A program made the position numbers and the translations under genes. The notes under the pieces are model-generated. The model was not told the DNA's origin, made no database searches, and worked only from the letters and a program-made list of their open reading frames with translations. This document shows positions 1-41,987 of a stretch of 41,987 nt of DNA, piece after piece. How positions within the stretch are numbered: the first letter of the stretch is position 1; the number at the start of each line of letters is the position of its first letter. Origin of the DNA: Gammaproteobacteria bacterium (GTDB lineage Bacteria; Pseudomonadota; Gammaproteobacteria; GCA-002705445; GCA-002716945); assembly GCA_965656575.1 (NCBI GenBank), contig CBFHLA010000002.1, forward strand, positions 3,817 through 45,803. Reading direction: 5' to 3'.

Positions 1-1
1 A

Positions 2-760
2 TACCCAATATTATCCCATGGTGTTTTATCTGTAGGTCCAAAGTATGGATGTACTCATCACTTAACTCTAAAGGAGCTTGGATATAATTCTACGAACACA
101 TTAGAGGAGATAGCAGAACGTTTGGAAAATAATAAAATAGGTTGGGCATATGCAGATCAATCCATATTTAATCCAAGGCTTCATGAGCTTATGGAATTAA
201 GAAGAAAAATTATAAAAAGACCTGTAATTACAACTGTTGAAGTTTTAGTAAAACCAATTAAATCAAAAAGTGATGCATTTTTTACAGGCTTTGTACATAA
301 ACCTTATCCTCCTATCTATCTGGAGTTATCAAGGAATGCAGACTTCAGCTCGGCAAGTGTTATCAGAGGAACTGAAGGTGGGATTATTCCTTCGCTGAGA
401 CAAACTGGAAAAGTTCACTATTATGACTCTTCTTCTTCAGAAGATAAAATGTATGAGGTAAAGCCTGAAGATCTGGGTATCAATGAATCATCAAGAGCAG
501 TTGATTTGCCAGATAGTTTGAAGAAAAAAGAAACTAGTGACAAAATTGAATCAAAAGTATCTGCTTTAGATGTTGCTAAAGCAGCTGCAAAAGATGGTAT
601 GGATGCATTGTCCGGTAAGGAAGGTACTATGAAATCATGTATTCATCTTGGGGCGACAATTATACTCCAAAGAATGTCCGGTAATGATATTTTGGAATGT
701 TCAAAGGAAGCGCTTAAAGTTATTGATAGCGGGTCAGCTGCTAGTAGGATGAAATTGTGA
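2..760 (+). CDS. glycosyl transferase family 3 / anthranilate phosphoribosyltransferase (TrpD)-like protein, 5' end outside window
   Basis: The frame of ORF 122..760 stays open back to nt 2 (YPILSHGVLSVGPKYGCTHH...), so the TTG at 122 is not the real start. The block order (HG..GPKYG, RRKIIKRPVITTVEVL, VIRGTEGG) resembles TrpD-fold proteins from memory. Its stop overlaps the next gene's GTG (GTGA at 757-760). Confidence 0.4.
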   Translation, partial: YPILSHGVLSVGPKYGCTHHLTLKELGYNSTNTLEEIAERLENNKIGWAYADQSIFNPRLHELMELRRKIIKRPVITTVEVLVKPIKSKSDAFFTGFVHKPYPPIYLELSRNADFSSASVIRGTEGGIIPSLRQTGKVHYYDSSSSEDKMYEVKPEDLGINESSRAVDLPDSLKKKETSDKIESKVSALDVAKAAAKDGMDALSGKEGTMKSCIHLGATIILQRMSGNDILECSKEALKVIDSGSAASRMKL

Positions 761-1059
761 TTATCACCTTATGTACAAAAGATGATTTCAATGAGAATAA
801 TATGCTTGAGGTAATTCATGAAAATCATTCCTATCTAGTTGCTAAAGTAGATAAGGAATATTTTGCTGTAGATAATATGTGCAGTCATGAGAATTCAGAG
901 CTGATACTAGGATGCCTAAAAGATAAAACTATTAAATGCTCATTGCATGGCAGTTACTTTGATTTAGAAACTGGAAAACCTCTTAATGAACCAGCAGATG
1001 AACCAATTAAAACTTACCCAACTATGATTAAAGATAATAATATTTGCATAGAAATATAA
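757..1059 (+). CDS. Rieske [2Fe-2S] ferredoxin-type small protein (NirD / oxygenase ferredoxin-subunit-like)
   Basis: 100 aa with an intact Rieske ligand pattern C-S-H-x16-C-S-L-H (MCSHENSELILGCLKDKTIKCSLHG). GTG start overlaps the upstream stop. Its TAA overlaps the downstream ATG (TAATG at 1057-1061). Confidence 0.75.
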   Translation: MIITLCTKDDFNENNMLEVIHENHSYLVAKVDKEYFAVDNMCSHENSELILGCLKDKTIKCSLHGSYFDLETGKPLNEPADEPIKTYPTMIKDNNICIEI

Positions 1060-1505
1060 TGCTTTCAGTATTTGATAGAACAATAGATTGGAATTGTAAC
1101 AGTACATGGAAACAGTCTGCTTACAATACTATGTGGTGTTTGATTGGTTGCAGCATAGGAGATATGGGTACAATTTATTATTTTCAGGTTCATCAGATTC
1201 CCTGGACTACATTATCTATAATGCTGTTAGCAATGACCAATGGAATTCTAACCAGCATCATTTTAGAAACAATTATTATGTTGAAACAAATGGATTTAAA
1301 AAGTGCATTTAAAACAGCTATTGGTATGAGTCTGATTTCGATGATCAGTATGGAGATAGCTATGAATTTAGTAGACTATTTGGTTACAGGTGGAGCTAAA
1401 ATAAATCTTATGGTTGTGCCTTTAATGCTAATTGCCGGCTTTCTAACCCCTTGGCCATATAATTATTGGAGATTAAAAAAGTTTAATAAAGGCTGTTGCG
1501 CTTAA
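1059..1505 (+). CDS. DUF4396-like integral membrane protein (CxxGCxxGD motif)
   Basis: Multi-TM protein with WCLIGCSIGDMGT near the N-terminus and a C-terminal GCC. I prefer the ATG at 1059 (TAATG coupling with the Rieske gene) over the track's TTG at 1044, which lies inside the Rieske CDS. Confidence 0.55.
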   Translation: MLSVFDRTIDWNCNSTWKQSAYNTMWCLIGCSIGDMGTIYYFQVHQIPWTTLSIMLLAMTNGILTSIILETIIMLKQMDLKSAFKTAIGMSLISMISMEIAMNLVDYLVTGGAKINLMVVPLMLIAGFLTPWPYNYWRLKKFNKGCCA

Positions 1506-2128
1506 TTCATATGAGCAGTCAAAAGCTTTGTAACTGAATGCTCAATATTAACTTTTAGTCTTTCATTTGTAGCTCTAAAATAGCTTTCAAAAAGGACCGT
1601 TGGTATAGCAACAGATAGTCCTACTGCCGTAGTAAGCAAAGCTTCCCAAATACCCCCTGATAAGGTTGAAGGGTTTATATTATTTCCAGCCATCTCCATT
1701 TGTTGAAAAGCATCAATCATTCCAAAAACAGTACCCAGCAAACCTAATAAAGGAGCAACCATTGCAATGACTTTGAGTGTATCTAAATTTGAATCATAAT
1801 ATTCTAAACGCTCTTGACTTAATCTTGATACCTCTTCTCTCAGATATCTTTCTTTATCACTATCAATATTATTTTTAAGCAAATGATACATAGTGAAAGA
1901 TACAACTTCTTTTTGAGGGTGTGTATCTTTGGATATTTTTGCGTAAGCTTCTTCTTTATTATCATTAAGCCACATATTTATACTTTCATTAGTAACATCT
2001 TTACTGAAGAAATTAACTTTAAAAAGGATATGTAATTTATAAATAACAATAGAAAGTACATAGACTGAAAGTCCAAGAAGTATATAAACGACTGGGCCGC
2101 CTTTAATTAAAAGTGAAGCAGATTCCAT
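1502..2128 (-). CDS. exbB: MotA/TolQ/ExbB proton-channel family protein (ExbB)
   Basis: 208 aa with three TM segments and the typical APLLGLLGTVFGMIDAF and LTTAVGLSVAIP blocks. It is the last gene of the minus-strand receptor operon. Its 3' end overlaps the convergent DUF4396 gene by 4 nt. Confidence 0.85.
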   Translation of the reverse strand: MESASLLIKGGPVVYILLGLSVYVLSIVIYKLHILFKVNFFSKDVTNESINMWLNDNKEEAYAKISKDTHPQKEVVSFTMYHLLKNNIDSDKERYLREEVSRLSQERLEYYDSNLDTLKVIAMVAPLLGLLGTVFGMIDAFQQMEMAGNNINPSTLSGGIWEALLTTAVGLSVAIPTVLFESYFRATNERLKVNIEHSVTKLLTAHMN

Positions 2129-2151
2129 AACTCTTTTCTATATTAGACACA

Positions 2152-2183
2152 TAGTCTAACAGAGATTTCTCTCTGTTAGACTA
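2152..2183 (-). other. intercistronic perfect stem-loop between the copper-receptor gene and exbB
   Basis: tagtctaacagag(a)tttc(t)ctctgttagacta forms a 13-14 bp perfect stem with a 4-6 nt loop. No U-tract follows on the minus strand, so it is not a classical terminator. It could be an attenuator or an mRNA-stability/processing element. Confidence 0.35.
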
Positions 2184-2197
2184 AATAAATTACTAAT

Positions 2198-4186
2198 TTA
2201 GAACTCGTAATTAATAGAACCAAAGAAACTTCTGCCTGGCTCATCAGTTCTGGTTGCTGCTGCATCTAGGTTATTTGTTGAATTTAGATGAGTTGCATAT
2301 CTTTTATCTGTGATATTACTCATACCAACAGTAAACCTAAGATTAGGTGTAGGCTCAAAACCTGCGAATATATCATAAACTGTATATCCAGCTGTGCCAC
2401 CAGCCACATCTAGTACTTTTGAGTCAAAGCGATCTTGCGTATCAGCAAAATTAATTCTCAAACCATAATTACTTTGCGCTGATTTGATTTCAAAAGTCAA
2501 ATCACCCGCAAGTGGCATAATCTGAGGTAATGCTCTATTTTGCGTATCATCTTCACCTCGTGTGTAGTTAAGATTCAAAGTTGTATCTATACCGGCTACT
2601 ACGCGATGTGCAGTAATTTCATATCCATATAGCGTTGCATCGACATTCTTATAAGTTCTTGTACCCATTGCAGCATCAGCTACTCTGTGGGTGGTGACAT
2701 AATCATCTACATCATTGTAAAAAACTGATCCAGAAACATGGTTTCCAAGGAGCATTCCTTCATTACCTATTTCTATTGTCATATGACGTTCAGAAGCAAG
2801 ATTTGGATTACCTACATGTCTCATCATTTCGTTACTATTTTGCTTAGCATGGAAAAGCTCTGTTGTATCAGGCGCTCTTTCATTGATACTTAAATTTACA
2901 TATGAAGATTCATCCATATTAAATCTTAGGAAGCCGCTCACATTATCAAAGTCTCTCTTTGTTGCAGCTGCGTATCCACCATTAGCGGCCATAGCATAAA
3001 CTGCGTTTGCACTTCTTTGCATACCCATGCCCATACCAGGAACAGCATCTGCTTTCTTTGGGTCAAGCTCAACCATGTCATACCTAAGGCCAAATGAAAT
3101 ATTATTCATATCTTTCTCAAAAAATAATCCTGATTTTTCAGTTTCTACATCAGGCCATAGATAGGTGATGTGCATATTGCCCATGCCCATGGTCATATTT
3201 TGCTCAGCATTTTTAGTATTATGTTCATAATCAACACCAGCACGTATATCAGAACCTATAGTTCCAATGATCCTTCCTCCATAAGTATCTGATGATGTTG
3301 GAGTAAACATATCCATCATTGCTGACCTCATGGTTGTATTATCCATTAAATGATCAATATCAGTATTGAAAAGTTCAACATTCATTGTTGAGAAAATTCC
3401 TAATGGAGTAACTCTATGATATTTCAGTGTATACATATCGGTATAGCTGTATGCAATATCCATAGTTAAACCAGGATATCCAACTTTATCCTGTCTATTA
3501 TTAGAATAGTTAACTTCTAATTTAGAGCCATCTGATAAAAGTGTTCCTAGTATGACTGTGTAATCAGTTGTTGAATATTCTGTTAGTGGCTTAATTCCAG
3601 ATCCAGTTTCATAGTTACCTGCATTTGTAGTAGATCCATTAAGCCTTAAGTATGAAGTCGAAGATAATGGGTAAACTACATTACCGCTAGTTGTATATGC
3701 ACCAGCATTAGAATCAAAGTTTTGACCAATTCTAAATTCAGGTTTTGTAACAGGATTTGTTACACGTTTAAAGCTAACTACACCACCAGGTCCACCTGCT
3801 CCAAAAAGAACTGATTGCGTTCCTTTGATAACAGTTACAGAGTCGTAGTTATTAACATTTGCATAAGTACTTGCTGGATCCATTTTTGCAGAACAAGCAC
3901 CATAAACCATAGCGCCATCTAAAAATGTGTTAAGACGTTGATCGCTCTGTCCACGTATTACCGCTTCAAGACCATGTCCGCCTCTTCTTATAGTATTTAC
4001 GCCATTTATATTTTTAAGTAAGTCACCGCCATCTACTGCATTTCTTGTGTCGACTTCTTCAATAGCCTCATTGCTTATAGTAGCTTTGTCCATTACAGGA
4101 CTACTTATTTGTATATCGGTTAATTCTTCAGCTGAAACATTCGTTATAAGTGTAATGCTGAAGACAAAAAATAATAATCTGTTCAT
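2198..4186 (-). CDS. oprC: TonB-dependent copper receptor, OprC/NosA type
   Basis: 662 aa with a signal peptide (MNRLLFFVFSITLITNVSA), a plug domain, a C-terminal ...INYEF barrel signature, and a GGAGG Shine-Dalgarno 5 nt upstream. It has CxxxM (C98-S-A-K-M102, codons at 3893-3895 and 3881-3883) and HxM (H279-L-M281). The C-to-H spacing is 181 residues versus 180 in P. aeruginosa OprC as I recall it. It also has Met-rich runs: GMGMGMQ, MTMGMGNMH, RSAMMDMF, NEMMRH. Confidence 0.7.
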   Translation of the reverse strand: MNRLLFFVFSITLITNVSAEELTDIQISSPVMDKATISNEAIEEVDTRNAVDGGDLLKNINGVNTIRRGGHGLEAVIRGQSDQRLNTFLDGAMVYGACSAKMDPASTYANVNNYDSVTVIKGTQSVLFGAGGPGGVVSFKRVTNPVTKPEFRIGQNFDSNAGAYTTSGNVVYPLSSTSYLRLNGSTTNAGNYETGSGIKPLTEYSTTDYTVILGTLLSDGSKLEVNYSNNRQDKVGYPGLTMDIAYSYTDMYTLKYHRVTPLGIFSTMNVELFNTDIDHLMDNTTMRSAMMDMFTPTSSDTYGGRIIGTIGSDIRAGVDYEHNTKNAEQNMTMGMGNMHITYLWPDVETEKSGLFFEKDMNNISFGLRYDMVELDPKKADAVPGMGMGMQRSANAVYAMAANGGYAAATKRDFDNVSGFLRFNMDESSYVNLSINERAPDTTELFHAKQNSNEMMRHVGNPNLASERHMTIEIGNEGMLLGNHVSGSVFYNDVDDYVTTHRVADAAMGTRTYKNVDATLYGYEITAHRVVAGIDTTLNLNYTRGEDDTQNRALPQIMPLAGDLTFEIKSAQSNYGLRINFADTQDRFDSKVLDVAGGTAGYTVYDIFAGFEPTPNLRFTVGMSNITDKRYATHLNSTNNLDAAATRTDEPGRSFFGSINYEF

Positions 4187-4225
4187 TTTTCCTCCAGATT
4201 AATCGTTAAATTAAAAAAGAAATAA

Positions 4226-4579
4226 TTATACGATTGGAGGAGCTCTAACCTGATTTGTATATGGTGTTAACGTTTTTACGTTAGGAGCGTAAAAAAAATA
4301 GTTAATTGAAAGTTTGTTATTTAATACGAAATTAATATTTGATCGAAAGTTGATTAAGTCTATTGAGGCTGTATCTAAAGATTCACAACATATAGAATCA
4401 CCTTGAATCTGGCTTAATAGGACAGTGTTAATTTTATCTAGTAAATCAGATAACTTTTGAGTATGAGAGATTGAGCCAGAATATTTGCTGCCACATAGTT
4501 CTGCATGCAGATGCTCAAATCCATTTCCATCATTTATTTTATTGAATCCAATAACTGTATAGCTATGCAGTGGTTGCAA
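4226..4579 (-). CDS. hypothetical small Cys/His-containing protein between the two receptor genes; true start uncertain
   Basis: 117-aa ORF from a TTG start. The frame stays open 28 codons further upstream and encodes a signal-peptide-like KINNLLKIIVVLLVAL-QPLHS segment with no ATG/GTG/TTG. Contains HLHAELCGS and SICCES. I recognise no family. Confidence 0.4.
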   Translation of the reverse strand: MQPLHSYTVIGFNKINDGNGFEHLHAELCGSKYSGSISHTQKLSDLLDKINTVLLSQIQGDSICCESLDTASIDLINFRSNINFVLNNKLSINYFFYAPNVKTLTPYTNQVRAPPIV

Positions 4580-4670
4580 AGCTACAAGAAGAACTACAAT
4601 TATTTTGAGTAAGTTATTAATCTTTCTATACCCAAAGATAAAGTACCAAATATTGAATTGATTTTAAAGA

Positions 4671-4712
4671 GAAGATACTCAGAATAGGGAAATAAGGAAG
4701 CTGAGTATCTTC
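4671..4712 (-). terminator. stem-loop downstream of the 733-aa receptor gene (second of two)
   Basis: Perfect 12-bp inverted repeat gaagatactcag / ctgagtatcttc with an 18-nt loop. On the minus strand it is followed by tctttaaaat (moderately T-rich). Confidence 0.4.
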
Positions 4713-4719
4713 GATCTAA

Positions 4720-4748
4720 AGCCTGGCCGCAGGGAATTCGACCAGGCT
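4720..4748 (-). terminator. GC-rich stem-loop immediately downstream of the 733-aa receptor gene
   Basis: agcctgg / ccaggct forms a 7-bp stem inside an unusually GC-rich stretch (gcctggccgcagggaattcgaccaggc) for this AT-rich window. On the minus strand it is followed by ttt. Confidence 0.35.
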
Positions 4749-4787
4749 CATTCATATCATCGGAGAACGATATAAAATATTTTTTGC

Positions 4788-6989
4788 TTAAAAGTCTAGT
4801 GATATGCCTGTCATCACAGTCTGTGGTTTGTTAGCTCTAAAGCCATAGTTGTGTGCAGAAGCAATGTATTCTTTATCAAATAAATTATCAATGTTTAAGA
4901 ATGCTCGTGCTCCTACATAGCCCATTGAGTCTAGACTCATACCACTTCTAAAGTCATATATCCAAGCACTTTCTGTTTTATCAGAGCTACTTGAACCTTT
5001 GTTAAAGACTTCATCGTTGTATTTTACAGATAACTGCATATCCCAGTTGTTTGTTTCAGCACCAAGAGAGACATAATAAATCTCCTCTGGTGTGTACGCT
5101 ATTCTAGCACCGTCCACAAACTCACCATTTTGTGTAGTAACATCATGTTCTGCTTCCTGAAGTGTTACAGATATAGCCATTGGATATCTGATCCCGGAAC
5201 CAGCAACTTCGGTACCTTTCATTTGAGGAGATGCAAATAAGTTATTGACTCTGTATAAGAATTCAACACCTGTTACATGAGCTTCACCAGCACTTTTTGC
5301 ATCCTGAGATGCGTCAGCACAACCTGATGCGATATTACATGTCTCATTTAGGTTCTCATAATCTACATGGAATCCAATAATTTCCATTTGACTATTAGCG
5401 CCCATTGAGCGATAACCTATTTCATAATTGTCAGATTCTTCTGGTTTTGCTCCTCCATTACCTGAAGGCATGTATCCTTGGCTGTATGCAACAAATGCAG
5501 ACGCACCGTTACCCATGTTGTAGACTGTACTTGCGGCAATCATTGTTTCGCTGTTATTAGCTAAACGAGAGTCGCCTGCTGAACTGTAGTTATACTCCCA
5601 ATAGTCTACATCTTCATGCCTTAACCCAAGTGTAGTAACAAAATTTCCATGTGTAATGCGATCAATAATACTTATTGATTCTGCTGATGCAAAGTCATCA
5701 TTACCATTTCCATCTGTTACATAGTCTGATGAAATTAGTGACATAGTATTGTTTGAGCCAAGAGTATAGTATTCAGAAATACTTGAATCATGTCTGTCAC
5801 GATAATCACGATGACTTCTGTAGCCAACTGTAATATCATGCACACCCATAACGGTGTTGTAACGAAGATCATAACCATACATTCCATAGTCTCTGTGTCC
5901 TAGTGAACGTTTGATTTTCTCACCATCTACCATAGCAGCTTGATTTGTAAGAATATTACAAGCTCTTAACTCTTCTGCTGAATCCGCAGCACAGTTTGTC
6001 GCCCAGTCAACCTTTGATAGTTTAACTTTTGTTAGCGTATTAGTATCATCACCATCTGCATATACGTTCATCTCACCTACTTTTTTCCAGTTTCTGCTAT
6101 ATTTAGCCTTGTAGATCTTACCAACAAAATTACTTGTAGGACTTAAATCCAAGCCATATGTGAAAATATATCTGTGATAGTCATTATCCATCTTGTCTTT
6201 AGATGAAGCTGCGTATCTTCTATAAGGATTAGCAGCAAAATCAAATCTTGTTAGACCGATATAAGATGCATGTGAAGTTTCCGAAGTACTTTGACTTGAT
6301 AACTCCATGTAAGAGCTTGGCATTGTGTATCTAATTTTGAATAGATCTGAATTTTTTCTAAACCCAGAGTTCGTATCATTACCGGCGCCAGCATCTATCT
6401 CTTTATGTCCATCATAAGCAGTTTTATGTATTTCAAAAACATAAGACAAATTGCCCATGGTTGCACCATAATAGAAATGGTTTCTAAGATATGACTCATC
6501 ACCAAATGTTTGGTTAAAGTAACCTTTACTCCCATCTGTTGGCGTGCTTCTTGATAAATAATTGATCGCACCAGAAGTTGTTCTTGGTCCATTGCCAATC
6601 GCAGCAGCACCTTTAAGAACCTCTATACCTTCTGCATCACCTGCATCAGGGAAGAAATACATAGAAGGGTTAGAATAGACAGCTGGTCCTTGTAGTATGC
6701 CATCCTCAGTAATATTAATTTTTGTAGTACGGTTAGGATTAGTTCCTCTCATACCGATATTGGTTCTAAGTCCAAGGCCATCTTCAGTTTGTGAAAAGAC
6801 ACCAGGTACACGTCCCATTATCCTTTCAGTATCTGTATAGCCTGATTTTTTAAGTTCGACATCATCAATATATGACGCAGAACCAGCAATTTCAGATTCT
6901 TGTTGTCCACCAAATATACTTAATGGGGCCAAGTCATCTGCAAATGCATTACTGCCTAAAAAGGCAATAAGAATGGCTGTTTTTTTCAT
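4788..6989 (-). CDS. TonB-dependent receptor (likely iron/siderophore type, Fur-controlled)
   Basis: 733 aa with a signal peptide (MKKTAILIAFLGSNAFA), a plug domain (GMRGTNPNRTT, EVLKGAAA) and a C-terminal ...GISLDF. It is the first gene downstream of the double Fur box. Confidence 0.85.
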   Translation of the reverse strand: MKKTAILIAFLGSNAFADDLAPLSIFGGQQESEIAGSASYIDDVELKKSGYTDTERIMGRVPGVFSQTEDGLGLRTNIGMRGTNPNRTTKINITEDGILQGPAVYSNPSMYFFPDAGDAEGIEVLKGAAAIGNGPRTTSGAINYLSRSTPTDGSKGYFNQTFGDESYLRNHFYYGATMGNLSYVFEIHKTAYDGHKEIDAGAGNDTNSGFRKNSDLFKIRYTMPSSYMELSSQSTSETSHASYIGLTRFDFAANPYRRYAASSKDKMDNDYHRYIFTYGLDLSPTSNFVGKIYKAKYSRNWKKVGEMNVYADGDDTNTLTKVKLSKVDWATNCAADSAEELRACNILTNQAAMVDGEKIKRSLGHRDYGMYGYDLRYNTVMGVHDITVGYRSHRDYRDRHDSSISEYYTLGSNNTMSLISSDYVTDGNGNDDFASAESISIIDRITHGNFVTTLGLRHEDVDYWEYNYSSAGDSRLANNSETMIAASTVYNMGNGASAFVAYSQGYMPSGNGGAKPEESDNYEIGYRSMGANSQMEIIGFHVDYENLNETCNIASGCADASQDAKSAGEAHVTGVEFLYRVNNLFASPQMKGTEVAGSGIRYPMAISVTLQEAEHDVTTQNGEFVDGARIAYTPEEIYYVSLGAETNNWDMQLSVKYNDEVFNKGSSSSDKTESAWIYDFRSGMSLDSMGYVGARAFLNIDNLFDKEYIASAHNYGFRANKPQTVMTGISLDF

Positions 6990-7029
6990 ATTTATCTCTA
7001 TAAACGTTCTTAATTGCTGCTATTATATT

Positions 7030-7048
7030 GATAATGATTCTCATTTGC
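7030..7048. promoter_or_regulatory. Fur box 1 in the divergent receptor/exbD promoter
   Basis: GATAATGATTCTCATTTGC matches the 19-bp Fur consensus GATAATGATAATCATTATC at 15/19 positions (counted by hand). It belongs to a 16-nt direct repeat tgataatgattctcat (7029-7044 and 7058-7073). Confidence 0.7.
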
Positions 7049-7058
7049 AATAGTTAAT

Positions 7059-7077
7059 GATAATGATTCTCATAATT
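7059..7077. promoter_or_regulatory. Fur box 2 in the divergent receptor/exbD promoter
   Basis: GATAATGATTCTCATAATT matches the Fur consensus at 15/19 positions. It lies 29 bp from box 1 and ends 53 nt upstream of the exbD ATG. Confidence 0.7.
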
Positions 7078-7129
7078 AATTAGATTATTATGTGTTTAAA
7101 ACATTACTATTTTAATTTAGAGTATCCAA

Positions 7130-7516
7130 ATGACTAGGATTAGCCTTACACCTGTTATCGATGTAGTGTTCATACTGCTTATTTTTTTTATGTTAGCTTC
7201 AAATTTTAATAAGATTGGAGAGATAGATATGGATATGACAAAAGAGACTAACTCAGTAAGTAAGGAAGACATTAAGTTAATTGAATTATTAATCAGACAA
7301 GATGAGACAGTAATTAGTGAAGGAAAAATTTATGAGGACGATGAACTTGTTACAATGATCAAACATCTTACTAAAGATAAACCTAAGTATTCAATCATAC
7401 TTACCTCAAAAGAAGACGTTACTTATCAAAGGTTTTTATATTTGATGAATTTCCTTAAAAATAATGAAATTAGTAATATTAATATTGGATTAAAAACTAA
7501 TGCGACTAAAAATTAA
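7130..7516 (+). CDS. exbD: ExbD/TolR biopolymer transport protein (copy 1)
   Basis: 128 aa with an N-terminal LTPVIDVVFILLIFFMLA single-TM signature followed by a periplasmic domain. Confidence 0.85.
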   Translation: MTRISLTPVIDVVFILLIFFMLASNFNKIGEIDMDMTKETNSVSKEDIKLIELLIRQDETVISEGKIYEDDELVTMIKHLTKDKPKYSIILTSKEDVTYQRFLYLMNFLKNNEISNINIGLKTNATKN

Positions 7517-7898
7517 AGATAAAAAAGAATATGATGATGATGGTTTGCTACCTTTAGTAAATATAATTTTTCTACTGCTTATATTTTTTATGATTGCAGG
7601 TGTAATTGAAAAGAAGATTGTAAGAGATAATCTTGAACTGCCCTCAGCTGAACTTAGCCGCTTCGAGAATAAAGAGGTGACAAAAATATATATAGACAAA
7701 GATAATAATTATTTTCTTAATGATAAAGTTACAAGTAATGAAAATATCATTATCTACATTCAAGATAAAAAGATTAAAGAAGTAATTTTAATAGCAGACA
7801 AATCCTTACTTATAAATGATATAAGCAAATTATTAAACAATCTCCATAAAAATAATATAAAAAATATAAAACTCTTATCGAATAGAAATGCAAACTGA
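7500..7898 (+). CDS. exbD: ExbD/TolR biopolymer transport protein (copy 2)
   Basis: 132 aa with LLPLVNIIFLLLIFFMIAG. Overlaps copy 1 by 17 nt. Confidence 0.8.
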   Translation: MRLKIKDKKEYDDDGLLPLVNIIFLLLIFFMIAGVIEKKIVRDNLELPSAELSRFENKEVTKIYIDKDNNYFLNDKVTSNENIIIYIQDKKIKEVILIADKSLLINDISKLLNNLHKNNIKNIKLLSNRNAN

Positions 7899-8448
7899 TC
7901 AACTAAATAAATACATACTCATATCAATACTGATTCATTCAGTATTCTTACTATCGTTTAAAAATGCTTACATACAAAAAGACATAAGCCAGATAGGTGA
8001 GCAGGGTATGCAAATTCAAATGGTATTAATAAAAGATACCTTAGATGATGTTCAAGAGGATCAGTCAGAGCTAAGTAAAGAAAAAGAAACAATTAAAAAT
8101 AAAGAGCAAGAACAACAGGCAGTATTTGATAACCGTCTTCAAGGCGACAAAGCTGAGAAAATCTATCAATCATATTATGGTGTAATAAGAAATATTTTGG
8201 ATTCTAATAAAAAATATCCGCTATTATCATTACAGCGTAGACAAGAGGGGACTCCTATTGTTGAATTTACAATACTAAAAAATGGAGAGGTTACTAATTT
8301 AAATCTAGTCTCATCTGGTTACCGACTACTAGACAGGGAAGCACAAAAAATCGTCATTAAATCATCGCCCTTTCCACCAATACCTGAATCAGTCGGTAAA
8401 AATAGTATTGATTTAAGGATACCAATTAATTTTAGTCTTCAGCGCTAG
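7888..8448 (+). CDS. tonB: TonB family energy transducer
   Basis: 186 aa with an N-terminal TM segment (YILISILIHSVFLL) and an E/K/Q-rich spacer. The C-terminal TonB domain reads YPLLSLQRRQEGTPIVEFTILKNGEVTNLNLVSSGYRLLDREAQKIV..SPFPPIP. Overlaps exbD2 by 11 nt. Confidence 0.8.
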   Translation: MQTDQLNKYILISILIHSVFLLSFKNAYIQKDISQIGEQGMQIQMVLIKDTLDDVQEDQSELSKEKETIKNKEQEQQAVFDNRLQGDKAEKIYQSYYGVIRNILDSNKKYPLLSLQRRQEGTPIVEFTILKNGEVTNLNLVSSGYRLLDREAQKIVIKSSPFPPIPESVGKNSIDLRIPINFSLQR

Positions 8449-9835
8449 TATTGTACCATTTCAATTTATCTCTCAATTTAACAACACCCCCAATAATAAA
8501 AATAGTAGGAGCTTTAGGTTTTTTTAATTTAACTAATTCAGGCATGTCCTTAAGTGATGAAATATATTCTTTTTGTGTATTAGTAGTTCCTTGTTGAACA
8601 AGGGCACATGGAGTTTCGGCATCAAGACCATTATTGATTAGTTGTCTACATATTATGTCTATAGAAACAAGTCCCATATAAAATACAATGGTTTGATTAG
8701 GCTGATTCAGTTTCTCCCAATTAAGATCGAGCTTACCTTTTTTAAGATGTCCGGTGACAAAAACGCAACTCTGTGCGTAGTCTCTATGAGTTAATGGTAT
8801 ACCGCTGTATGTCGAACACCCACTCGCGCTAGTGATACCAGGTACTACTTGGAAAGAGATTTGTTCATCTGCTAATGTTTCAATTTCTTCCCCGCCTCTT
8901 CCGAATATAAAAGGATCTCCACCTTTGAGTCGTAAAACTTTTTTGCCTTGTTTGGCATATTTAACAAGAAGTTGATTTATTTCTTCTTGTCTTACAACAT
9001 GGTTATCTCTTTCTTTTCCAACATATATTTTTGTAGCATCTCTTCTAATCAGATCGACGATAGATGGATGTACTAGACGGTCATAAAGTGCAATATCAGC
9101 TTGTTGCATCAATCGTAAAGCTCTAAATGTTAGTAAATCTGGATCACCAGGACCCGCTCCAACTAAATATACTTCTCCTTGATTAGCTACATCTTCATTG
9201 AAGTTTTCAATCTGTTGATCTAGAAAATTTTCAGCCTCCTCATTTTTTCCAGCTAAAACCAATTCAAGAAATTTACCATTTAGCATTTGTTCCCAAAATA
9301 TTTTATTAGATGAAAACTTCTTCATTTTCTCTCTAACTTTTATACGATTATCAGCTACTATCTCAGCAAGTTTTCCATAATTTGCAGGAACCATAGTTTC
9401 TAACTTTGTTCTCAGGACTCTAGCTAAGACAGGTGATGCCCCGCCAGTAGATACGGCAACGGTAATATCTCCTCTTTCAAGTATTGATGGGAATATAAAA
9501 TCACAAATTTTTGGCTGATCAACTACATTTATAATTATATTATGTTTATGACAATCTTTTGATACTTGCTCATTCAGCGATTCGTTATCTGTTGCTGCGA
9601 TAACAAATTTATATTTATTCTCAGTCAAAAGTTTCTCAGAATATTTCGCATTAATACATTTAATATTATGTGATTTTGAGAGCTTTATAATATAGTCTGT
9701 GAAGTCTAAAGATACTACAGTGATATCTGCATCAGCTTTCACTAAAAGATCTAGTTTTCTTTCTGCTACAGACCCTCCTCCAACTACTAGACAGGGAAGT
9801 TTGTTAAGTTGAAGAAAAAAAGGGAAATATTTCAT
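8432..9835 (-). CDS. cysG: siroheme synthase (precorrin-2 dehydrogenase / sirohydrochlorin ferrochelatase / uroporphyrinogen-III C-methyltransferase)
   Basis: 467 aa with an N-terminal VVGGGSVAERK Rossmann fold and a C-terminal SUMT domain (VYLVGAGPGDPDLLT, KGGDPFIFGRGGEE). Confidence 0.9.
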   Translation of the reverse strand: MKYFPFFLQLNKLPCLVVGGGSVAERKLDLLVKADADITVVSLDFTDYIIKLSKSHNIKCINAKYSEKLLTENKYKFVIAATDNESLNEQVSKDCHKHNIIINVVDQPKICDFIFPSILERGDITVAVSTGGASPVLARVLRTKLETMVPANYGKLAEIVADNRIKVREKMKKFSSNKIFWEQMLNGKFLELVLAGKNEEAENFLDQQIENFNEDVANQGEVYLVGAGPGDPDLLTFRALRLMQQADIALYDRLVHPSIVDLIRRDATKIYVGKERDNHVVRQEEINQLLVKYAKQGKKVLRLKGGDPFIFGRGGEEIETLADEQISFQVVPGITSASGCSTYSGIPLTHRDYAQSCVFVTGHLKKGKLDLNWEKLNQPNQTIVFYMGLVSIDIICRQLINNGLDAETPCALVQQGTTNTQKEYISSLKDMPELVKLKKPKAPTIFIIGGVVKLRDKLKWYNTSAED

Positions 9836-9838
9836 CGG

Positions 9839-10276
9839 CTATTTTTGAATGCCTGCCTTACGATACCATTCTTCAGCTTTTTTTAAATCTTGCTCGACAA
9901 TTTTTCCTTCTTCATAAATCATGCCTAGTGTAGTTGCAGATCCCATCATTCCTTCTTGCGCTGCACGCTCAAACCACTTTATACACAAGTCGGGATTTTT
10001 TTCAGTACACTCTCCTTCAAAATACATGAATCCTAATGCATGCATTGCAAGAGGGAGGCCGTTTTGAGCGGCCTTAGTCATATATGAAAAAGCCTTATCT
10101 TCATTAGCTAAACATCCTAAACCATTTTGTAACATTATGGCCATGCGATACATAGCTTCAGAATTACCCTCTTCTGCTATAGGCGATAAAAGTTTTGTAG
10201 CATGAGCAAAATTTTTTGTCTCAAAAGCAGCTATACCACTTTCAAGTTCCATCGCTCTGTTTTCCCTTAAATCCAT
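9839..10276 (-). CDS. Sel1-repeat (TPR-like) protein
   Basis: 145 aa with three Sel1-like repeats (EAMYRMAIMLQNGLG, LAMHALGFMYFEGE, ATTLGMIYEEGKIVEQDLKKAEEWYRKA). Confidence 0.7.
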   Translation of the reverse strand: MDLRENRAMELESGIAAFETKNFAHATKLLSPIAEEGNSEAMYRMAIMLQNGLGCLANEDKAFSYMTKAAQNGLPLAMHALGFMYFEGECTEKNPDLCIKWFERAAQEGMMGSATTLGMIYEEGKIVEQDLKKAEEWYRKAGIQK

Positions 10277-10527
10277 TATTCTAATAGACCTGATAATTTA
10301 CCATCCATATCATGTTCTATTAGGTCATCAAATCCTCCAACATGATAATCGCCAATAAAAATTTGTGGAACAGATTGTCGACCTGATTTTTCAATCATTT
10401 CTTTCATTTGGCCTGGGTCTTGATCAATCATGATCTCTGTATATTCCAAGTCTTTTTTATTGAAGAAATTTTTTGCTCTTACGCAATAAGGGCAAATTCT
10501 TGTGCTGTATATAGTAATTTTTTTCAT
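10276..10527 (-). CDS. grxC: glutaredoxin 3
   Basis: 83 aa with a CPYC active site, TVPQIFI-like SVPQIFIG, and GGFDDL. Confidence 0.9.
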   Translation of the reverse strand: MKKITIYSTRICPYCVRAKNFFNKKDLEYTEIMIDQDPGQMKEMIEKSGRQSVPQIFIGDYHVGGFDDLIEHDMDGKLSGLLE

Positions 10528-10528
10528 A

Positions 10529-10864
10529 TTAATTATAGTGTGTGATTTTTCTTTTTACGTTTTTTTGGACAATTATACCAATAACATCATATGAATTATC
10601 AAGTTTTATTTCAGGATAATCGCTATTTAGGGGAATAAGGTATTTTTCCTGATCAATTATTTCAAATTTTCTAAACCATCTAACTCCCTCGTATTCAATA
10701 AAAACGAACTGGCCATGAGAACAGCTGCCTGATGGATCAACTATCACTACACAGCCTTTTGGAAATTCTGGCTCCATACTATTATCTGTAACTTGTAATG
10801 CATATGGCTCAGATGAACCACATTCACTATTCATATCTGTTAGTTGATTATCTTGTTCACTCAT
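10529..10864 (-). CDS. stand-alone S24 (LexA/UmuD-type) peptidase domain protein, no DNA-binding domain
   Basis: 111 aa. YALQVTDNSMEPEFPKGCVVIVD carries the catalytic Ser in NSM. FRKF lies at the position of the UmuD/LexA general-base Lys. Only about 25 residues precede the catalytic core. Confidence 0.65.
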   Translation of the reverse strand: MSEQDNQLTDMNSECGSSEPYALQVTDNSMEPEFPKGCVVIVDPSGSCSHGQFVFIEYEGVRWFRKFEIIDQEKYLIPLNSDYPEIKLDNSYDVIGIIVQKNVKRKITHYN

Positions 10865-10945
10865 AAATAATACTTCAATACAACTTCACTATTATTACAT
10901 AAATTAATTGAGCACATGTATAAAGCGATACAAGTGTGTAGATGA

Positions 10946-13747
10946 TTAGCCGGTATTTTTCATGCCTATTGCAATGGCATGGATAGTTCTAAGTAAAGGA
11001 TCAAAATTAACTGTGTCTTCTCCAGTAATACTTCTGTGTTTTTTAAGAAGCATAACTTGAATATAATTTAGTGGATCCAAATATGGCTGCCTTCTGCTCA
11101 ATGATAATGATAACTTTGTATTTTCCGAGAGTAACTGATCGGATTCTACAATCTCTAGTAATGTAGATACGGTTGATTTAAATTCAGTTTCAATGTCAGA
11201 AATTATCTCTTTTGCCGCATTTTGATTTTCTACAAGCAAGGAGTAATCTTTCGCTATTCCTAAGTCTGATTTGGAAAGTGCCATCTGTATGTTATCAAGT
11301 AAAACACTAAAAAATGGCCAATCCTTGTACATGGATTTCAATTTATCCATATTTTGTCTGTCTTCAGCAACGATTTTATTTAATGCTGTTCCAAGACCAT
11401 ACCAGGCAGGCAAAGTGTGTCTTGATAGTGACCAACCAAAAACCCAAGGTATTGCTCTAATTGAATATTTAGATCTATTAGTTTTTTTACGGTGTGAAGG
11501 TCTAGAACCAATATTTAACTCTGCAAGTTCTTGTACTGGCGTTGCCTCATAAAAGTAGTCCATGATTCCGGGTTTGTCATCAGTTAGGTCTCTATATTTT
11601 TTTTCACCCTCTATCGACATTTTACTCATCATCTCTTCATAATTATTCCTACACACAGGGTCACTTACTACAAGATGCTTACTTGCTTTCATAAGCCCAC
11701 TTAAAGCAAGTTCTAGTTCATATGATGCATTCTGAGGAACTGCGTATTTATACGAAAGCACTTCTCCTTGTTCTGTTATTTTTATCATACCTCTTACTGT
11801 CTCGTTAGGCTGAGCTAATATAGCATTGTGAGTAGGTCCTCCGCCACGGCCTACAGTCCCACCTCTGCCATGGAATAGACGACATTCAATTTTGTATTTC
11901 CTTGAAATATCCAGTACTTGTTGTTGTGCTTTATAAAGGCTCCACGAAGAAGAGAGAATACCTCCATCTTTACATGAGTCAGAATAACCAAGCATAACTT
12001 CTTGAAGTTTGGAATCATTATAGTTTCCAATTAAATTATTGTAGGTATTGTTGCTAAATAAATCTTCTAGAATTTCTTCTATTCGTGTAAGGTCATCAAT
12101 TGTCTCAAAAAGTGGTGTAACTTGTATTGATGATTTTAAAATACCATCTTGATTGGTAACAAGACCACACAGTTTTGCTAGAGCTAAGACTTCAAATACA
12201 TGGCTTGCATGATGAGTCATTGATATTACATAATTTCCAAATGCATTAATACTGACTTCTTTTCTTAAGCGGGTCATAACCTTAAAAACATCAATAACTT
12301 TTTTTGATTCTTCGCTTAGTTTTTCATACACACCATCAATACTAGAATTTGATTTGATAAATTTTTCAAGTGCCGATATTTTAGAAACCTCATCAAGAGA
12401 GTTGTAATCAATATTGGAAATATGGCTTAAAATATCCGTAATGGCATTTGTATGATTAGTTGATTCCTCTCTGATATCTAAATTAACTAGGTGAAAGCCA
12501 AAAGTCTCGACTAATCTTATAAGGTCATTAAGGCCAAATTCACTGAGTATTAAATCATTATCAAAGATAAGAGAGTCTCTTATTAAGTATAAATCATTCA
12601 ATAACTCTTGTTCAGATTGATATGCATGTTCGACACTAGTATCATCATTTTTTTTCAATTTATTGATTACTTTTAGTCTTTGATCGAGGCGGTATCTTAT
12701 AATCTTAAGTTTCCTTCTATAAGGCTCTTTTGAGAAATCTTGCGTGGTATCTTTGAATGCATTTGCTAAATATATCTCATCAGCTTTGCAAGATTCTAAA
12801 AATTCATTTGATGGTTTAGTTAGTTCTGAAGAATGAGTTAGTACAGTCGATAAATTTTGAGCTCTTCTCATGTATTCATGTATAGCTGTCTCTGCATGCA
12901 TATACACTGCTTCTCTTGTGATATCAGGTGTAACGAATGGGTTTCCATCTCTATCACCTCCAATCCATGAACCAAATTTAATAAAGCTAGGTACTTTAAT
13001 CTTATCTGTGTGATAAACCCTTTTTACAGCTTTCTCTAAATCTCTATAAACTTCTGGGATAGCTTTAAACAAGGAAGTTCTGAAATAATACAAACCATTT
13101 TCTACCTCATCAATAACGGTAGGTTTTTTAAGTCGAACTTCATCTGTCCTCCACAGTATTAAAATTTCTGCTTGAAGCTCCTCTATCAGTTCTTCTCGTC
13201 TTATTGATTGGCCTTTATATCTTTGAAGTTCTAAAACAGTATTAAATATTCTTCTCATTGCCTCAAGCTTGCTTCTTCTTTTAGCTTCAGTAGGATGTGC
13301 TGTAAATACAGGCGCATAATGAAGTGAATTAATTAATTCTTGAAGTTTGTTATCGTCTATTTCTGAAGCCTTACACTCTCTTAAGGTTTGATCAAAAGAC
13401 CCTTCCCATGAATCAAATCCTGATTTTAAACGATCTGTTCGACTAATATGTTGATAAGCTTCTTCTGCTACGTTTACTAAAGCAAAGTATTTAGAAAAAG
13501 ATCTAATGACGTTTTTAAGTGTTTTTGGTTCTAGCTTTTCTATGTATCTAATCAGTTGATCATGTTTAGCCTGATTATTATTCTGTCTGAGGTTTATAAA
13601 ACCTTTTCTGAGCTTTTCAACTGCCATATAAACATCATTACCGGCATGAGTTTTAATGATATTACCAAGCAACTTACCTAGCGTTTTCACACTAGATCTA
13701 AGCTGTGCATCATTTAATTTATCAAATGTTTTAAGGAACTCACTCAT
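10946..13747 (-). CDS. ppc: phosphoenolpyruvate carboxylase
   Basis: 933 aa with VFTAHPTE, GYSDSCKDGG, FHGRGGTVGRGGGP and a C-terminal GMKNTG. Confidence 0.95.
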   Translation of the reverse strand: MSEFLKTFDKLNDAQLRSSVKTLGKLLGNIIKTHAGNDVYMAVEKLRKGFINLRQNNNQAKHDQLIRYIEKLEPKTLKNVIRSFSKYFALVNVAEEAYQHISRTDRLKSGFDSWEGSFDQTLRECKASEIDDNKLQELINSLHYAPVFTAHPTEAKRRSKLEAMRRIFNTVLELQRYKGQSIRREELIEELQAEILILWRTDEVRLKKPTVIDEVENGLYYFRTSLFKAIPEVYRDLEKAVKRVYHTDKIKVPSFIKFGSWIGGDRDGNPFVTPDITREAVYMHAETAIHEYMRRAQNLSTVLTHSSELTKPSNEFLESCKADEIYLANAFKDTTQDFSKEPYRRKLKIIRYRLDQRLKVINKLKKNDDTSVEHAYQSEQELLNDLYLIRDSLIFDNDLILSEFGLNDLIRLVETFGFHLVNLDIREESTNHTNAITDILSHISNIDYNSLDEVSKISALEKFIKSNSSIDGVYEKLSEESKKVIDVFKVMTRLRKEVSINAFGNYVISMTHHASHVFEVLALAKLCGLVTNQDGILKSSIQVTPLFETIDDLTRIEEILEDLFSNNTYNNLIGNYNDSKLQEVMLGYSDSCKDGGILSSSWSLYKAQQQVLDISRKYKIECRLFHGRGGTVGRGGGPTHNAILAQPNETVRGMIKITEQGEVLSYKYAVPQNASYELELALSGLMKASKHLVVSDPVCRNNYEEMMSKMSIEGEKKYRDLTDDKPGIMDYFYEATPVQELAELNIGSRPSHRKKTNRSKYSIRAIPWVFGWSLSRHTLPAWYGLGTALNKIVAEDRQNMDKLKSMYKDWPFFSVLLDNIQMALSKSDLGIAKDYSLLVENQNAAKEIISDIETEFKSTVSTLLEIVESDQLLSENTKLSLSLSRRQPYLDPLNYIQVMLLKKHRSITGEDTVNFDPLLRTIHAIAIGMKNTG

Positions 13748-13841
13748 ATTTATCTAAGATATATTCTTCAATATATATTTTGTTTATTTAAAATTGAGCC
13801 CAAGATACCTTTAAAAAAGGCAATGTACAAGCTTGACAAAA

Positions 13842-14315
13842 TCAATTTCTCTTGTTTTTTCTCTTATTTTGGAAGAATTTCTGAAGAAGTTTTTTGGATT
13901 TATCATTATCATTTATCCTGATAATATTGGGTTTGTGGTGACATGATGTCGTATTATACACTTGGGGACCATGTAAAATACCCCCACTTTTAGTATCATC
14001 TGCACTAAAAATAATATTGGTCAATCTTGCAAAACTAATTGCTTGGGCGCACATCGGACATGGTTCAAGTGTTGTAATCATACTAAAACCAGTCAATCTC
14101 TCATTGTCTACTTTGGCCATTGCCAATTTAAGTGAAAGAATTTCTGCATGATCAATAGATGATTTATTGGCTTTCATTTGATTATAACTTGAAGCTATAA
14201 GCTCATTTGTATCATCTTTAATAATTACTGCACCGATTGGAACTTCATCTTCTTGATAGGCTAGACAAGCTAGATTATAAGCGAATTCATAAAATAATTG
14301 GTAGTGTTCACTCAC
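13842..14315 (-). CDS. tadA: tRNA adenosine(34) deaminase
   Basis: 157 aa with the CDA-fold zinc motifs HAE and PCPMC. Confidence 0.85.
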   Translation of the reverse strand: MSEHYQLFYEFAYNLACLAYQEDEVPIGAVIIKDDTNELIASSYNQMKANKSSIDHAEILSLKLAMAKVDNERLTGFSMITTLEPCPMCAQAISFARLTNIIFSADDTKSGGILHGPQVYNTTSCHHKPNIIRINDNDKSKKLLQKFFQNKRKNKRN

Positions 14316-14325
14316 AAGGTTAAAG

Positions 14326-15660
14326 CTACATTGTTTCTTTGAATTCTATAATTTTACCTATAGGTTGAGAAATGATGTCATCCTCTTGCATAACAACATT
14401 GCCTCTCACAATAGTGTGTGTTGGCCAACCTTTTACCTTCATACCATCATATGGTGTCCATTTACTCTTTGAACGTTGTTGATCGTTTGTAATAATCATT
14501 TCTTTATTCATATCTACAATTGTAAAGTCAGCATCATAACCTTCTTGAATTCTGCCTTTGCCAGAGATTTTATGAACCCTTTCTGGACCAGTACTCCATA
14601 AGCTAACAAGTTTACTTAAAGAAAGTTTGCCGTTATTTACATGGTTTAACATTATTGGAACCAACGTTTGTACACCAGGTGTGCCGCTTGGTGATTTAGG
14701 ATAAGATGCAGATTTCTCATCTAAAGTATGTGGGGCATGGTCTGATGCAATGATGTCAACTATATTATTATTGAGTGCATTCCATAAAGCTTCCTGATGA
14801 TATTTTTCTCTTATAGGAGGATTTTGTTGAGCAAGTGTTCCTAAATTTTCATAACATTCAGGGGCATTAAGTGTTAGGTGGTTTGCCAAAAGCTCGACAC
14901 TTGCTACATCTTTATTCCTTGCAAGAAACTCCATTTCTTCACTAGTGGTTATATGCAAAATATGAACTCTTCTTTTATATTTACGAGCAAGATTTACAAC
15001 TCTCGTGGTAGCAGATAAGCAACTTTCTGGTGAACGCCATTTGCAATGCATCGCAACATCGTTACTAGAGCCTAAGATAGATGCAAAATTATTCATCATA
15101 ATCATTTGATCTTCCGCGTGAACGGCAATCACACGTCTACCATTTGAAACAACTGATTCAACTTCCTCATCTGTTGCTGTCATCAAGTCGCCAGTGCTTG
15201 CGCCCATGAAAATCTTTATTCCACAGACTCCTTTGAGATTTTCCCATTCAGACAAGTTTTTAGATGTTCTCATGGTGCCACCTAAATAAAAAGCATAATC
15301 AGTCCATGCTTCTTTGGATGCTCTGCTTAATTTATCTTCAATTGTTTCAGGTGTGATAGTGAGTGGGTTTGTATTCGGCATTTCAAATATTGAAGTTACT
15401 CCACCTAAAACTGCAGCTAGCATTCCTGATGCAAGGGTCTCCTTGCCTTCTAGCCCAGGCTCACGAAAATGTACTTGAGAATCAATAACACCAGGCAGTA
15501 TTATTAAATTCTTACAATCAATTGTCTGCTCAGTATCATAATTTTTATCTGATATAAGTGATATTTTCTCATTTTGGACATAAACATTTGTAGAGACAAG
15601 TGTATTTTTGATCATTACACGACCATTTTTAAGACATAAACTATATGGATGATTTGACAT
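14326..15660 (-). CDS. pyrC: dihydroorotase (long, type I/allantoinase-like cyclic amidohydrolase)
   Basis: 444 aa with DSQVHFREPG, GIKIFMGASTGDL, AVHAED, ILHITT and ASDHAPH metal-ligand blocks. Confidence 0.75.
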   Translation of the reverse strand: MSNHPYSLCLKNGRVMIKNTLVSTNVYVQNEKISLISDKNYDTEQTIDCKNLIILPGVIDSQVHFREPGLEGKETLASGMLAAVLGGVTSIFEMPNTNPLTITPETIEDKLSRASKEAWTDYAFYLGGTMRTSKNLSEWENLKGVCGIKIFMGASTGDLMTATDEEVESVVSNGRRVIAVHAEDQMIMMNNFASILGSSNDVAMHCKWRSPESCLSATTRVVNLARKYKRRVHILHITTSEEMEFLARNKDVASVELLANHLTLNAPECYENLGTLAQQNPPIREKYHQEALWNALNNNIVDIIASDHAPHTLDEKSASYPKSPSGTPGVQTLVPIMLNHVNNGKLSLSKLVSLWSTGPERVHKISGKGRIQEGYDADFTIVDMNKEMIITNDQQRSKSKWTPYDGMKVKGWPTHTIVRGNVVMQEDDIISQPIGKIIEFKETM

Positions 15661-15713
15661 TCTATAAATATGCTATCATTTTAATATTAAATATGCATAA
15701 TACTCTTACACAT

Positions 15714-16097
15714 ATGCAGAAAATACTCGATAATTTTGGAATTACTGTCTCTTCAATATGTGCAATACACTGTATATTGTTACCATTGATGTTGATACTA
15801 TCACCATATATAGAATTAGCATTTTTTACATCTCATGAATTCCATGAAACTCTCCTTTACTTCATCCTGCCTACATCGTTACTTGCATTTATAATTGGTT
15901 GCAGAAAACACAATGATGACATAGTGAAACTTGGAGGTATATGTGCAATTTTTGTTCTACTTATCGCAATCAGCTTACATGATTTCAATGAAGCTTTATC
16001 AATCATACTAACTTTATTTGCTAGTACATTATTGATATTTACACATCTCAGAAATAGATCTTTATGCCTAAGTGAGCATTATTCTTGTCATAAATAG
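15714..16097 (+). CDS. MerC-domain small membrane protein
   Basis: MQKILDNFGITVSSICAIHCILLPLML plus three further TM segments. I prefer the ATG at 15714 (or 15693), because the track start at 15645 overlaps the divergent pyrC start. Confidence 0.55.
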   Translation: MQKILDNFGITVSSICAIHCILLPLMLILSPYIELAFFTSHEFHETLLYFILPTSLLAFIIGCRKHNDDIVKLGGICAIFVLLIAISLHDFNEALSIILTLFASTLLIFTHLRNRSLCLSEHYSCHK

Positions 16098-16121
16098 TGA
16101 TCTCTCGGCTAGATTATTAGA

Positions 16122-17009
16122 CTAATATTGAATAGGTGTTAACAATACTTGGAATGGTCCACTACCTACAGAATATGTTGCTGCTTTTGCAGGGCCTTCA
16201 TCACAAGAATCAGGTGCATTCTGCCATATAGATGAACCTGTACTTACATTAAAACTCATATTGAAGCCTCTAGTGTCTTTATCAACGACTACAGGTGTTC
16301 CAAATTCTTGCATACCAAACATTTTTGCACCAGCTGCGGCTTCTACTGCATTAGAAGCTAGTTCATTGTTAGCATTTAATAAGTATGCATACATAGTGTT
16401 TCCACTCGCGAATGATTCACTCGCAGTGCCTTCATAGTCATCGCCACCTACATTAAAGTTTGGAAGCGTTGCTGCAAATTCACCTGCTGTAGTCTGTGAT
16501 GTGCTACATGTCATAGATATACATGCACTCTCATCACCTGATGCATTTCTTGTTGAACAATAAATAGCACCTGGTTCAGCAGCTCCAACACCTTGCGAAT
16601 CTCCTCGCGCATCTGCGTCGAAAGTAATGCTTTGTTTGATCAGAAACTCATTTTTGAAAATCATTATGCCGTGAGTATAAATGCCCACTGGTGGTCTAGT
16701 AACATTTGATGTCAATGCAACATTTGATGATGTGGACGTAACTCGTACTACTTCACCAGCTGATGCATTCATAGTTTGAAAACAATTACTCAAATCATAT
16801 TCCACTCCATCTGCTGGCACTGTTGGCTGTGCAGTACAAAGCCATTTTTCATATAATGTAATGCCATAAGATTCAGGTTCAGACATACAGCTGTCTCCCA
16901 CTGGTAGTGTTGTTACTCCAGAGGTAACAGTACATGCATTAGCGTATACTTTAGACTGAAAACTAAATGACATAATTAATGAGAATGAAATTATAAATAA
17001 CTTTTTCAT
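16122..17009 (-). CDS. secreted hypothetical protein, 8 Cys, Ser/Thr/Gly/Ala/Asn-rich (candidate cargo of the adjacent barrel)
   Basis: Sec signal peptide MKKLFIISFSLIMSFSFQSKVYA|NA. It contains 8 cysteines and S/T tracts (RVTSTSSNVALTSNVT, TCSTSQTT). Its start lies 1 nt after the stop of the barrel gene. I recognise no family. Confidence 0.6.
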   Translation of the reverse strand: MKKLFIISFSLIMSFSFQSKVYANACTVTSGVTTLPVGDSCMSEPESYGITLYEKWLCTAQPTVPADGVEYDLSNCFQTMNASAGEVVRVTSTSSNVALTSNVTRPPVGIYTHGIMIFKNEFLIKQSITFDADARGDSQGVGAAEPGAIYCSTRNASGDESACISMTCSTSQTTAGEFAATLPNFNVGGDDYEGTASESFASGNTMYAYLLNANNELASNAVEAAAGAKMFGMQEFGTPVVVDKDTRGFNMSFNVSTGSSIWQNAPDSCDEGPAKAATYSVGSGPFQVLLTPIQY

Positions 17010-17010
17010 A

Positions 17011-17919
17011 CTAGAATCCAGATGCCGTTATAGCAAATCCGCCCCCACCTCTAACTTTAACAATATTATTTTCTCTTCTAACCTTTTCATACATTCTCTC
17101 AGAATTAACTTTACCAAAGGTGTATGCATTTTTTGAAACTGTGAATATATTTGGTCCCATTTTTCTCTCATTGCAGCACAGGATATAATTTAATTTAATA
17201 AATCCGTTATAAGAATTAGTAGTACTATCATCTTGCATACCAGTTTCAACAGATAGTCTTGATGTTGGCTCCATATATAAACTGAACATCTCACCATGCC
17301 TTATGTTTAATGTCTCATTATTCCATTGGTATTTTTTATAATATACTTTTGCCCATGGAAGATAAGGAAGTAGCGCACCTATTTCTGCATCATAACCACC
17401 CGCTGCAACTTCAGGAGCACCATTGACGTGATGGATTTCGGACATTGCCTCATACAAATTAATGTTAACATCGAAAACTGATGATTTCATTTCAAAACCC
17501 AAACCTGTTCTAGTATGACCTGTGTTAAATTCATGATCATAAAAAATATTTATACCATAGATACGGGTCATCTCAGAATTCATCGTCCTATATACAAGTC
17601 CAGTATTTAGAGTTTCATTACTATCAAAGGTTGAATATGATATTTGAGTTAATATTTTGTTGTACTCGTTACCAGTTAATTCAAAGAGTGAAATAGCTCT
17701 AAAAGTTGGTTTTGAATCTTCACCCGCACGTGTTTCAATTTCTATTAATCTGAGACTAGATAAATTATCTTTTGCCCAAGATTCAATAGTCGAATCTCCA
17801 TAGGAAAAAGCATTTTCAATTATATTTTGTTTAACTTGATTTAGTGCTTGACTCGCTTCACCAGCATAGCCCAGAGATGTCATCAAAATAAACGGTAACG
17901 CTAATAATTTTTTCCCCAT
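17011..17919 (-). CDS. inverse-autotransporter (intimin/invasin) beta-domain protein without passenger
   Basis: Signal peptide MGKKLLALPFILMTSLGYA|GEA. The blocks IYGINIFYDHEFNTGHTRTGLGFEMKSSVFDVNINLY, GYDAEIGALLPYLPWAKVYYKKYQW and MYEKVRRENNIVKV parallel the intimin beta-domain and linker as recalled. The protein ends ...GGGGFAITASGF, an OMP-like terminal Phe. Confidence 0.65.
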   Translation of the reverse strand: MGKKLLALPFILMTSLGYAGEASQALNQVKQNIIENAFSYGDSTIESWAKDNLSSLRLIEIETRAGEDSKPTFRAISLFELTGNEYNKILTQISYSTFDSNETLNTGLVYRTMNSEMTRIYGINIFYDHEFNTGHTRTGLGFEMKSSVFDVNINLYEAMSEIHHVNGAPEVAAGGYDAEIGALLPYLPWAKVYYKKYQWNNETLNIRHGEMFSLYMEPTSRLSVETGMQDDSTTNSYNGFIKLNYILCCNERKMGPNIFTVSKNAYTFGKVNSERMYEKVRRENNIVKVRGGGGFAITASGF

Positions 17920-17955
17920 TAGATGATAGTAATATAAATCAGTCTTATGTAAAGA

Positions 17956-18729
17956 CTATTGATCAACATTTTCCATGTTTTTTATGTTATCTAGGGCTGG
18001 TTTATATGTGCTATCTATTTCAAGAGCATGCTTAAACATTTTTTTAGCAGCGATATTGTCTTTAGTTGCATAGTATGCAATACCCAAATTATTGTATAAC
18101 TCTTTTGACGTTACATCCTTATTTAAAGCTTCTTCTAGTACTTCCACGCACTTTTTATACTTTGTATTCTTTAGATAATAATTAGAGATATTGATATAAG
18201 GCATGGGATCATTTGAAGTTAATTCCAAAACTTTTAAGTAATGCTTCTCTGCTTCGTTAGGATTAATATTGTTGTATATATTTGCGAGATTATTGTGGGC
18301 TACAGATGAGTTAGCATCTAAAGACAAAGCTTTTTTATAATTTTCTACCGCTTTTTCAAAATTTTTAAGATGTGAATAGATTACTCCTAAACTATAGAAT
18401 GACTGAAAGTTTTTTTTATCTAGCTTAATAGCTCTTTTATGTTCCTGTATTGCAAATTCGAGATTATTACTTTGATAAAGTATGTTTCCATAGTTGCTGT
18501 GGTAAACAGAAATTTCTGGTTGAAGTTCAATCGCATTGATTATGTGACTCCTAGCGTCATCTAGTTTATTTTCTACAAGGTAGATTAAAGACAATAAATG
18601 ATAAGCATCACTATTATTTTTATCATGGACTAAGATTTTATTATAAATAGATTTTGCATCATCTAGTTGATTTCTATTTTGAAGGTCCATAGCTTCTTTC
18701 ATTGCTTGATCTATTAAAAACTCAACCAT
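17956..18729 (-). CDS. tetratricopeptide-repeat protein (cytoplasmic, no signal peptide)
   Basis: 257 aa with about six consecutive 34-residue TPR units (for example AYHLLSLIYLVENKLDDARSHIINAIELQP and SFYSLGVIYSHLKNFEKAVENYKKALSLD). Overlaps the upstream gene by 8 nt. Confidence 0.8.
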   Translation of the reverse strand: MVEFLIDQAMKEAMDLQNRNQLDDAKSIYNKILVHDKNNSDAYHLLSLIYLVENKLDDARSHIINAIELQPEISVYHSNYGNILYQSNNLEFAIQEHKRAIKLDKKNFQSFYSLGVIYSHLKNFEKAVENYKKALSLDANSSVAHNNLANIYNNINPNEAEKHYLKVLELTSNDPMPYINISNYYLKNTKYKKCVEVLEEALNKDVTSKELYNNLGIAYYATKDNIAAKKMFKHALEIDSTYKPALDNIKNMENVDQ

Positions 18730-20146
18730 ACTTTTTCTCTTGAAGTTGTTCCTTTAATTTTATTATCACAGATTTCCAGTCGCCAGGAATTTCTTGCCTA
18801 AACATAATAACACTTTTATACCATGGTGATGTGTTTCTGTGTGTCAACTCCCATCTCCAATTTGGAACGCAGGGTAACATTAAGATTGTCTTTTTATTTA
18901 ATGCTCCAGCCATATGCGCAACTAGATGGTCAACAGTTATAACTAAATCTAAATTCGATATAATATTTGCAAGTTCATTTAAATCCGAATAGCTTCCTAG
19001 TGTTTGAAAAATGTGGGATTTATTATCTTGGGTGACGTAGGGGTCTAGACTGATTACATTGTGTTGGTCAGAAAATACTCCTTCAATTAACGTATGGCTT
19101 ATGCTTTCATCGTCATGCGCATTTGAATTTCTATCTGTCTCCAACACCAGACCAATGTTTAATTTTTCTGAAACATTGAAATTTAGATTAGTATTGATAA
19201 ATTCAATATATGGATACTCTTGATTCATCTCATTAGGGTTAGCTTCTAATACCTTCATCAAAGAGCTGATATGGACAAAATAATCATGTTCAGGGATATC
19301 ATTTACCGTAACAGTACTGTGTAACCATTTCTGAGCTGACATTAATGGCATTGCTTGGTCACTACACTGCAAGATAATCTGACAATCATCTTTAGCAAGC
19401 TCTCTTGCAAATCTTATAAAATTAATTAAATTTGCATCCGAACCTTCATCAACTATAAGTAATTTCTTATTTTGTAAACTCTGGCCAGTCCACTCTTTTT
19501 TAAAACCGTCGGTTGATTCTTTTGTAATCTTTTTTCGCCACTCATACTCGCGCCAACCATTTTTATAATCTCCAATTAATAAATAACATAGTCCAAGATT
19601 GAGATGAGCTTCAGCATAATCAGGCATTATTTCAATGCATTTAAGAAATGACTTTATTGATAAATCAAATTGTTTTTTTTCTTGATAAACAATACCTAAT
19701 AATAGATAAGCTGCAACATGATCGGGTGATAGTTCTATAGTTTTATAAAATGACGAGATAGCGTCATTATATTTCTTTATTTTTCTATATGACTCTCCCA
19801 AATAAAAATGTACTTGCGCAATTTTATCATTTAATGAAATTGCGCCCTTAAAAGCTTCAACTGATTTAACGTATTCTTTAGATGCGCTGTATGCACATCC
19901 TAAGGTTACATAATATCCAGGATTTTTATTATTTAATCTAATAGATTTATCTACTAATTTTATAGATTCGTCAAAGTCTTGATTGTAAAGTCTGATTGAT
20001 GACAATATATGATAGGCATCAGGATTAAGATCATCTTTAATAATTTCCTTGCAAATCGATTCTGCTTCAGAAAATTTGTTTTGACCCAAGAAATTTATTG
20101 CTTTGTTTAATTCTTGCTGAGTTTTATCTTTATTCTCATTACTCAT
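18722..20146 (-). CDS. TPR-repeat protein fused to a GT9 (heptosyltransferase)-like glycosyltransferase domain
   Basis: 474 aa. The N-terminal ~200 aa are TPR repeats. The C-terminal domain (KLLIVDEGSDANLINFIRFA ... DLVITVDHLVAHMAGALNKKTILMLPCVPNWRWELTHRNTSPWYKSVIMFRQ) matches the DxVxHLAGAxG...WRW...SPWY...FRQ pattern I associate with TPR-GT9 proteins. Confidence 0.6.
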   Translation of the reverse strand: MSNENKDKTQQELNKAINFLGQNKFSEAESICKEIIKDDLNPDAYHILSSIRLYNQDFDESIKLVDKSIRLNNKNPGYYVTLGCAYSASKEYVKSVEAFKGAISLNDKIAQVHFYLGESYRKIKKYNDAISSFYKTIELSPDHVAAYLLLGIVYQEKKQFDLSIKSFLKCIEIMPDYAEAHLNLGLCYLLIGDYKNGWREYEWRKKITKESTDGFKKEWTGQSLQNKKLLIVDEGSDANLINFIRFARELAKDDCQIILQCSDQAMPLMSAQKWLHSTVTVNDIPEHDYFVHISSLMKVLEANPNEMNQEYPYIEFINTNLNFNVSEKLNIGLVLETDRNSNAHDDESISHTLIEGVFSDQHNVISLDPYVTQDNKSHIFQTLGSYSDLNELANIISNLDLVITVDHLVAHMAGALNKKTILMLPCVPNWRWELTHRNTSPWYKSVIMFRQEIPGDWKSVIIKLKEQLQEKKYG

Positions 20147-20209
20147 ATTATGAAGTGCATATTATCCCATGCATATTTAAATAGCTAATTTATAAATTCA
20201 ATAAAAAAA

Positions 20210-20227
20210 GGAGAGCACCTGCTCTCC
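20210..20227 (-). terminator. rho-independent (bidirectional-looking) terminator after the DUF1326 gene
   Basis: ggagagc-acct-gctctcc forms a 7-bp GC-rich stem flanked by A7 (20203-20209) and T5 (20228-20232). It lies 25 nt downstream of the DUF1326 stop and upstream of the TPR-GT operon start. Confidence 0.7.
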
Positions 20228-20251
20228 TTTTTATGTTTTCCAAAAGACAAC

Positions 20252-20854
20252 TTATGGAGCGTAAGAGAATGGGCCTGAAAGTCCAACTCTGTCAGGTTTT
20301 GGACTCCAATTCTGTCCGAAATCTGTATAAGATTGTTTATTTGTTTTATTCACCTCAACTGGGAAGCCAGGGTTAATAGCTAATGGGTGGTATTCGCATT
20401 TTGCTACATTACCATTGCCATCTTCTACCGCATCCATATCCCACTCGCCAGCACCCTCTACTTTAAGAGTTTTTTTATTTCCTGATATATCACATGTAAT
20501 AGCTGCTTTTTTTACACCCATCACTTCACCAACAAGACTAGCTATTACACCTAAATGTCCGCCATGCTTACCGCCATACAGTTCCTCTAATGCGGCAGCT
20601 TGCTCATCAGTTGCATTTTCGTCTATGTATAGTGCAATTTTAAAACCGCCTTCAGTAAGTTGTGGACCAGGTGCATGTAACCAGATAGAAACTTTAAGTC
20701 CATCGAGTGTTACATCATTTAAGTGTCCCTTTTTTATATCCCAGACCAACATAGCCTCACAAAAACCTTCAGTAGGTGTTTGTAGGTATAGACAAGGACA
20801 CATAATATCGCAGTTGCAATTTTCTGCGTAATCTCCTTCTAAACTCCAGCTCAT
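20252..20854 (-). CDS. DUF1326 domain protein
   Basis: 200 aa with the N-terminal signature W.L.GDY.ENCNCDIMCPC. Confidence 0.65.
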   Translation of the reverse strand: MSWSLEGDYAENCNCDIMCPCLYLQTPTEGFCEAMLVWDIKKGHLNDVTLDGLKVSIWLHAPGPQLTEGGFKIALYIDENATDEQAAALEELYGGKHGGHLGVIASLVGEVMGVKKAAITCDISGNKKTLKVEGAGEWDMDAVEDGNGNVAKCEYHPLAINPGFPVEVNKTNKQSYTDFGQNWSPKPDRVGLSGPFSYAP

Positions 20855-21013
20855 TATTAACTCCCTAAAATTAATTTATGATTAATGTTAATACAAACTA
20901 CACTATAAATACACAAATTATCAAACATATAAGTAAGCCTTAATATTCTTATGAATATAGAATAATTGTTAAATACATTATATTTTTGATAGATTATTAG
21001 CAGGGGTAAATTC

Positions 21014-22654
21014 TTGAACAAATCAGAGTTAGAACATTGGTATAGTGATAGCGTGCCGTGCAGATCAGCATGTCCTGCTGATACAGATATTCCTGGATAC
21101 CTAGAAGCGATATATCGTGGAGATTTTGAGTCAGCCTACAACATAAACTTCAATGATAATTTTTTTCCTGAAGTTCTTGGGAGAGTGTGTTCTAGACCAT
21201 GTGAAAAAGCATGTAGGCATGGAGTTAATGATAATGGCGATTCTGTATCAATTTGTTTTTCAAAAAGAGCTGCAGGCAAATATTCAAATAATAAACCTAA
21301 ACTTCAAAATAAACTTAAAGCAACGAGTAAAGATATACTCATTATAGGCGGAGGTGTTGCAGGTTTAGCTGCTGCTGCAGAATTAAGACGTTTTGGTCAC
21401 AAGGTGACAATGTATGAAAGACACAAATCGTTGGGCGGTATGCTCAATCAAGGAATACCCGTTTTTAGATTACCAAGAAAAATCATAGAAAAAGAAATTG
21501 AACAAATTATAAACCTTGGGATTAAGGTCAAACTAAACACATCTGTTTCAGATCAAGATGAAATAGAAATGCTTGCAAAAAAATTTGATGTAGTTGTCTG
21601 TGCAATGGGAACACTTAAGCCTAATCTTTTAGATGAAAAATTTAAAAAAAGTCTTTATGTAGAAGATGGACTAGATTTTTTATTAAGAGTTAACGAAAAG
21701 AATGAAAAATATGTTGGGCAAAATGTAATAGTCATAGGTGGTGGTTATACATCAATGGATTGTGCGAGAACAGCTCTTAGACTGGGTGCCAAAACTGTTA
21801 AGACATTTTATAGAAGAGAAGAAGGTGATTTAGAAATTCTTCCTGGTGAATTAGAGGAATTAATTAATGAAAAAGGTAAGATGGTATTCAGTGCTAGACC
21901 ATTCAGACTTATTGAAAACAAGAAAAAACTAAAATATCTTGAGTTAGTTAAAACCAAAACCTCGAAGCATAATTCAAAACTTATAGATATACCGAATAGT
22001 AAGTTTAAAATAAAAACTGATCATATAATTCTGGCCATAGGTCAGAAGCAAGAAATTAAAATAAAAAATTCATCTAAAAATATTTTCTATGCAGGCGATT
22101 TCAAACTAGGAGCTTCTACACTGATTAATGCAATTGGAGATGCCAAAAAAACTGCAGCAGATGTAAATCAATATTTAATGAAAAAAAATTATGACAAAAG
22201 TGATTATAGTATTAGCAAAAACGCTAAAACAAATAGATCTCTAAATAGAAACTATATACCTATTACAGAAATGCGACTGAGAGATATATCGAAAAGAACA
22301 TTTAAATCTGAAGTTGAGCTTGGATTCAATAAAACTGAAAGTAAAAATGAATCATCAAGATGTTACCTCTGCCATTATAAATTTGAAATTAATAATAGCT
22401 TATGTGTTCTATGTGATGAATGCTTATTAGTAAGACCTGTAAATGAATGTATCAAAGAAATATCATCAAAAACTACTGACTCAAAAGGCAGAGTAGAAGT
22501 TAATAAAATCGACCCTGGTAATTCTCACGGTATTTATCATGGTGAGTTATATATAGACCCTAAAGTATGTGTGAGATGTGGGGAATGTGAAAAAGCATGT
22601 CCTACAGGTGCTATTTCACTAACCAAAGTGAGTAAAATTAATGCGTCAACCTAA
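21014..22654 (+). CDS. GltD-like NAD(P)H:FAD/FeS oxidoreductase subunit with a C-terminal 2x[4Fe-4S] ferredoxin domain
   Basis: 546 aa from a TTG start. The N-terminal GltD-type cluster region reads CRSACPADTDIPGYL...VCSRPCEKACRHG. It has two Rossmann motifs (IIGGGVAGLAAAAEL and VIGGGYTSMDCA) and C-terminal CYLCHYK..CVLCDEC and CVRCGECEKACP motifs. Confidence 0.75.
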   Translation: MNKSELEHWYSDSVPCRSACPADTDIPGYLEAIYRGDFESAYNINFNDNFFPEVLGRVCSRPCEKACRHGVNDNGDSVSICFSKRAAGKYSNNKPKLQNKLKATSKDILIIGGGVAGLAAAAELRRFGHKVTMYERHKSLGGMLNQGIPVFRLPRKIIEKEIEQIINLGIKVKLNTSVSDQDEIEMLAKKFDVVVCAMGTLKPNLLDEKFKKSLYVEDGLDFLLRVNEKNEKYVGQNVIVIGGGYTSMDCARTALRLGAKTVKTFYRREEGDLEILPGELEELINEKGKMVFSARPFRLIENKKKLKYLELVKTKTSKHNSKLIDIPNSKFKIKTDHIILAIGQKQEIKIKNSSKNIFYAGDFKLGASTLINAIGDAKKTAADVNQYLMKKNYDKSDYSISKNAKTNRSLNRNYIPITEMRLRDISKRTFKSEVELGFNKTESKNESSRCYLCHYKFEINNSLCVLCDECLLVRPVNECIKEISSKTTDSKGRVEVNKIDPGNSHGIYHGELYIDPKVCVRCGECEKACPTGAISLTKVSKINAST

Positions 22655-24719
22655 GTTTAAAAATATAAATGTCACGTGCCCGCATGATTGCCCTGATACC
22701 TGTTCTCTAGTAGTTACTGTTGATAAAACATCTGGCAAAGCAGTTAAGTTAAAAGGAAATGATAAACATCCCATTACCAAAGGGTTTCTATGCAATAAGG
22801 TAAATCATTACTTAGACTTGGTTTACAACAAGAATAGAGTTTTATATCCACATGTAAGAATTGGACCAAAAGGACAGAAAGGTAAATTCAAAAGAGTTTC
22901 TTGGGATTATGCTTTAAAACTCATAACAAAAAATTTAAATGAAAATATTAAAAAATATGGCCCTGATTCCATACAGCCTTATTCATATTCCGGAACACTC
23001 GGAATGTTGGGCTACTGGGGAATGTCAGAAAGATTTTGGAATAAATTAGGAGCAGCCCGTTTAGGCAGAACGATATGTATTGCAGCAGCATCCACTGCAG
23101 GGATATATACTTATGGAGCCGCGTGTGGTCCTGCAATTGATGAAGTTCCCAAAAATGATTACATAATATTGTGGGGTACAAATGTTGCATCAACGCATGT
23201 ACACATGGTTCCGTTTCTAGAGGAAGCTAAAAAAAACGGAGCTAAAATTGTTTGTATAGATCCAAGAGAAACCCGAACAAGTATCATGAGTAATTGGCAC
23301 ATCCAGCCTAAACCGGGAACTGATTCTGCATTAGCACTTGGTATCATGAATGAAATAGTTAAAAACAATTTACATGACAAATCATTTTTAAAAAAACATA
23401 CAACTGGTCATGAAGAGTTTCTAAAAAAAGAATTGCCTAAATATACTCTCAGTAAAGTTTCTAAGATCACTGGGATAAAACAATCTGAGATAAAACAGTT
23501 AGCTCATGAATACGCAAAAGCCAAAAGATCATACATAAGACCTAATTATGGGCTTAATAGGCATCGAAACGGCGGCATGATGACCAGAACAATAATGTTA
23601 CTCCCAGCAATTACTGGGGCTTGGAAATATAAAGAGTCTGGTTGTTTTGTTGGCTCTATTGAAGAAATGTGGAATGTTGATTTACAAAAACTTCAAAGAC
23701 CAGATTTGCTAGATGGTAAAGCTCCCAGATCTATAAACATGGTTCAGATAGGAAATGCCTTAAATGATAAAAAACTTAGTCCACCTATTAAGCATTTATT
23801 TGTTTGGAATTCTGATGTTGCCAATTGCACTCCAGATAGCAGTAATGTGCGAAAAGGCCTTCAAAGAAAAGATTTATTTACAGTAGTGCATGATACTTTT
23901 TGGACAGATAGTTGCATGTATGCTGATGTTGTTCTTCCAGCTGACACCCAATTGGAACACACAGACCTTCATGCACCTTACGGGCATTATTATTTCAGTT
24001 TGACCCAACAAGCGATCAATCCATTAGGTGAGAGTAAATCTAACCAAGATCTGTTTAGAGAATTAGCAAAGTACATGGGTTACAAGGAAGCATGCTTCAA
24101 AGAAACAGATGAGAAAATGATAAAAAACATGATTGATGCAAAGCATAATCCACTGTTTAAAGGAGTTAGTTATGAAAAACTCAAAAAAAATGGATGGGTC
24201 AAAGGTGATGTAAATAATCCAAGAAGAAACTATCTTAAGAAAGGCTGGCCTACTAAAGATAAGAAGATACAAATCTATTCAGAAGATACAAAAAAAATCG
24301 GTCTAGGCCCATATCCATCTTACACAGAAGAATTTAAAAAATCAGAAATTAAGAAAAAATATCCTATTCAAATATTAAGTCCTGCAACGCATCAATTTAT
24401 AGGGAATTCATTTGTGCCAGTTGAAAGACTAAGAAATATGGCATCTCGACCAACTATTGAAATTTCATCCGCAGATGCCAAGAAAAGAAAAATTAAAGAT
24501 GGAGATTTATGTAAAGTGTTTAATGATGTAGGTGAAACTTATGCCAATGCAATTATTAAAGATACAATGCTTGAAGGTGTGGCATCTACACAAAAACAAT
24601 ACAGAGGTTCATTAGTTAAGAATGGTCTTAATGCTAATGCATTAAACTCACAAGAACTTACAGATATGGGAGATGGCCCAATTTTCTATACGGTGATGGC
24701 TCAAATCAAAAAAGTTTAA
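22641..24719 (+). CDS. cytoplasmic molybdopterin (bis-MGD) oxidoreductase catalytic subunit, substrate unknown
   Basis: 692 aa with an N-terminal [4Fe-4S] motif C-x3-C-x3-C...C (TCPHDCPDTCS...FLCNK) and no twin-arginine signal. The probable Mo-ligand region is RTICIAAASTAGIYTYG. Overlaps the upstream gene by 14 nt. Confidence 0.75.
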   Translation: MRQPKFKNINVTCPHDCPDTCSLVVTVDKTSGKAVKLKGNDKHPITKGFLCNKVNHYLDLVYNKNRVLYPHVRIGPKGQKGKFKRVSWDYALKLITKNLNENIKKYGPDSIQPYSYSGTLGMLGYWGMSERFWNKLGAARLGRTICIAAASTAGIYTYGAACGPAIDEVPKNDYIILWGTNVASTHVHMVPFLEEAKKNGAKIVCIDPRETRTSIMSNWHIQPKPGTDSALALGIMNEIVKNNLHDKSFLKKHTTGHEEFLKKELPKYTLSKVSKITGIKQSEIKQLAHEYAKAKRSYIRPNYGLNRHRNGGMMTRTIMLLPAITGAWKYKESGCFVGSIEEMWNVDLQKLQRPDLLDGKAPRSINMVQIGNALNDKKLSPPIKHLFVWNSDVANCTPDSSNVRKGLQRKDLFTVVHDTFWTDSCMYADVVLPADTQLEHTDLHAPYGHYYFSLTQQAINPLGESKSNQDLFRELAKYMGYKEACFKETDEKMIKNMIDAKHNPLFKGVSYEKLKKNGWVKGDVNNPRRNYLKKGWPTKDKKIQIYSEDTKKIGLGPYPSYTEEFKKSEIKKKYPIQILSPATHQFIGNSFVPVERLRNMASRPTIEISSADAKKRKIKDGDLCKVFNDVGETYANAIIKDTMLEGVASTQKQYRGSLVKNGLNANALNSQELTDMGDGPIFYTVMAQIKKV

Positions 24720-24790
24720 TTATACTTTTCCACTTTTATTTCTCAAGGAAATAACTATTTTTCTAGCTCTAACAGTATTTTTTATTATAC

Positions 24791-25234
24791 ATGTATAATA
24801 AAAATATGATTCAGTATAAAGATGATGAAAAAACTCATGGAATACAAACTTTTGATAATGGTGATGTATACGAAGGCGAATTTAAAGACGGTTTAAAGCA
24901 TGGCAAGGGAAAATTAAAAACTAGAAACAAAAGATCCTATGAGGGTGATTGGAAAAATGATAAACCCTATGGTTTTGGGATAAACACATTTCCAAATGGA
25001 AAAATTTATACCGGTAGATTTAAAAATGGTAAGCCTGTTGGAGATGGTCAGTGGACATATGCTGATGGCAGAACATTTAATGGAACATGGGTAAATGGCG
25101 CATTTGTGAATGTAGAAAATAAAGCAGCCACACAAGAGTACAGGTATATAACTTTAATAATAAATGCTCTAGTGATTGGAGCTATGCTTTCTTTCGTTAT
25201 TTACTGGTTTTTAAATTTTTTGAAGATTATTTGA
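24791..25234 (+). CDS. MORN-repeat protein with a C-terminal transmembrane anchor
   Basis: Repeats YEGEFKDGLKHGKG, YEGDWKNDKPYGFG, YTGRFKNGKPVGDG and FNGTWVNGAF, followed by the hydrophobic tail ITLIINALVIGAMLSFVIYWFLNF. Confidence 0.7.
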   Translation: MYNKNMIQYKDDEKTHGIQTFDNGDVYEGEFKDGLKHGKGKLKTRNKRSYEGDWKNDKPYGFGINTFPNGKIYTGRFKNGKPVGDGQWTYADGRTFNGTWVNGAFVNVENKAATQEYRYITLIINALVIGAMLSFVIYWFLNFLKII

Positions 25235-25250
25235 GCAAGTTTGTGAAATT

Positions 25251-25454
25251 TTATCTTAGTGGCGCCATGAATACATCTACAATCATGGCCTGGTTCGTAT
25301 AGACATAATTAATGTATAAAGCTAGAAAAGCTGCACCAAATATTTTTTTATTTATCAGCTTATCCAAGCGAGAGAATGTAGCAACACACTGCCCAAATGT
25401 ATAAGCAAAATATCCTACTGCAAGAAAAAACATTAGCCCAATTATCATTGCCAT
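25251..25454 (-). CDS. hypothetical small two-TM membrane protein
   Basis: 67-aa ORF with two hydrophobic helices, 36 nt downstream of the lipoprotein gene on the same strand. I recognise no family. Confidence 0.35.
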   Translation of the reverse strand: MAMIIGLMFFLAVGYFAYTFGQCVATFSRLDKLINKKIFGAAFLALYINYVYTNQAMIVDVFMAPLR

Positions 25455-25490
25455 AATTTAAGCTAACATTTAGATATAAAATTAACAAGA

Positions 25491-25922
25491 CTATTTAAGT
25501 ACAATAGAAATTTTTCTTGGTATGAGACATGTAGAATTATCAAATGCGTTTGTATATCTTACAAACATTCCAAATGGTGTTGTTGAATCAACAATTCTAT
25601 CAAACAAAATACCTGCTCCACTGCTAAGAAGTGTATTCAATTCAACTTCATCCTCAGGCTTAGGTAACAAGCCATATAATCCAGATATATTTCCTTTTTT
25701 ACATGAGATATTTATAGGTCCACAGTTAGCGTTATATATTATTTTACTAGGCGCTTCAAATGATATTCTTGTATCAGCTGAGTAAAGCTTACACTGTGAT
25801 GTAATCTTTTTTTTATTTGAATCAAATGTTTCGATATGCATTGGAAATTCGTATTTACCTGTTGCTCTTGAACTGCAGGAAGTAATGATAAGTAAAGACA
25901 GAATGATTATAGTATTTTTCAT
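25491..25922 (-). CDS. hypothetical lipoprotein
   Basis: Lipobox-type signal peptide MKNTIIILSLLIITS|C. Its start overlaps the SDR stop by 4 nt. Confidence 0.6.
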   Translation of the reverse strand: MKNTIIILSLLIITSCSSRATGKYEFPMHIETFDSNKKKITSQCKLYSADTRISFEAPSKIIYNANCGPINISCKKGNISGLYGLLPKPEDEVELNTLLSSGAGILFDRIVDSTTPFGMFVRYTNAFDNSTCLIPRKISIVLK

Positions 25923-26746
25923 TTTAAATATTTAAACAATAATTGTTCGCTATATTCCCAAAGTTGTTGGCTCATCTCATAATCATAGGATTCTTTAGAT
26001 GATGTTCTAGCTCTGCACCTATCAAAATATAAACCTGTTGCCGTATCTAAATCATCATTTGATGCTAAATGTATAGAAGTTAGTGCTCCATCGGCAGGAG
26101 TTATGCCGAATAGTTTTATTATTGAAGCTGCAAATTTATACATCAAACTATTATTATCAGCGAATTGAGTATTTACTAAACCCGGATGAAGACAATTAAA
26201 TGTTGCCTTAGTGTTTCTAAATTTCTCATCTAGCTTATATGTTAAATAAATATTTGCTAATTTGCTTCGTTTATATGCATGCCATCCATAATATTGTTTA
26301 GCATTTTGAAAATCATCACTTTTTAAAGATATATATCTATGAGCCTCCGAGCTGACGTTGATTATTTTAATAAGAGAATATTTTTTAATAAGAAGTGTAG
26401 ATAAAGTGAAATAGCTCATGTGGTTTAAAGCAAAAGTTTTTTCTAAGCCCTCATTCGTGATTTGTCTATCCATAAATATAGCGCCGACGTTATTTATCAG
26501 AATATCAATATCTTTATATTTTTGGATAATCTTATTTGAAAAATTAATATTAGATTGAATCAAAGACAAATCATATGAATAAATATCACATTCAATGTTG
26601 TATTGAGCTAAAATATTATTTCTTATTTGCTTCAACTTTTCAAAGTTTCTTGCAACTAAGATAAGATCATGCCCTTTACTAGCTAATCCTTTTGCAGTCT
26701 CGTAGCCAATTCCTGCCGATGCTCCAGTAATAATTGTATAAGGCAT
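25919..26746 (-). CDS. SDR-family oxidoreductase
   Basis: TGASAGIG cofactor motif, NNVG, and the catalytic S...YKRSK. Its start shares 1 nt with the ispA stop (TAATG). Confidence 0.8.
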   Translation of the reverse strand: MPYTIITGASAGIGYETAKGLASKGHDLILVARNFEKLKQIRNNILAQYNIECDIYSYDLSLIQSNINFSNKIIQKYKDIDILINNVGAIFMDRQITNEGLEKTFALNHMSYFTLSTLLIKKYSLIKIINVSSEAHRYISLKSDDFQNAKQYYGWHAYKRSKLANIYLTYKLDEKFRNTKATFNCLHPGLVNTQFADNNSLMYKFAASIIKLFGITPADGALTSIHLASNDDLDTATGLYFDRCRARTSSKESYDYEMSQQLWEYSEQLLFKYLK

Positions 26747-27567
26747 TATTTTACTTGATCAATAATATAATCAAAAATATCTGATAGTCTATTTTCATTA
26801 ACGAGCATTAATTTATTTAAATATTTATTTGCTTGATTTCTATATTCAAGACAATAAGTAAGAGCTTCCTCCCTTGATATATAGTTGAGAATGTTACAAG
26901 CATCATGATCTTGATCCTCATCTATTAAATCATCAATAATTTGGAATACTTTTCCCAATAATAGACCAAAGCGTTTTGCAAATTTCATTCTTTTCTTATC
27001 AAGAATAATCATGAACGGTGCTGCAGCACTGAATTCGAATAATTTTGCTGTTTTCAATTCATGAATAATCAATATATTATTTAAATTGGTTTTACTCCCT
27101 TGTGAAAGCAGGTCAATCGATTGACCCCCTGCGAGTCCACAAGAGCCTGATACATAAGACAGCTCTTTTGATAGCATAGAAGAGTACTTACTAGCCAACA
27201 ACTCAAATGACAGAGTAAGTAGGCCATTGCCAGATAAAATTGCTTGAGCTTCATTGAATTTTTTATGAGTAGAAAGCTTGCCTCTCCTATAATCGTCATT
27301 ATCCATTGATGGTAAATCATCATGTACTAATGAATAAGAATGCATTAATTCTATTGATAACATTGCATAAAGATATTCATGTTTTTTTAACCGAATACCT
27401 TTAGATATTTCTTGAAAAATAATCGGCCTAAGTCTCTTACCTCCATTATTAATGCTATACCACATGGCACGATGTATAAGGCTGTTGCTTTTATATTTAT
27501 CAAAAAATAGTTTTAAATCTTTATTAAAAATAATCTGATTATTTTTTATGTATTGTTTAATTTTCAT
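26746..27567 (-). CDS. ispA: polyprenyl diphosphate synthase (farnesyl diphosphate synthase-like)
   Basis: First Asp-rich motif LVHDDLPSMDNDDYRRG and second Asp-rich motif QIIDDLID. 273 aa. Confidence 0.8.
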   Translation of the reverse strand: MKIKQYIKNNQIIFNKDLKLFFDKYKSNSLIHRAMWYSINNGGKRLRPIIFQEISKGIRLKKHEYLYAMLSIELMHSYSLVHDDLPSMDNDDYRRGKLSTHKKFNEAQAILSGNGLLTLSFELLASKYSSMLSKELSYVSGSCGLAGGQSIDLLSQGSKTNLNNILIIHELKTAKLFEFSAAAPFMIILDKKRMKFAKRFGLLLGKVFQIIDDLIDEDQDHDACNILNYISREEALTYCLEYRNQANKYLNKLMLVNENRLSDIFDYIIDQVK

Positions 27568-27601
27568 TAATCAGTTTATTATGACAGAAAGAAATATATT
27601 T

Positions 27602-28255
27602 ATGAAAAATAAAAAGATTTTATATTTAATAATAGTTACAAGTATTATAGGTTTTTTTTCATTTAATCTAGATTTAATAGAAGGCTATGTGATAGAAAAT
27701 ATAAATTTTTTAATAGCATATTACTCTGAAGATACTTATTTGTTTTTATTAATTTATTTTTTTGTTTATGTATTCCTTACAGCATTTTCTATACCTGTTG
27801 CTCTGATTCTTGGCTTATGTGCAGGATTTATAATGGAAATATATCAAGCAATAATTTTGGTTTCATTTGCATCGTCTATAGGTGCAACTCTCGCTATGCT
27901 GTTAGCGCGATATTTTTTTTATAATTTTATAAACAATAAATTTCAAAAAGAAACTATCATAATTAAAAATGAACTTGATGATAATGGAAACTATTATCTA
28001 TTTGGATTAAGAATGGCTCCTATTTTTCCTTTTTTTATAATTAATGCTGCATTTGGATTAACGAAAATAAAAATATCATCATTTTATGTAATTAGCCAAA
28101 TTGGAATGCTGCCTGGAACTGTATTAATAATCATTATAGGAGATGAATTAAGCGAATTAGCTATATCGAATAATTATATGAGTCTAGATTTATTAATTTA
28201 TCTCAGTTTGTTAGGATTCCTGCCCTTAACTTACAAAAAATTATTTTATAAATAG
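27602..28255 (+). CDS. TVP38/TMEM64 (DedA-related) family membrane protein
   Basis: Polytopic membrane protein (...LRMAPIFPFFIINAAFGLTKI...). I prefer the ATG at 27602 (MKNKKILYL...) or 27581, because the track start at 27548 overlaps the divergent ispA start. Confidence 0.6.
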   Translation: MKNKKILYLIIVTSIIGFFSFNLDLIEGYVIENINFLIAYYSEDTYLFLLIYFFVYVFLTAFSIPVALILGLCAGFIMEIYQAIILVSFASSIGATLAMLLARYFFYNFINNKFQKETIIIKNELDDNGNYYLFGLRMAPIFPFFIINAAFGLTKIKISSFYVISQIGMLPGTVLIIIIGDELSELAISNNYMSLDLLIYLSLLGFLPLTYKKLFYK

Positions 28256-28298
28256 CTAGAATCTTTCTATCTATATTTTCATTTCTCATGTGCAATAT

Positions 28299-29165
28299 TT
28301 AATTTAATAAAGATAAGAGGTATTTACCATAATCGCTTTTTTTAAGTTTTTCAGCAAGAGATTCAAGATCCTCAGCAGATATAAATCCTTTGTTAAATGC
28401 AATTTCCTCTAGGCAGGCAATCTTTTGCCCATTTCTTTTTTCAATAGTATAAACAAAATTACTAGCATCTATGTATGATTGATTAGTGCCTGCATCCATC
28501 CATGTAAAATCTCTCCCAAGGATTTCGCTGTACAAATTGCCTGATTTCATATACTCAATATTTACATCGGTAATTTCTAGTTCACCTCTGTCAGATGGCT
28601 TAATAGTCTTTGCTATGTATGATGAATTGGAGTCATAAAAATATAATCCTGTAACAGCTAGATTTGATGATGGGTTTTTGGGTTTTTCCTCTAAGCTAAT
28701 TACTTTTCTTTTGCTATCAAGTGAGCACACTCCAAATCTTTCGGGGTCCGGAACTTCATATGAAAATAATGTATTAGTATTAGATAAGTTAGCATTTATT
28801 AATTTTTCAGAAAATCCACTTCCATAAAAAATATTATCGGCAAGCATGAGGGCGCAAGGATTGTTATTGAGAAATTTTTCTCCTATAGTCAGTGCCTGAG
28901 CTATTCCCTCTGGCTTTGGTTGTGTTTCAAATGAAAAGTTTATCCCCCACTGACTTCCATCATCTAAAAGTCTTTGAAATATATCACTATCTTTAGGTGT
29001 TGATATAATCAATATATCTTTTATACCTGACAACATTAAAGTGCTTATAGAATAATAAATCATTGGTTTGTCGTACACTGGTAGCATGCACTTAGTTGTT
29101 GCTAAAGTTAATGGGTATAATCTAGTCCCACTGCCGCCAGCAAGTATGATTCCTTTTCTATTCAT
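28299..29165 (-). CDS. rfbA: glucose-1-phosphate thymidylyltransferase
   Basis: 288 aa with KGIILAGGSGTRLYPLT, the sugar-binding core, and an EKP..P.SNLAVTGLYFYD block. Confidence 0.9.
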   Translation of the reverse strand: MNRKGIILAGGSGTRLYPLTLATTKCMLPVYDKPMIYYSISTLMLSGIKDILIISTPKDSDIFQRLLDDGSQWGINFSFETQPKPEGIAQALTIGEKFLNNNPCALMLADNIFYGSGFSEKLINANLSNTNTLFSYEVPDPERFGVCSLDSKRKVISLEEKPKNPSSNLAVTGLYFYDSNSSYIAKTIKPSDRGELEITDVNIEYMKSGNLYSEILGRDFTWMDAGTNQSYIDASNFVYTIEKRNGQKIACLEEIAFNKGFISAEDLESLAEKLKKSDYGKYLLSLLN

Positions 29166-29368
29166 TCCAAGTTTTCGATGCTATTACACGATTTGAGCAT
29201 GGCTAATACAAAGTTGGATGATATGAAATTGTACGGTCATTAATTAAAATTTTATTCATATGTTACGTAAGTTATATATTGTTCCTCATGCTAGCATATT
29301 TATTATTTTGATAAGATAAATTTGTAAAAGAAATTATTGTTAATTATCATGTTTGGAAGTGTATGAAT

Positions 29369-29441
29369 TGCCGGAAAGTGGGATCGAACCACTGGCCTTC
29401 GCGTTACGAATGCGATGCTCTGCCAACTGAGCTATTCCGGC
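29369..29441 (-). tRNA. tRNA-Thr (anticodon CGU)
   Basis: The reverse complement reads GCCGGAATAGCTCAGTTGGCAGAGCATCGCATTCGTAACGCGAAGGCCAGTGGTTCGATCCCACTTTCCGGCA. It folds as a cloverleaf with a 7-bp acceptor stem, a GCTC/GAGC D-stem, anticodon loop TTCGTAA and a GGTTCGATCC T-arm. CCA is not encoded. There is one A-C mismatch at 31-39. Confidence 0.9.
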
Positions 29442-29489
29442 TTAAAACTATCTTAAGATAACTGATTATAATATGATAAGGAGTTAAGT

Positions 29490-29690
29490 ATGAAAATTTT
29501 ATTGAATAATAAAAGTACTTTACTAGATGATGGATTAACCATTAAAAGATTACTAGATAAAATTGATATACGACATAAATACTTTGCGGTTGAGGTAAAT
29601 GAACAAATTATACCAAAATCTAATCATGAATCGTTCCTTATAGAAGACGGTGATAAAATAGAAATTGTCACAGCTATTGGTGGCGGATAA
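29490..29690 (+). CDS. thiS: sulfur carrier protein ThiS
   Basis: 66 aa, ubiquitin-like, with a C-terminal ...AIGGG. Its stop overlaps the thiG ATG. Confidence 0.9.
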
Positions 29691-30472
29691 TGAAAAAACT
29701 TATTGTAGACAATAAAGAATACAAATCTCGTTTGATACTTGGGACAGGAAAGTATAAAGATTTTAACGAGACAAAAGCCGCCATAAAGTCTAGTACATGT
29801 GAAATAGTAACAATAGCAATTAGAAGAATGAATATTGGCCAAGATAAAAATTCTCAAAACCTTCTTGATTTTATTTCACCAGAAGAATATACAATTCTGC
29901 CAAATACTGCTGGCTGTTACGCTGCGAAAGATGCTGTGCGCACATGTGAAATTGCAAGTGAGTTGCTAGAGGGAAGAAAATTAGTAAAACTAGAGGTGTT
30001 AAGCCAAAATAAAAATCTCTATCCTAATATCATTGAAACACTGAAAGCTTCAGAGATACTTGTAAATAAAGGTTTTAAGGTTATGGTTTACACCACTGAT
30101 GATCCAATAGTTGCAAAAGAGCTAGAAAATATAGGCTGTGAATGTATCATGCCGCTTGGTTCTGCCATTGGCTCTGGTCTTGGCATAATAAATGAATTTA
30201 ATATCAGAGAAATAGTTGAAAATGCAAATGTGCCAATAATAGTTGATGCAGGTGTTGGAACAGCCAGTGATGCTTGCATAGCAATGGAACTTGGTTGTGA
30301 TGGTGTTTTGATGAATACTGCAATAGCACTTGCAGAAGATCCTATTCTAATGGCCAGTGCAATGAAAAATGCGATTAAAGCAGGAAGAGATGCATACCTT
30401 GCAGGTAGAATGGAAAAAAAACAGTATGCAAGTGCGTCATCACCAACTAAGGGTTTAATCACTAATGATTAG
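29690..30472 (+). CDS. thiG: thiazole synthase
   Basis: 260 aa with [24 protein letters not shown] and [11 protein letters not shown]. Confidence 0.95.
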
Positions 30473-31049
30473 ACCGGTATTTTACAAATCATTTAGATCA
30501 AGAAATTTTAATCAGTTAAAAGAATCAGAAAAATCATTAGATTTAACTAATCTACCCTCAAAAAATCTTATTATAGATATTGGTTTTGGAACTGGTGAAT
30601 CGACCATTGCGCTTAGCAGTACGTTCATCAATCATATTGTTTGTGGGATTGAATGTTATAAGCCAGGTGTAAAAAAACTCATGGATAATAATATTCATGT
30701 TAAGTATGGCGATGCTCTGGAAATACTAGAAAAAATAAAACCGAACTCCGTTTCAAAGATATATATGTTGTTCCCAGATCCTTGGCAAAAAATTAAGCAT
30801 AGAAAAAGAAGATTATTAAATGAATATTCATTTTCAATTATCAATAAAATCCTTATCAGTGATGGTCTTTTTCATTTTGCTACAGACAACATCAACTATG
30901 CTTTTCAAGCAAGACGAATAATAAATAATCAATCATCAAGCAATATAAAATTCTCTGGCAATAGAGGTCTGAGACCTATCACTAAATATGAAGTTAAAGC
31001 AAAGATGAAAAAGAACTTTGTTTTTGATTTAATCTATATCAAGAAGTAG
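30465..31049 (+). CDS. trmB: tRNA (guanine-N7)-methyltransferase
   Basis: 194 aa with DIGFGTGES (SAM motif) and [14 protein letters not shown]. It follows thiSG, as in other gammaproteobacteria. Confidence 0.85.
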
Positions 31050-32289
31050 CTGGCTTTTTTTCTATAATCAGAGATAGCAAAAAACCAAAAATTATACCCG
31101 TCCATATATGAGTGTTGATGCCAGAAAATATTTCTATAGATAATATTGGAAATATTAGTGTACTTAGAAATGTTGCCCAACAAACAATTCCTTTGTTTTT
31201 ATCACTGTCTAAAAGTTCTCTCATTTTTTTAACTTTTATTAATGGTACAACTGCAAATATTACAATAATTCCTAACGTTGCTTTAGGAAGGTCAAATAAT
31301 AGCGGCGTAGCATATAATAGTGTCAGCATTACGATTAAAGTGGTTGTAATAGAAGATATTGGGCTATAAGAACCAACAGACTCGTTAACTGCAGATCTAG
31401 AAAATGATCCTGAGACTGGATATGCTCCAGATATACTAGATGCTATATTGCCTAATCCTTGTCCAAATAATTCTTGGTTTGAGTTCACCGGAGTGGGATA
31501 TTTATATAGTTCAACTCCTTTTGCGTTCTTAACAGCTTCTTTTTGCTCAAGTTGGCGCGCTATAGCAATCGCCTCCATGAACCCAACAAAACTTATGATT
31601 ACTGTATGTATGGCAAACATAAAAATAAGATTAGGGTTAAAATCAAATCCTTGAAATGAAAAACTTGGTAAACCATCAGGAATGCTTCCAACGATAGGTC
31701 CATTGTAATTATAGTTTTTTGACAACAGTATAGTAACAACTACTGCTGTGAGCACAGCGATATTACCCAAAAATTGGTATCTTGTAAGTTTGTTTTTAAA
31801 TATATATAAAATTGTCAGTGCTACAAATGACATAGAAACTGCATATAAATTAATTGGGGTACTATCTAGAAAATCACTTATAGCAAATAAATCAGAAAGA
31901 GTTACCTTACTTAAACCAAAGACCTTGCTTAATTGAGAACCTGCTATGATTAACGCAGCTGCCGAAGTAAACCCTAAAATCACATGTTCTTTTAATACTA
32001 CATCAATTAATTTTCCGGCTTTAGCCAAAGAAAGCGTAAGTTGAAATATTCCTACACTAAGCGCTAACATAATTGCGATAGGCACGTAAAGACTGCTATC
32101 TCCTAAAGATAATGATGTTACAGCTACAGCTGTAAGTAAGCTAACCATTGCTACGGGTCCTGTAGCAAGATATCTTGATGAACCAAAAAAGGCAGCAATA
32201 GCTACTGGTATAAAGGATGCGTAAAGACCATAGACTGGATCTAGATTTGCAAGTGTGGCATAAGCCATAGATTGTGGAATTATTATCAT
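31039..32289 (-). CDS. SulP-family anion transporter, no STAS domain; 5' end unresolved (the coding frame continues to about 32415)
   Basis: IPQSMAYATLANLDPVYGLYASF and the rest of the SulP membrane core are present. The coordinates follow the first ATG, but the conserved SulP N-terminal block (...KKDYLTRDIIAGTTIA) lies in frame upstream without a canonical start. Confidence 0.75.
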   Translation of the reverse strand: MIIIPQSMAYATLANLDPVYGLYASFIPVAIAAFFGSSRYLATGPVAMVSLLTAVAVTSLSLGDSSLYVPIAIMLALSVGIFQLTLSLAKAGKLIDVVLKEHVILGFTSAAALIIAGSQLSKVFGLSKVTLSDLFAISDFLDSTPINLYAVSMSFVALTILYIFKNKLTRYQFLGNIAVLTAVVVTILLSKNYNYNGPIVGSIPDGLPSFSFQGFDFNPNLIFMFAIHTVIISFVGFMEAIAIARQLEQKEAVKNAKGVELYKYPTPVNSNQELFGQGLGNIASSISGAYPVSGSFSRSAVNESVGSYSPISSITTTLIVMLTLLYATPLLFDLPKATLGIIVIFAVVPLIKVKKMRELLDSDKNKGIVCWATFLSTLIFPILSIEIFSGINTHIWTGIIFGFLLSLIIEKKPATS

Positions 32290-32514
32290 AGCTATAGTAG
32301 TACCGGCTATAATATCTCGAGTTAAATAATCTTTTTTAGATATGGCATCAGGCAGCCAAGATGTAAAATTTAGAAATAAAGATTGAATGTATAGTAAGTA
32401 GTTAATTTTTAAGCCTCATGACTATCATGGATTGTGAGTATAGTATAAACATAACAGATTATTTACAAGAGCATTTAACTAGTATATTAATCATTTTATG
32501 TAAATATAATCTAT

Positions 32515-33948
32515 ATGATGAATATAACACCTGTAATACTATGTGGAGGGAGCGGTACTAGATTGTGGCCTCTGTCTAGAGCTGATTATCCTAAACAATT
32601 CATTAAACTTGAAGATAATGTCACGTTATTTCAAAAAACCATTAATAGAATTAAATTGCTTGCAGAAAAAAATAACAGTATTAAACAAATTATAATCCTA
32701 ACTAATGAGTCCCATCGGTTTCTTATAATAGAGCAGTTAAAGAATATAAAAATAAATGTAAAAATACAGATTATATTAGAACCATGTTCGCTTAATACTG
32801 CACCTGCTCTTACATTAGCAGCAAATGCATCGCCTGATTCAACGTTAATGGTTTTTCCATCTGATCAACACATAGAAAATGACAAGATTTTTGTTGATTG
32901 TATGCAAGATTCAATAAATGAAATTAAAGATAAGTCGATTTTTGTCTTTGGAGTTAAACCTAAATCAGCTGAAGATTCATATGGCTATATTTTATATAAA
33001 GGAAGTAAAAAAATAAAATCAGTAACAGAGTTTATAGAAAAGCCAAAAGTAGAAGTTATAAAAAAAATCCTAATAAATAAAAAATGTCTCTGGAATATGG
33101 GAATTTTTGTTTTAAATGCTAAAACATGGCTGAATGCTATTCGCATCACGAACAAATCAATATATGAAAATGTAACTAAATCTTGGAAGAAAAATAGCAT
33201 TGATAATTTATTTATACGTCCATCTAATTCAGACTATTCAAAAGCTACATCGAAGTCTATTGATTATGCAGTAATTGAGAAAGCCATATCATTAGGCATT
33301 GAATTAAAAGCTATGGAAATAAAAACTAATTGGTCTGATATAGGTCAGCATAAAGCCTTAGAAAGGTTATTCGAAAAGACTAAAAAAAATAATATTTTTT
33401 TAGGTGATGTTATTGAGGAAGGTACAAAAAATACAACAGTCTTTGGCTCAAACAGGCATGTATCATTACTCGGTGTTGAAAATCTAATCGTAATTGATAC
33501 AAAAGATTCATTACTAGTTGTTAATAAAGAATCTTCATCATCAATGAGGGAGCTAATAAAAAAAATAAATAAAAAACGCAAAGAATTACTACTTGAACAA
33601 TCAGTTGTTCATAGGCCATGGGGGACTTATGAAACAATCCTTCAAGACAAAAGCTGCAAGATCAAGAAAATTATTGTTAATCCGAACTCACAGTTATCTT
33701 ATCAATCTCACAAATATAGAAGTGAGCATTGGATTGTACTAAAGGGCGTTGCAACTATATTAAAAGAAGGGAAAGAATTCAAGCTATGTGCAGATGAGTC
33801 AACATTTATTAGTTCCGGGCAAAAACATATGTTAATGAATAATCAAAAACAGACATTAGAAATCATTGAAGTACAAACGGGGAAAAAGTTGTCAGAAAAA
33901 GATATTATAAGATATCAAGATATTTATGGTAGATTAAAAAGAAGATAA
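32515..33948 (+). CDS. manC: mannose-1-phosphate guanylyltransferase / mannose-6-phosphate isomerase
   Basis: 477 aa with an N-terminal PVILCGGSGTRLWPLSR and a C-terminal cupin domain (HRPWGTYE, SYQSHKYRSEHWIV). Confidence 0.9.
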   Translation: MMNITPVILCGGSGTRLWPLSRADYPKQFIKLEDNVTLFQKTINRIKLLAEKNNSIKQIIILTNESHRFLIIEQLKNIKINVKIQIILEPCSLNTAPALTLAANASPDSTLMVFPSDQHIENDKIFVDCMQDSINEIKDKSIFVFGVKPKSAEDSYGYILYKGSKKIKSVTEFIEKPKVEVIKKILINKKCLWNMGIFVLNAKTWLNAIRITNKSIYENVTKSWKKNSIDNLFIRPSNSDYSKATSKSIDYAVIEKAISLGIELKAMEIKTNWSDIGQHKALERLFEKTKKNNIFLGDVIEEGTKNTTVFGSNRHVSLLGVENLIVIDTKDSLLVVNKESSSSMRELIKKINKKRKELLLEQSVVHRPWGTYETILQDKSCKIKKIIVNPNSQLSYQSHKYRSEHWIVLKGVATILKEGKEFKLCADESTFISSGQKHMLMNNQKQTLEIIEVQTGKKLSEKDIIRYQDIYGRLKRR

Positions 33949-33951
33949 AAA

Positions 33952-34980
33952 ATGAAATATAGAAAACTTGCTAATACTAATTTAGATGTAAGTGTAATTT
34001 GTCTTGGCACTATGACTTATGGTGAGCAAAATACTGAATCTGAAGCACATGAGCAATTAGATTATTCTATTGCGAATGGCATAAACCTAATTGATACCGC
34101 AGAAATGTATGCCATTCCACCCAAAGAAGAAACTCAAGGTTTGACGGAAAAAATTATTGGAACATGGTTGGCTAAAAGAAAAGACAGAGAAAAGATTTAT
34201 GTTGCTACAAAAGTTGCAGGCCCTGGTATGGAATACTTAAGAGGAGGTTCACGCCTTGATAAAAAACAGATTTTCCAAGCTGTGGATGATTCACTTAAAA
34301 GATTACAAACGGATTACATAGATCTATATCAAGTGCATTGGCCAGAAAGAAAATCAAACTATTTTGGCAGATTGGGATATGAATATTCAGATGAAATGGG
34401 CGTGTCAATAGAGGAAACATTAGAGGCTATGACTGACCTGGTTAAATCAGGAAGAGTTCGCTACATTGGAATTTCTAATGAAACACCATGGGGAACAAGT
34501 AGATACCTAAATATTGCAAAAGAAAAATCTATGGAAAGAATTGTAACCATACAAAATCCATATTCGCTACTAAATAGGATATATGAAGTTGGTTTAGCTG
34601 AAATCTCTCAACATGAAAAAGTAGGTCTACTCGCATATTCACCTCTTGGATTTGGTCAACTCACAGGCAAGTATATTAATAAAACAGAGAAAAATTCAAG
34701 ACTCGGATTATTTGGTGATTGGTTTACTCGCTATAGTAATGAAGAGTGTTTAATAGCTGTTGAAAAATACTTAAAGATAGCTGATAAATACAATTTATCA
34801 TTAACTCATCTAGCATTGGCATTTGTAAATACTAGACCTTTTGTAACATCAAACATTATTGGCGCTACAACTATGGAACAACTCAAAGAAAATATAGATT
34901 CCATAAATATAGAGATTACAGAAACTATGCTAGAGGATATTAATCAAGTTCATTCCTCTCAACCAAACCCAGCTCCATAG
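33952..34980 (+). CDS. aldo/keto reductase (Tas-like NADP(H)-dependent oxidoreductase)
   Basis: 342 aa with LGTMTYG, IDTAEMY, DLYQVHWP and IGISNETPWG. Confidence 0.8.
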   Translation: MKYRKLANTNLDVSVICLGTMTYGEQNTESEAHEQLDYSIANGINLIDTAEMYAIPPKEETQGLTEKIIGTWLAKRKDREKIYVATKVAGPGMEYLRGGSRLDKKQIFQAVDDSLKRLQTDYIDLYQVHWPERKSNYFGRLGYEYSDEMGVSIEETLEAMTDLVKSGRVRYIGISNETPWGTSRYLNIAKEKSMERIVTIQNPYSLLNRIYEVGLAEISQHEKVGLLAYSPLGFGQLTGKYINKTEKNSRLGLFGDWFTRYSNEECLIAVEKYLKIADKYNLSLTHLALAFVNTRPFVTSNIIGATTMEQLKENIDSINIEITETMLEDINQVHSSQPNPAP

Positions 34981-34995
34981 GATGTTAAAATAATA

Positions 34996-35682
34996 TTATA
35001 AGAAGTGCTCTTGTATCTTATTTTTTGAAATTAACTGATCAGCGTTGTATGGAAGTGATATAGTTTCAACAACAACGGTGCCTGGTTTTATTAAAAAAGA
35101 ATCTTTGGACCAAAACTTTCCTGCATTATGATTTATAATTATAGATGGAAGCTTTAATGCATCAAGTATTCTTAAAACACCTTTTTTGATTTTAATATTT
35201 TTTCCGTACTTTACCCTTGTTCCCTCAGGAAATATTATTAGAGTTCTATCATTATCAATATGTTCATCACAAGCTTTCATGATTTTTTTAAGAGAAGATA
35301 CTCCGTCCGATCGGTTTATTGAAATATTCTTTAATAAATATAGACACCAGCCAAAAAGCGGAATCATTAAGAGTTCCCTTTTTAATATAAAAATTGGACG
35401 CTTGATATATGCAGCAAGAAATATAGTCTCCCATGCAGACTGGTGTCTAGAAATTACTATGCTATGTGAATTAATGTCAGGACCATTTGTTTCATAGCTA
35501 AGTGAGCAGATATTTTTAAGAATAAATAGATTATACCGACACCATAATTTACTGAAGTAAAGACAAATAGGATAGGAGATAATTCCAAATAAAAAGGCAA
35601 TTGGACCGAAAAGTAATACTGATAAAATAAGATTTATCCAAAAAATAAGAGATTTAAATATTAAGAATATATTGTTTATCAT
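34996..35682 (-). CDS. plsC: 1-acyl-sn-glycerol-3-phosphate acyltransferase
   Basis: N-terminal TM segment, acyltransferase block I (SRHQSAWET) and block III (IFPEGTR). Confidence 0.8.
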   Translation of the reverse strand: MINNIFLIFKSLIFWINLILSVLLFGPIAFLFGIISYPICLYFSKLWCRYNLFILKNICSLSYETNGPDINSHSIVISRHQSAWETIFLAAYIKRPIFILKRELLMIPLFGWCLYLLKNISINRSDGVSSLKKIMKACDEHIDNDRTLIIFPEGTRVKYGKNIKIKKGVLRILDALKLPSIIINHNAGKFWSKDSFLIKPGTVVVETISLPYNADQLISKNKIQEHFL

Positions 35683-36214
35683 ATTCTATAACAAATTGTG
35701 TGGCATGGTATAAGTCGTCAAATAATTCAATATTTGGCATTTCTTCACTAATTTTTTTACCATTACCTGTCAGTACTCCTAAGGGATTACAACCAGATGA
35801 TAATGCAGCTTTCATGTCCCTTGGAGAATCTCCAATTGCAAATACCTCAGATAAATTTATGTTCAATCTTTCTGCGATCTCTAAGTACATTCCTGGATTA
35901 GGTTTTCTAAATTGAGTTTTATGGTCTGGATGATCATAACAATAATATGTAACAAATATATTACCAGCATGTTTCTTACATAAATCAATTAGCTTCTTAT
36001 GAATTTCAAGAAGATTGTAATATTTTATAATTCCTCTGCTTACACCAGATTGATTAGAGATTATTATGATTTTATAATCATGTTTAGATAGCAACGAGAT
36101 TGCTTCTAAACTTTTTGGGATAGGTTCCCATTCGTCAGCAGTTTTTATGTATGAGGATGAATCATAATTGATAACACCATCTCTGTCTAAAATAATGTAT
36201 TTATCACTATGCAT
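35654..36214 (-). CDS. gmhB: D-glycero-beta-D-manno-heptose 1,7-bisphosphate 7-phosphatase (HAD-IIIA)
   Basis: ILDRDGVIN (HAD motif I), IISNQSG, and GDSPRD. I prefer the ATG at 36214 ([13 protein letters not shown]) over the TTG at 36244, which would overlap glyQS by 38 nt. Confidence 0.8.
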
Positions 36215-37565
36215 CGGAATAATAGTCCGAAAAATATTTGTCAATATTGTCCAGAGATATTGATTCTTGATTCATAGTATCTCTGTCGCGGACAGTTATA
36301 GTGTTCTTCTCGAGCGAATCAAAATCAACTGTCAAACATAATGGTGTACCAACTTCATCATGTTTTCTGTAACTTTTGCCAATATTTCCAGTATTCTCAA
36401 CTACAACCCTTCCAAACTGATATTTCTGTAAACGGCTTTTTACCTCATGGGCTTTATTCACTAAGTTTTCGTTGTTTCTTTTTAATGGAATAACAGCAGC
36501 TTTAATTGGTGATAAATGTTTTTTCAATTTTAAGACGATTCGAGTTTTCCCATCGCCTAGTTCTTCATTTGTGAAAGCCTCATTTAAAACTGCTAAAACT
36601 CCTCTATCAACCCCAGCAGATGGTTCTATGATATATGGCACTATCCATTCTTTATTTTCATTTTGAACAGCTAGTCTAGAATTTGATTTATTATTATCTT
36701 TGACATTTGCTTTGATGTTCAGACTGTCTTGGTTTTTTGTATGTGAACCTAAATCAAAATCAGTTCTATTTGCAATGCCCTCCAACTCTTCATCCCCATG
36801 AGGAAAGGAGTACATAATATCAGCTGTAGCTTTTGAATAGTGAGCTAGGTCATCGCCAGTGATATTAATTACATTCAGTTTATCTTTAGGAATACCTTGT
36901 TTAATCCACCATTCAGTTCTCATTTCTACCCAAGATTTATGCCAATGATCATCATCGCCAGGTAAGACAAAAAATTCTAATTCCATTTGTTCAAATTCTC
37001 TAACTCTAAAAATAAAGTTCCTTGGCGTGATTTCATTTCTGAAAGATTTTCCTATTTGAGCAATTCCAAAAGGAAGTGTTCTGGATGTTGAATCAATTAT
37101 ATTTTTAAAATTAACAAAAATTTGTTGTGCGGTTTCAGGTCTTAAATATGCGTATGAAGATTCATCTCTAACAGGGCCAACAGAAGTCTTAAACATTAAA
37201 TTAAATGGTCTTGGCTCTGTAAGATTTTGAGAACCACATTTGGGACATTTATCATCTATTTGATCTGCTCTCCATCTTGCTTTACATGATTTACAGTCAA
37301 TCATGGGGTCGGTAAATGTATCCTCGTGTCCAGAAAAATTCAAAACGTCAGGATGAGTTAAAATTGATGAATCCAAACCCTCCACATCATCCCTGTCATA
37401 AACAATAGATTTCCACCAGGCGCTTTTTAAATTATTTTTTAACTCCACACCCAGAGGGCCATAGTCATACATGCCCTGAAGGCCGCCATAGATTTCGGAA
37501 GATTGAAATATAAAACCTCGTCTTTTACAGAGGGCTACAATGTCTTCCATGGTGTGTTGTGTCAA
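36207..37565 (-). CDS. glyQS: glycine--tRNA ligase, homodimeric (alpha2, GlyQS) type
   Basis: 452 aa with [33 protein letters not shown], a Zn-knuckle insertion ([11 protein letters not shown]...CPKCG), FNLMFKT, and a C-terminal anticodon-binding domain. Confidence 0.9.
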
Positions 37566-37658
37566 TTTAGCTCCTTATGAATAATGAAATTATACTTGTA
37601 TAAAGAGATAAGACATATATTTTTTACATTTTTTTAACATCAAACTGTAATAATATAA

Positions 37659-37704
37659 TGCACTATTGTTATGCATTTGCACAATATATGTTCATTTATT
37701 GCAC
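37659..37704 (+). promoter_or_regulatory. putative NtrC enhancer sites upstream of glnA
   Basis: TGCACTATTGTTATGCA (37659-37675) resembles the TGCACC-N4-TGGTGCA dyad. Further TGCAC half-sites lie at 37678 and 37700, and tgcactatt occurs twice. The region sits about 60-105 nt upstream of the sigma54 promoter. Confidence 0.5.
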
Positions 37705-37764
37705 TATTATAAATCATTTTATACTATCATAATAAATACTGTAGATATATACTATCACTGAAGC

Positions 37765-37781
37765 TGGCATGATATGTGCAT
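37765..37781 (+). promoter_or_regulatory. sigma54 (-24/-12) promoter of glnA
   Basis: TGGCATGATATGTGCAT has GG (37766-67) and GC (37778-79) separated by exactly 10 nt, matching TGGCAC-N5-TTGCA. It ends about 40 nt upstream of the glnA ATG. Confidence 0.7.
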
Positions 37782-37821
37782 GAGAATATGTGCGAATAAA
37801 AAAACACTAGTGAGGAATAAA

Positions 37822-39234
37822 ATGAGCGCAAATGACATAAAGAAATTGGTCGATGAAAAAGAAGCCAAATTCATAGACTATAGATTTACCAATACACAAG
37901 GTAAAGAACAACACGTTACTGTAACAGCCACAGATGAAGGCATAGCTACAGATTGTGAAGAAGGAAAAATGTTTGATGGATCTTCCATTGCTGGATGGAA
38001 AGATATCAATGAGTCTGACATGATACTTATGCCTGACACATCAACAGCTTTTGCAGATCCGTTTTTTGATGAACCAACGATTAATGTAACGTGTGATGTA
38101 ATTGAACCTGAAGATGGTTCAACATATGAAAAAGACCCAAGAGGTATTGCCAAGAAAGCCGAAAAATATCTTTCAGAATCTGGCATTGCGGATACAGCCT
38201 ACTTTGGTCCTGAAAACGAATTCTTTGTATTTGATGATGTTAAGTTTGAAGATACAACTGGAAGTTGTTTTTTTAAAGTAGATTCTACAGAGGCTTGCTG
38301 GAACAGTGGTAAGAATTATGATGATGGTAATATGGGTCATAGACCTGTAGTCAAAGGTGGTTATTTCCCAGTTCCGCCTGTGGATGCACTTCAGGATTGT
38401 AGATCTGCGATGATTACTACACTGCATGAGGTAGGTGTCCAATGCGAAGTTCATCATCATGAAGTAGCAACAGCTGGTCAATGTGAAATTGGAACACTAT
38501 TCAATACGCTTGTTAAAAAAGCAGATGAAGTTCAAAAGTATAAATATGTTGTTCAAAATGTAGCGCATGCATTTGGAAAAACAGCAACCTTTATGCCAAA
38601 ACCTGTTGTTGGTGATAATGGCTCAGGTATGCATGTACATCAGTCCCTTGCTAAAGATGGAAAAAATATCTTTGCTGGTGATTTATATGGGAATATGTCA
38701 CAAGAAGCTCTTTGGTATATTGGCGGGATAATAAAACATGCTCGTGCGCTTAATGCATTTACAAATGCATCAACTAATAGTTACAAACGTTTAATTCCAG
38801 GCTTTGAAGCTCCTGTAATTCTTACATACTCTGCTCGTAACAGATCAGCATCTATACGTATACCTTATGTGATGTCTGATAAAGCTAGGCGTATAGAGGT
38901 AAGATTCCCAGATTCTACTGCTAACCCATACTTAGCATTTTCTGCAATGATGATGGCTGGGCTAGATGGTATTAAAAATAAGATTGATCCAGGTCCAGCA
39001 ATGGATAAAGATCTATTTTCTATTTCAGCTGAGGAAGAGAAAATGCTTCCAACAGTTGCAGAGGGTCTGTGGGTTGCATTAGACGCCCTTGATAAAGATA
39101 GAGAATTTCTAAATACAGGCGACGTCTTTACAAATAAAATGATCGACTCGTATATAGATCTTAAAACAGAGGAAGTACAAAGATTGAGACAATCTACTCA
39201 CCCTTGTGAGTTTGAAATGTACTACAGTCTATAA
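37822..39234 (+). CDS. glnA: glutamine synthetase type I
   Basis: 470 aa from the ATG at 37822, with a GAGGAA Shine-Dalgarno at 37812-37817. Contains [24 protein letters not shown], and the adenylylation-site context [10 protein letters not shown]. The track start at 37774 would put the sigma54 promoter inside the CDS. Confidence 0.95.
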
Positions 39235-39241
39235 ACTCAAA

Positions 39242-39268
39242 ACACACCGCCTAAATAAGGCGGTGTGT
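39242..39268 (+). terminator. stem-loop between glnA and ntrB (partial terminator or processing site)
   Basis: acacaccgcc-taaataa-ggcggtgtgt forms a perfect 10-bp GC-rich stem 8 nt after the glnA stop. Only a weak T tract follows (att). Confidence 0.5.
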
Positions 39269-39276
39269 ATTCAAAT

Positions 39277-40359
39277 ATGGAATTACAAAACAAAATAACT
39301 TTAGATTCTAAATTACTCCTAGAGATAATAGAGGGTATGTCTACAGCAGTAGTCGCTTTAAATGAAGATAACTCATACTTTTTTATTAATATTGCAGGAT
39401 TAAATATGTTAGGAATAAGCAGTAACTTCCCACCTTTGTCTCAAATTAAATCATCTATTGGACATCAATCTTTTGATCAGCATATTGCTAGCGTGTGCAC
39501 CGACAACCACTCTAAAATGATTAGAGACTTTAAATTTAAAAACTTTGAAGGTGATGAAAAAATAGTTGATTGTAATATATCTCAAGTAAATATTAATAAA
39601 GATAACATTACCCTTATTGAATTATCAGAAACAGGTAGACTGCATAGCATTTCTCTTGAACAAAACTTAATTGAACAAGAAAGGGCTACGAGAGAGATGA
39701 TTAAAGGATTATCTCATGAGATAAAGAATCCTTTAGGTGGAATTTTAGGTGCTGCACAAATACTTGAGAAGTCTTTAGACAATGATTACAAAAAATTCAC
39801 AGACATTATTAAAAAAGAAACAGATAGACTGGTAAATCTTTTAAATGATATGGCTTTACCAGCTACATCAATAGATAAATCATATATTAATATCCATGAA
39901 GCTACAGAACATGTCATTGATTTATTCAGATTTGATTTAAAAAATAAAAAAATAGATTTTAAAAAAGATTACGATCCAAGTATCCCTGATGCATACACTA
40001 ATAAAGAACAATTAATTCAAGCATTGATAAATCTAGTCAGGAACTCAATACAGGCATTAGAGTTTAGAGGCTGCGTAGAAATACGAACTAGATCTGAATC
40101 TAGCTATACTATAGGTAATCAAAAATATCCATTAGTTGTAAAAATTGATGTTATTGACAACGGTCCTGGAATTAAAGAAGAGAAACTTAAGGAAATCTTT
40201 TATCCAATGGTGTCAACTAAGTCTGATGGAATGGGCTTAGGGCTTACAATAGCTCAATCGATTATAATGCAGAATTCAGGTCTTATAGAATGCTCGAGTA
40301 GACATCGAGAAACTATTTTTACTATCGTACTTCCTCTAAGGAGTTATGATAATGACTAA
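39277..40359 (+). CDS. glnL: nitrogen regulation sensor histidine kinase NtrB
   Basis: N-terminal PAS-like region, H-box GLSHEIKNPLGGI, N-box LINLVRNSIQAL, and G-boxes DNGPGI and GMGLGL. I prefer the ATG at 39277, because the GTG at 39265 lies inside the glnA hairpin. Confidence 0.85.
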   Translation: MELQNKITLDSKLLLEIIEGMSTAVVALNEDNSYFFINIAGLNMLGISSNFPPLSQIKSSIGHQSFDQHIASVCTDNHSKMIRDFKFKNFEGDEKIVDCNISQVNINKDNITLIELSETGRLHSISLEQNLIEQERATREMIKGLSHEIKNPLGGILGAAQILEKSLDNDYKKFTDIIKKETDRLVNLLNDMALPATSIDKSYINIHEATEHVIDLFRFDLKNKKIDFKKDYDPSIPDAYTNKEQLIQALINLVRNSIQALEFRGCVEIRTRSESSYTIGNQKYPLVVKIDVIDNGPGIKEEKLKEIFYPMVSTKSDGMGLGLTIAQSIIMQNSGLIECSSRHRETIFTIVLPLRSYDND

Positions 40360-41743
40360 TGTTTGGATAATAGATGATGAAGAGAGCATTAGAACTATTT
40401 GTACAAGTGCCCTAGAAGATTTATTTAAAATTGAAACCTTCTCTAGTGCGTCACAAGCTTTGCTTGCATTAAATTCTAGTAAGCCAGATCTTATAATTAC
40501 AGACATTAAAATGCCTGGTATGTCCGGTCTAGAATTTCTCGACAAAGTATCAGAGAAATATCCAGACCTCCCCACAATAATAATTACAGCGCATGCAAAC
40601 ATGGATAATGCACTGTCTGCATATAAAGGGGGTGCCTTTGAATACCTTACAAAACCATTTGATATAAATGAAATTAGAAAATTAGTTATTAAAGCTACAA
40701 AAATAAAAAAAACTAATCTTCAAGATGGTTTGGAAGAATCAAAATCTAAGATTGTTGGTAGAGCAGGATCTATGCAAGAAGTATTTAAAGCCATAGGCAA
40801 GATATCAAAAACTGATATCACAGTCCTTATCCGTGGAGAATCAGGAACAGGAAAAGAATTAATTGCACAATCTGTTCATGCTAATAGTTCCAGAAACAAC
40901 AAGCCTTTCATAGCAATAAATGTTGCGGCAATACCTCATGAACTTCTTGAAAGTGAGCTTTTTGGACACGAGAAAGGTTCATTTACAGGAGCACAATCTC
41001 AAAGAATAGGAAGATTTGAACAAGCTTTGGGAGGTACTCTATTTCTAGATGAGATAGGGGATATGCATCCAGAATTACAAACGAGATTACTCAGGGTTTT
41101 ATCAAGTCACGAATTTTATAGAGTGGGCGGACAAAAACCTATTAAATCTGACGTTAGAATAATTGCAGCTACAAACCAGAATATTGAACAACTTATAAAA
41201 ACAGGGAAATTTAGAGAGGATTTATATCATCGATTAAATGTATTTAGGATAGAACTGCCACCTCTTCGTAAAAGAAAAGAGGACATTCCTATGTTAGTTA
41301 AACATTTTTTATCTAAAAGTGCTGCTGAAATAAAAGGTGATGAAAAAGGTATAGATAAAAATGCAATGACAATATTAAATGATTATGACTGGCCCGGAAA
41401 TATTAGACAGCTTGAAAATACGTGTCGATATATTACGGTAATGGCCCCATCTGCAAGTATTACTGCAGATGATATTCCTGATGAAATTAAAAATGATAAT
41501 CTAAGTGATGTTTCTGATACTGTAAATGTAAATAGTAACTCTTCATGGGAAGAGTCTCTTTCCAGTCATATAAAAAATATTTTATCAGACGCAAATGATT
41601 TAACTTGCTTATCTAAAGAACTTGAAAAGCTTTTGCTTCAAGAGGCATTAAAGGCAAGCAAAGGAAGAAAGATTGATGCTGCTAAAATACTTGGTCTTGG
41701 TAGGAATACAATTACTCGTAAAATTAAAGATTTAGGATTGTAA
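40352..41743 (+). CDS. glnG: sigma54-dependent response regulator NtrC
   Basis: Receiver domain (VWIIDDEESIR, LIITDIKMPGMSG), AAA+ domain (GESGTGKE, EKGSFTGA, LFLDEIGDM) and a C-terminal HTH (AAKILGLGRNTITRKIKDLGL). The AAGGAG Shine-Dalgarno at 40338-40343 favours the ATG at 40352 over 40346. Confidence 0.9.
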   Translation: MTNVWIIDDEESIRTICTSALEDLFKIETFSSASQALLALNSSKPDLIITDIKMPGMSGLEFLDKVSEKYPDLPTIIITAHANMDNALSAYKGGAFEYLTKPFDINEIRKLVIKATKIKKTNLQDGLEESKSKIVGRAGSMQEVFKAIGKISKTDITVLIRGESGTGKELIAQSVHANSSRNNKPFIAINVAAIPHELLESELFGHEKGSFTGAQSQRIGRFEQALGGTLFLDEIGDMHPELQTRLLRVLSSHEFYRVGGQKPIKSDVRIIAATNQNIEQLIKTGKFREDLYHRLNVFRIELPPLRKRKEDIPMLVKHFLSKSAAEIKGDEKGIDKNAMTILNDYDWPGNIRQLENTCRYITVMAPSASITADDIPDEIKNDNLSDVSDTVNVNSNSSWEESLSSHIKNILSDANDLTCLSKELEKLLLQEALKASKGRKIDAAKILGLGRNTITRKIKDLGL

Positions 41744-41974
41744 TAATTTTAACAAATAATCACTTCTTTTAGCTGGTTGAGATAAAATTTTATAAAGTGT
41801 GCTAGCAATAGTAGAGTGAAATGTTTTTGATTTTTCTATTAAAGTAATACAACATTCATATCCCTCGACTGTTCCAATTTCGTTCAATGCATCTTGTATA
41901 GAAGAACTGCTGTCAGATATAGATTTACCAAATTGATAATTTCTAGATTTTAACTGTTTACATGTAAGGTTCAT
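41732..41974 (-). CDS. hypothetical small protein (uncertain)
   Basis: 80-aa ORF with GGAG 2 nt upstream of its ATG. It converges on ntrC and overlaps it by 12 nt. I recognise no motif. Confidence 0.25.
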   Translation of the reverse strand: MNLTCKQLKSRNYQFGKSISDSSSSIQDALNEIGTVEGYECCITLIEKSKTFHSTIASTLYKILSQPAKRSDYLLKLLQS

Positions 41975-41987
41975 ATCTCCAATACAC

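What the first reader, a model, noticed from the sequence alone, without database searches (positions are those of the whole stretch)
16122..17919. Passenger-less inverse-autotransporter barrel followed 1 nt later by a separately exported Cys-rich protein (possible split type Ve system)
The 302-aa product of 17011..17919 has a Sec signal peptide (MGKKLLALPFILMTSLGYA|GEA). The rest lines up by eye, block for block, with the intimin/invasin beta-domain as I recall it:
- ours YGINIFYDHEFNTGHTRTGLGFEMKSSVFDVNINLY vs intimin LGYNVFIDQDFSGDNTRLGIGGEYWRDYFKSSVNGYF;
- ours GYDAEIGALLPYLPWAKVYYKKYQW vs intimin GFDIRFNGYLPSYPALGAKLMYEQYYG;
- ours MYEKVRRENNIVKV vs intimin RYDLVQRNNNIILEY.

In classical type Ve proteins the chain continues after that last block, which is the linker threading the pore, into a long Ig-like/lectin passenger. 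Here the ORF stops 14 residues later (RGGGGFAITASGF*). One nucleotide downstream a new ORF (16122..17009) begins with its own signal peptide (MKKLFIISFSLIMSFSFQSKVYA|NA). It encodes a 295-aa protein with 8 Cys that is rich in Ser/Thr/Gly/Ala/Asn, and I recognise no family for it.

Barrel and putative surface cargo are therefore separate Sec substrates. I do not know this arrangement for inverse autotransporters. The second signal peptide argues against a trivial nonsense-split pseudogene.
Basis: partly seen in the sequence, partly recalled or inferred. Interest (0 to 1): 0.75.

Follow-up and report, generated by a model that had tools for sequence, protein, structure and literature searches.

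The report
Passenger-less intimin-type barrel with docked partner
Two tightly coupled genes in a marine gammaproteobacterium encode a minimal intimin-type outer-membrane barrel with no adhesin attached and a separately exported protein of unknown fold; the pair recurs in many bacteria and is probably a two-piece way of putting a protein on the cell surface, related to the known Salmonella ZirT/ZirS system but built differently.

Summary
ORF 17011..17919(-) is a true inverse-autotransporter (IAT) barrel: Pfam IAT_beta E=4.8e-27, and a family profile hits the invasin and intimin barrel structures at E=3e-28 and 6e-25. It ends 12 residues after the pore linker. One nucleotide later a 295-aa protein with its own signal peptide begins.

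This is neither a pseudogene nor an assembly artefact. In 68 of 73 informative metagenome partner ORFs a ~280-325-aa barrel lies 0-3 nt upstream, and no fused ORF was seen. Both genes are under purifying selection (dN/dS about 0.05 and 0.19).

The partner family is large (718 clusters at 50% identity). It has no Pfam model, and a confident AF2 model (pLDDT 88.7) has no PDB fold match.

The arrangement is not unprecedented. ZirT/ZirS and the "two-partner inverse autotransporters" of Heinz et al. 2016 are published.

New here: there is no Ig passenger at all, the partner is not Ig-like, and the barrel's C-terminal strand (…FAITASGF) is conserved. The same kind of strand ends small lipoproteins that replace the barrel upstream of partner homologues in 4 of 11 lineages sampled.

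Best reading: the anchor presents a docking strand for the partner. Export through the barrel is inferred, not shown.

Verdict: new variant of a known kind, interest 0.6.

The parts
17011..17919 (-). Gene for the 302-aa passenger-less inverse-autotransporter barrel (stop codon included)
   Evidence: ORF. Pfam IAT_beta E=4.8e-27. 237 homologues, those listed 270-314 aa. dN/dS 0.05-0.06.
17863..17919 (-). Predicted Sec signal peptide of the barrel (residues 1-19, MGKKLLALPFILMTSLGYA|GEA)
   Evidence: Read from the sequence. Hydrophobic core LLALPFILMT. Conserved in homologues. SignalP was not run.
17068..17832 (-). IAT_beta domain (residues 30-284): 12-stranded barrel plus the start of the linker
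   Evidence: Pfam match over residues 30-284. Family profile aligns to nearly the whole invasin and intimin barrel chains.
17050..17094 (-). Pore linker MYEKVRRENNIVKVR (residues 276-290). [quoted passage not shown]
   Evidence: Alignment. V280, R282, N284 and I286 are invariant in 25 diverse short barrels. Intimin residue roles from PMC13078405.
17014..17049 (-). C-terminal tail GGGG-FAITASGF (residues 291-302): a 4-Gly connector plus a conserved terminal strand, the proposed docking strand
   Evidence: Tail pattern is conserved across barrels that are only about 30% identical, and G301 is nearly invariant. A similar strand ends the lipoprotein anchors.
17007..17013 (-). Junction TAG-T-ATG: barrel stop, 1 nt, partner start (translational coupling)
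   Evidence: Gap distribution in 68 loci is mostly 0-3 nt.
16122..17009 (-). Gene for the 295-aa partner protein (stop codon included)
   Evidence: ORF. Family of 718 clusters at 50% identity. dN/dS 0.18-0.20.
16941..17009 (-). Predicted Sec signal peptide of the partner (residues 1-23, MKKLFIISFSLIMSFSFQSKVYA|NA)
   Evidence: Read from the sequence. Signal-peptide-like N-termini are present throughout the family.
16125..16940 (-). Mature partner (residues 24-295): acidic all-beta protein with three conserved closely spaced Cys pairs and motifs TRPPxGxYTHG and GSGPF
   Evidence: Alignments. AF2 model pLDDT 88.7, pTM 0.85. No PDB or BFVD fold match.
17926..17953 (-). Weak sigma-70-like promoter match just upstream of the barrel gene (TTTACA-16-TACTAT)
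   Evidence: 9 of 12 matches only, and such sites are no more frequent than in shuffled sequence, so this is a hint, not evidence.

Best explanation
The two genes form one conserved functional module, a minimal 'two-partner' type Ve system.

The first gene makes an outer-membrane anchor: a 12-stranded inverse-autotransporter barrel with its linker threaded through the pore, as in intimin. As a result a 4-glycine connector and an 8-residue C-terminal strand (FAITASGF-COOH) emerge on the cell surface, at the position where the first Ig domain of a classical passenger would start.

The second gene is translationally coupled to the first. It makes a separately Sec-exported, acidic, all-beta 272-aa protein of a fold with no match in the PDB.

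Proposed mechanism: the partner is held on the anchor by pairing with the terminal strand (beta-strand augmentation or complementation). In the barrel version, the barrel provides the route across the outer membrane, probably while it is still engaged with BAM. ZirT does this for ZirS.

Shown here:
- barrel identity and linker conservation;
- strict, ancient adjacency of the two genes;
- purifying selection on both genes;
- tail conservation;
- replacement of the barrel by lipoproteins that carry a similar tail.

Inferred:
- surface exposure of the tail, by homology with the intimin and invasin barrel structures;
- tail-partner docking;
- the route across the outer membrane.
For: **Barrel identity**
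- Pfam IAT_beta E=4.8e-27.
- Profile against invasin 4e1t and intimin 4e1s, E=3e-28 and 6e-25, over nearly the whole chains including the linker.
- Linker residues V280, R282, N284 and I286 are invariant in 25 diverse short barrels.

**The module is real**
- 68 of 73 informative partner ORFs in 80 metagenome loci have an IAT barrel directly upstream, mostly with a 0-3 nt gap. The other 5 are second copies or fragments lying behind a first partner.
- All 9 loci from the genome scan show the same gene order, in unrelated neighbourhoods. They are labelled as Gammaproteobacteria, Chlorobiaceae, MarineAlpha5 and Bdellovibrionales MAGs.
- Barrel and partner divergence are correlated, r=0.71.
- dN/dS is 0.05-0.06 for the barrel and 0.18-0.20 for the partner.

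**The tail matters**
- The phi-x-phi-x-A-(S/G)-G-F-COOH pattern is kept across barrels that are only about 30% identical.
- In 4 of 11 diverse partner lineages the gene 1-14 nt upstream is not a barrel. It is a lipoprotein with a Gly/Ser/Pro linker and a similar C-terminus...FTGTFAGY...FSVGVQGF...YSSTVTGI, and one with a PKD domain ending ...FNVTATGY.
- A PSSM built from barrel tails ranks these four at empirical p = 0.002 to 0.03 each.
- No IAT_beta gene lies within 4 kb of the lipoprotein-type loci L102 and L103.

**Hints of an extracellular location**
- Intimin mapping places residues 286-290 in the sheet at the extracellular opening and the tail beyond it.
- P0248 fuses three cadherin-like domains in front of a partner domain and still sits behind a passenger-less IAT.
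- One lipoprotein anchor carries a PKD domain.
- The three conserved Cys pairs are 15-18 residues apart. From my own knowledge, not from a tool result: Leyton et al. 2011 found that such closely spaced pairs are tolerated in type V substrates.
- The partner evolves 3-4 times faster than the barrel at nonsynonymous sites.

**Precedent**
- ZirS is Sec-dependent and is secreted only when ZirT is present, even in E. coli K-12.
- A two-partner IAT model has been published.
Against: - Tail-partner contact is therefore untested.
- The AF2 monomer of the partner is confident along its whole length. There is no obvious missing strand waiting to be complemented.
- Lipoprotein anchors usually face the periplasm. 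That fits a periplasmic complex as well as a surface one.
- The window's partner has an extra, lineage-specific Cys pair (163 and 269) 106 residues apart. If it is oxidised in the periplasm, it would hinder passage through a 12-stranded barrel whose pore is already occupied by the linker.
- No barrel-partner fusion ('Rosetta stone') was seen among the 150 representatives listed or in 113 loci.
- The lipoprotein variant rests on four lineages, and one of them is a truncated ORF.
- Partner homology could not be established for the downstream genes of L014 and L017.
Confidence: 0.5

Rival explanations
1. Pure ZirTS-like secretion. The barrel is a translocator and the partner is released into the medium. 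The conserved tail only stabilises the barrel, extending the small extracellular sheet, and does not hold the partner.
For: ZirT-dependent release of ZirS into culture supernatant. In intimin, the strand at the end of the linker is needed for protein stability. The partner model looks self-contained.
Against: The strand needed for stability in intimin corresponds to residues 286-290, not to the tail beyond it. Lipoproteins with no barrel to stabilise carry the same kind of tail directly upstream of partner homologues.
Confidence: 0.2
2. Periplasmic complex. The partner never crosses the outer membrane. It binds the anchor (barrel or lipoprotein) on the periplasmic side, for example as a structural or envelope-tethering protein.
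For: Lipoprotein anchors with long flexible linkers are typical of periplasm-facing lipoproteins. A long-range Cys pair is present in the window's partner. The 12-stranded pore is plugged by its own linker.
Against: The linker residues that line the pore in intimin are invariant here. The passenger-less intimin and invasin constructs that were crystallised have the linker traversing the lumen. That would put the tail outside. Cadherin-like and PKD domains fused to the partner or the anchor are typical of surface proteins. The partner evolves fast.
Confidence: 0.2
3. Two unrelated proteins that merely share an operon: a stand-alone barrel (a porin-like or structural outer-membrane protein) and an independent secreted or periplasmic protein.
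For: No direct interaction evidence. The partner has no recognisable family.
Against: Adjacency is kept in 68 of 73 informative cases, and across distant taxa in unrelated neighbourhoods, with 0-3 nt spacing and correlated divergence. When the barrel is absent, its place is taken by a protein with a similar C-terminus.
Confidence: 0.05
4. A conventional intimin-like gene broken by a nonsense or frameshift mutation, or by an assembly error.
For: The stop lies exactly where a passenger would begin.
Against: The same stop and restart occur in dozens of independent contigs. The partner has its own start codon and signal peptide in another frame. Both ORFs are under purifying selection. The downstream protein is not Ig-like. 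The listed barrel homologues are 270-314 aa.
Confidence: 0.01

Closest known systems
ZirT/ZirS(/ZirU) of Salmonella and the 'two-partner inverse autotransporters' of Heinz et al. 2016 (also SinH/SinI, Yfr4/Rat-like)
   Same: An IAT-family outer-membrane protein is followed by one or more co-encoded proteins that have their own Sec signal and no barrel. For ZirS, secretion depends on ZirT. Barrel-partner-partner arrangements also occur here (L028, L033).
   Different: ZirT, SinH and Yfr4 carry Ig-superfamily passenger domains, and their partners resemble those domains. The published model uses the Big domains as substrate receptors. Here the barrel has only a 12-residue tail, so that model cannot apply. 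The partner is a different fold with no PDB match. The hosts are free-living marine bacteria, and a lipoprotein can replace the barrel.
Classical inverse autotransporters (intimin, invasin, FdeC; type Ve)
   Same: Signal peptide, IAT_beta barrel, conserved pore linker and the strand at the extracellular opening.
   Different: No covalently attached passenger and no LysM or other periplasmic domain. The chain ends where domain D00 would start.
[quoted passage not shown] 2016
   Same: [quoted passage not shown]
   Different: The main text of that paper, as read, describes no specific partner family, conserved tail motif or lipoprotein alternative. Its supplementary tables were not available.
Two-partner secretion, type Vb (FhaC/FHA)
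   Same: The logic is the same: a separate outer-membrane transporter and a Sec-exported cargo, encoded side by side.
   Different: There is no Omp85 barrel, no POTRA domains and no TPS domain; none gave a Pfam hit.
Donor-strand complementation in chaperone-usher pili and strand exchange in Bacteroidia type V pili (mechanistic analogy only)
   Same: A short terminal strand of one protein completing or extending the beta-sheet of another is the proposed docking principle. Type V pili also use lipoprotein anchors. This comparison rests on my own knowledge.
   Different: No sequence or fold relationship was found; a FimA hit was noise (E=0.95, low TM-score). No chaperone, usher or protease gene lies nearby.

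Membership tests
Inverse autotransporter (type Ve) family | N-terminal Sec signal peptide | tested here: met
   A basic n-region, hydrophobic core and AxA-like site are seen in the sequence and conserved in homologues. SignalP itself was not run.
Inverse autotransporter (type Ve) family | IAT_beta (PF11924) 12-stranded barrel homologous to intimin and invasin | tested here: met
   Pfam E=4.8e-27, 95.7 bits against a cutoff of 22.3. Profile against PDB 4e1t and 4e1s, E=3e-28 and 6e-25. The strand number was not modelled here.
Inverse autotransporter (type Ve) family | Conserved linker that runs back through the barrel lumen | tested here: met
   YEKVRRENNIV aligns with intimin RYDLVQRNNNII. V280, R282, N284 and I286 are invariant. 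Threading itself is inferred by homology.
Inverse autotransporter (type Ve) family | C-terminal passenger on the same polypeptide (Ig-like, lectin or other) | tested here: not met
   Only 12 residues follow the linker strand. The listed homologues are 270-314 aa.
Two-partner inverse autotransporter (ZirTS-like) | IAT-family outer-membrane protein with a co-encoded downstream protein that has its own Sec signal and no barrel | tested here: met
   (68 of 73 adjacency).
Two-partner inverse autotransporter (ZirTS-like) | The partner shares Ig-superfamily domains with the translocator's own passenger | tested here: not met
   The translocator has no passenger. The partner has no Pfam hit, no PDB sequence hit and no fold hit.
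Two-partner inverse autotransporter (ZirTS-like) | Secretion of the partner depends on the translocator | not testable with these tools
   This needs expression with and without the barrel, followed by fractionation or surface shaving.
Type Vb two-partner secretion | Omp85/POTRA TpsB transporter and a TPS domain in the cargo | tested here: not met
   No such Pfam or NCBIfam hits for either protein.
Bacterial lipoprotein (for the partner itself) | Lipobox directly before Cys+1 | tested here: not met
   In the window the Cys is preceded by A-N-A. Family members have AxA-type SPase I sites 1-3 residues before the Cys. This was judged by eye against the PROSITE-type lipobox.

The most novel reading that the evidence does not exclude
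The conserved unit is not the barrel. It is a terminal docking strand (flexible linker plus phi-x-phi-x-A-x-G-F/Y-COOH) that can be mounted on different membrane anchors: a passenger-less IAT barrel, an IAT with an N-terminal extension, a 48-aa lipoprotein, or a PKD lipoprotein. This strand non-covalently captures a large, uncharacterised family of proteins with a fold that has no PDB match. That would be a new, anchor-independent way of attaching proteins to the Gram-negative envelope. In it the inverse-autotransporter barrel has been reduced to a device that hands one beta-strand to the outside and lets a trans-encoded protein fold onto it (autotransport in trans).
Probability: 0.35. Interest if true: 0.8.

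Novelty: new variant of a known kind. Interest (0 to 1): 0.6.

Why it matters
How an inverse-autotransporter barrel can serve a protein that is not covalently attached to it is an open question. Only ZirT/ZirS has been studied, and the published model needs Ig domains on the translocator. This module is the minimal case: barrel, linker and 12 residues. It is abundant in marine metagenomes and comes with a natural control, because lipoproteins carrying a similar tail replace the barrel in some lineages. That makes the question directly testable with tail deletion or swapping, complex prediction and surface shaving. The module also defines a large unannotated protein family (718 clusters at 50% identity) that is likely to sit on the surface of abundant marine bacteria. 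Such proteins are relevant to interactions with phages, grazers and particles.

Tried and rejected
- **First AF2 model.** The model from 22 sequences was poor (pLDDT 66). Its Foldseek matches were noise and were discarded.
- **Fold searches.** Foldseek of the good model against PDB and BFVD gave nothing below E=0.15 and TM-scores of 0.22 or less.
- **Sequence searches for the partner.** The partner profile against PDB sequences gave no hit even at E<=10. Pfam gave nothing for the window partner (E<=1), for six partner-position ORFs from distant loci (E<=1) or for seven representatives (E<=0.1), apart from the cadherin-like domains of P0248 and two noise-level hits. The NCBIfam FimH hit (E=0.017) was judged to be noise.
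- **Loci search.** The search for related loci with the 123-sequence alignment failed because no stretch was conserved enough. It was redone with the 22-sequence alignment.
- **Viral contigs.** Two scans found no relatives.
- **Fused proteins.** None was found. The only long hit, P0248, is a cadherin-like plus partner-domain protein, not a barrel fusion.
- **Distant downstream genes.** hhalign could not establish homology of the L014 and L017 downstream proteins to the partner family (probability 32% and 4%).
- **Promoter and terminator scan.** Uninformative.
- **Heinz et al. supplements.** Not held, so I could not check whether their operon table lists this partner.
- **TPR genes.** The two upstream TPR genes were considered as part of the system and rejected. 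They are syntenic only in close relatives and absent from distant loci.
Full report
**1. Observation**

The two ORFs are exactly as described. The barrel ORF is 17011..17919(-), 302 aa. The partner ORF is 16122..17009(-), 295 aa. They are separated by TAG, one nucleotide, then ATG, and lie in different frames.

Both proteins begin with a basic, hydrophobic, AxA-type signal peptide. SignalP was not available.

The partner has 8 Cys. Its mature form is 47% S/T/G/A/N with pI 4.15. It matches no Pfam or NCBIfam model.

**2. The barrel**

- Pfam IAT_beta matches residues 30-284 at E=4.8e-27, covering profile positions 19-279 of 279.
- A profile of 25 diverse short barrels aligns to almost the whole crystallised chains at E=3e-28 and 6e-25. 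This includes the linker: YEKVRRENNIV against intimin RYDLVQRNNNII.

I combined this alignment with the residue roles described for intimin (PMC13078405):
- window residues 286-290 (IVKVR) correspond to the strand (intimin 444-448) that forms the small sheet at the extracellular opening;
- GGGG (291-294) corresponds to the four-residue connector;
- FAITASGF (295-302) lies where domain D00 would begin.

The protein is therefore essentially the crystallised barrel construct plus one extra strand. There is no LysM domain or other periplasmic domain.

**3. Not a broken gene**

- The listed barrel homologues are 270-314 aa.
- The partner profile was used to fetch 80 metagenome loci. Of 73 informative partner ORFs, 68 have an IAT barrel directly upstream on the same strand.
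- Gaps range from -41 to +5 nt and are mostly 0-3 nt.
- The five exceptions are second copies or fragments lying behind a first partner.
- No ORF matches both profiles.
- dN/dS against close relatives is 0.05-0.06 for the barrel and 0.18-0.20 for the partner.

**4. Breadth of the module**

- The genome scan found the same barrel-then-exported-protein order in MAGs labelled Gammaproteobacteria, Chlorobiaceae, MarineAlpha5 and Bdellovibrionales, in unrelated neighbourhoods.
- The window itself resembles uncultured marine Gammaproteobacteria MAGs, with 33% GC.
- Local synteny (DUF1326, two TPR genes, barrel, partner, MerC, dihydroorotase, deaminase, PEP carboxylase) holds only among close relatives.
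- The partner profile detects 718 representative clusters at 50% identity (417 at E<=1e-10). Nearly all are stand-alone proteins of 260-340 aa.
- Barrel and partner divergence are correlated (r=0.71). The partner diverges faster at short range.
- Public annotation calls the barrel 'adhesin/invasin' and the partner 'hypothetical protein'.

**5. The partner**

- With a 123-sequence alignment, AF2 gives a confident all-beta model with long strands (pLDDT 88.7, pTM 0.85).
- Foldseek finds nothing significant in the PDB or BFVD. The profile finds no PDB sequence.
- It is therefore not an Ig, lectin or other recognisable passenger domain.
- Six Cys are conserved, as three pairs spaced 15-18 residues apart. 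A fourth pair (163 and 269) is specific to the window's lineage.
- The one multi-domain family member, P0248, has three cadherin-like domains in front of a C-terminal partner domain. It lies directly behind a 690-aa IAT that has a long N-terminal extension but again only a short tail...KFSVTASAI.

**6. The tail and the lipoprotein anchors**

Across barrels that share only about 30% identity, the last eight residues keep a phi-x-phi-x-A-(S/G)-G-F pattern behind a short flexible segment.

I looked up the contexts of eleven diverse partner lineages.
- Seven have a barrel upstream: the window clade plus L098, L100, L105, L107, L112 and L113.
- Four instead have a lipoprotein 1-14 nt upstream:
  - a 48-aa protein...LSAAGC|GSKTTTAPVSKAPFTGTFAGY (L104);
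  - ...LSLASC|GGGSSSSGGGSSGFSVGVQGF (L099, truncated by the contig end);
  - ...LLSAC|GGGGDPAPSSSSGTAPSSYSSTVTGI (L108);
  - a 163-aa lipoprotein with one PKD domain ending ...SFNVTATGY (L110).

No IAT_beta gene lies within 4 kb of L102 and L103. A PSSM made from 37 unique barrel tails ranks these four C-termini at empirical p = 0.002, 0.003, 0.013 and 0.028 against 1,563 other ORF ends.

This is the most informative new result. What is conserved next to the partner is a membrane anchor carrying this terminal strand, not a barrel as such.

**7. Mechanism**

The best-supported reading is an anchor-plus-docked-partner module.
- By homology with intimin and invasin, the barrel threads its linker through the pore and presents the strand outside the cell.
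- The partner, exported by Sec, is captured on that strand.
- For the barrel version the partner must cross the outer membrane. The only experimental precedent is ZirT-dependent secretion of ZirS (PMC2270342).
- A free partner terminus sharing the pore, or a BamA-barrel hybrid pore, with the linker would be sterically equivalent to the hairpin intermediate of classical type Ve secretion. This step is inference.

Points against:
- there is no complex model;
- the partner model looks self-contained;
- lipoprotein anchors could face the periplasm;
- the window's partner has a long-range Cys pair.

A purely secretory ZirTS-like role and a periplasmic complex therefore remain real rivals.

**8. Comparison with what is known**

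- Heinz et al. [quoted passage not shown] - In those systems the translocator has Ig-superfamily domains, the partners resemble them, and the model uses those domains as receptors. None of that applies here.

The window's system passes the barrel, signal-peptide and linker tests for type Ve and fails the passenger test. It passes the gene-arrangement test for ZirTS-like systems and fails the shared-Ig-domain test.

**9. Verdict**

- It is a new variant of a known kind.
- It comes with an uncharacterised partner family and an unexpected clue: a similar tail on lipoprotein anchors.
- Interest is 0.6.
- The most novel reading that the evidence does not exclude is an anchor-independent strand-docking system (probability about 0.35).

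Noticed in passing
window 17956-20146 (-): Two TPR-repeat proteins lie directly upstream of the barrel. The 474-aa one has a weak GT9/heptosyltransferase-like C-terminal region (Pfam E=9e-5). They are syntenic with the module only in close relatives (L001, L005-L008, L010, L011) and absent from distant loci.
   Followed up: partly
window 17173-17178 (barrel residues 248-249): A vicinal Cys-Cys (…LCCNER…) is conserved in the window's barrel clade but not in distant short barrels. Its role is unknown.
   Followed up: no
window 16203-16205 and 16521-16523 (partner Cys269 and Cys163): An extra Cys pair, together with a 12-residue insertion (PDSCDEGPAKAA), occurs only in the window and its closest relatives. 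If the two are bonded, this is a 106-residue loop, which is awkward for passage through a narrow pore.
   Followed up: partly
L028, L033, L023; L062, L067, L074, L095, L097: Some contigs carry a barrel followed by two partner genes, like ZirT-ZirS-ZirU. Others carry tandem repeats of the whole barrel-partner module.
   Followed up: partly
L098 (1516-2730, 10993-11535) and L108 (31-1017): The cadherin-carrying variant and one lipoprotein-anchored variant sit next to a tyrosine-integrase-like gene. L098 also has a resolvase. This hints that the module can travel on mobile elements.
   Followed up: no
L012 5846-6514; L011 4962-5889 and 5959: In two MAGs the module looks damaged: an in-frame stop in the L012 downstream gene, and a frameshifted barrel plus a truncated partner start in L011. 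These may be pseudogenes or assembly errors.
   Followed up: partly
L012 and L014 downstream genes: A shorter (~230 aa) downstream protein type shares only the P-x-x-Y-K-V-T...LC motif with the main partner family (hhalign probability 32%). It goes with a different barrel tail (…V(G/A)RGT). It may be a second partner class that covaries with the tail.
   Followed up: partly
window 15645-16097 (+): A MerC-family membrane protein is encoded convergently just downstream of the partner gene. It is conserved in that position in close relatives.
   Followed up: no
window 20252-20854 (-) and 21014-24719 (+): A DUF1326 protein lies next to a divergently transcribed Fe-S/FAD oxidoreductase (546 aa) and a 692-aa ORF. 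In the syntenic loci L005-L008 the equivalent 692-aa product carries molybdopterin-oxidoreductase Pfam domains. The block is syntenic in relatives and is not part of the module.
   Followed up: no

Follow-up and report, generated by a model that had tools for sequence, protein, structure and literature searches.

The 474-aa protein encoded at the head of a four-gene cluster in the analysed stretch of DNA (the window, 41,987 nucleotides) is probably a clade-specific, TPR-guided protein of GT9 fold with a remodelled active site, which acts on a secreted cargo before its export and is not a canonical ADP-heptose transferase. The cluster lies on the minus strand, as do all of its features located below, in the order 474-aa TPR plus GT-B gene, 257-aa TPR gene, 302-aa barrel gene and 295-aa secreted-protein (cargo) gene, and it is possible that the four together constitute a dedicated glycosylation module. 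A sequence-only reading of the window had proposed a four-gene module for glycosylation and surface display; the fold, the co-transcription and the co-occurrence of the genes within the clade agree with that proposal, but catalytic residues are replaced, and barrel/cargo pairs elsewhere occur without the TPR-GT gene.

The 474-aa protein consists of a TPR domain of about six repeats (residues 1-207; 19526..20146), identified from Pfam TPR families and AF2 helices, and a GT-B domain of GT9 fold (residues 208-474; 18722..19525 including the stop codon), identified by Foldseek and hhalign with PF01075 marginal. The AF2 models had pLDDT values of 93 and 89, and that of the 474-aa protein (93) contains 12 TPR-type helices across residues 3-207, in line with the five to six TPR units counted in the sequence-only reading, followed by an alpha/beta domain. 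OGT, SPINDLY and FlmG are likewise single cytoplasmic polypeptides with a TPR superhelix at the N-terminus and a GT-B domain at the C-terminus; of these, the protein glycosyltransferases SPINDLY and OGT were matched by the full-length model over the TPR as well as the GT region. In enzymes of this type the protein acceptor is bound through the TPR domain, and the sugar goes to Ser or Thr. The second protein (17956..18729) is TPR-only and cytoplasmic, is 76–80% identical across the clade, and is translationally coupled to the TPR-GT gene through an 8-nt overlap. Neither TPR protein has a hydrophobic N-terminus, in agreement with the earlier statement that both lack a signal peptide, the maximum 12-aa hydropathy being 0.38 for the 474-aa and 0.25 for the 257-aa protein vs 2.24 for the barrel and 2.42 for the cargo. 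Public annotation of the 474-aa protein is “tetratricopeptide repeat protein” only, and because of this name the GT domain has been overlooked in public records.

Assignment of the C-terminal domain to GT9 came chiefly from structure and from profile alignment. Foldseek placed TibC first (4rap, E = 3e-6), followed by WaaF (1psw), 3tov and WaaC (2h1h), and these top matches were all GT9, with E values of 3e-6 to 1e-4 and TM scores of 0.54–0.62 (0.62 for 3tov). Global hhalign against a three-sequence GT9 alignment (WaaC/WaaF/WaaU) gave a probability of 98% and E = 7e-13, with an unreliable middle section; the N-terminal motif could be placed in this global mode only, local hhalign runs with WaaC or WaaF as single sequences extending no further than a 36–44-residue donor motif. 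The match to PF01075 (Glyco_transf_9) was marginal, with 22.3 bits for the full-length protein and 23.8 bits for the C-domain alone vs a cutoff of 22, and covered only residues 388-421, or approximately 34 of 247 model positions. The NCBIfam heptosyltransferase I/III models scored approximately 20 bits vs cutoffs of 170–185, phmmer of the C-domain against PDB sequences matched no glycosyltransferase, a C-domain profile search reached WaaF at E = 0.7 only, and with the full-length alignment as profile, TPR proteins crowded out other matches. The earlier designation of this domain as a GT9 transferase stands for the GT9-type GT-B fold and fails for the key catalytic residues, which are replaced.

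The replacement was seen across the clade, for which 48 sequences were compared with 48 more distant canonical TPR-GT9 relatives. At the catalytic-base position in the beta1-alpha1 loop (Asn239, codon 19430..19432, aligned by hhalign with WaaC D13, the position of TibC D110), 47 of 48 clade sequences have Asn whereas 47 of 48 canonical relatives have Asp; a natural variant, P0048, retains Asp. Position 347 (codon 19106..19108) is Glu in 46/48 of the clade vs Arg or Lys in 47/48 of the relatives; it corresponds to the conserved basic position that follows the first C-lobe strand of GT9 enzymes, and is the probable equivalent of WaaC K192 and TibC K230, an equivalence drawn from the motif [KR]-x-[WI]-P-x3-[WFL]-x2-L and not from superposition. 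In the donor-binding motif (D406-H407-L408-V-A-H411; 18914..18931; D-T/S-G-x-x-H in GT9), hhalign showed that D406 and H411 are kept (WaaC D261 and H266) while WaaC T262-G263 has become H407-L408; the clade's donor loop reads His-Leu/Ile/Val in place of Thr-Ser/Ala, the canonical relatives keeping Thr. Among the other replaced residues, His407 occurs in 47/48 and Asn429 in 48/48 clade sequences; W430-R431-W432, W442-Y443 and the RQ residues are retained. In TibC, alanine substitutions at the two equivalent positions (D110A and K230A) abolish or largely diminish heptosylation (PMC4358343). Loss of both the Asp and the basic residue therefore argues against ordinary GT9 catalysis, but the substituted positions are conserved and not degraded, and such strong conservation, shared by the remaining pocket residues, is more in keeping with a site that binds a ligand or catalyses a reaction than with one that is dead.

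These data bear directly on an explanation that we consider unlikely, namely that the protein no longer transfers sugar and that its GT9-fold domain and the TPR partner form a cytoplasmic holdase or targeting scaffold, which maintains the export competence of the cysteine-rich cargo or of the barrel precursor. A pseudo-enzyme of this kind would be consistent with the loss of catalytic base and phosphate-binding basic residue, at positions where the TibC mutants lose all or most activity, with the TPR domains being the most conserved parts (mean identity across the clade is 76% for the TPR domain of the 474-aa protein, the highest of any part of it), and with the weak similarity of both TPR proteins to LcrH/SycD-type TPR secretion chaperones, which falls under the curated cutoffs. 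It would not account for the strong conservation of the substituted positions, D406, H411 and the WRW, WY and RQ residues, nor for homologous barrel/cargo pairs that manage without TPR proteins. Moreover, Sec substrates normally need no dedicated TPR chaperones.

The four open reading frames represent real genes and not chance frames, as shown by the conservation of all four in 12 related genomes or contigs. The sequence-only reading had given the first two as 18722..20146 (474 aa) and 17956..18729 (257 aa), overlapping by 8 nt and lying 36 nt from the barrel gene, and all of this was confirmed; the overlap is ATGGTTGA, and the barrel gene and 295-aa gene are 1 nt apart. An intrinsic terminator hairpin (20205..20232; 12 pairs, 5 GC, with a T-run) lies just past the stop codon of the DUF1326 gene, and the terminator previously located at 20210-20227 is the core of this stem. 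Past this hairpin, which ends the upstream DUF1326 gene, the cluster begins as a separate transcription unit; RNA-seq contig depth drops there 10–16-fold (approximately 179 to 11 in X3 and 128 to 11 in X2), with one contig in X4 reading through. Between the hairpin and the TPR-GT gene is a 58-nt AT-rich leader and putative promoter region (20147..20204). In 15500-21200 no Rfam family reached its gathering score, and the three weak matches all fell over the terminator hairpin.

In four metatranscriptomes there are contigs that run across the TPR-GT/TPR junction, two contigs (X1 record 2 and X4 record 27) span the 36-nt gap between the TPR and barrel genes, and no terminator was found between the four genes; the TPR genes and the barrel gene appear co-transcribed. 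Within the 36-nt spacer (17920..17955) are a weak hairpin (AGTCTT/AAGACT) as well as promoter-like hexamers (TTTACA-16-TACTAT), and barrel contig depth is often approximately 2–5 times that of the TPR genes, suggesting that the barrel pair may have an additional promoter to itself. No metatranscriptome contig matched the cargo at 90% identity or more, as would be expected because the cargo is divergent.

Each of the 12 related loci examined had the four genes together, with TPR-GT identity as low as 49–53%. Outside the clade, TPR-GT was found at none of 80 barrel loci of other lineages, 27 of which had at least 1.6 kb of upstream sequence, nor in three further barrel contexts, and the canonical TPR-GT9 relatives are solitary or in unrelated contexts. 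Thus the expectation that TPR-GT9 always travels with the barrel/cargo pair holds within the clade and not elsewhere. In Geomonas, a flagellin gene and flbT follow directly downstream of canonical relatives, which agrees with a protein-modifying role of the TPR-GT9 family at large. Two sequences, P0047 and P0035, look like GT-only versions; P0047 was rejected as an artefact, its assembly being riddled with frameshifts and its housekeeping genes fragmented as well.

Synteny in the clade spans the whole region including the flanking housekeeping genes, so co-occurrence alone is no proof of a functional link. An alternative explanation, somewhat unlikely in our judgement, could therefore be that the genes are unrelated neighbours, the TPR pair acting on another cytoplasmic or envelope substrate and the adjacency reflecting tight packing in a streamlined genome and inheritance as a block. 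This would be consistent with a window that is 93.5% coding with short same-strand gaps, with housekeeping flanks that are equally syntenic, with the different company kept both by the barrel/cargo pairs sampled elsewhere and by the canonical relatives, with a 36-nt gap that sits between the two gap-length modes and has promoter-like hexamers inside, and with the excess depth of the barrel contigs. However, that gap is crossed by transcript contigs in an interval free of terminators, and the Asn239-type subfamily was found in the barrel/cargo context only: the remodelled site and a place beside a barrel/cargo pair occur in this one clade only.

The product of the barrel gene (17011..17919) has 302 aa and a signal peptide and is an inverse-autotransporter beta-barrel without passenger (PF11924, E = 5e-27), which matched the invasin and intimin barrels at E = 1e-7 and 3e-6, stops approximately 18 residues past the Pfam model and has no Ig-like extension. 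Its family comprises 890 representative clusters, mostly of 280–350 aa, from hosts with 29% to 67% GC. The 295-aa cargo (16122..17009) is Sec-exported and fast-evolving; six of its Cys are invariant, and a GSGPF...Y strand is conserved at the C-terminus. Searches gave no known Pfam domain, no PDB relative by profile, no Ig/Big similarity by sequence and no repeats. A FimH match (E = 0.017) was dismissed as noise. The invariant Cys directly behind the signal peptide might point to a lipoprotein, but this interpretation was rejected, as there is no lipobox at positions -3 to -1 and an A-x-A signal peptidase I site is conserved. Cargo identity is 32–46% across the clade vs 76% for the TPR domain, which is so much more conserved that it is not following the variable surface of the cargo. 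Among distant barrel loci, 55 of 63 showed tight coupling of the barrel to a downstream gene, which was a cargo homologue in 26 of those. Barrel and cargo are thus a widespread, tightly coupled two-gene module resembling ZirT/ZirS. We tentatively suggest that the barrel/substrate pair is an ancient and widespread core to which the TPR pair was added in one lineage of marine Gammaproteobacteria only. The barrel and its coupled downstream gene, being self-sufficient and widespread, should be annotated as a module independently of the TPR genes.

The sequence-only reading had taken the 474-aa protein for an ADP-heptose O-heptosyltransferase like Aah or TibC, hyper-glycosylating Ser/Thr tracts of the cargo before export, and this we now consider very unlikely. 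It has in its favor the GT9 fold, for which TibC ranked first among the structural matches, a gene that adjoins and is co-transcribed with type V secretion genes, and a GmhB-like phosphatase gene in the window. That gene (35654-36244), which had been put forward as gmhB, is present but scores 170 bits vs a curated cutoff of 178 and is unlinked, lying 16 kb from the cluster beside glyS and plsC; no gmhA, hldE or canonical heptosyltransferase was found among the ten window genes scanned, and the cluster itself contains no sugar-donor biosynthesis gene. The Ser/Thr tracts had been offered as a hint of glycosylation, but neither they nor N-x-S/T sequons are conserved among cargo orthologues. AIDA-I and TibA passengers are repeat-rich, unlike the cargo, in which no repeat or known domain was detected. 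Added to these are the Asn at the D110/D13 and the Glu at the K230/K192 positions, and two structural elements of TibC that are lacking here, as described below.

The best explanation for the data as a whole, which we hold tentatively, is that a TPR-guided, remodelled glycosyltransferase modifies the substrate or the barrel precursor before Sec export. Transcription would start just downstream of the DUF1326 terminator and run through the TPR pair into the barrel/substrate module, and the 474-aa GT-B protein would pair with its 257-aa TPR-only partner. In the cytoplasm, the TPR surfaces may then retain either the still unfolded substrate before its export or the barrel precursor, and the remodelled GT domain would modify the retained protein using a donor or chemistry different from canonical inverting ADP-heptose transfer. 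The genes, their fold and active-site substitutions, the co-transcription and the distribution over lineages are observations, whereas the target and any transfer of sugar are inferred. A more specific proposal, and a doubtful one, is that the GT9-fold enzyme of the Asn239/Glu347/His407 clade was neo-functionalised, that after its recruitment to a place upstream of a ZirT/ZirS-like pair it switched donor or mechanism (examples would be a donor other than ADP-heptose, or base-independent or retaining-type transfer), and that it modifies the secreted protein in the cytoplasm with the second TPR protein as specificity adaptor. If true, a type Ve two-partner secretion substrate would for the first time have a TPR-guided modification system of its own, in an abundant lineage of marine bacterioplankton. 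To our knowledge, only two enzyme families, Aah/TibC and HMW1C-like, glycosylate type V secreted adhesins in the cytoplasm. A third route, TPR-guided and with a rebuilt GT9 site, would if it exists add to the known ways in which bacteria decorate surface proteins and provide an entry point to a very large, uncharacterised family of TPR-GT9 fusions.

Among known systems, the LPS heptosyltransferases WaaC and WaaF (GT9) share the fold and the C-terminal donor motif D-x-x-x-x-H, but they have no TPR domain, use a lipid-linked sugar as acceptor and keep D13, K192 and T262-G263, all replaced in the window clade. TibC and Aah, the bacterial autotransporter heptosyltransferases (BAHT), are similar in their GT9-type GT-B fold, cytoplasmic location and a gene adjoining that of a type V secreted protein. 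As a family they form a dodecameric ring and transfer heptose from ADP-heptose to the autotransporter passenger. They begin with a flattened beta-barrel domain where residues 1-207 of the 474-aa protein are all-helical TPR, they have the catalytic Asp and sugar-binding Lys that are Asn and Glu in the window clade, and their partner is a type Va AIDA-like beta-helix and not a type Ve two-partner system. The TibC Cys4 iron finger, inserted in the C-lobe, is formed by C339, C342, C358 and C370 (PMC4358343), whereas the GT domain of the 474-aa protein has three Cys only (255, 261 and 426) and no CxxC pair. Although Aah and TibC had been invoked as precedent for the same kind of enzyme, the protein is thus not a BAHT member. 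OGT and SPINDLY (GT41) have the same TPR plus GT-B architecture, but the structures nearest to the catalytic domain of the 474-aa protein are GT9 and not GT41. The ZirT/ZirS system likewise combines a PF11924 barrel with signal peptide and a following co-encoded substrate gene bearing its own signal peptide; it differs in that no TPR or GT genes are described for it and that its substrate has Ig-like domains in common with the extension of the barrel protein itself, whereas the window barrel is without any Ig-like extension and its cargo without Ig/Big similarity detectable by sequence. HMW1C and EtpC belong to a GT41-like family, serve a type Vb system and attach Asn-linked hexoses, whereas the N-x-S/T sequons of the window cargo are not conserved. 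The likeness to the window cluster lies in operon logic, a cytoplasmic GT-B enzyme being encoded with an outer-membrane translocator and a secreted substrate (PMC3012730). Finally, in FlmG, the Caulobacter flagellin O-glycosyltransferase, binding of the acceptor protein falls to the TPR domain and the choice of donor to the GT-B domain (PMC7591256; bioRxiv 10.1101/2022.03.25.485807). By architecture the 474-aa protein shares this two-domain logic, and its canonical relatives near flagellin and flbT in Geomonas extend the likeness, while the window clade is set apart by its place beside a barrel/cargo pair and by its remodelled active site.

Four genes on the minus strand encode, in order, a 474-aa protein that joins TPR repeats to a glycosyltransferase-like domain (TPR-GT; 18722-20146), a 257-aa TPR-only protein (17956-18729), a 302-aa barrel (17011-17919) and a 295-aa secreted cargo (16122-17009). 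The ORFs and sequence bear out the layout described by the sequence-only reading: the TPR genes overlap by 8 nt (ATGGTTGA), 36 nt (17920-17955) separate the TPR-only and barrel genes, and a terminator hairpin (20205-20232, minus strand) lies upstream, where it closes the DUF1326 gene (20252-20854). Barrel and cargo genes are 1 nt apart. Both TPR proteins lack a hydrophobic N-terminus, in keeping with the first note that they have no signal peptide; signal peptides are clear in barrel and cargo. Pfam identifies several TPR families in both TPR proteins and the inverse-autotransporter beta-domain PF11924 in the barrel (E = 5e-27), and matched no domain in the cargo. Coding sequence makes up 93.5% of the window, and same-strand gaps are bimodal (≤10 nt in 16 of 26, ≥69 nt in 7), with the 36-nt spacer intermediate. 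Convergent to the cargo gene is a gene for a MerC-family membrane protein (15645-16097), a position kept throughout the window clade, i.e. the close marine TPR-GT homologues; its start overlaps that of an opposite-strand dihydroorotase gene by 16 nt (15645-15660). Divergent from DUF1326, at 21014-24719, are genes for an Fe-S/flavin oxidoreductase (546 aa) and a molybdopterin oxidoreductase (692 aa), overlapping by 14 nt and 72-92% conserved in the clade. The sole tRNA gene of the window is tRNA-Thr (CGT; 29369-29441, minus strand).

Co-transcription of the TPR genes with the barrel gene holds, with contigs spanning both junctions. In four metatranscriptomes (X1-X4), Logan contigs with 90-99% identity to the window cover the TPR-GT, TPR-only and barrel genes; the junction of the TPR genes is spanned in all four runs (e.g. 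X3, 17972-18862) and the 36-nt spacer by two contigs (X1, 17835-18008; X4, 17905-18159). Depth is uneven between neighbouring genes, which argues that the contigs are RNA and not contaminating DNA. The terminator evidently works, since depth falls 10-16-fold at the hairpin (in X3 from 179 to 11); one X4 contig reads through it. DUF1326 has by far the deepest coverage, 128-309x compared with 5-40x for the cluster. Because coverage of the barrel gene often exceeds that of the TPR genes by a factor of about 2-5, and -35/-10-like hexamers with a predicted start on the barrel ATG lie in the spacer, an internal promoter may precede the barrel gene; shuffled sequence gave promoter-like matches at least as often as this region did. 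The spacer also holds a weak AT-rich hairpin (AGTCTT-TACAT-AAGACT).

The description of TPR-GT as GT9-like is correct at the level of fold, on the grounds of structure matches and a global profile alignment. The Glyco_transf_9 HMM does match, but marginally (22.3 bits, cutoff 22; residues 388-421 only), and NCBIfam models for heptosyltransferases reach about 20 bits where 170-185 are required. An AlphaFold2 model of the full-length protein, built from 46 homologues (pLDDT 93.3), places twelve TPR-type helices at residues 3-207 ahead of an alpha/beta domain, and by structure search matches the TPR plus GT-B protein glycosyltransferases SPINDLY and OGT. Modelled by itself (pLDDT 89.3), the C-terminal domain matches GT9 structures and little else: TibC (4rap, E = 3e-6), WaaF (1psw), WaaC and the Veillonella structure 3tov (TM 0.62). 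Global profile alignment to E. coli WaaC/WaaF/WaaU gave 98% probability (E = 7e-13).

Homologues of this domain fell into two groups, the window clade (about 57 marine-metagenome clusters at 49-89% identity, most of them about 470-479 aa long) and distant, canonical TPR-GT9 fusions (about 50 clusters, 24-33% identical, many phyla). When 48 sequences of each were aligned, the motifs that define GT9 catalysis switched cleanly between them. Canonical sequences have Gly at positions 236 and 238 (48/48 at both), against Ser/Ala/gap and Glu/Asp/Gly/Ala in the clade; at 239, Asp (47/48) is replaced by Asn (47/48, P0048 being the sole member to keep Asp); at 347, Arg/Lys (47/48) by Glu (46/48); at 407, Thr (44/48) by His (47/48); at 408, Ser/Ala (43/48) by Leu/Ile/Val (43/48); and at 429, Asp (36/48) by Asn (48/48). 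Asn239 aligns with WaaC D13, and D406-H407-L408...H411 with WaaC D261-T262-G263...H266; judged by motif pattern, position 347 is probably the counterpart of the K192 motif [KR]-x-[WI]-P. The catalytic base proposed for TibC is D110, and its K230 binds sugar; changing either to Ala abolished or largely diminished heptosylation (PMC4358343). A canonical heptosyltransferase, which the fold would fit, is therefore very improbable with these catalytic residues replaced. A non-catalytic, chaperone-like pseudo-enzyme would fit the same replacements and is improbable to a lesser degree: the new residues are conserved in the clade and the remainder of the pocket (D400, D406, H411, WRW, WY, RQ) is kept, so that the site looks rebuilt under selection rather than decaying.

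The sequence-only reading had proposed a four-gene module for glycosylation and surface display built around an Aah/TibC-like heptosyltransferase. Its fold, architecture and co-transcription stand; the Aah/TibC likeness is unsupported, since catalytic residues are replaced and TPR-GT is not one of the bacterial autotransporter heptosyltransferases. Membership in that family was rejected because TPR repeats take the place of its barrel and the GT domain has three cysteines only, none as CxxC. Orthologues at 31-35% identity do not retain the Ser/Thr tracts cited in the cargo (RVTSTSSNVALTSNVT and TCSTSQTT), nor are the cargo's five N-x-S/T sequons conserved. What the orthologues do have in common is six invariant cysteines, the motif TRPPxGxYTHG and a strand at the C-terminus, GSGPF-x-V-x-x-T-x-x-Y; this strand ends in an aromatic residue and resembles an outer-membrane beta-signal or donor strand. 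The supposed gmhB (35654-36244), adjoining glyS and plsC, does encode a GmhB-like HAD phosphatase, but one below curated cutoffs (170 bits on NF006506, cutoff 178; 81 on TIGR00213, cutoff 150) and 16 kb away. Genes for rmlA (28299-29165; 416 bits) and a mannose-1-phosphate guanylyltransferase/isomerase (32515-33948; 448 bits) also occur in the window outside the cluster, and none of these sugar-nucleotide genes adjoins it.

The four genes always occur together within the window clade, but not outside it. In ten species-level genomes and two further loci (L025 and L036), the order DUF1326, TPR-GT, TPR-only, barrel, cargo, MerC (opposite strand), dihydroorotase and deaminase is kept wherever the contig reaches far enough. 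Flanking housekeeping genes are equally syntenic, so the arrangement shows shared ancestry and not necessarily shared function. Across the ten genomes, identity to the window is highest for DUF1326 (92-97%), followed by dihydroorotase (about 80-82%, intact assemblies), the TPR-only protein (75-81%), barrel (69-77%) and TPR-GT (61-68%); the cargo, at 32-46%, is by far the fastest-evolving (neighbours 61-97%). Within TPR-GT the TPR domain is more conserved (76%) than the GT lobes (54-60%), and thus does not co-vary with the hypervariable cargo. L036 (GCA_038143675.1), whose 1.2-Mb contig suggests a streamlined genome, has most block genes fragmented, including PEP carboxylase and dihydroorotase, for which reason its apparent GT-only protein, P0047, was rejected as an assembly artefact.

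Outside the clade, canonical TPR-GT9 relatives in Pelagibacteraceae, Prochlorococcus, Geomonas, Undibacterium and Methylococcus are solitary among unrelated genes, with no barrel or cargo nearby. The barrel family is very large: clustering at 50% identity gives 890 clusters, and among the 150 best the majority are 280-350 aa long and stop where the barrel does. Behind each of three distant barrels (about 36% identity) comes a 291-341-aa gene, ≤13 nt away or overlapping, and two of these genes are genuine homologues of the cargo gene (E = 1e-12 to 1e-27); upstream is an HTH_3, PAS-cyclase or Crp-type gene and in no case TPR-GT. A metagenome scan with a barrel motif chosen to leave out the window clade returned 80 loci with 83 barrels (29-67% GC), 27 of them with 1.6 kb or more of sequence upstream. 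No ORF in any of the 80 loci matched the GT-domain HMM, nor either TPR protein by phmmer. A tightly coupled downstream ORF followed 55 of the 63 barrels with enough downstream sequence, 51 at gaps of -11 to +11 nt, and the cargo HMM matched 26. The proteins translationally coupled to these passenger-less barrels, from hosts of 29-67% GC, are secreted and 230-390 aa long; L049 carries two barrel/cargo pairs in tandem and L070 a barrel-cargo-barrel arrangement. Since distant loci couple barrel to cargo without TPR-GT, the conserved core is barrel plus cargo, to which the TPR pair was added in one lineage. TPR-GT could accordingly be an unrelated neighbour of the pair, which the equal synteny of flanking genes would allow; with the TPR and barrel genes co-transcribed, we consider this slightly less likely than the reading that we tentatively favor, a TPR-guided protein of GT9 fold, particular to this clade and with its active site remodelled, that would act on cargo or barrel before export.

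For the core, ZirT secreting ZirS and ZirU is a worked example of barrel-plus-substrate secretion (2016; PMC4943183). No repeat or known domain was detected in the cargo by Pfam and profile search. TibC and Aah heptosylate repeat-rich passengers, from which the cargo differs. In Geomonas, three canonical modules are fused in an ORF of 1,448 aa (L012, 1037-5383) and two in one of 990 aa (5387-8359); directly downstream come a flagellin gene and then flbT, and on the other side is a gene for a GT4-type transferase. One Undibacterium ORF, whose 5' end is open, runs to 3,466 aa (L013, 5-10405) and has at least six modules head-to-tail. The Geomonas arrangement recalls the TPR plus GT-B flagellin glycosyltransferase FlmG, and by this analogy lends support to the view that TPR-GT9 fusions, as a family, modify proteins; in FlmG the TPR domain binds flagellin and the GT-B domain sets donor specificity (PMC7591256; bioRxiv 10.1101/2022.03.25.485807).
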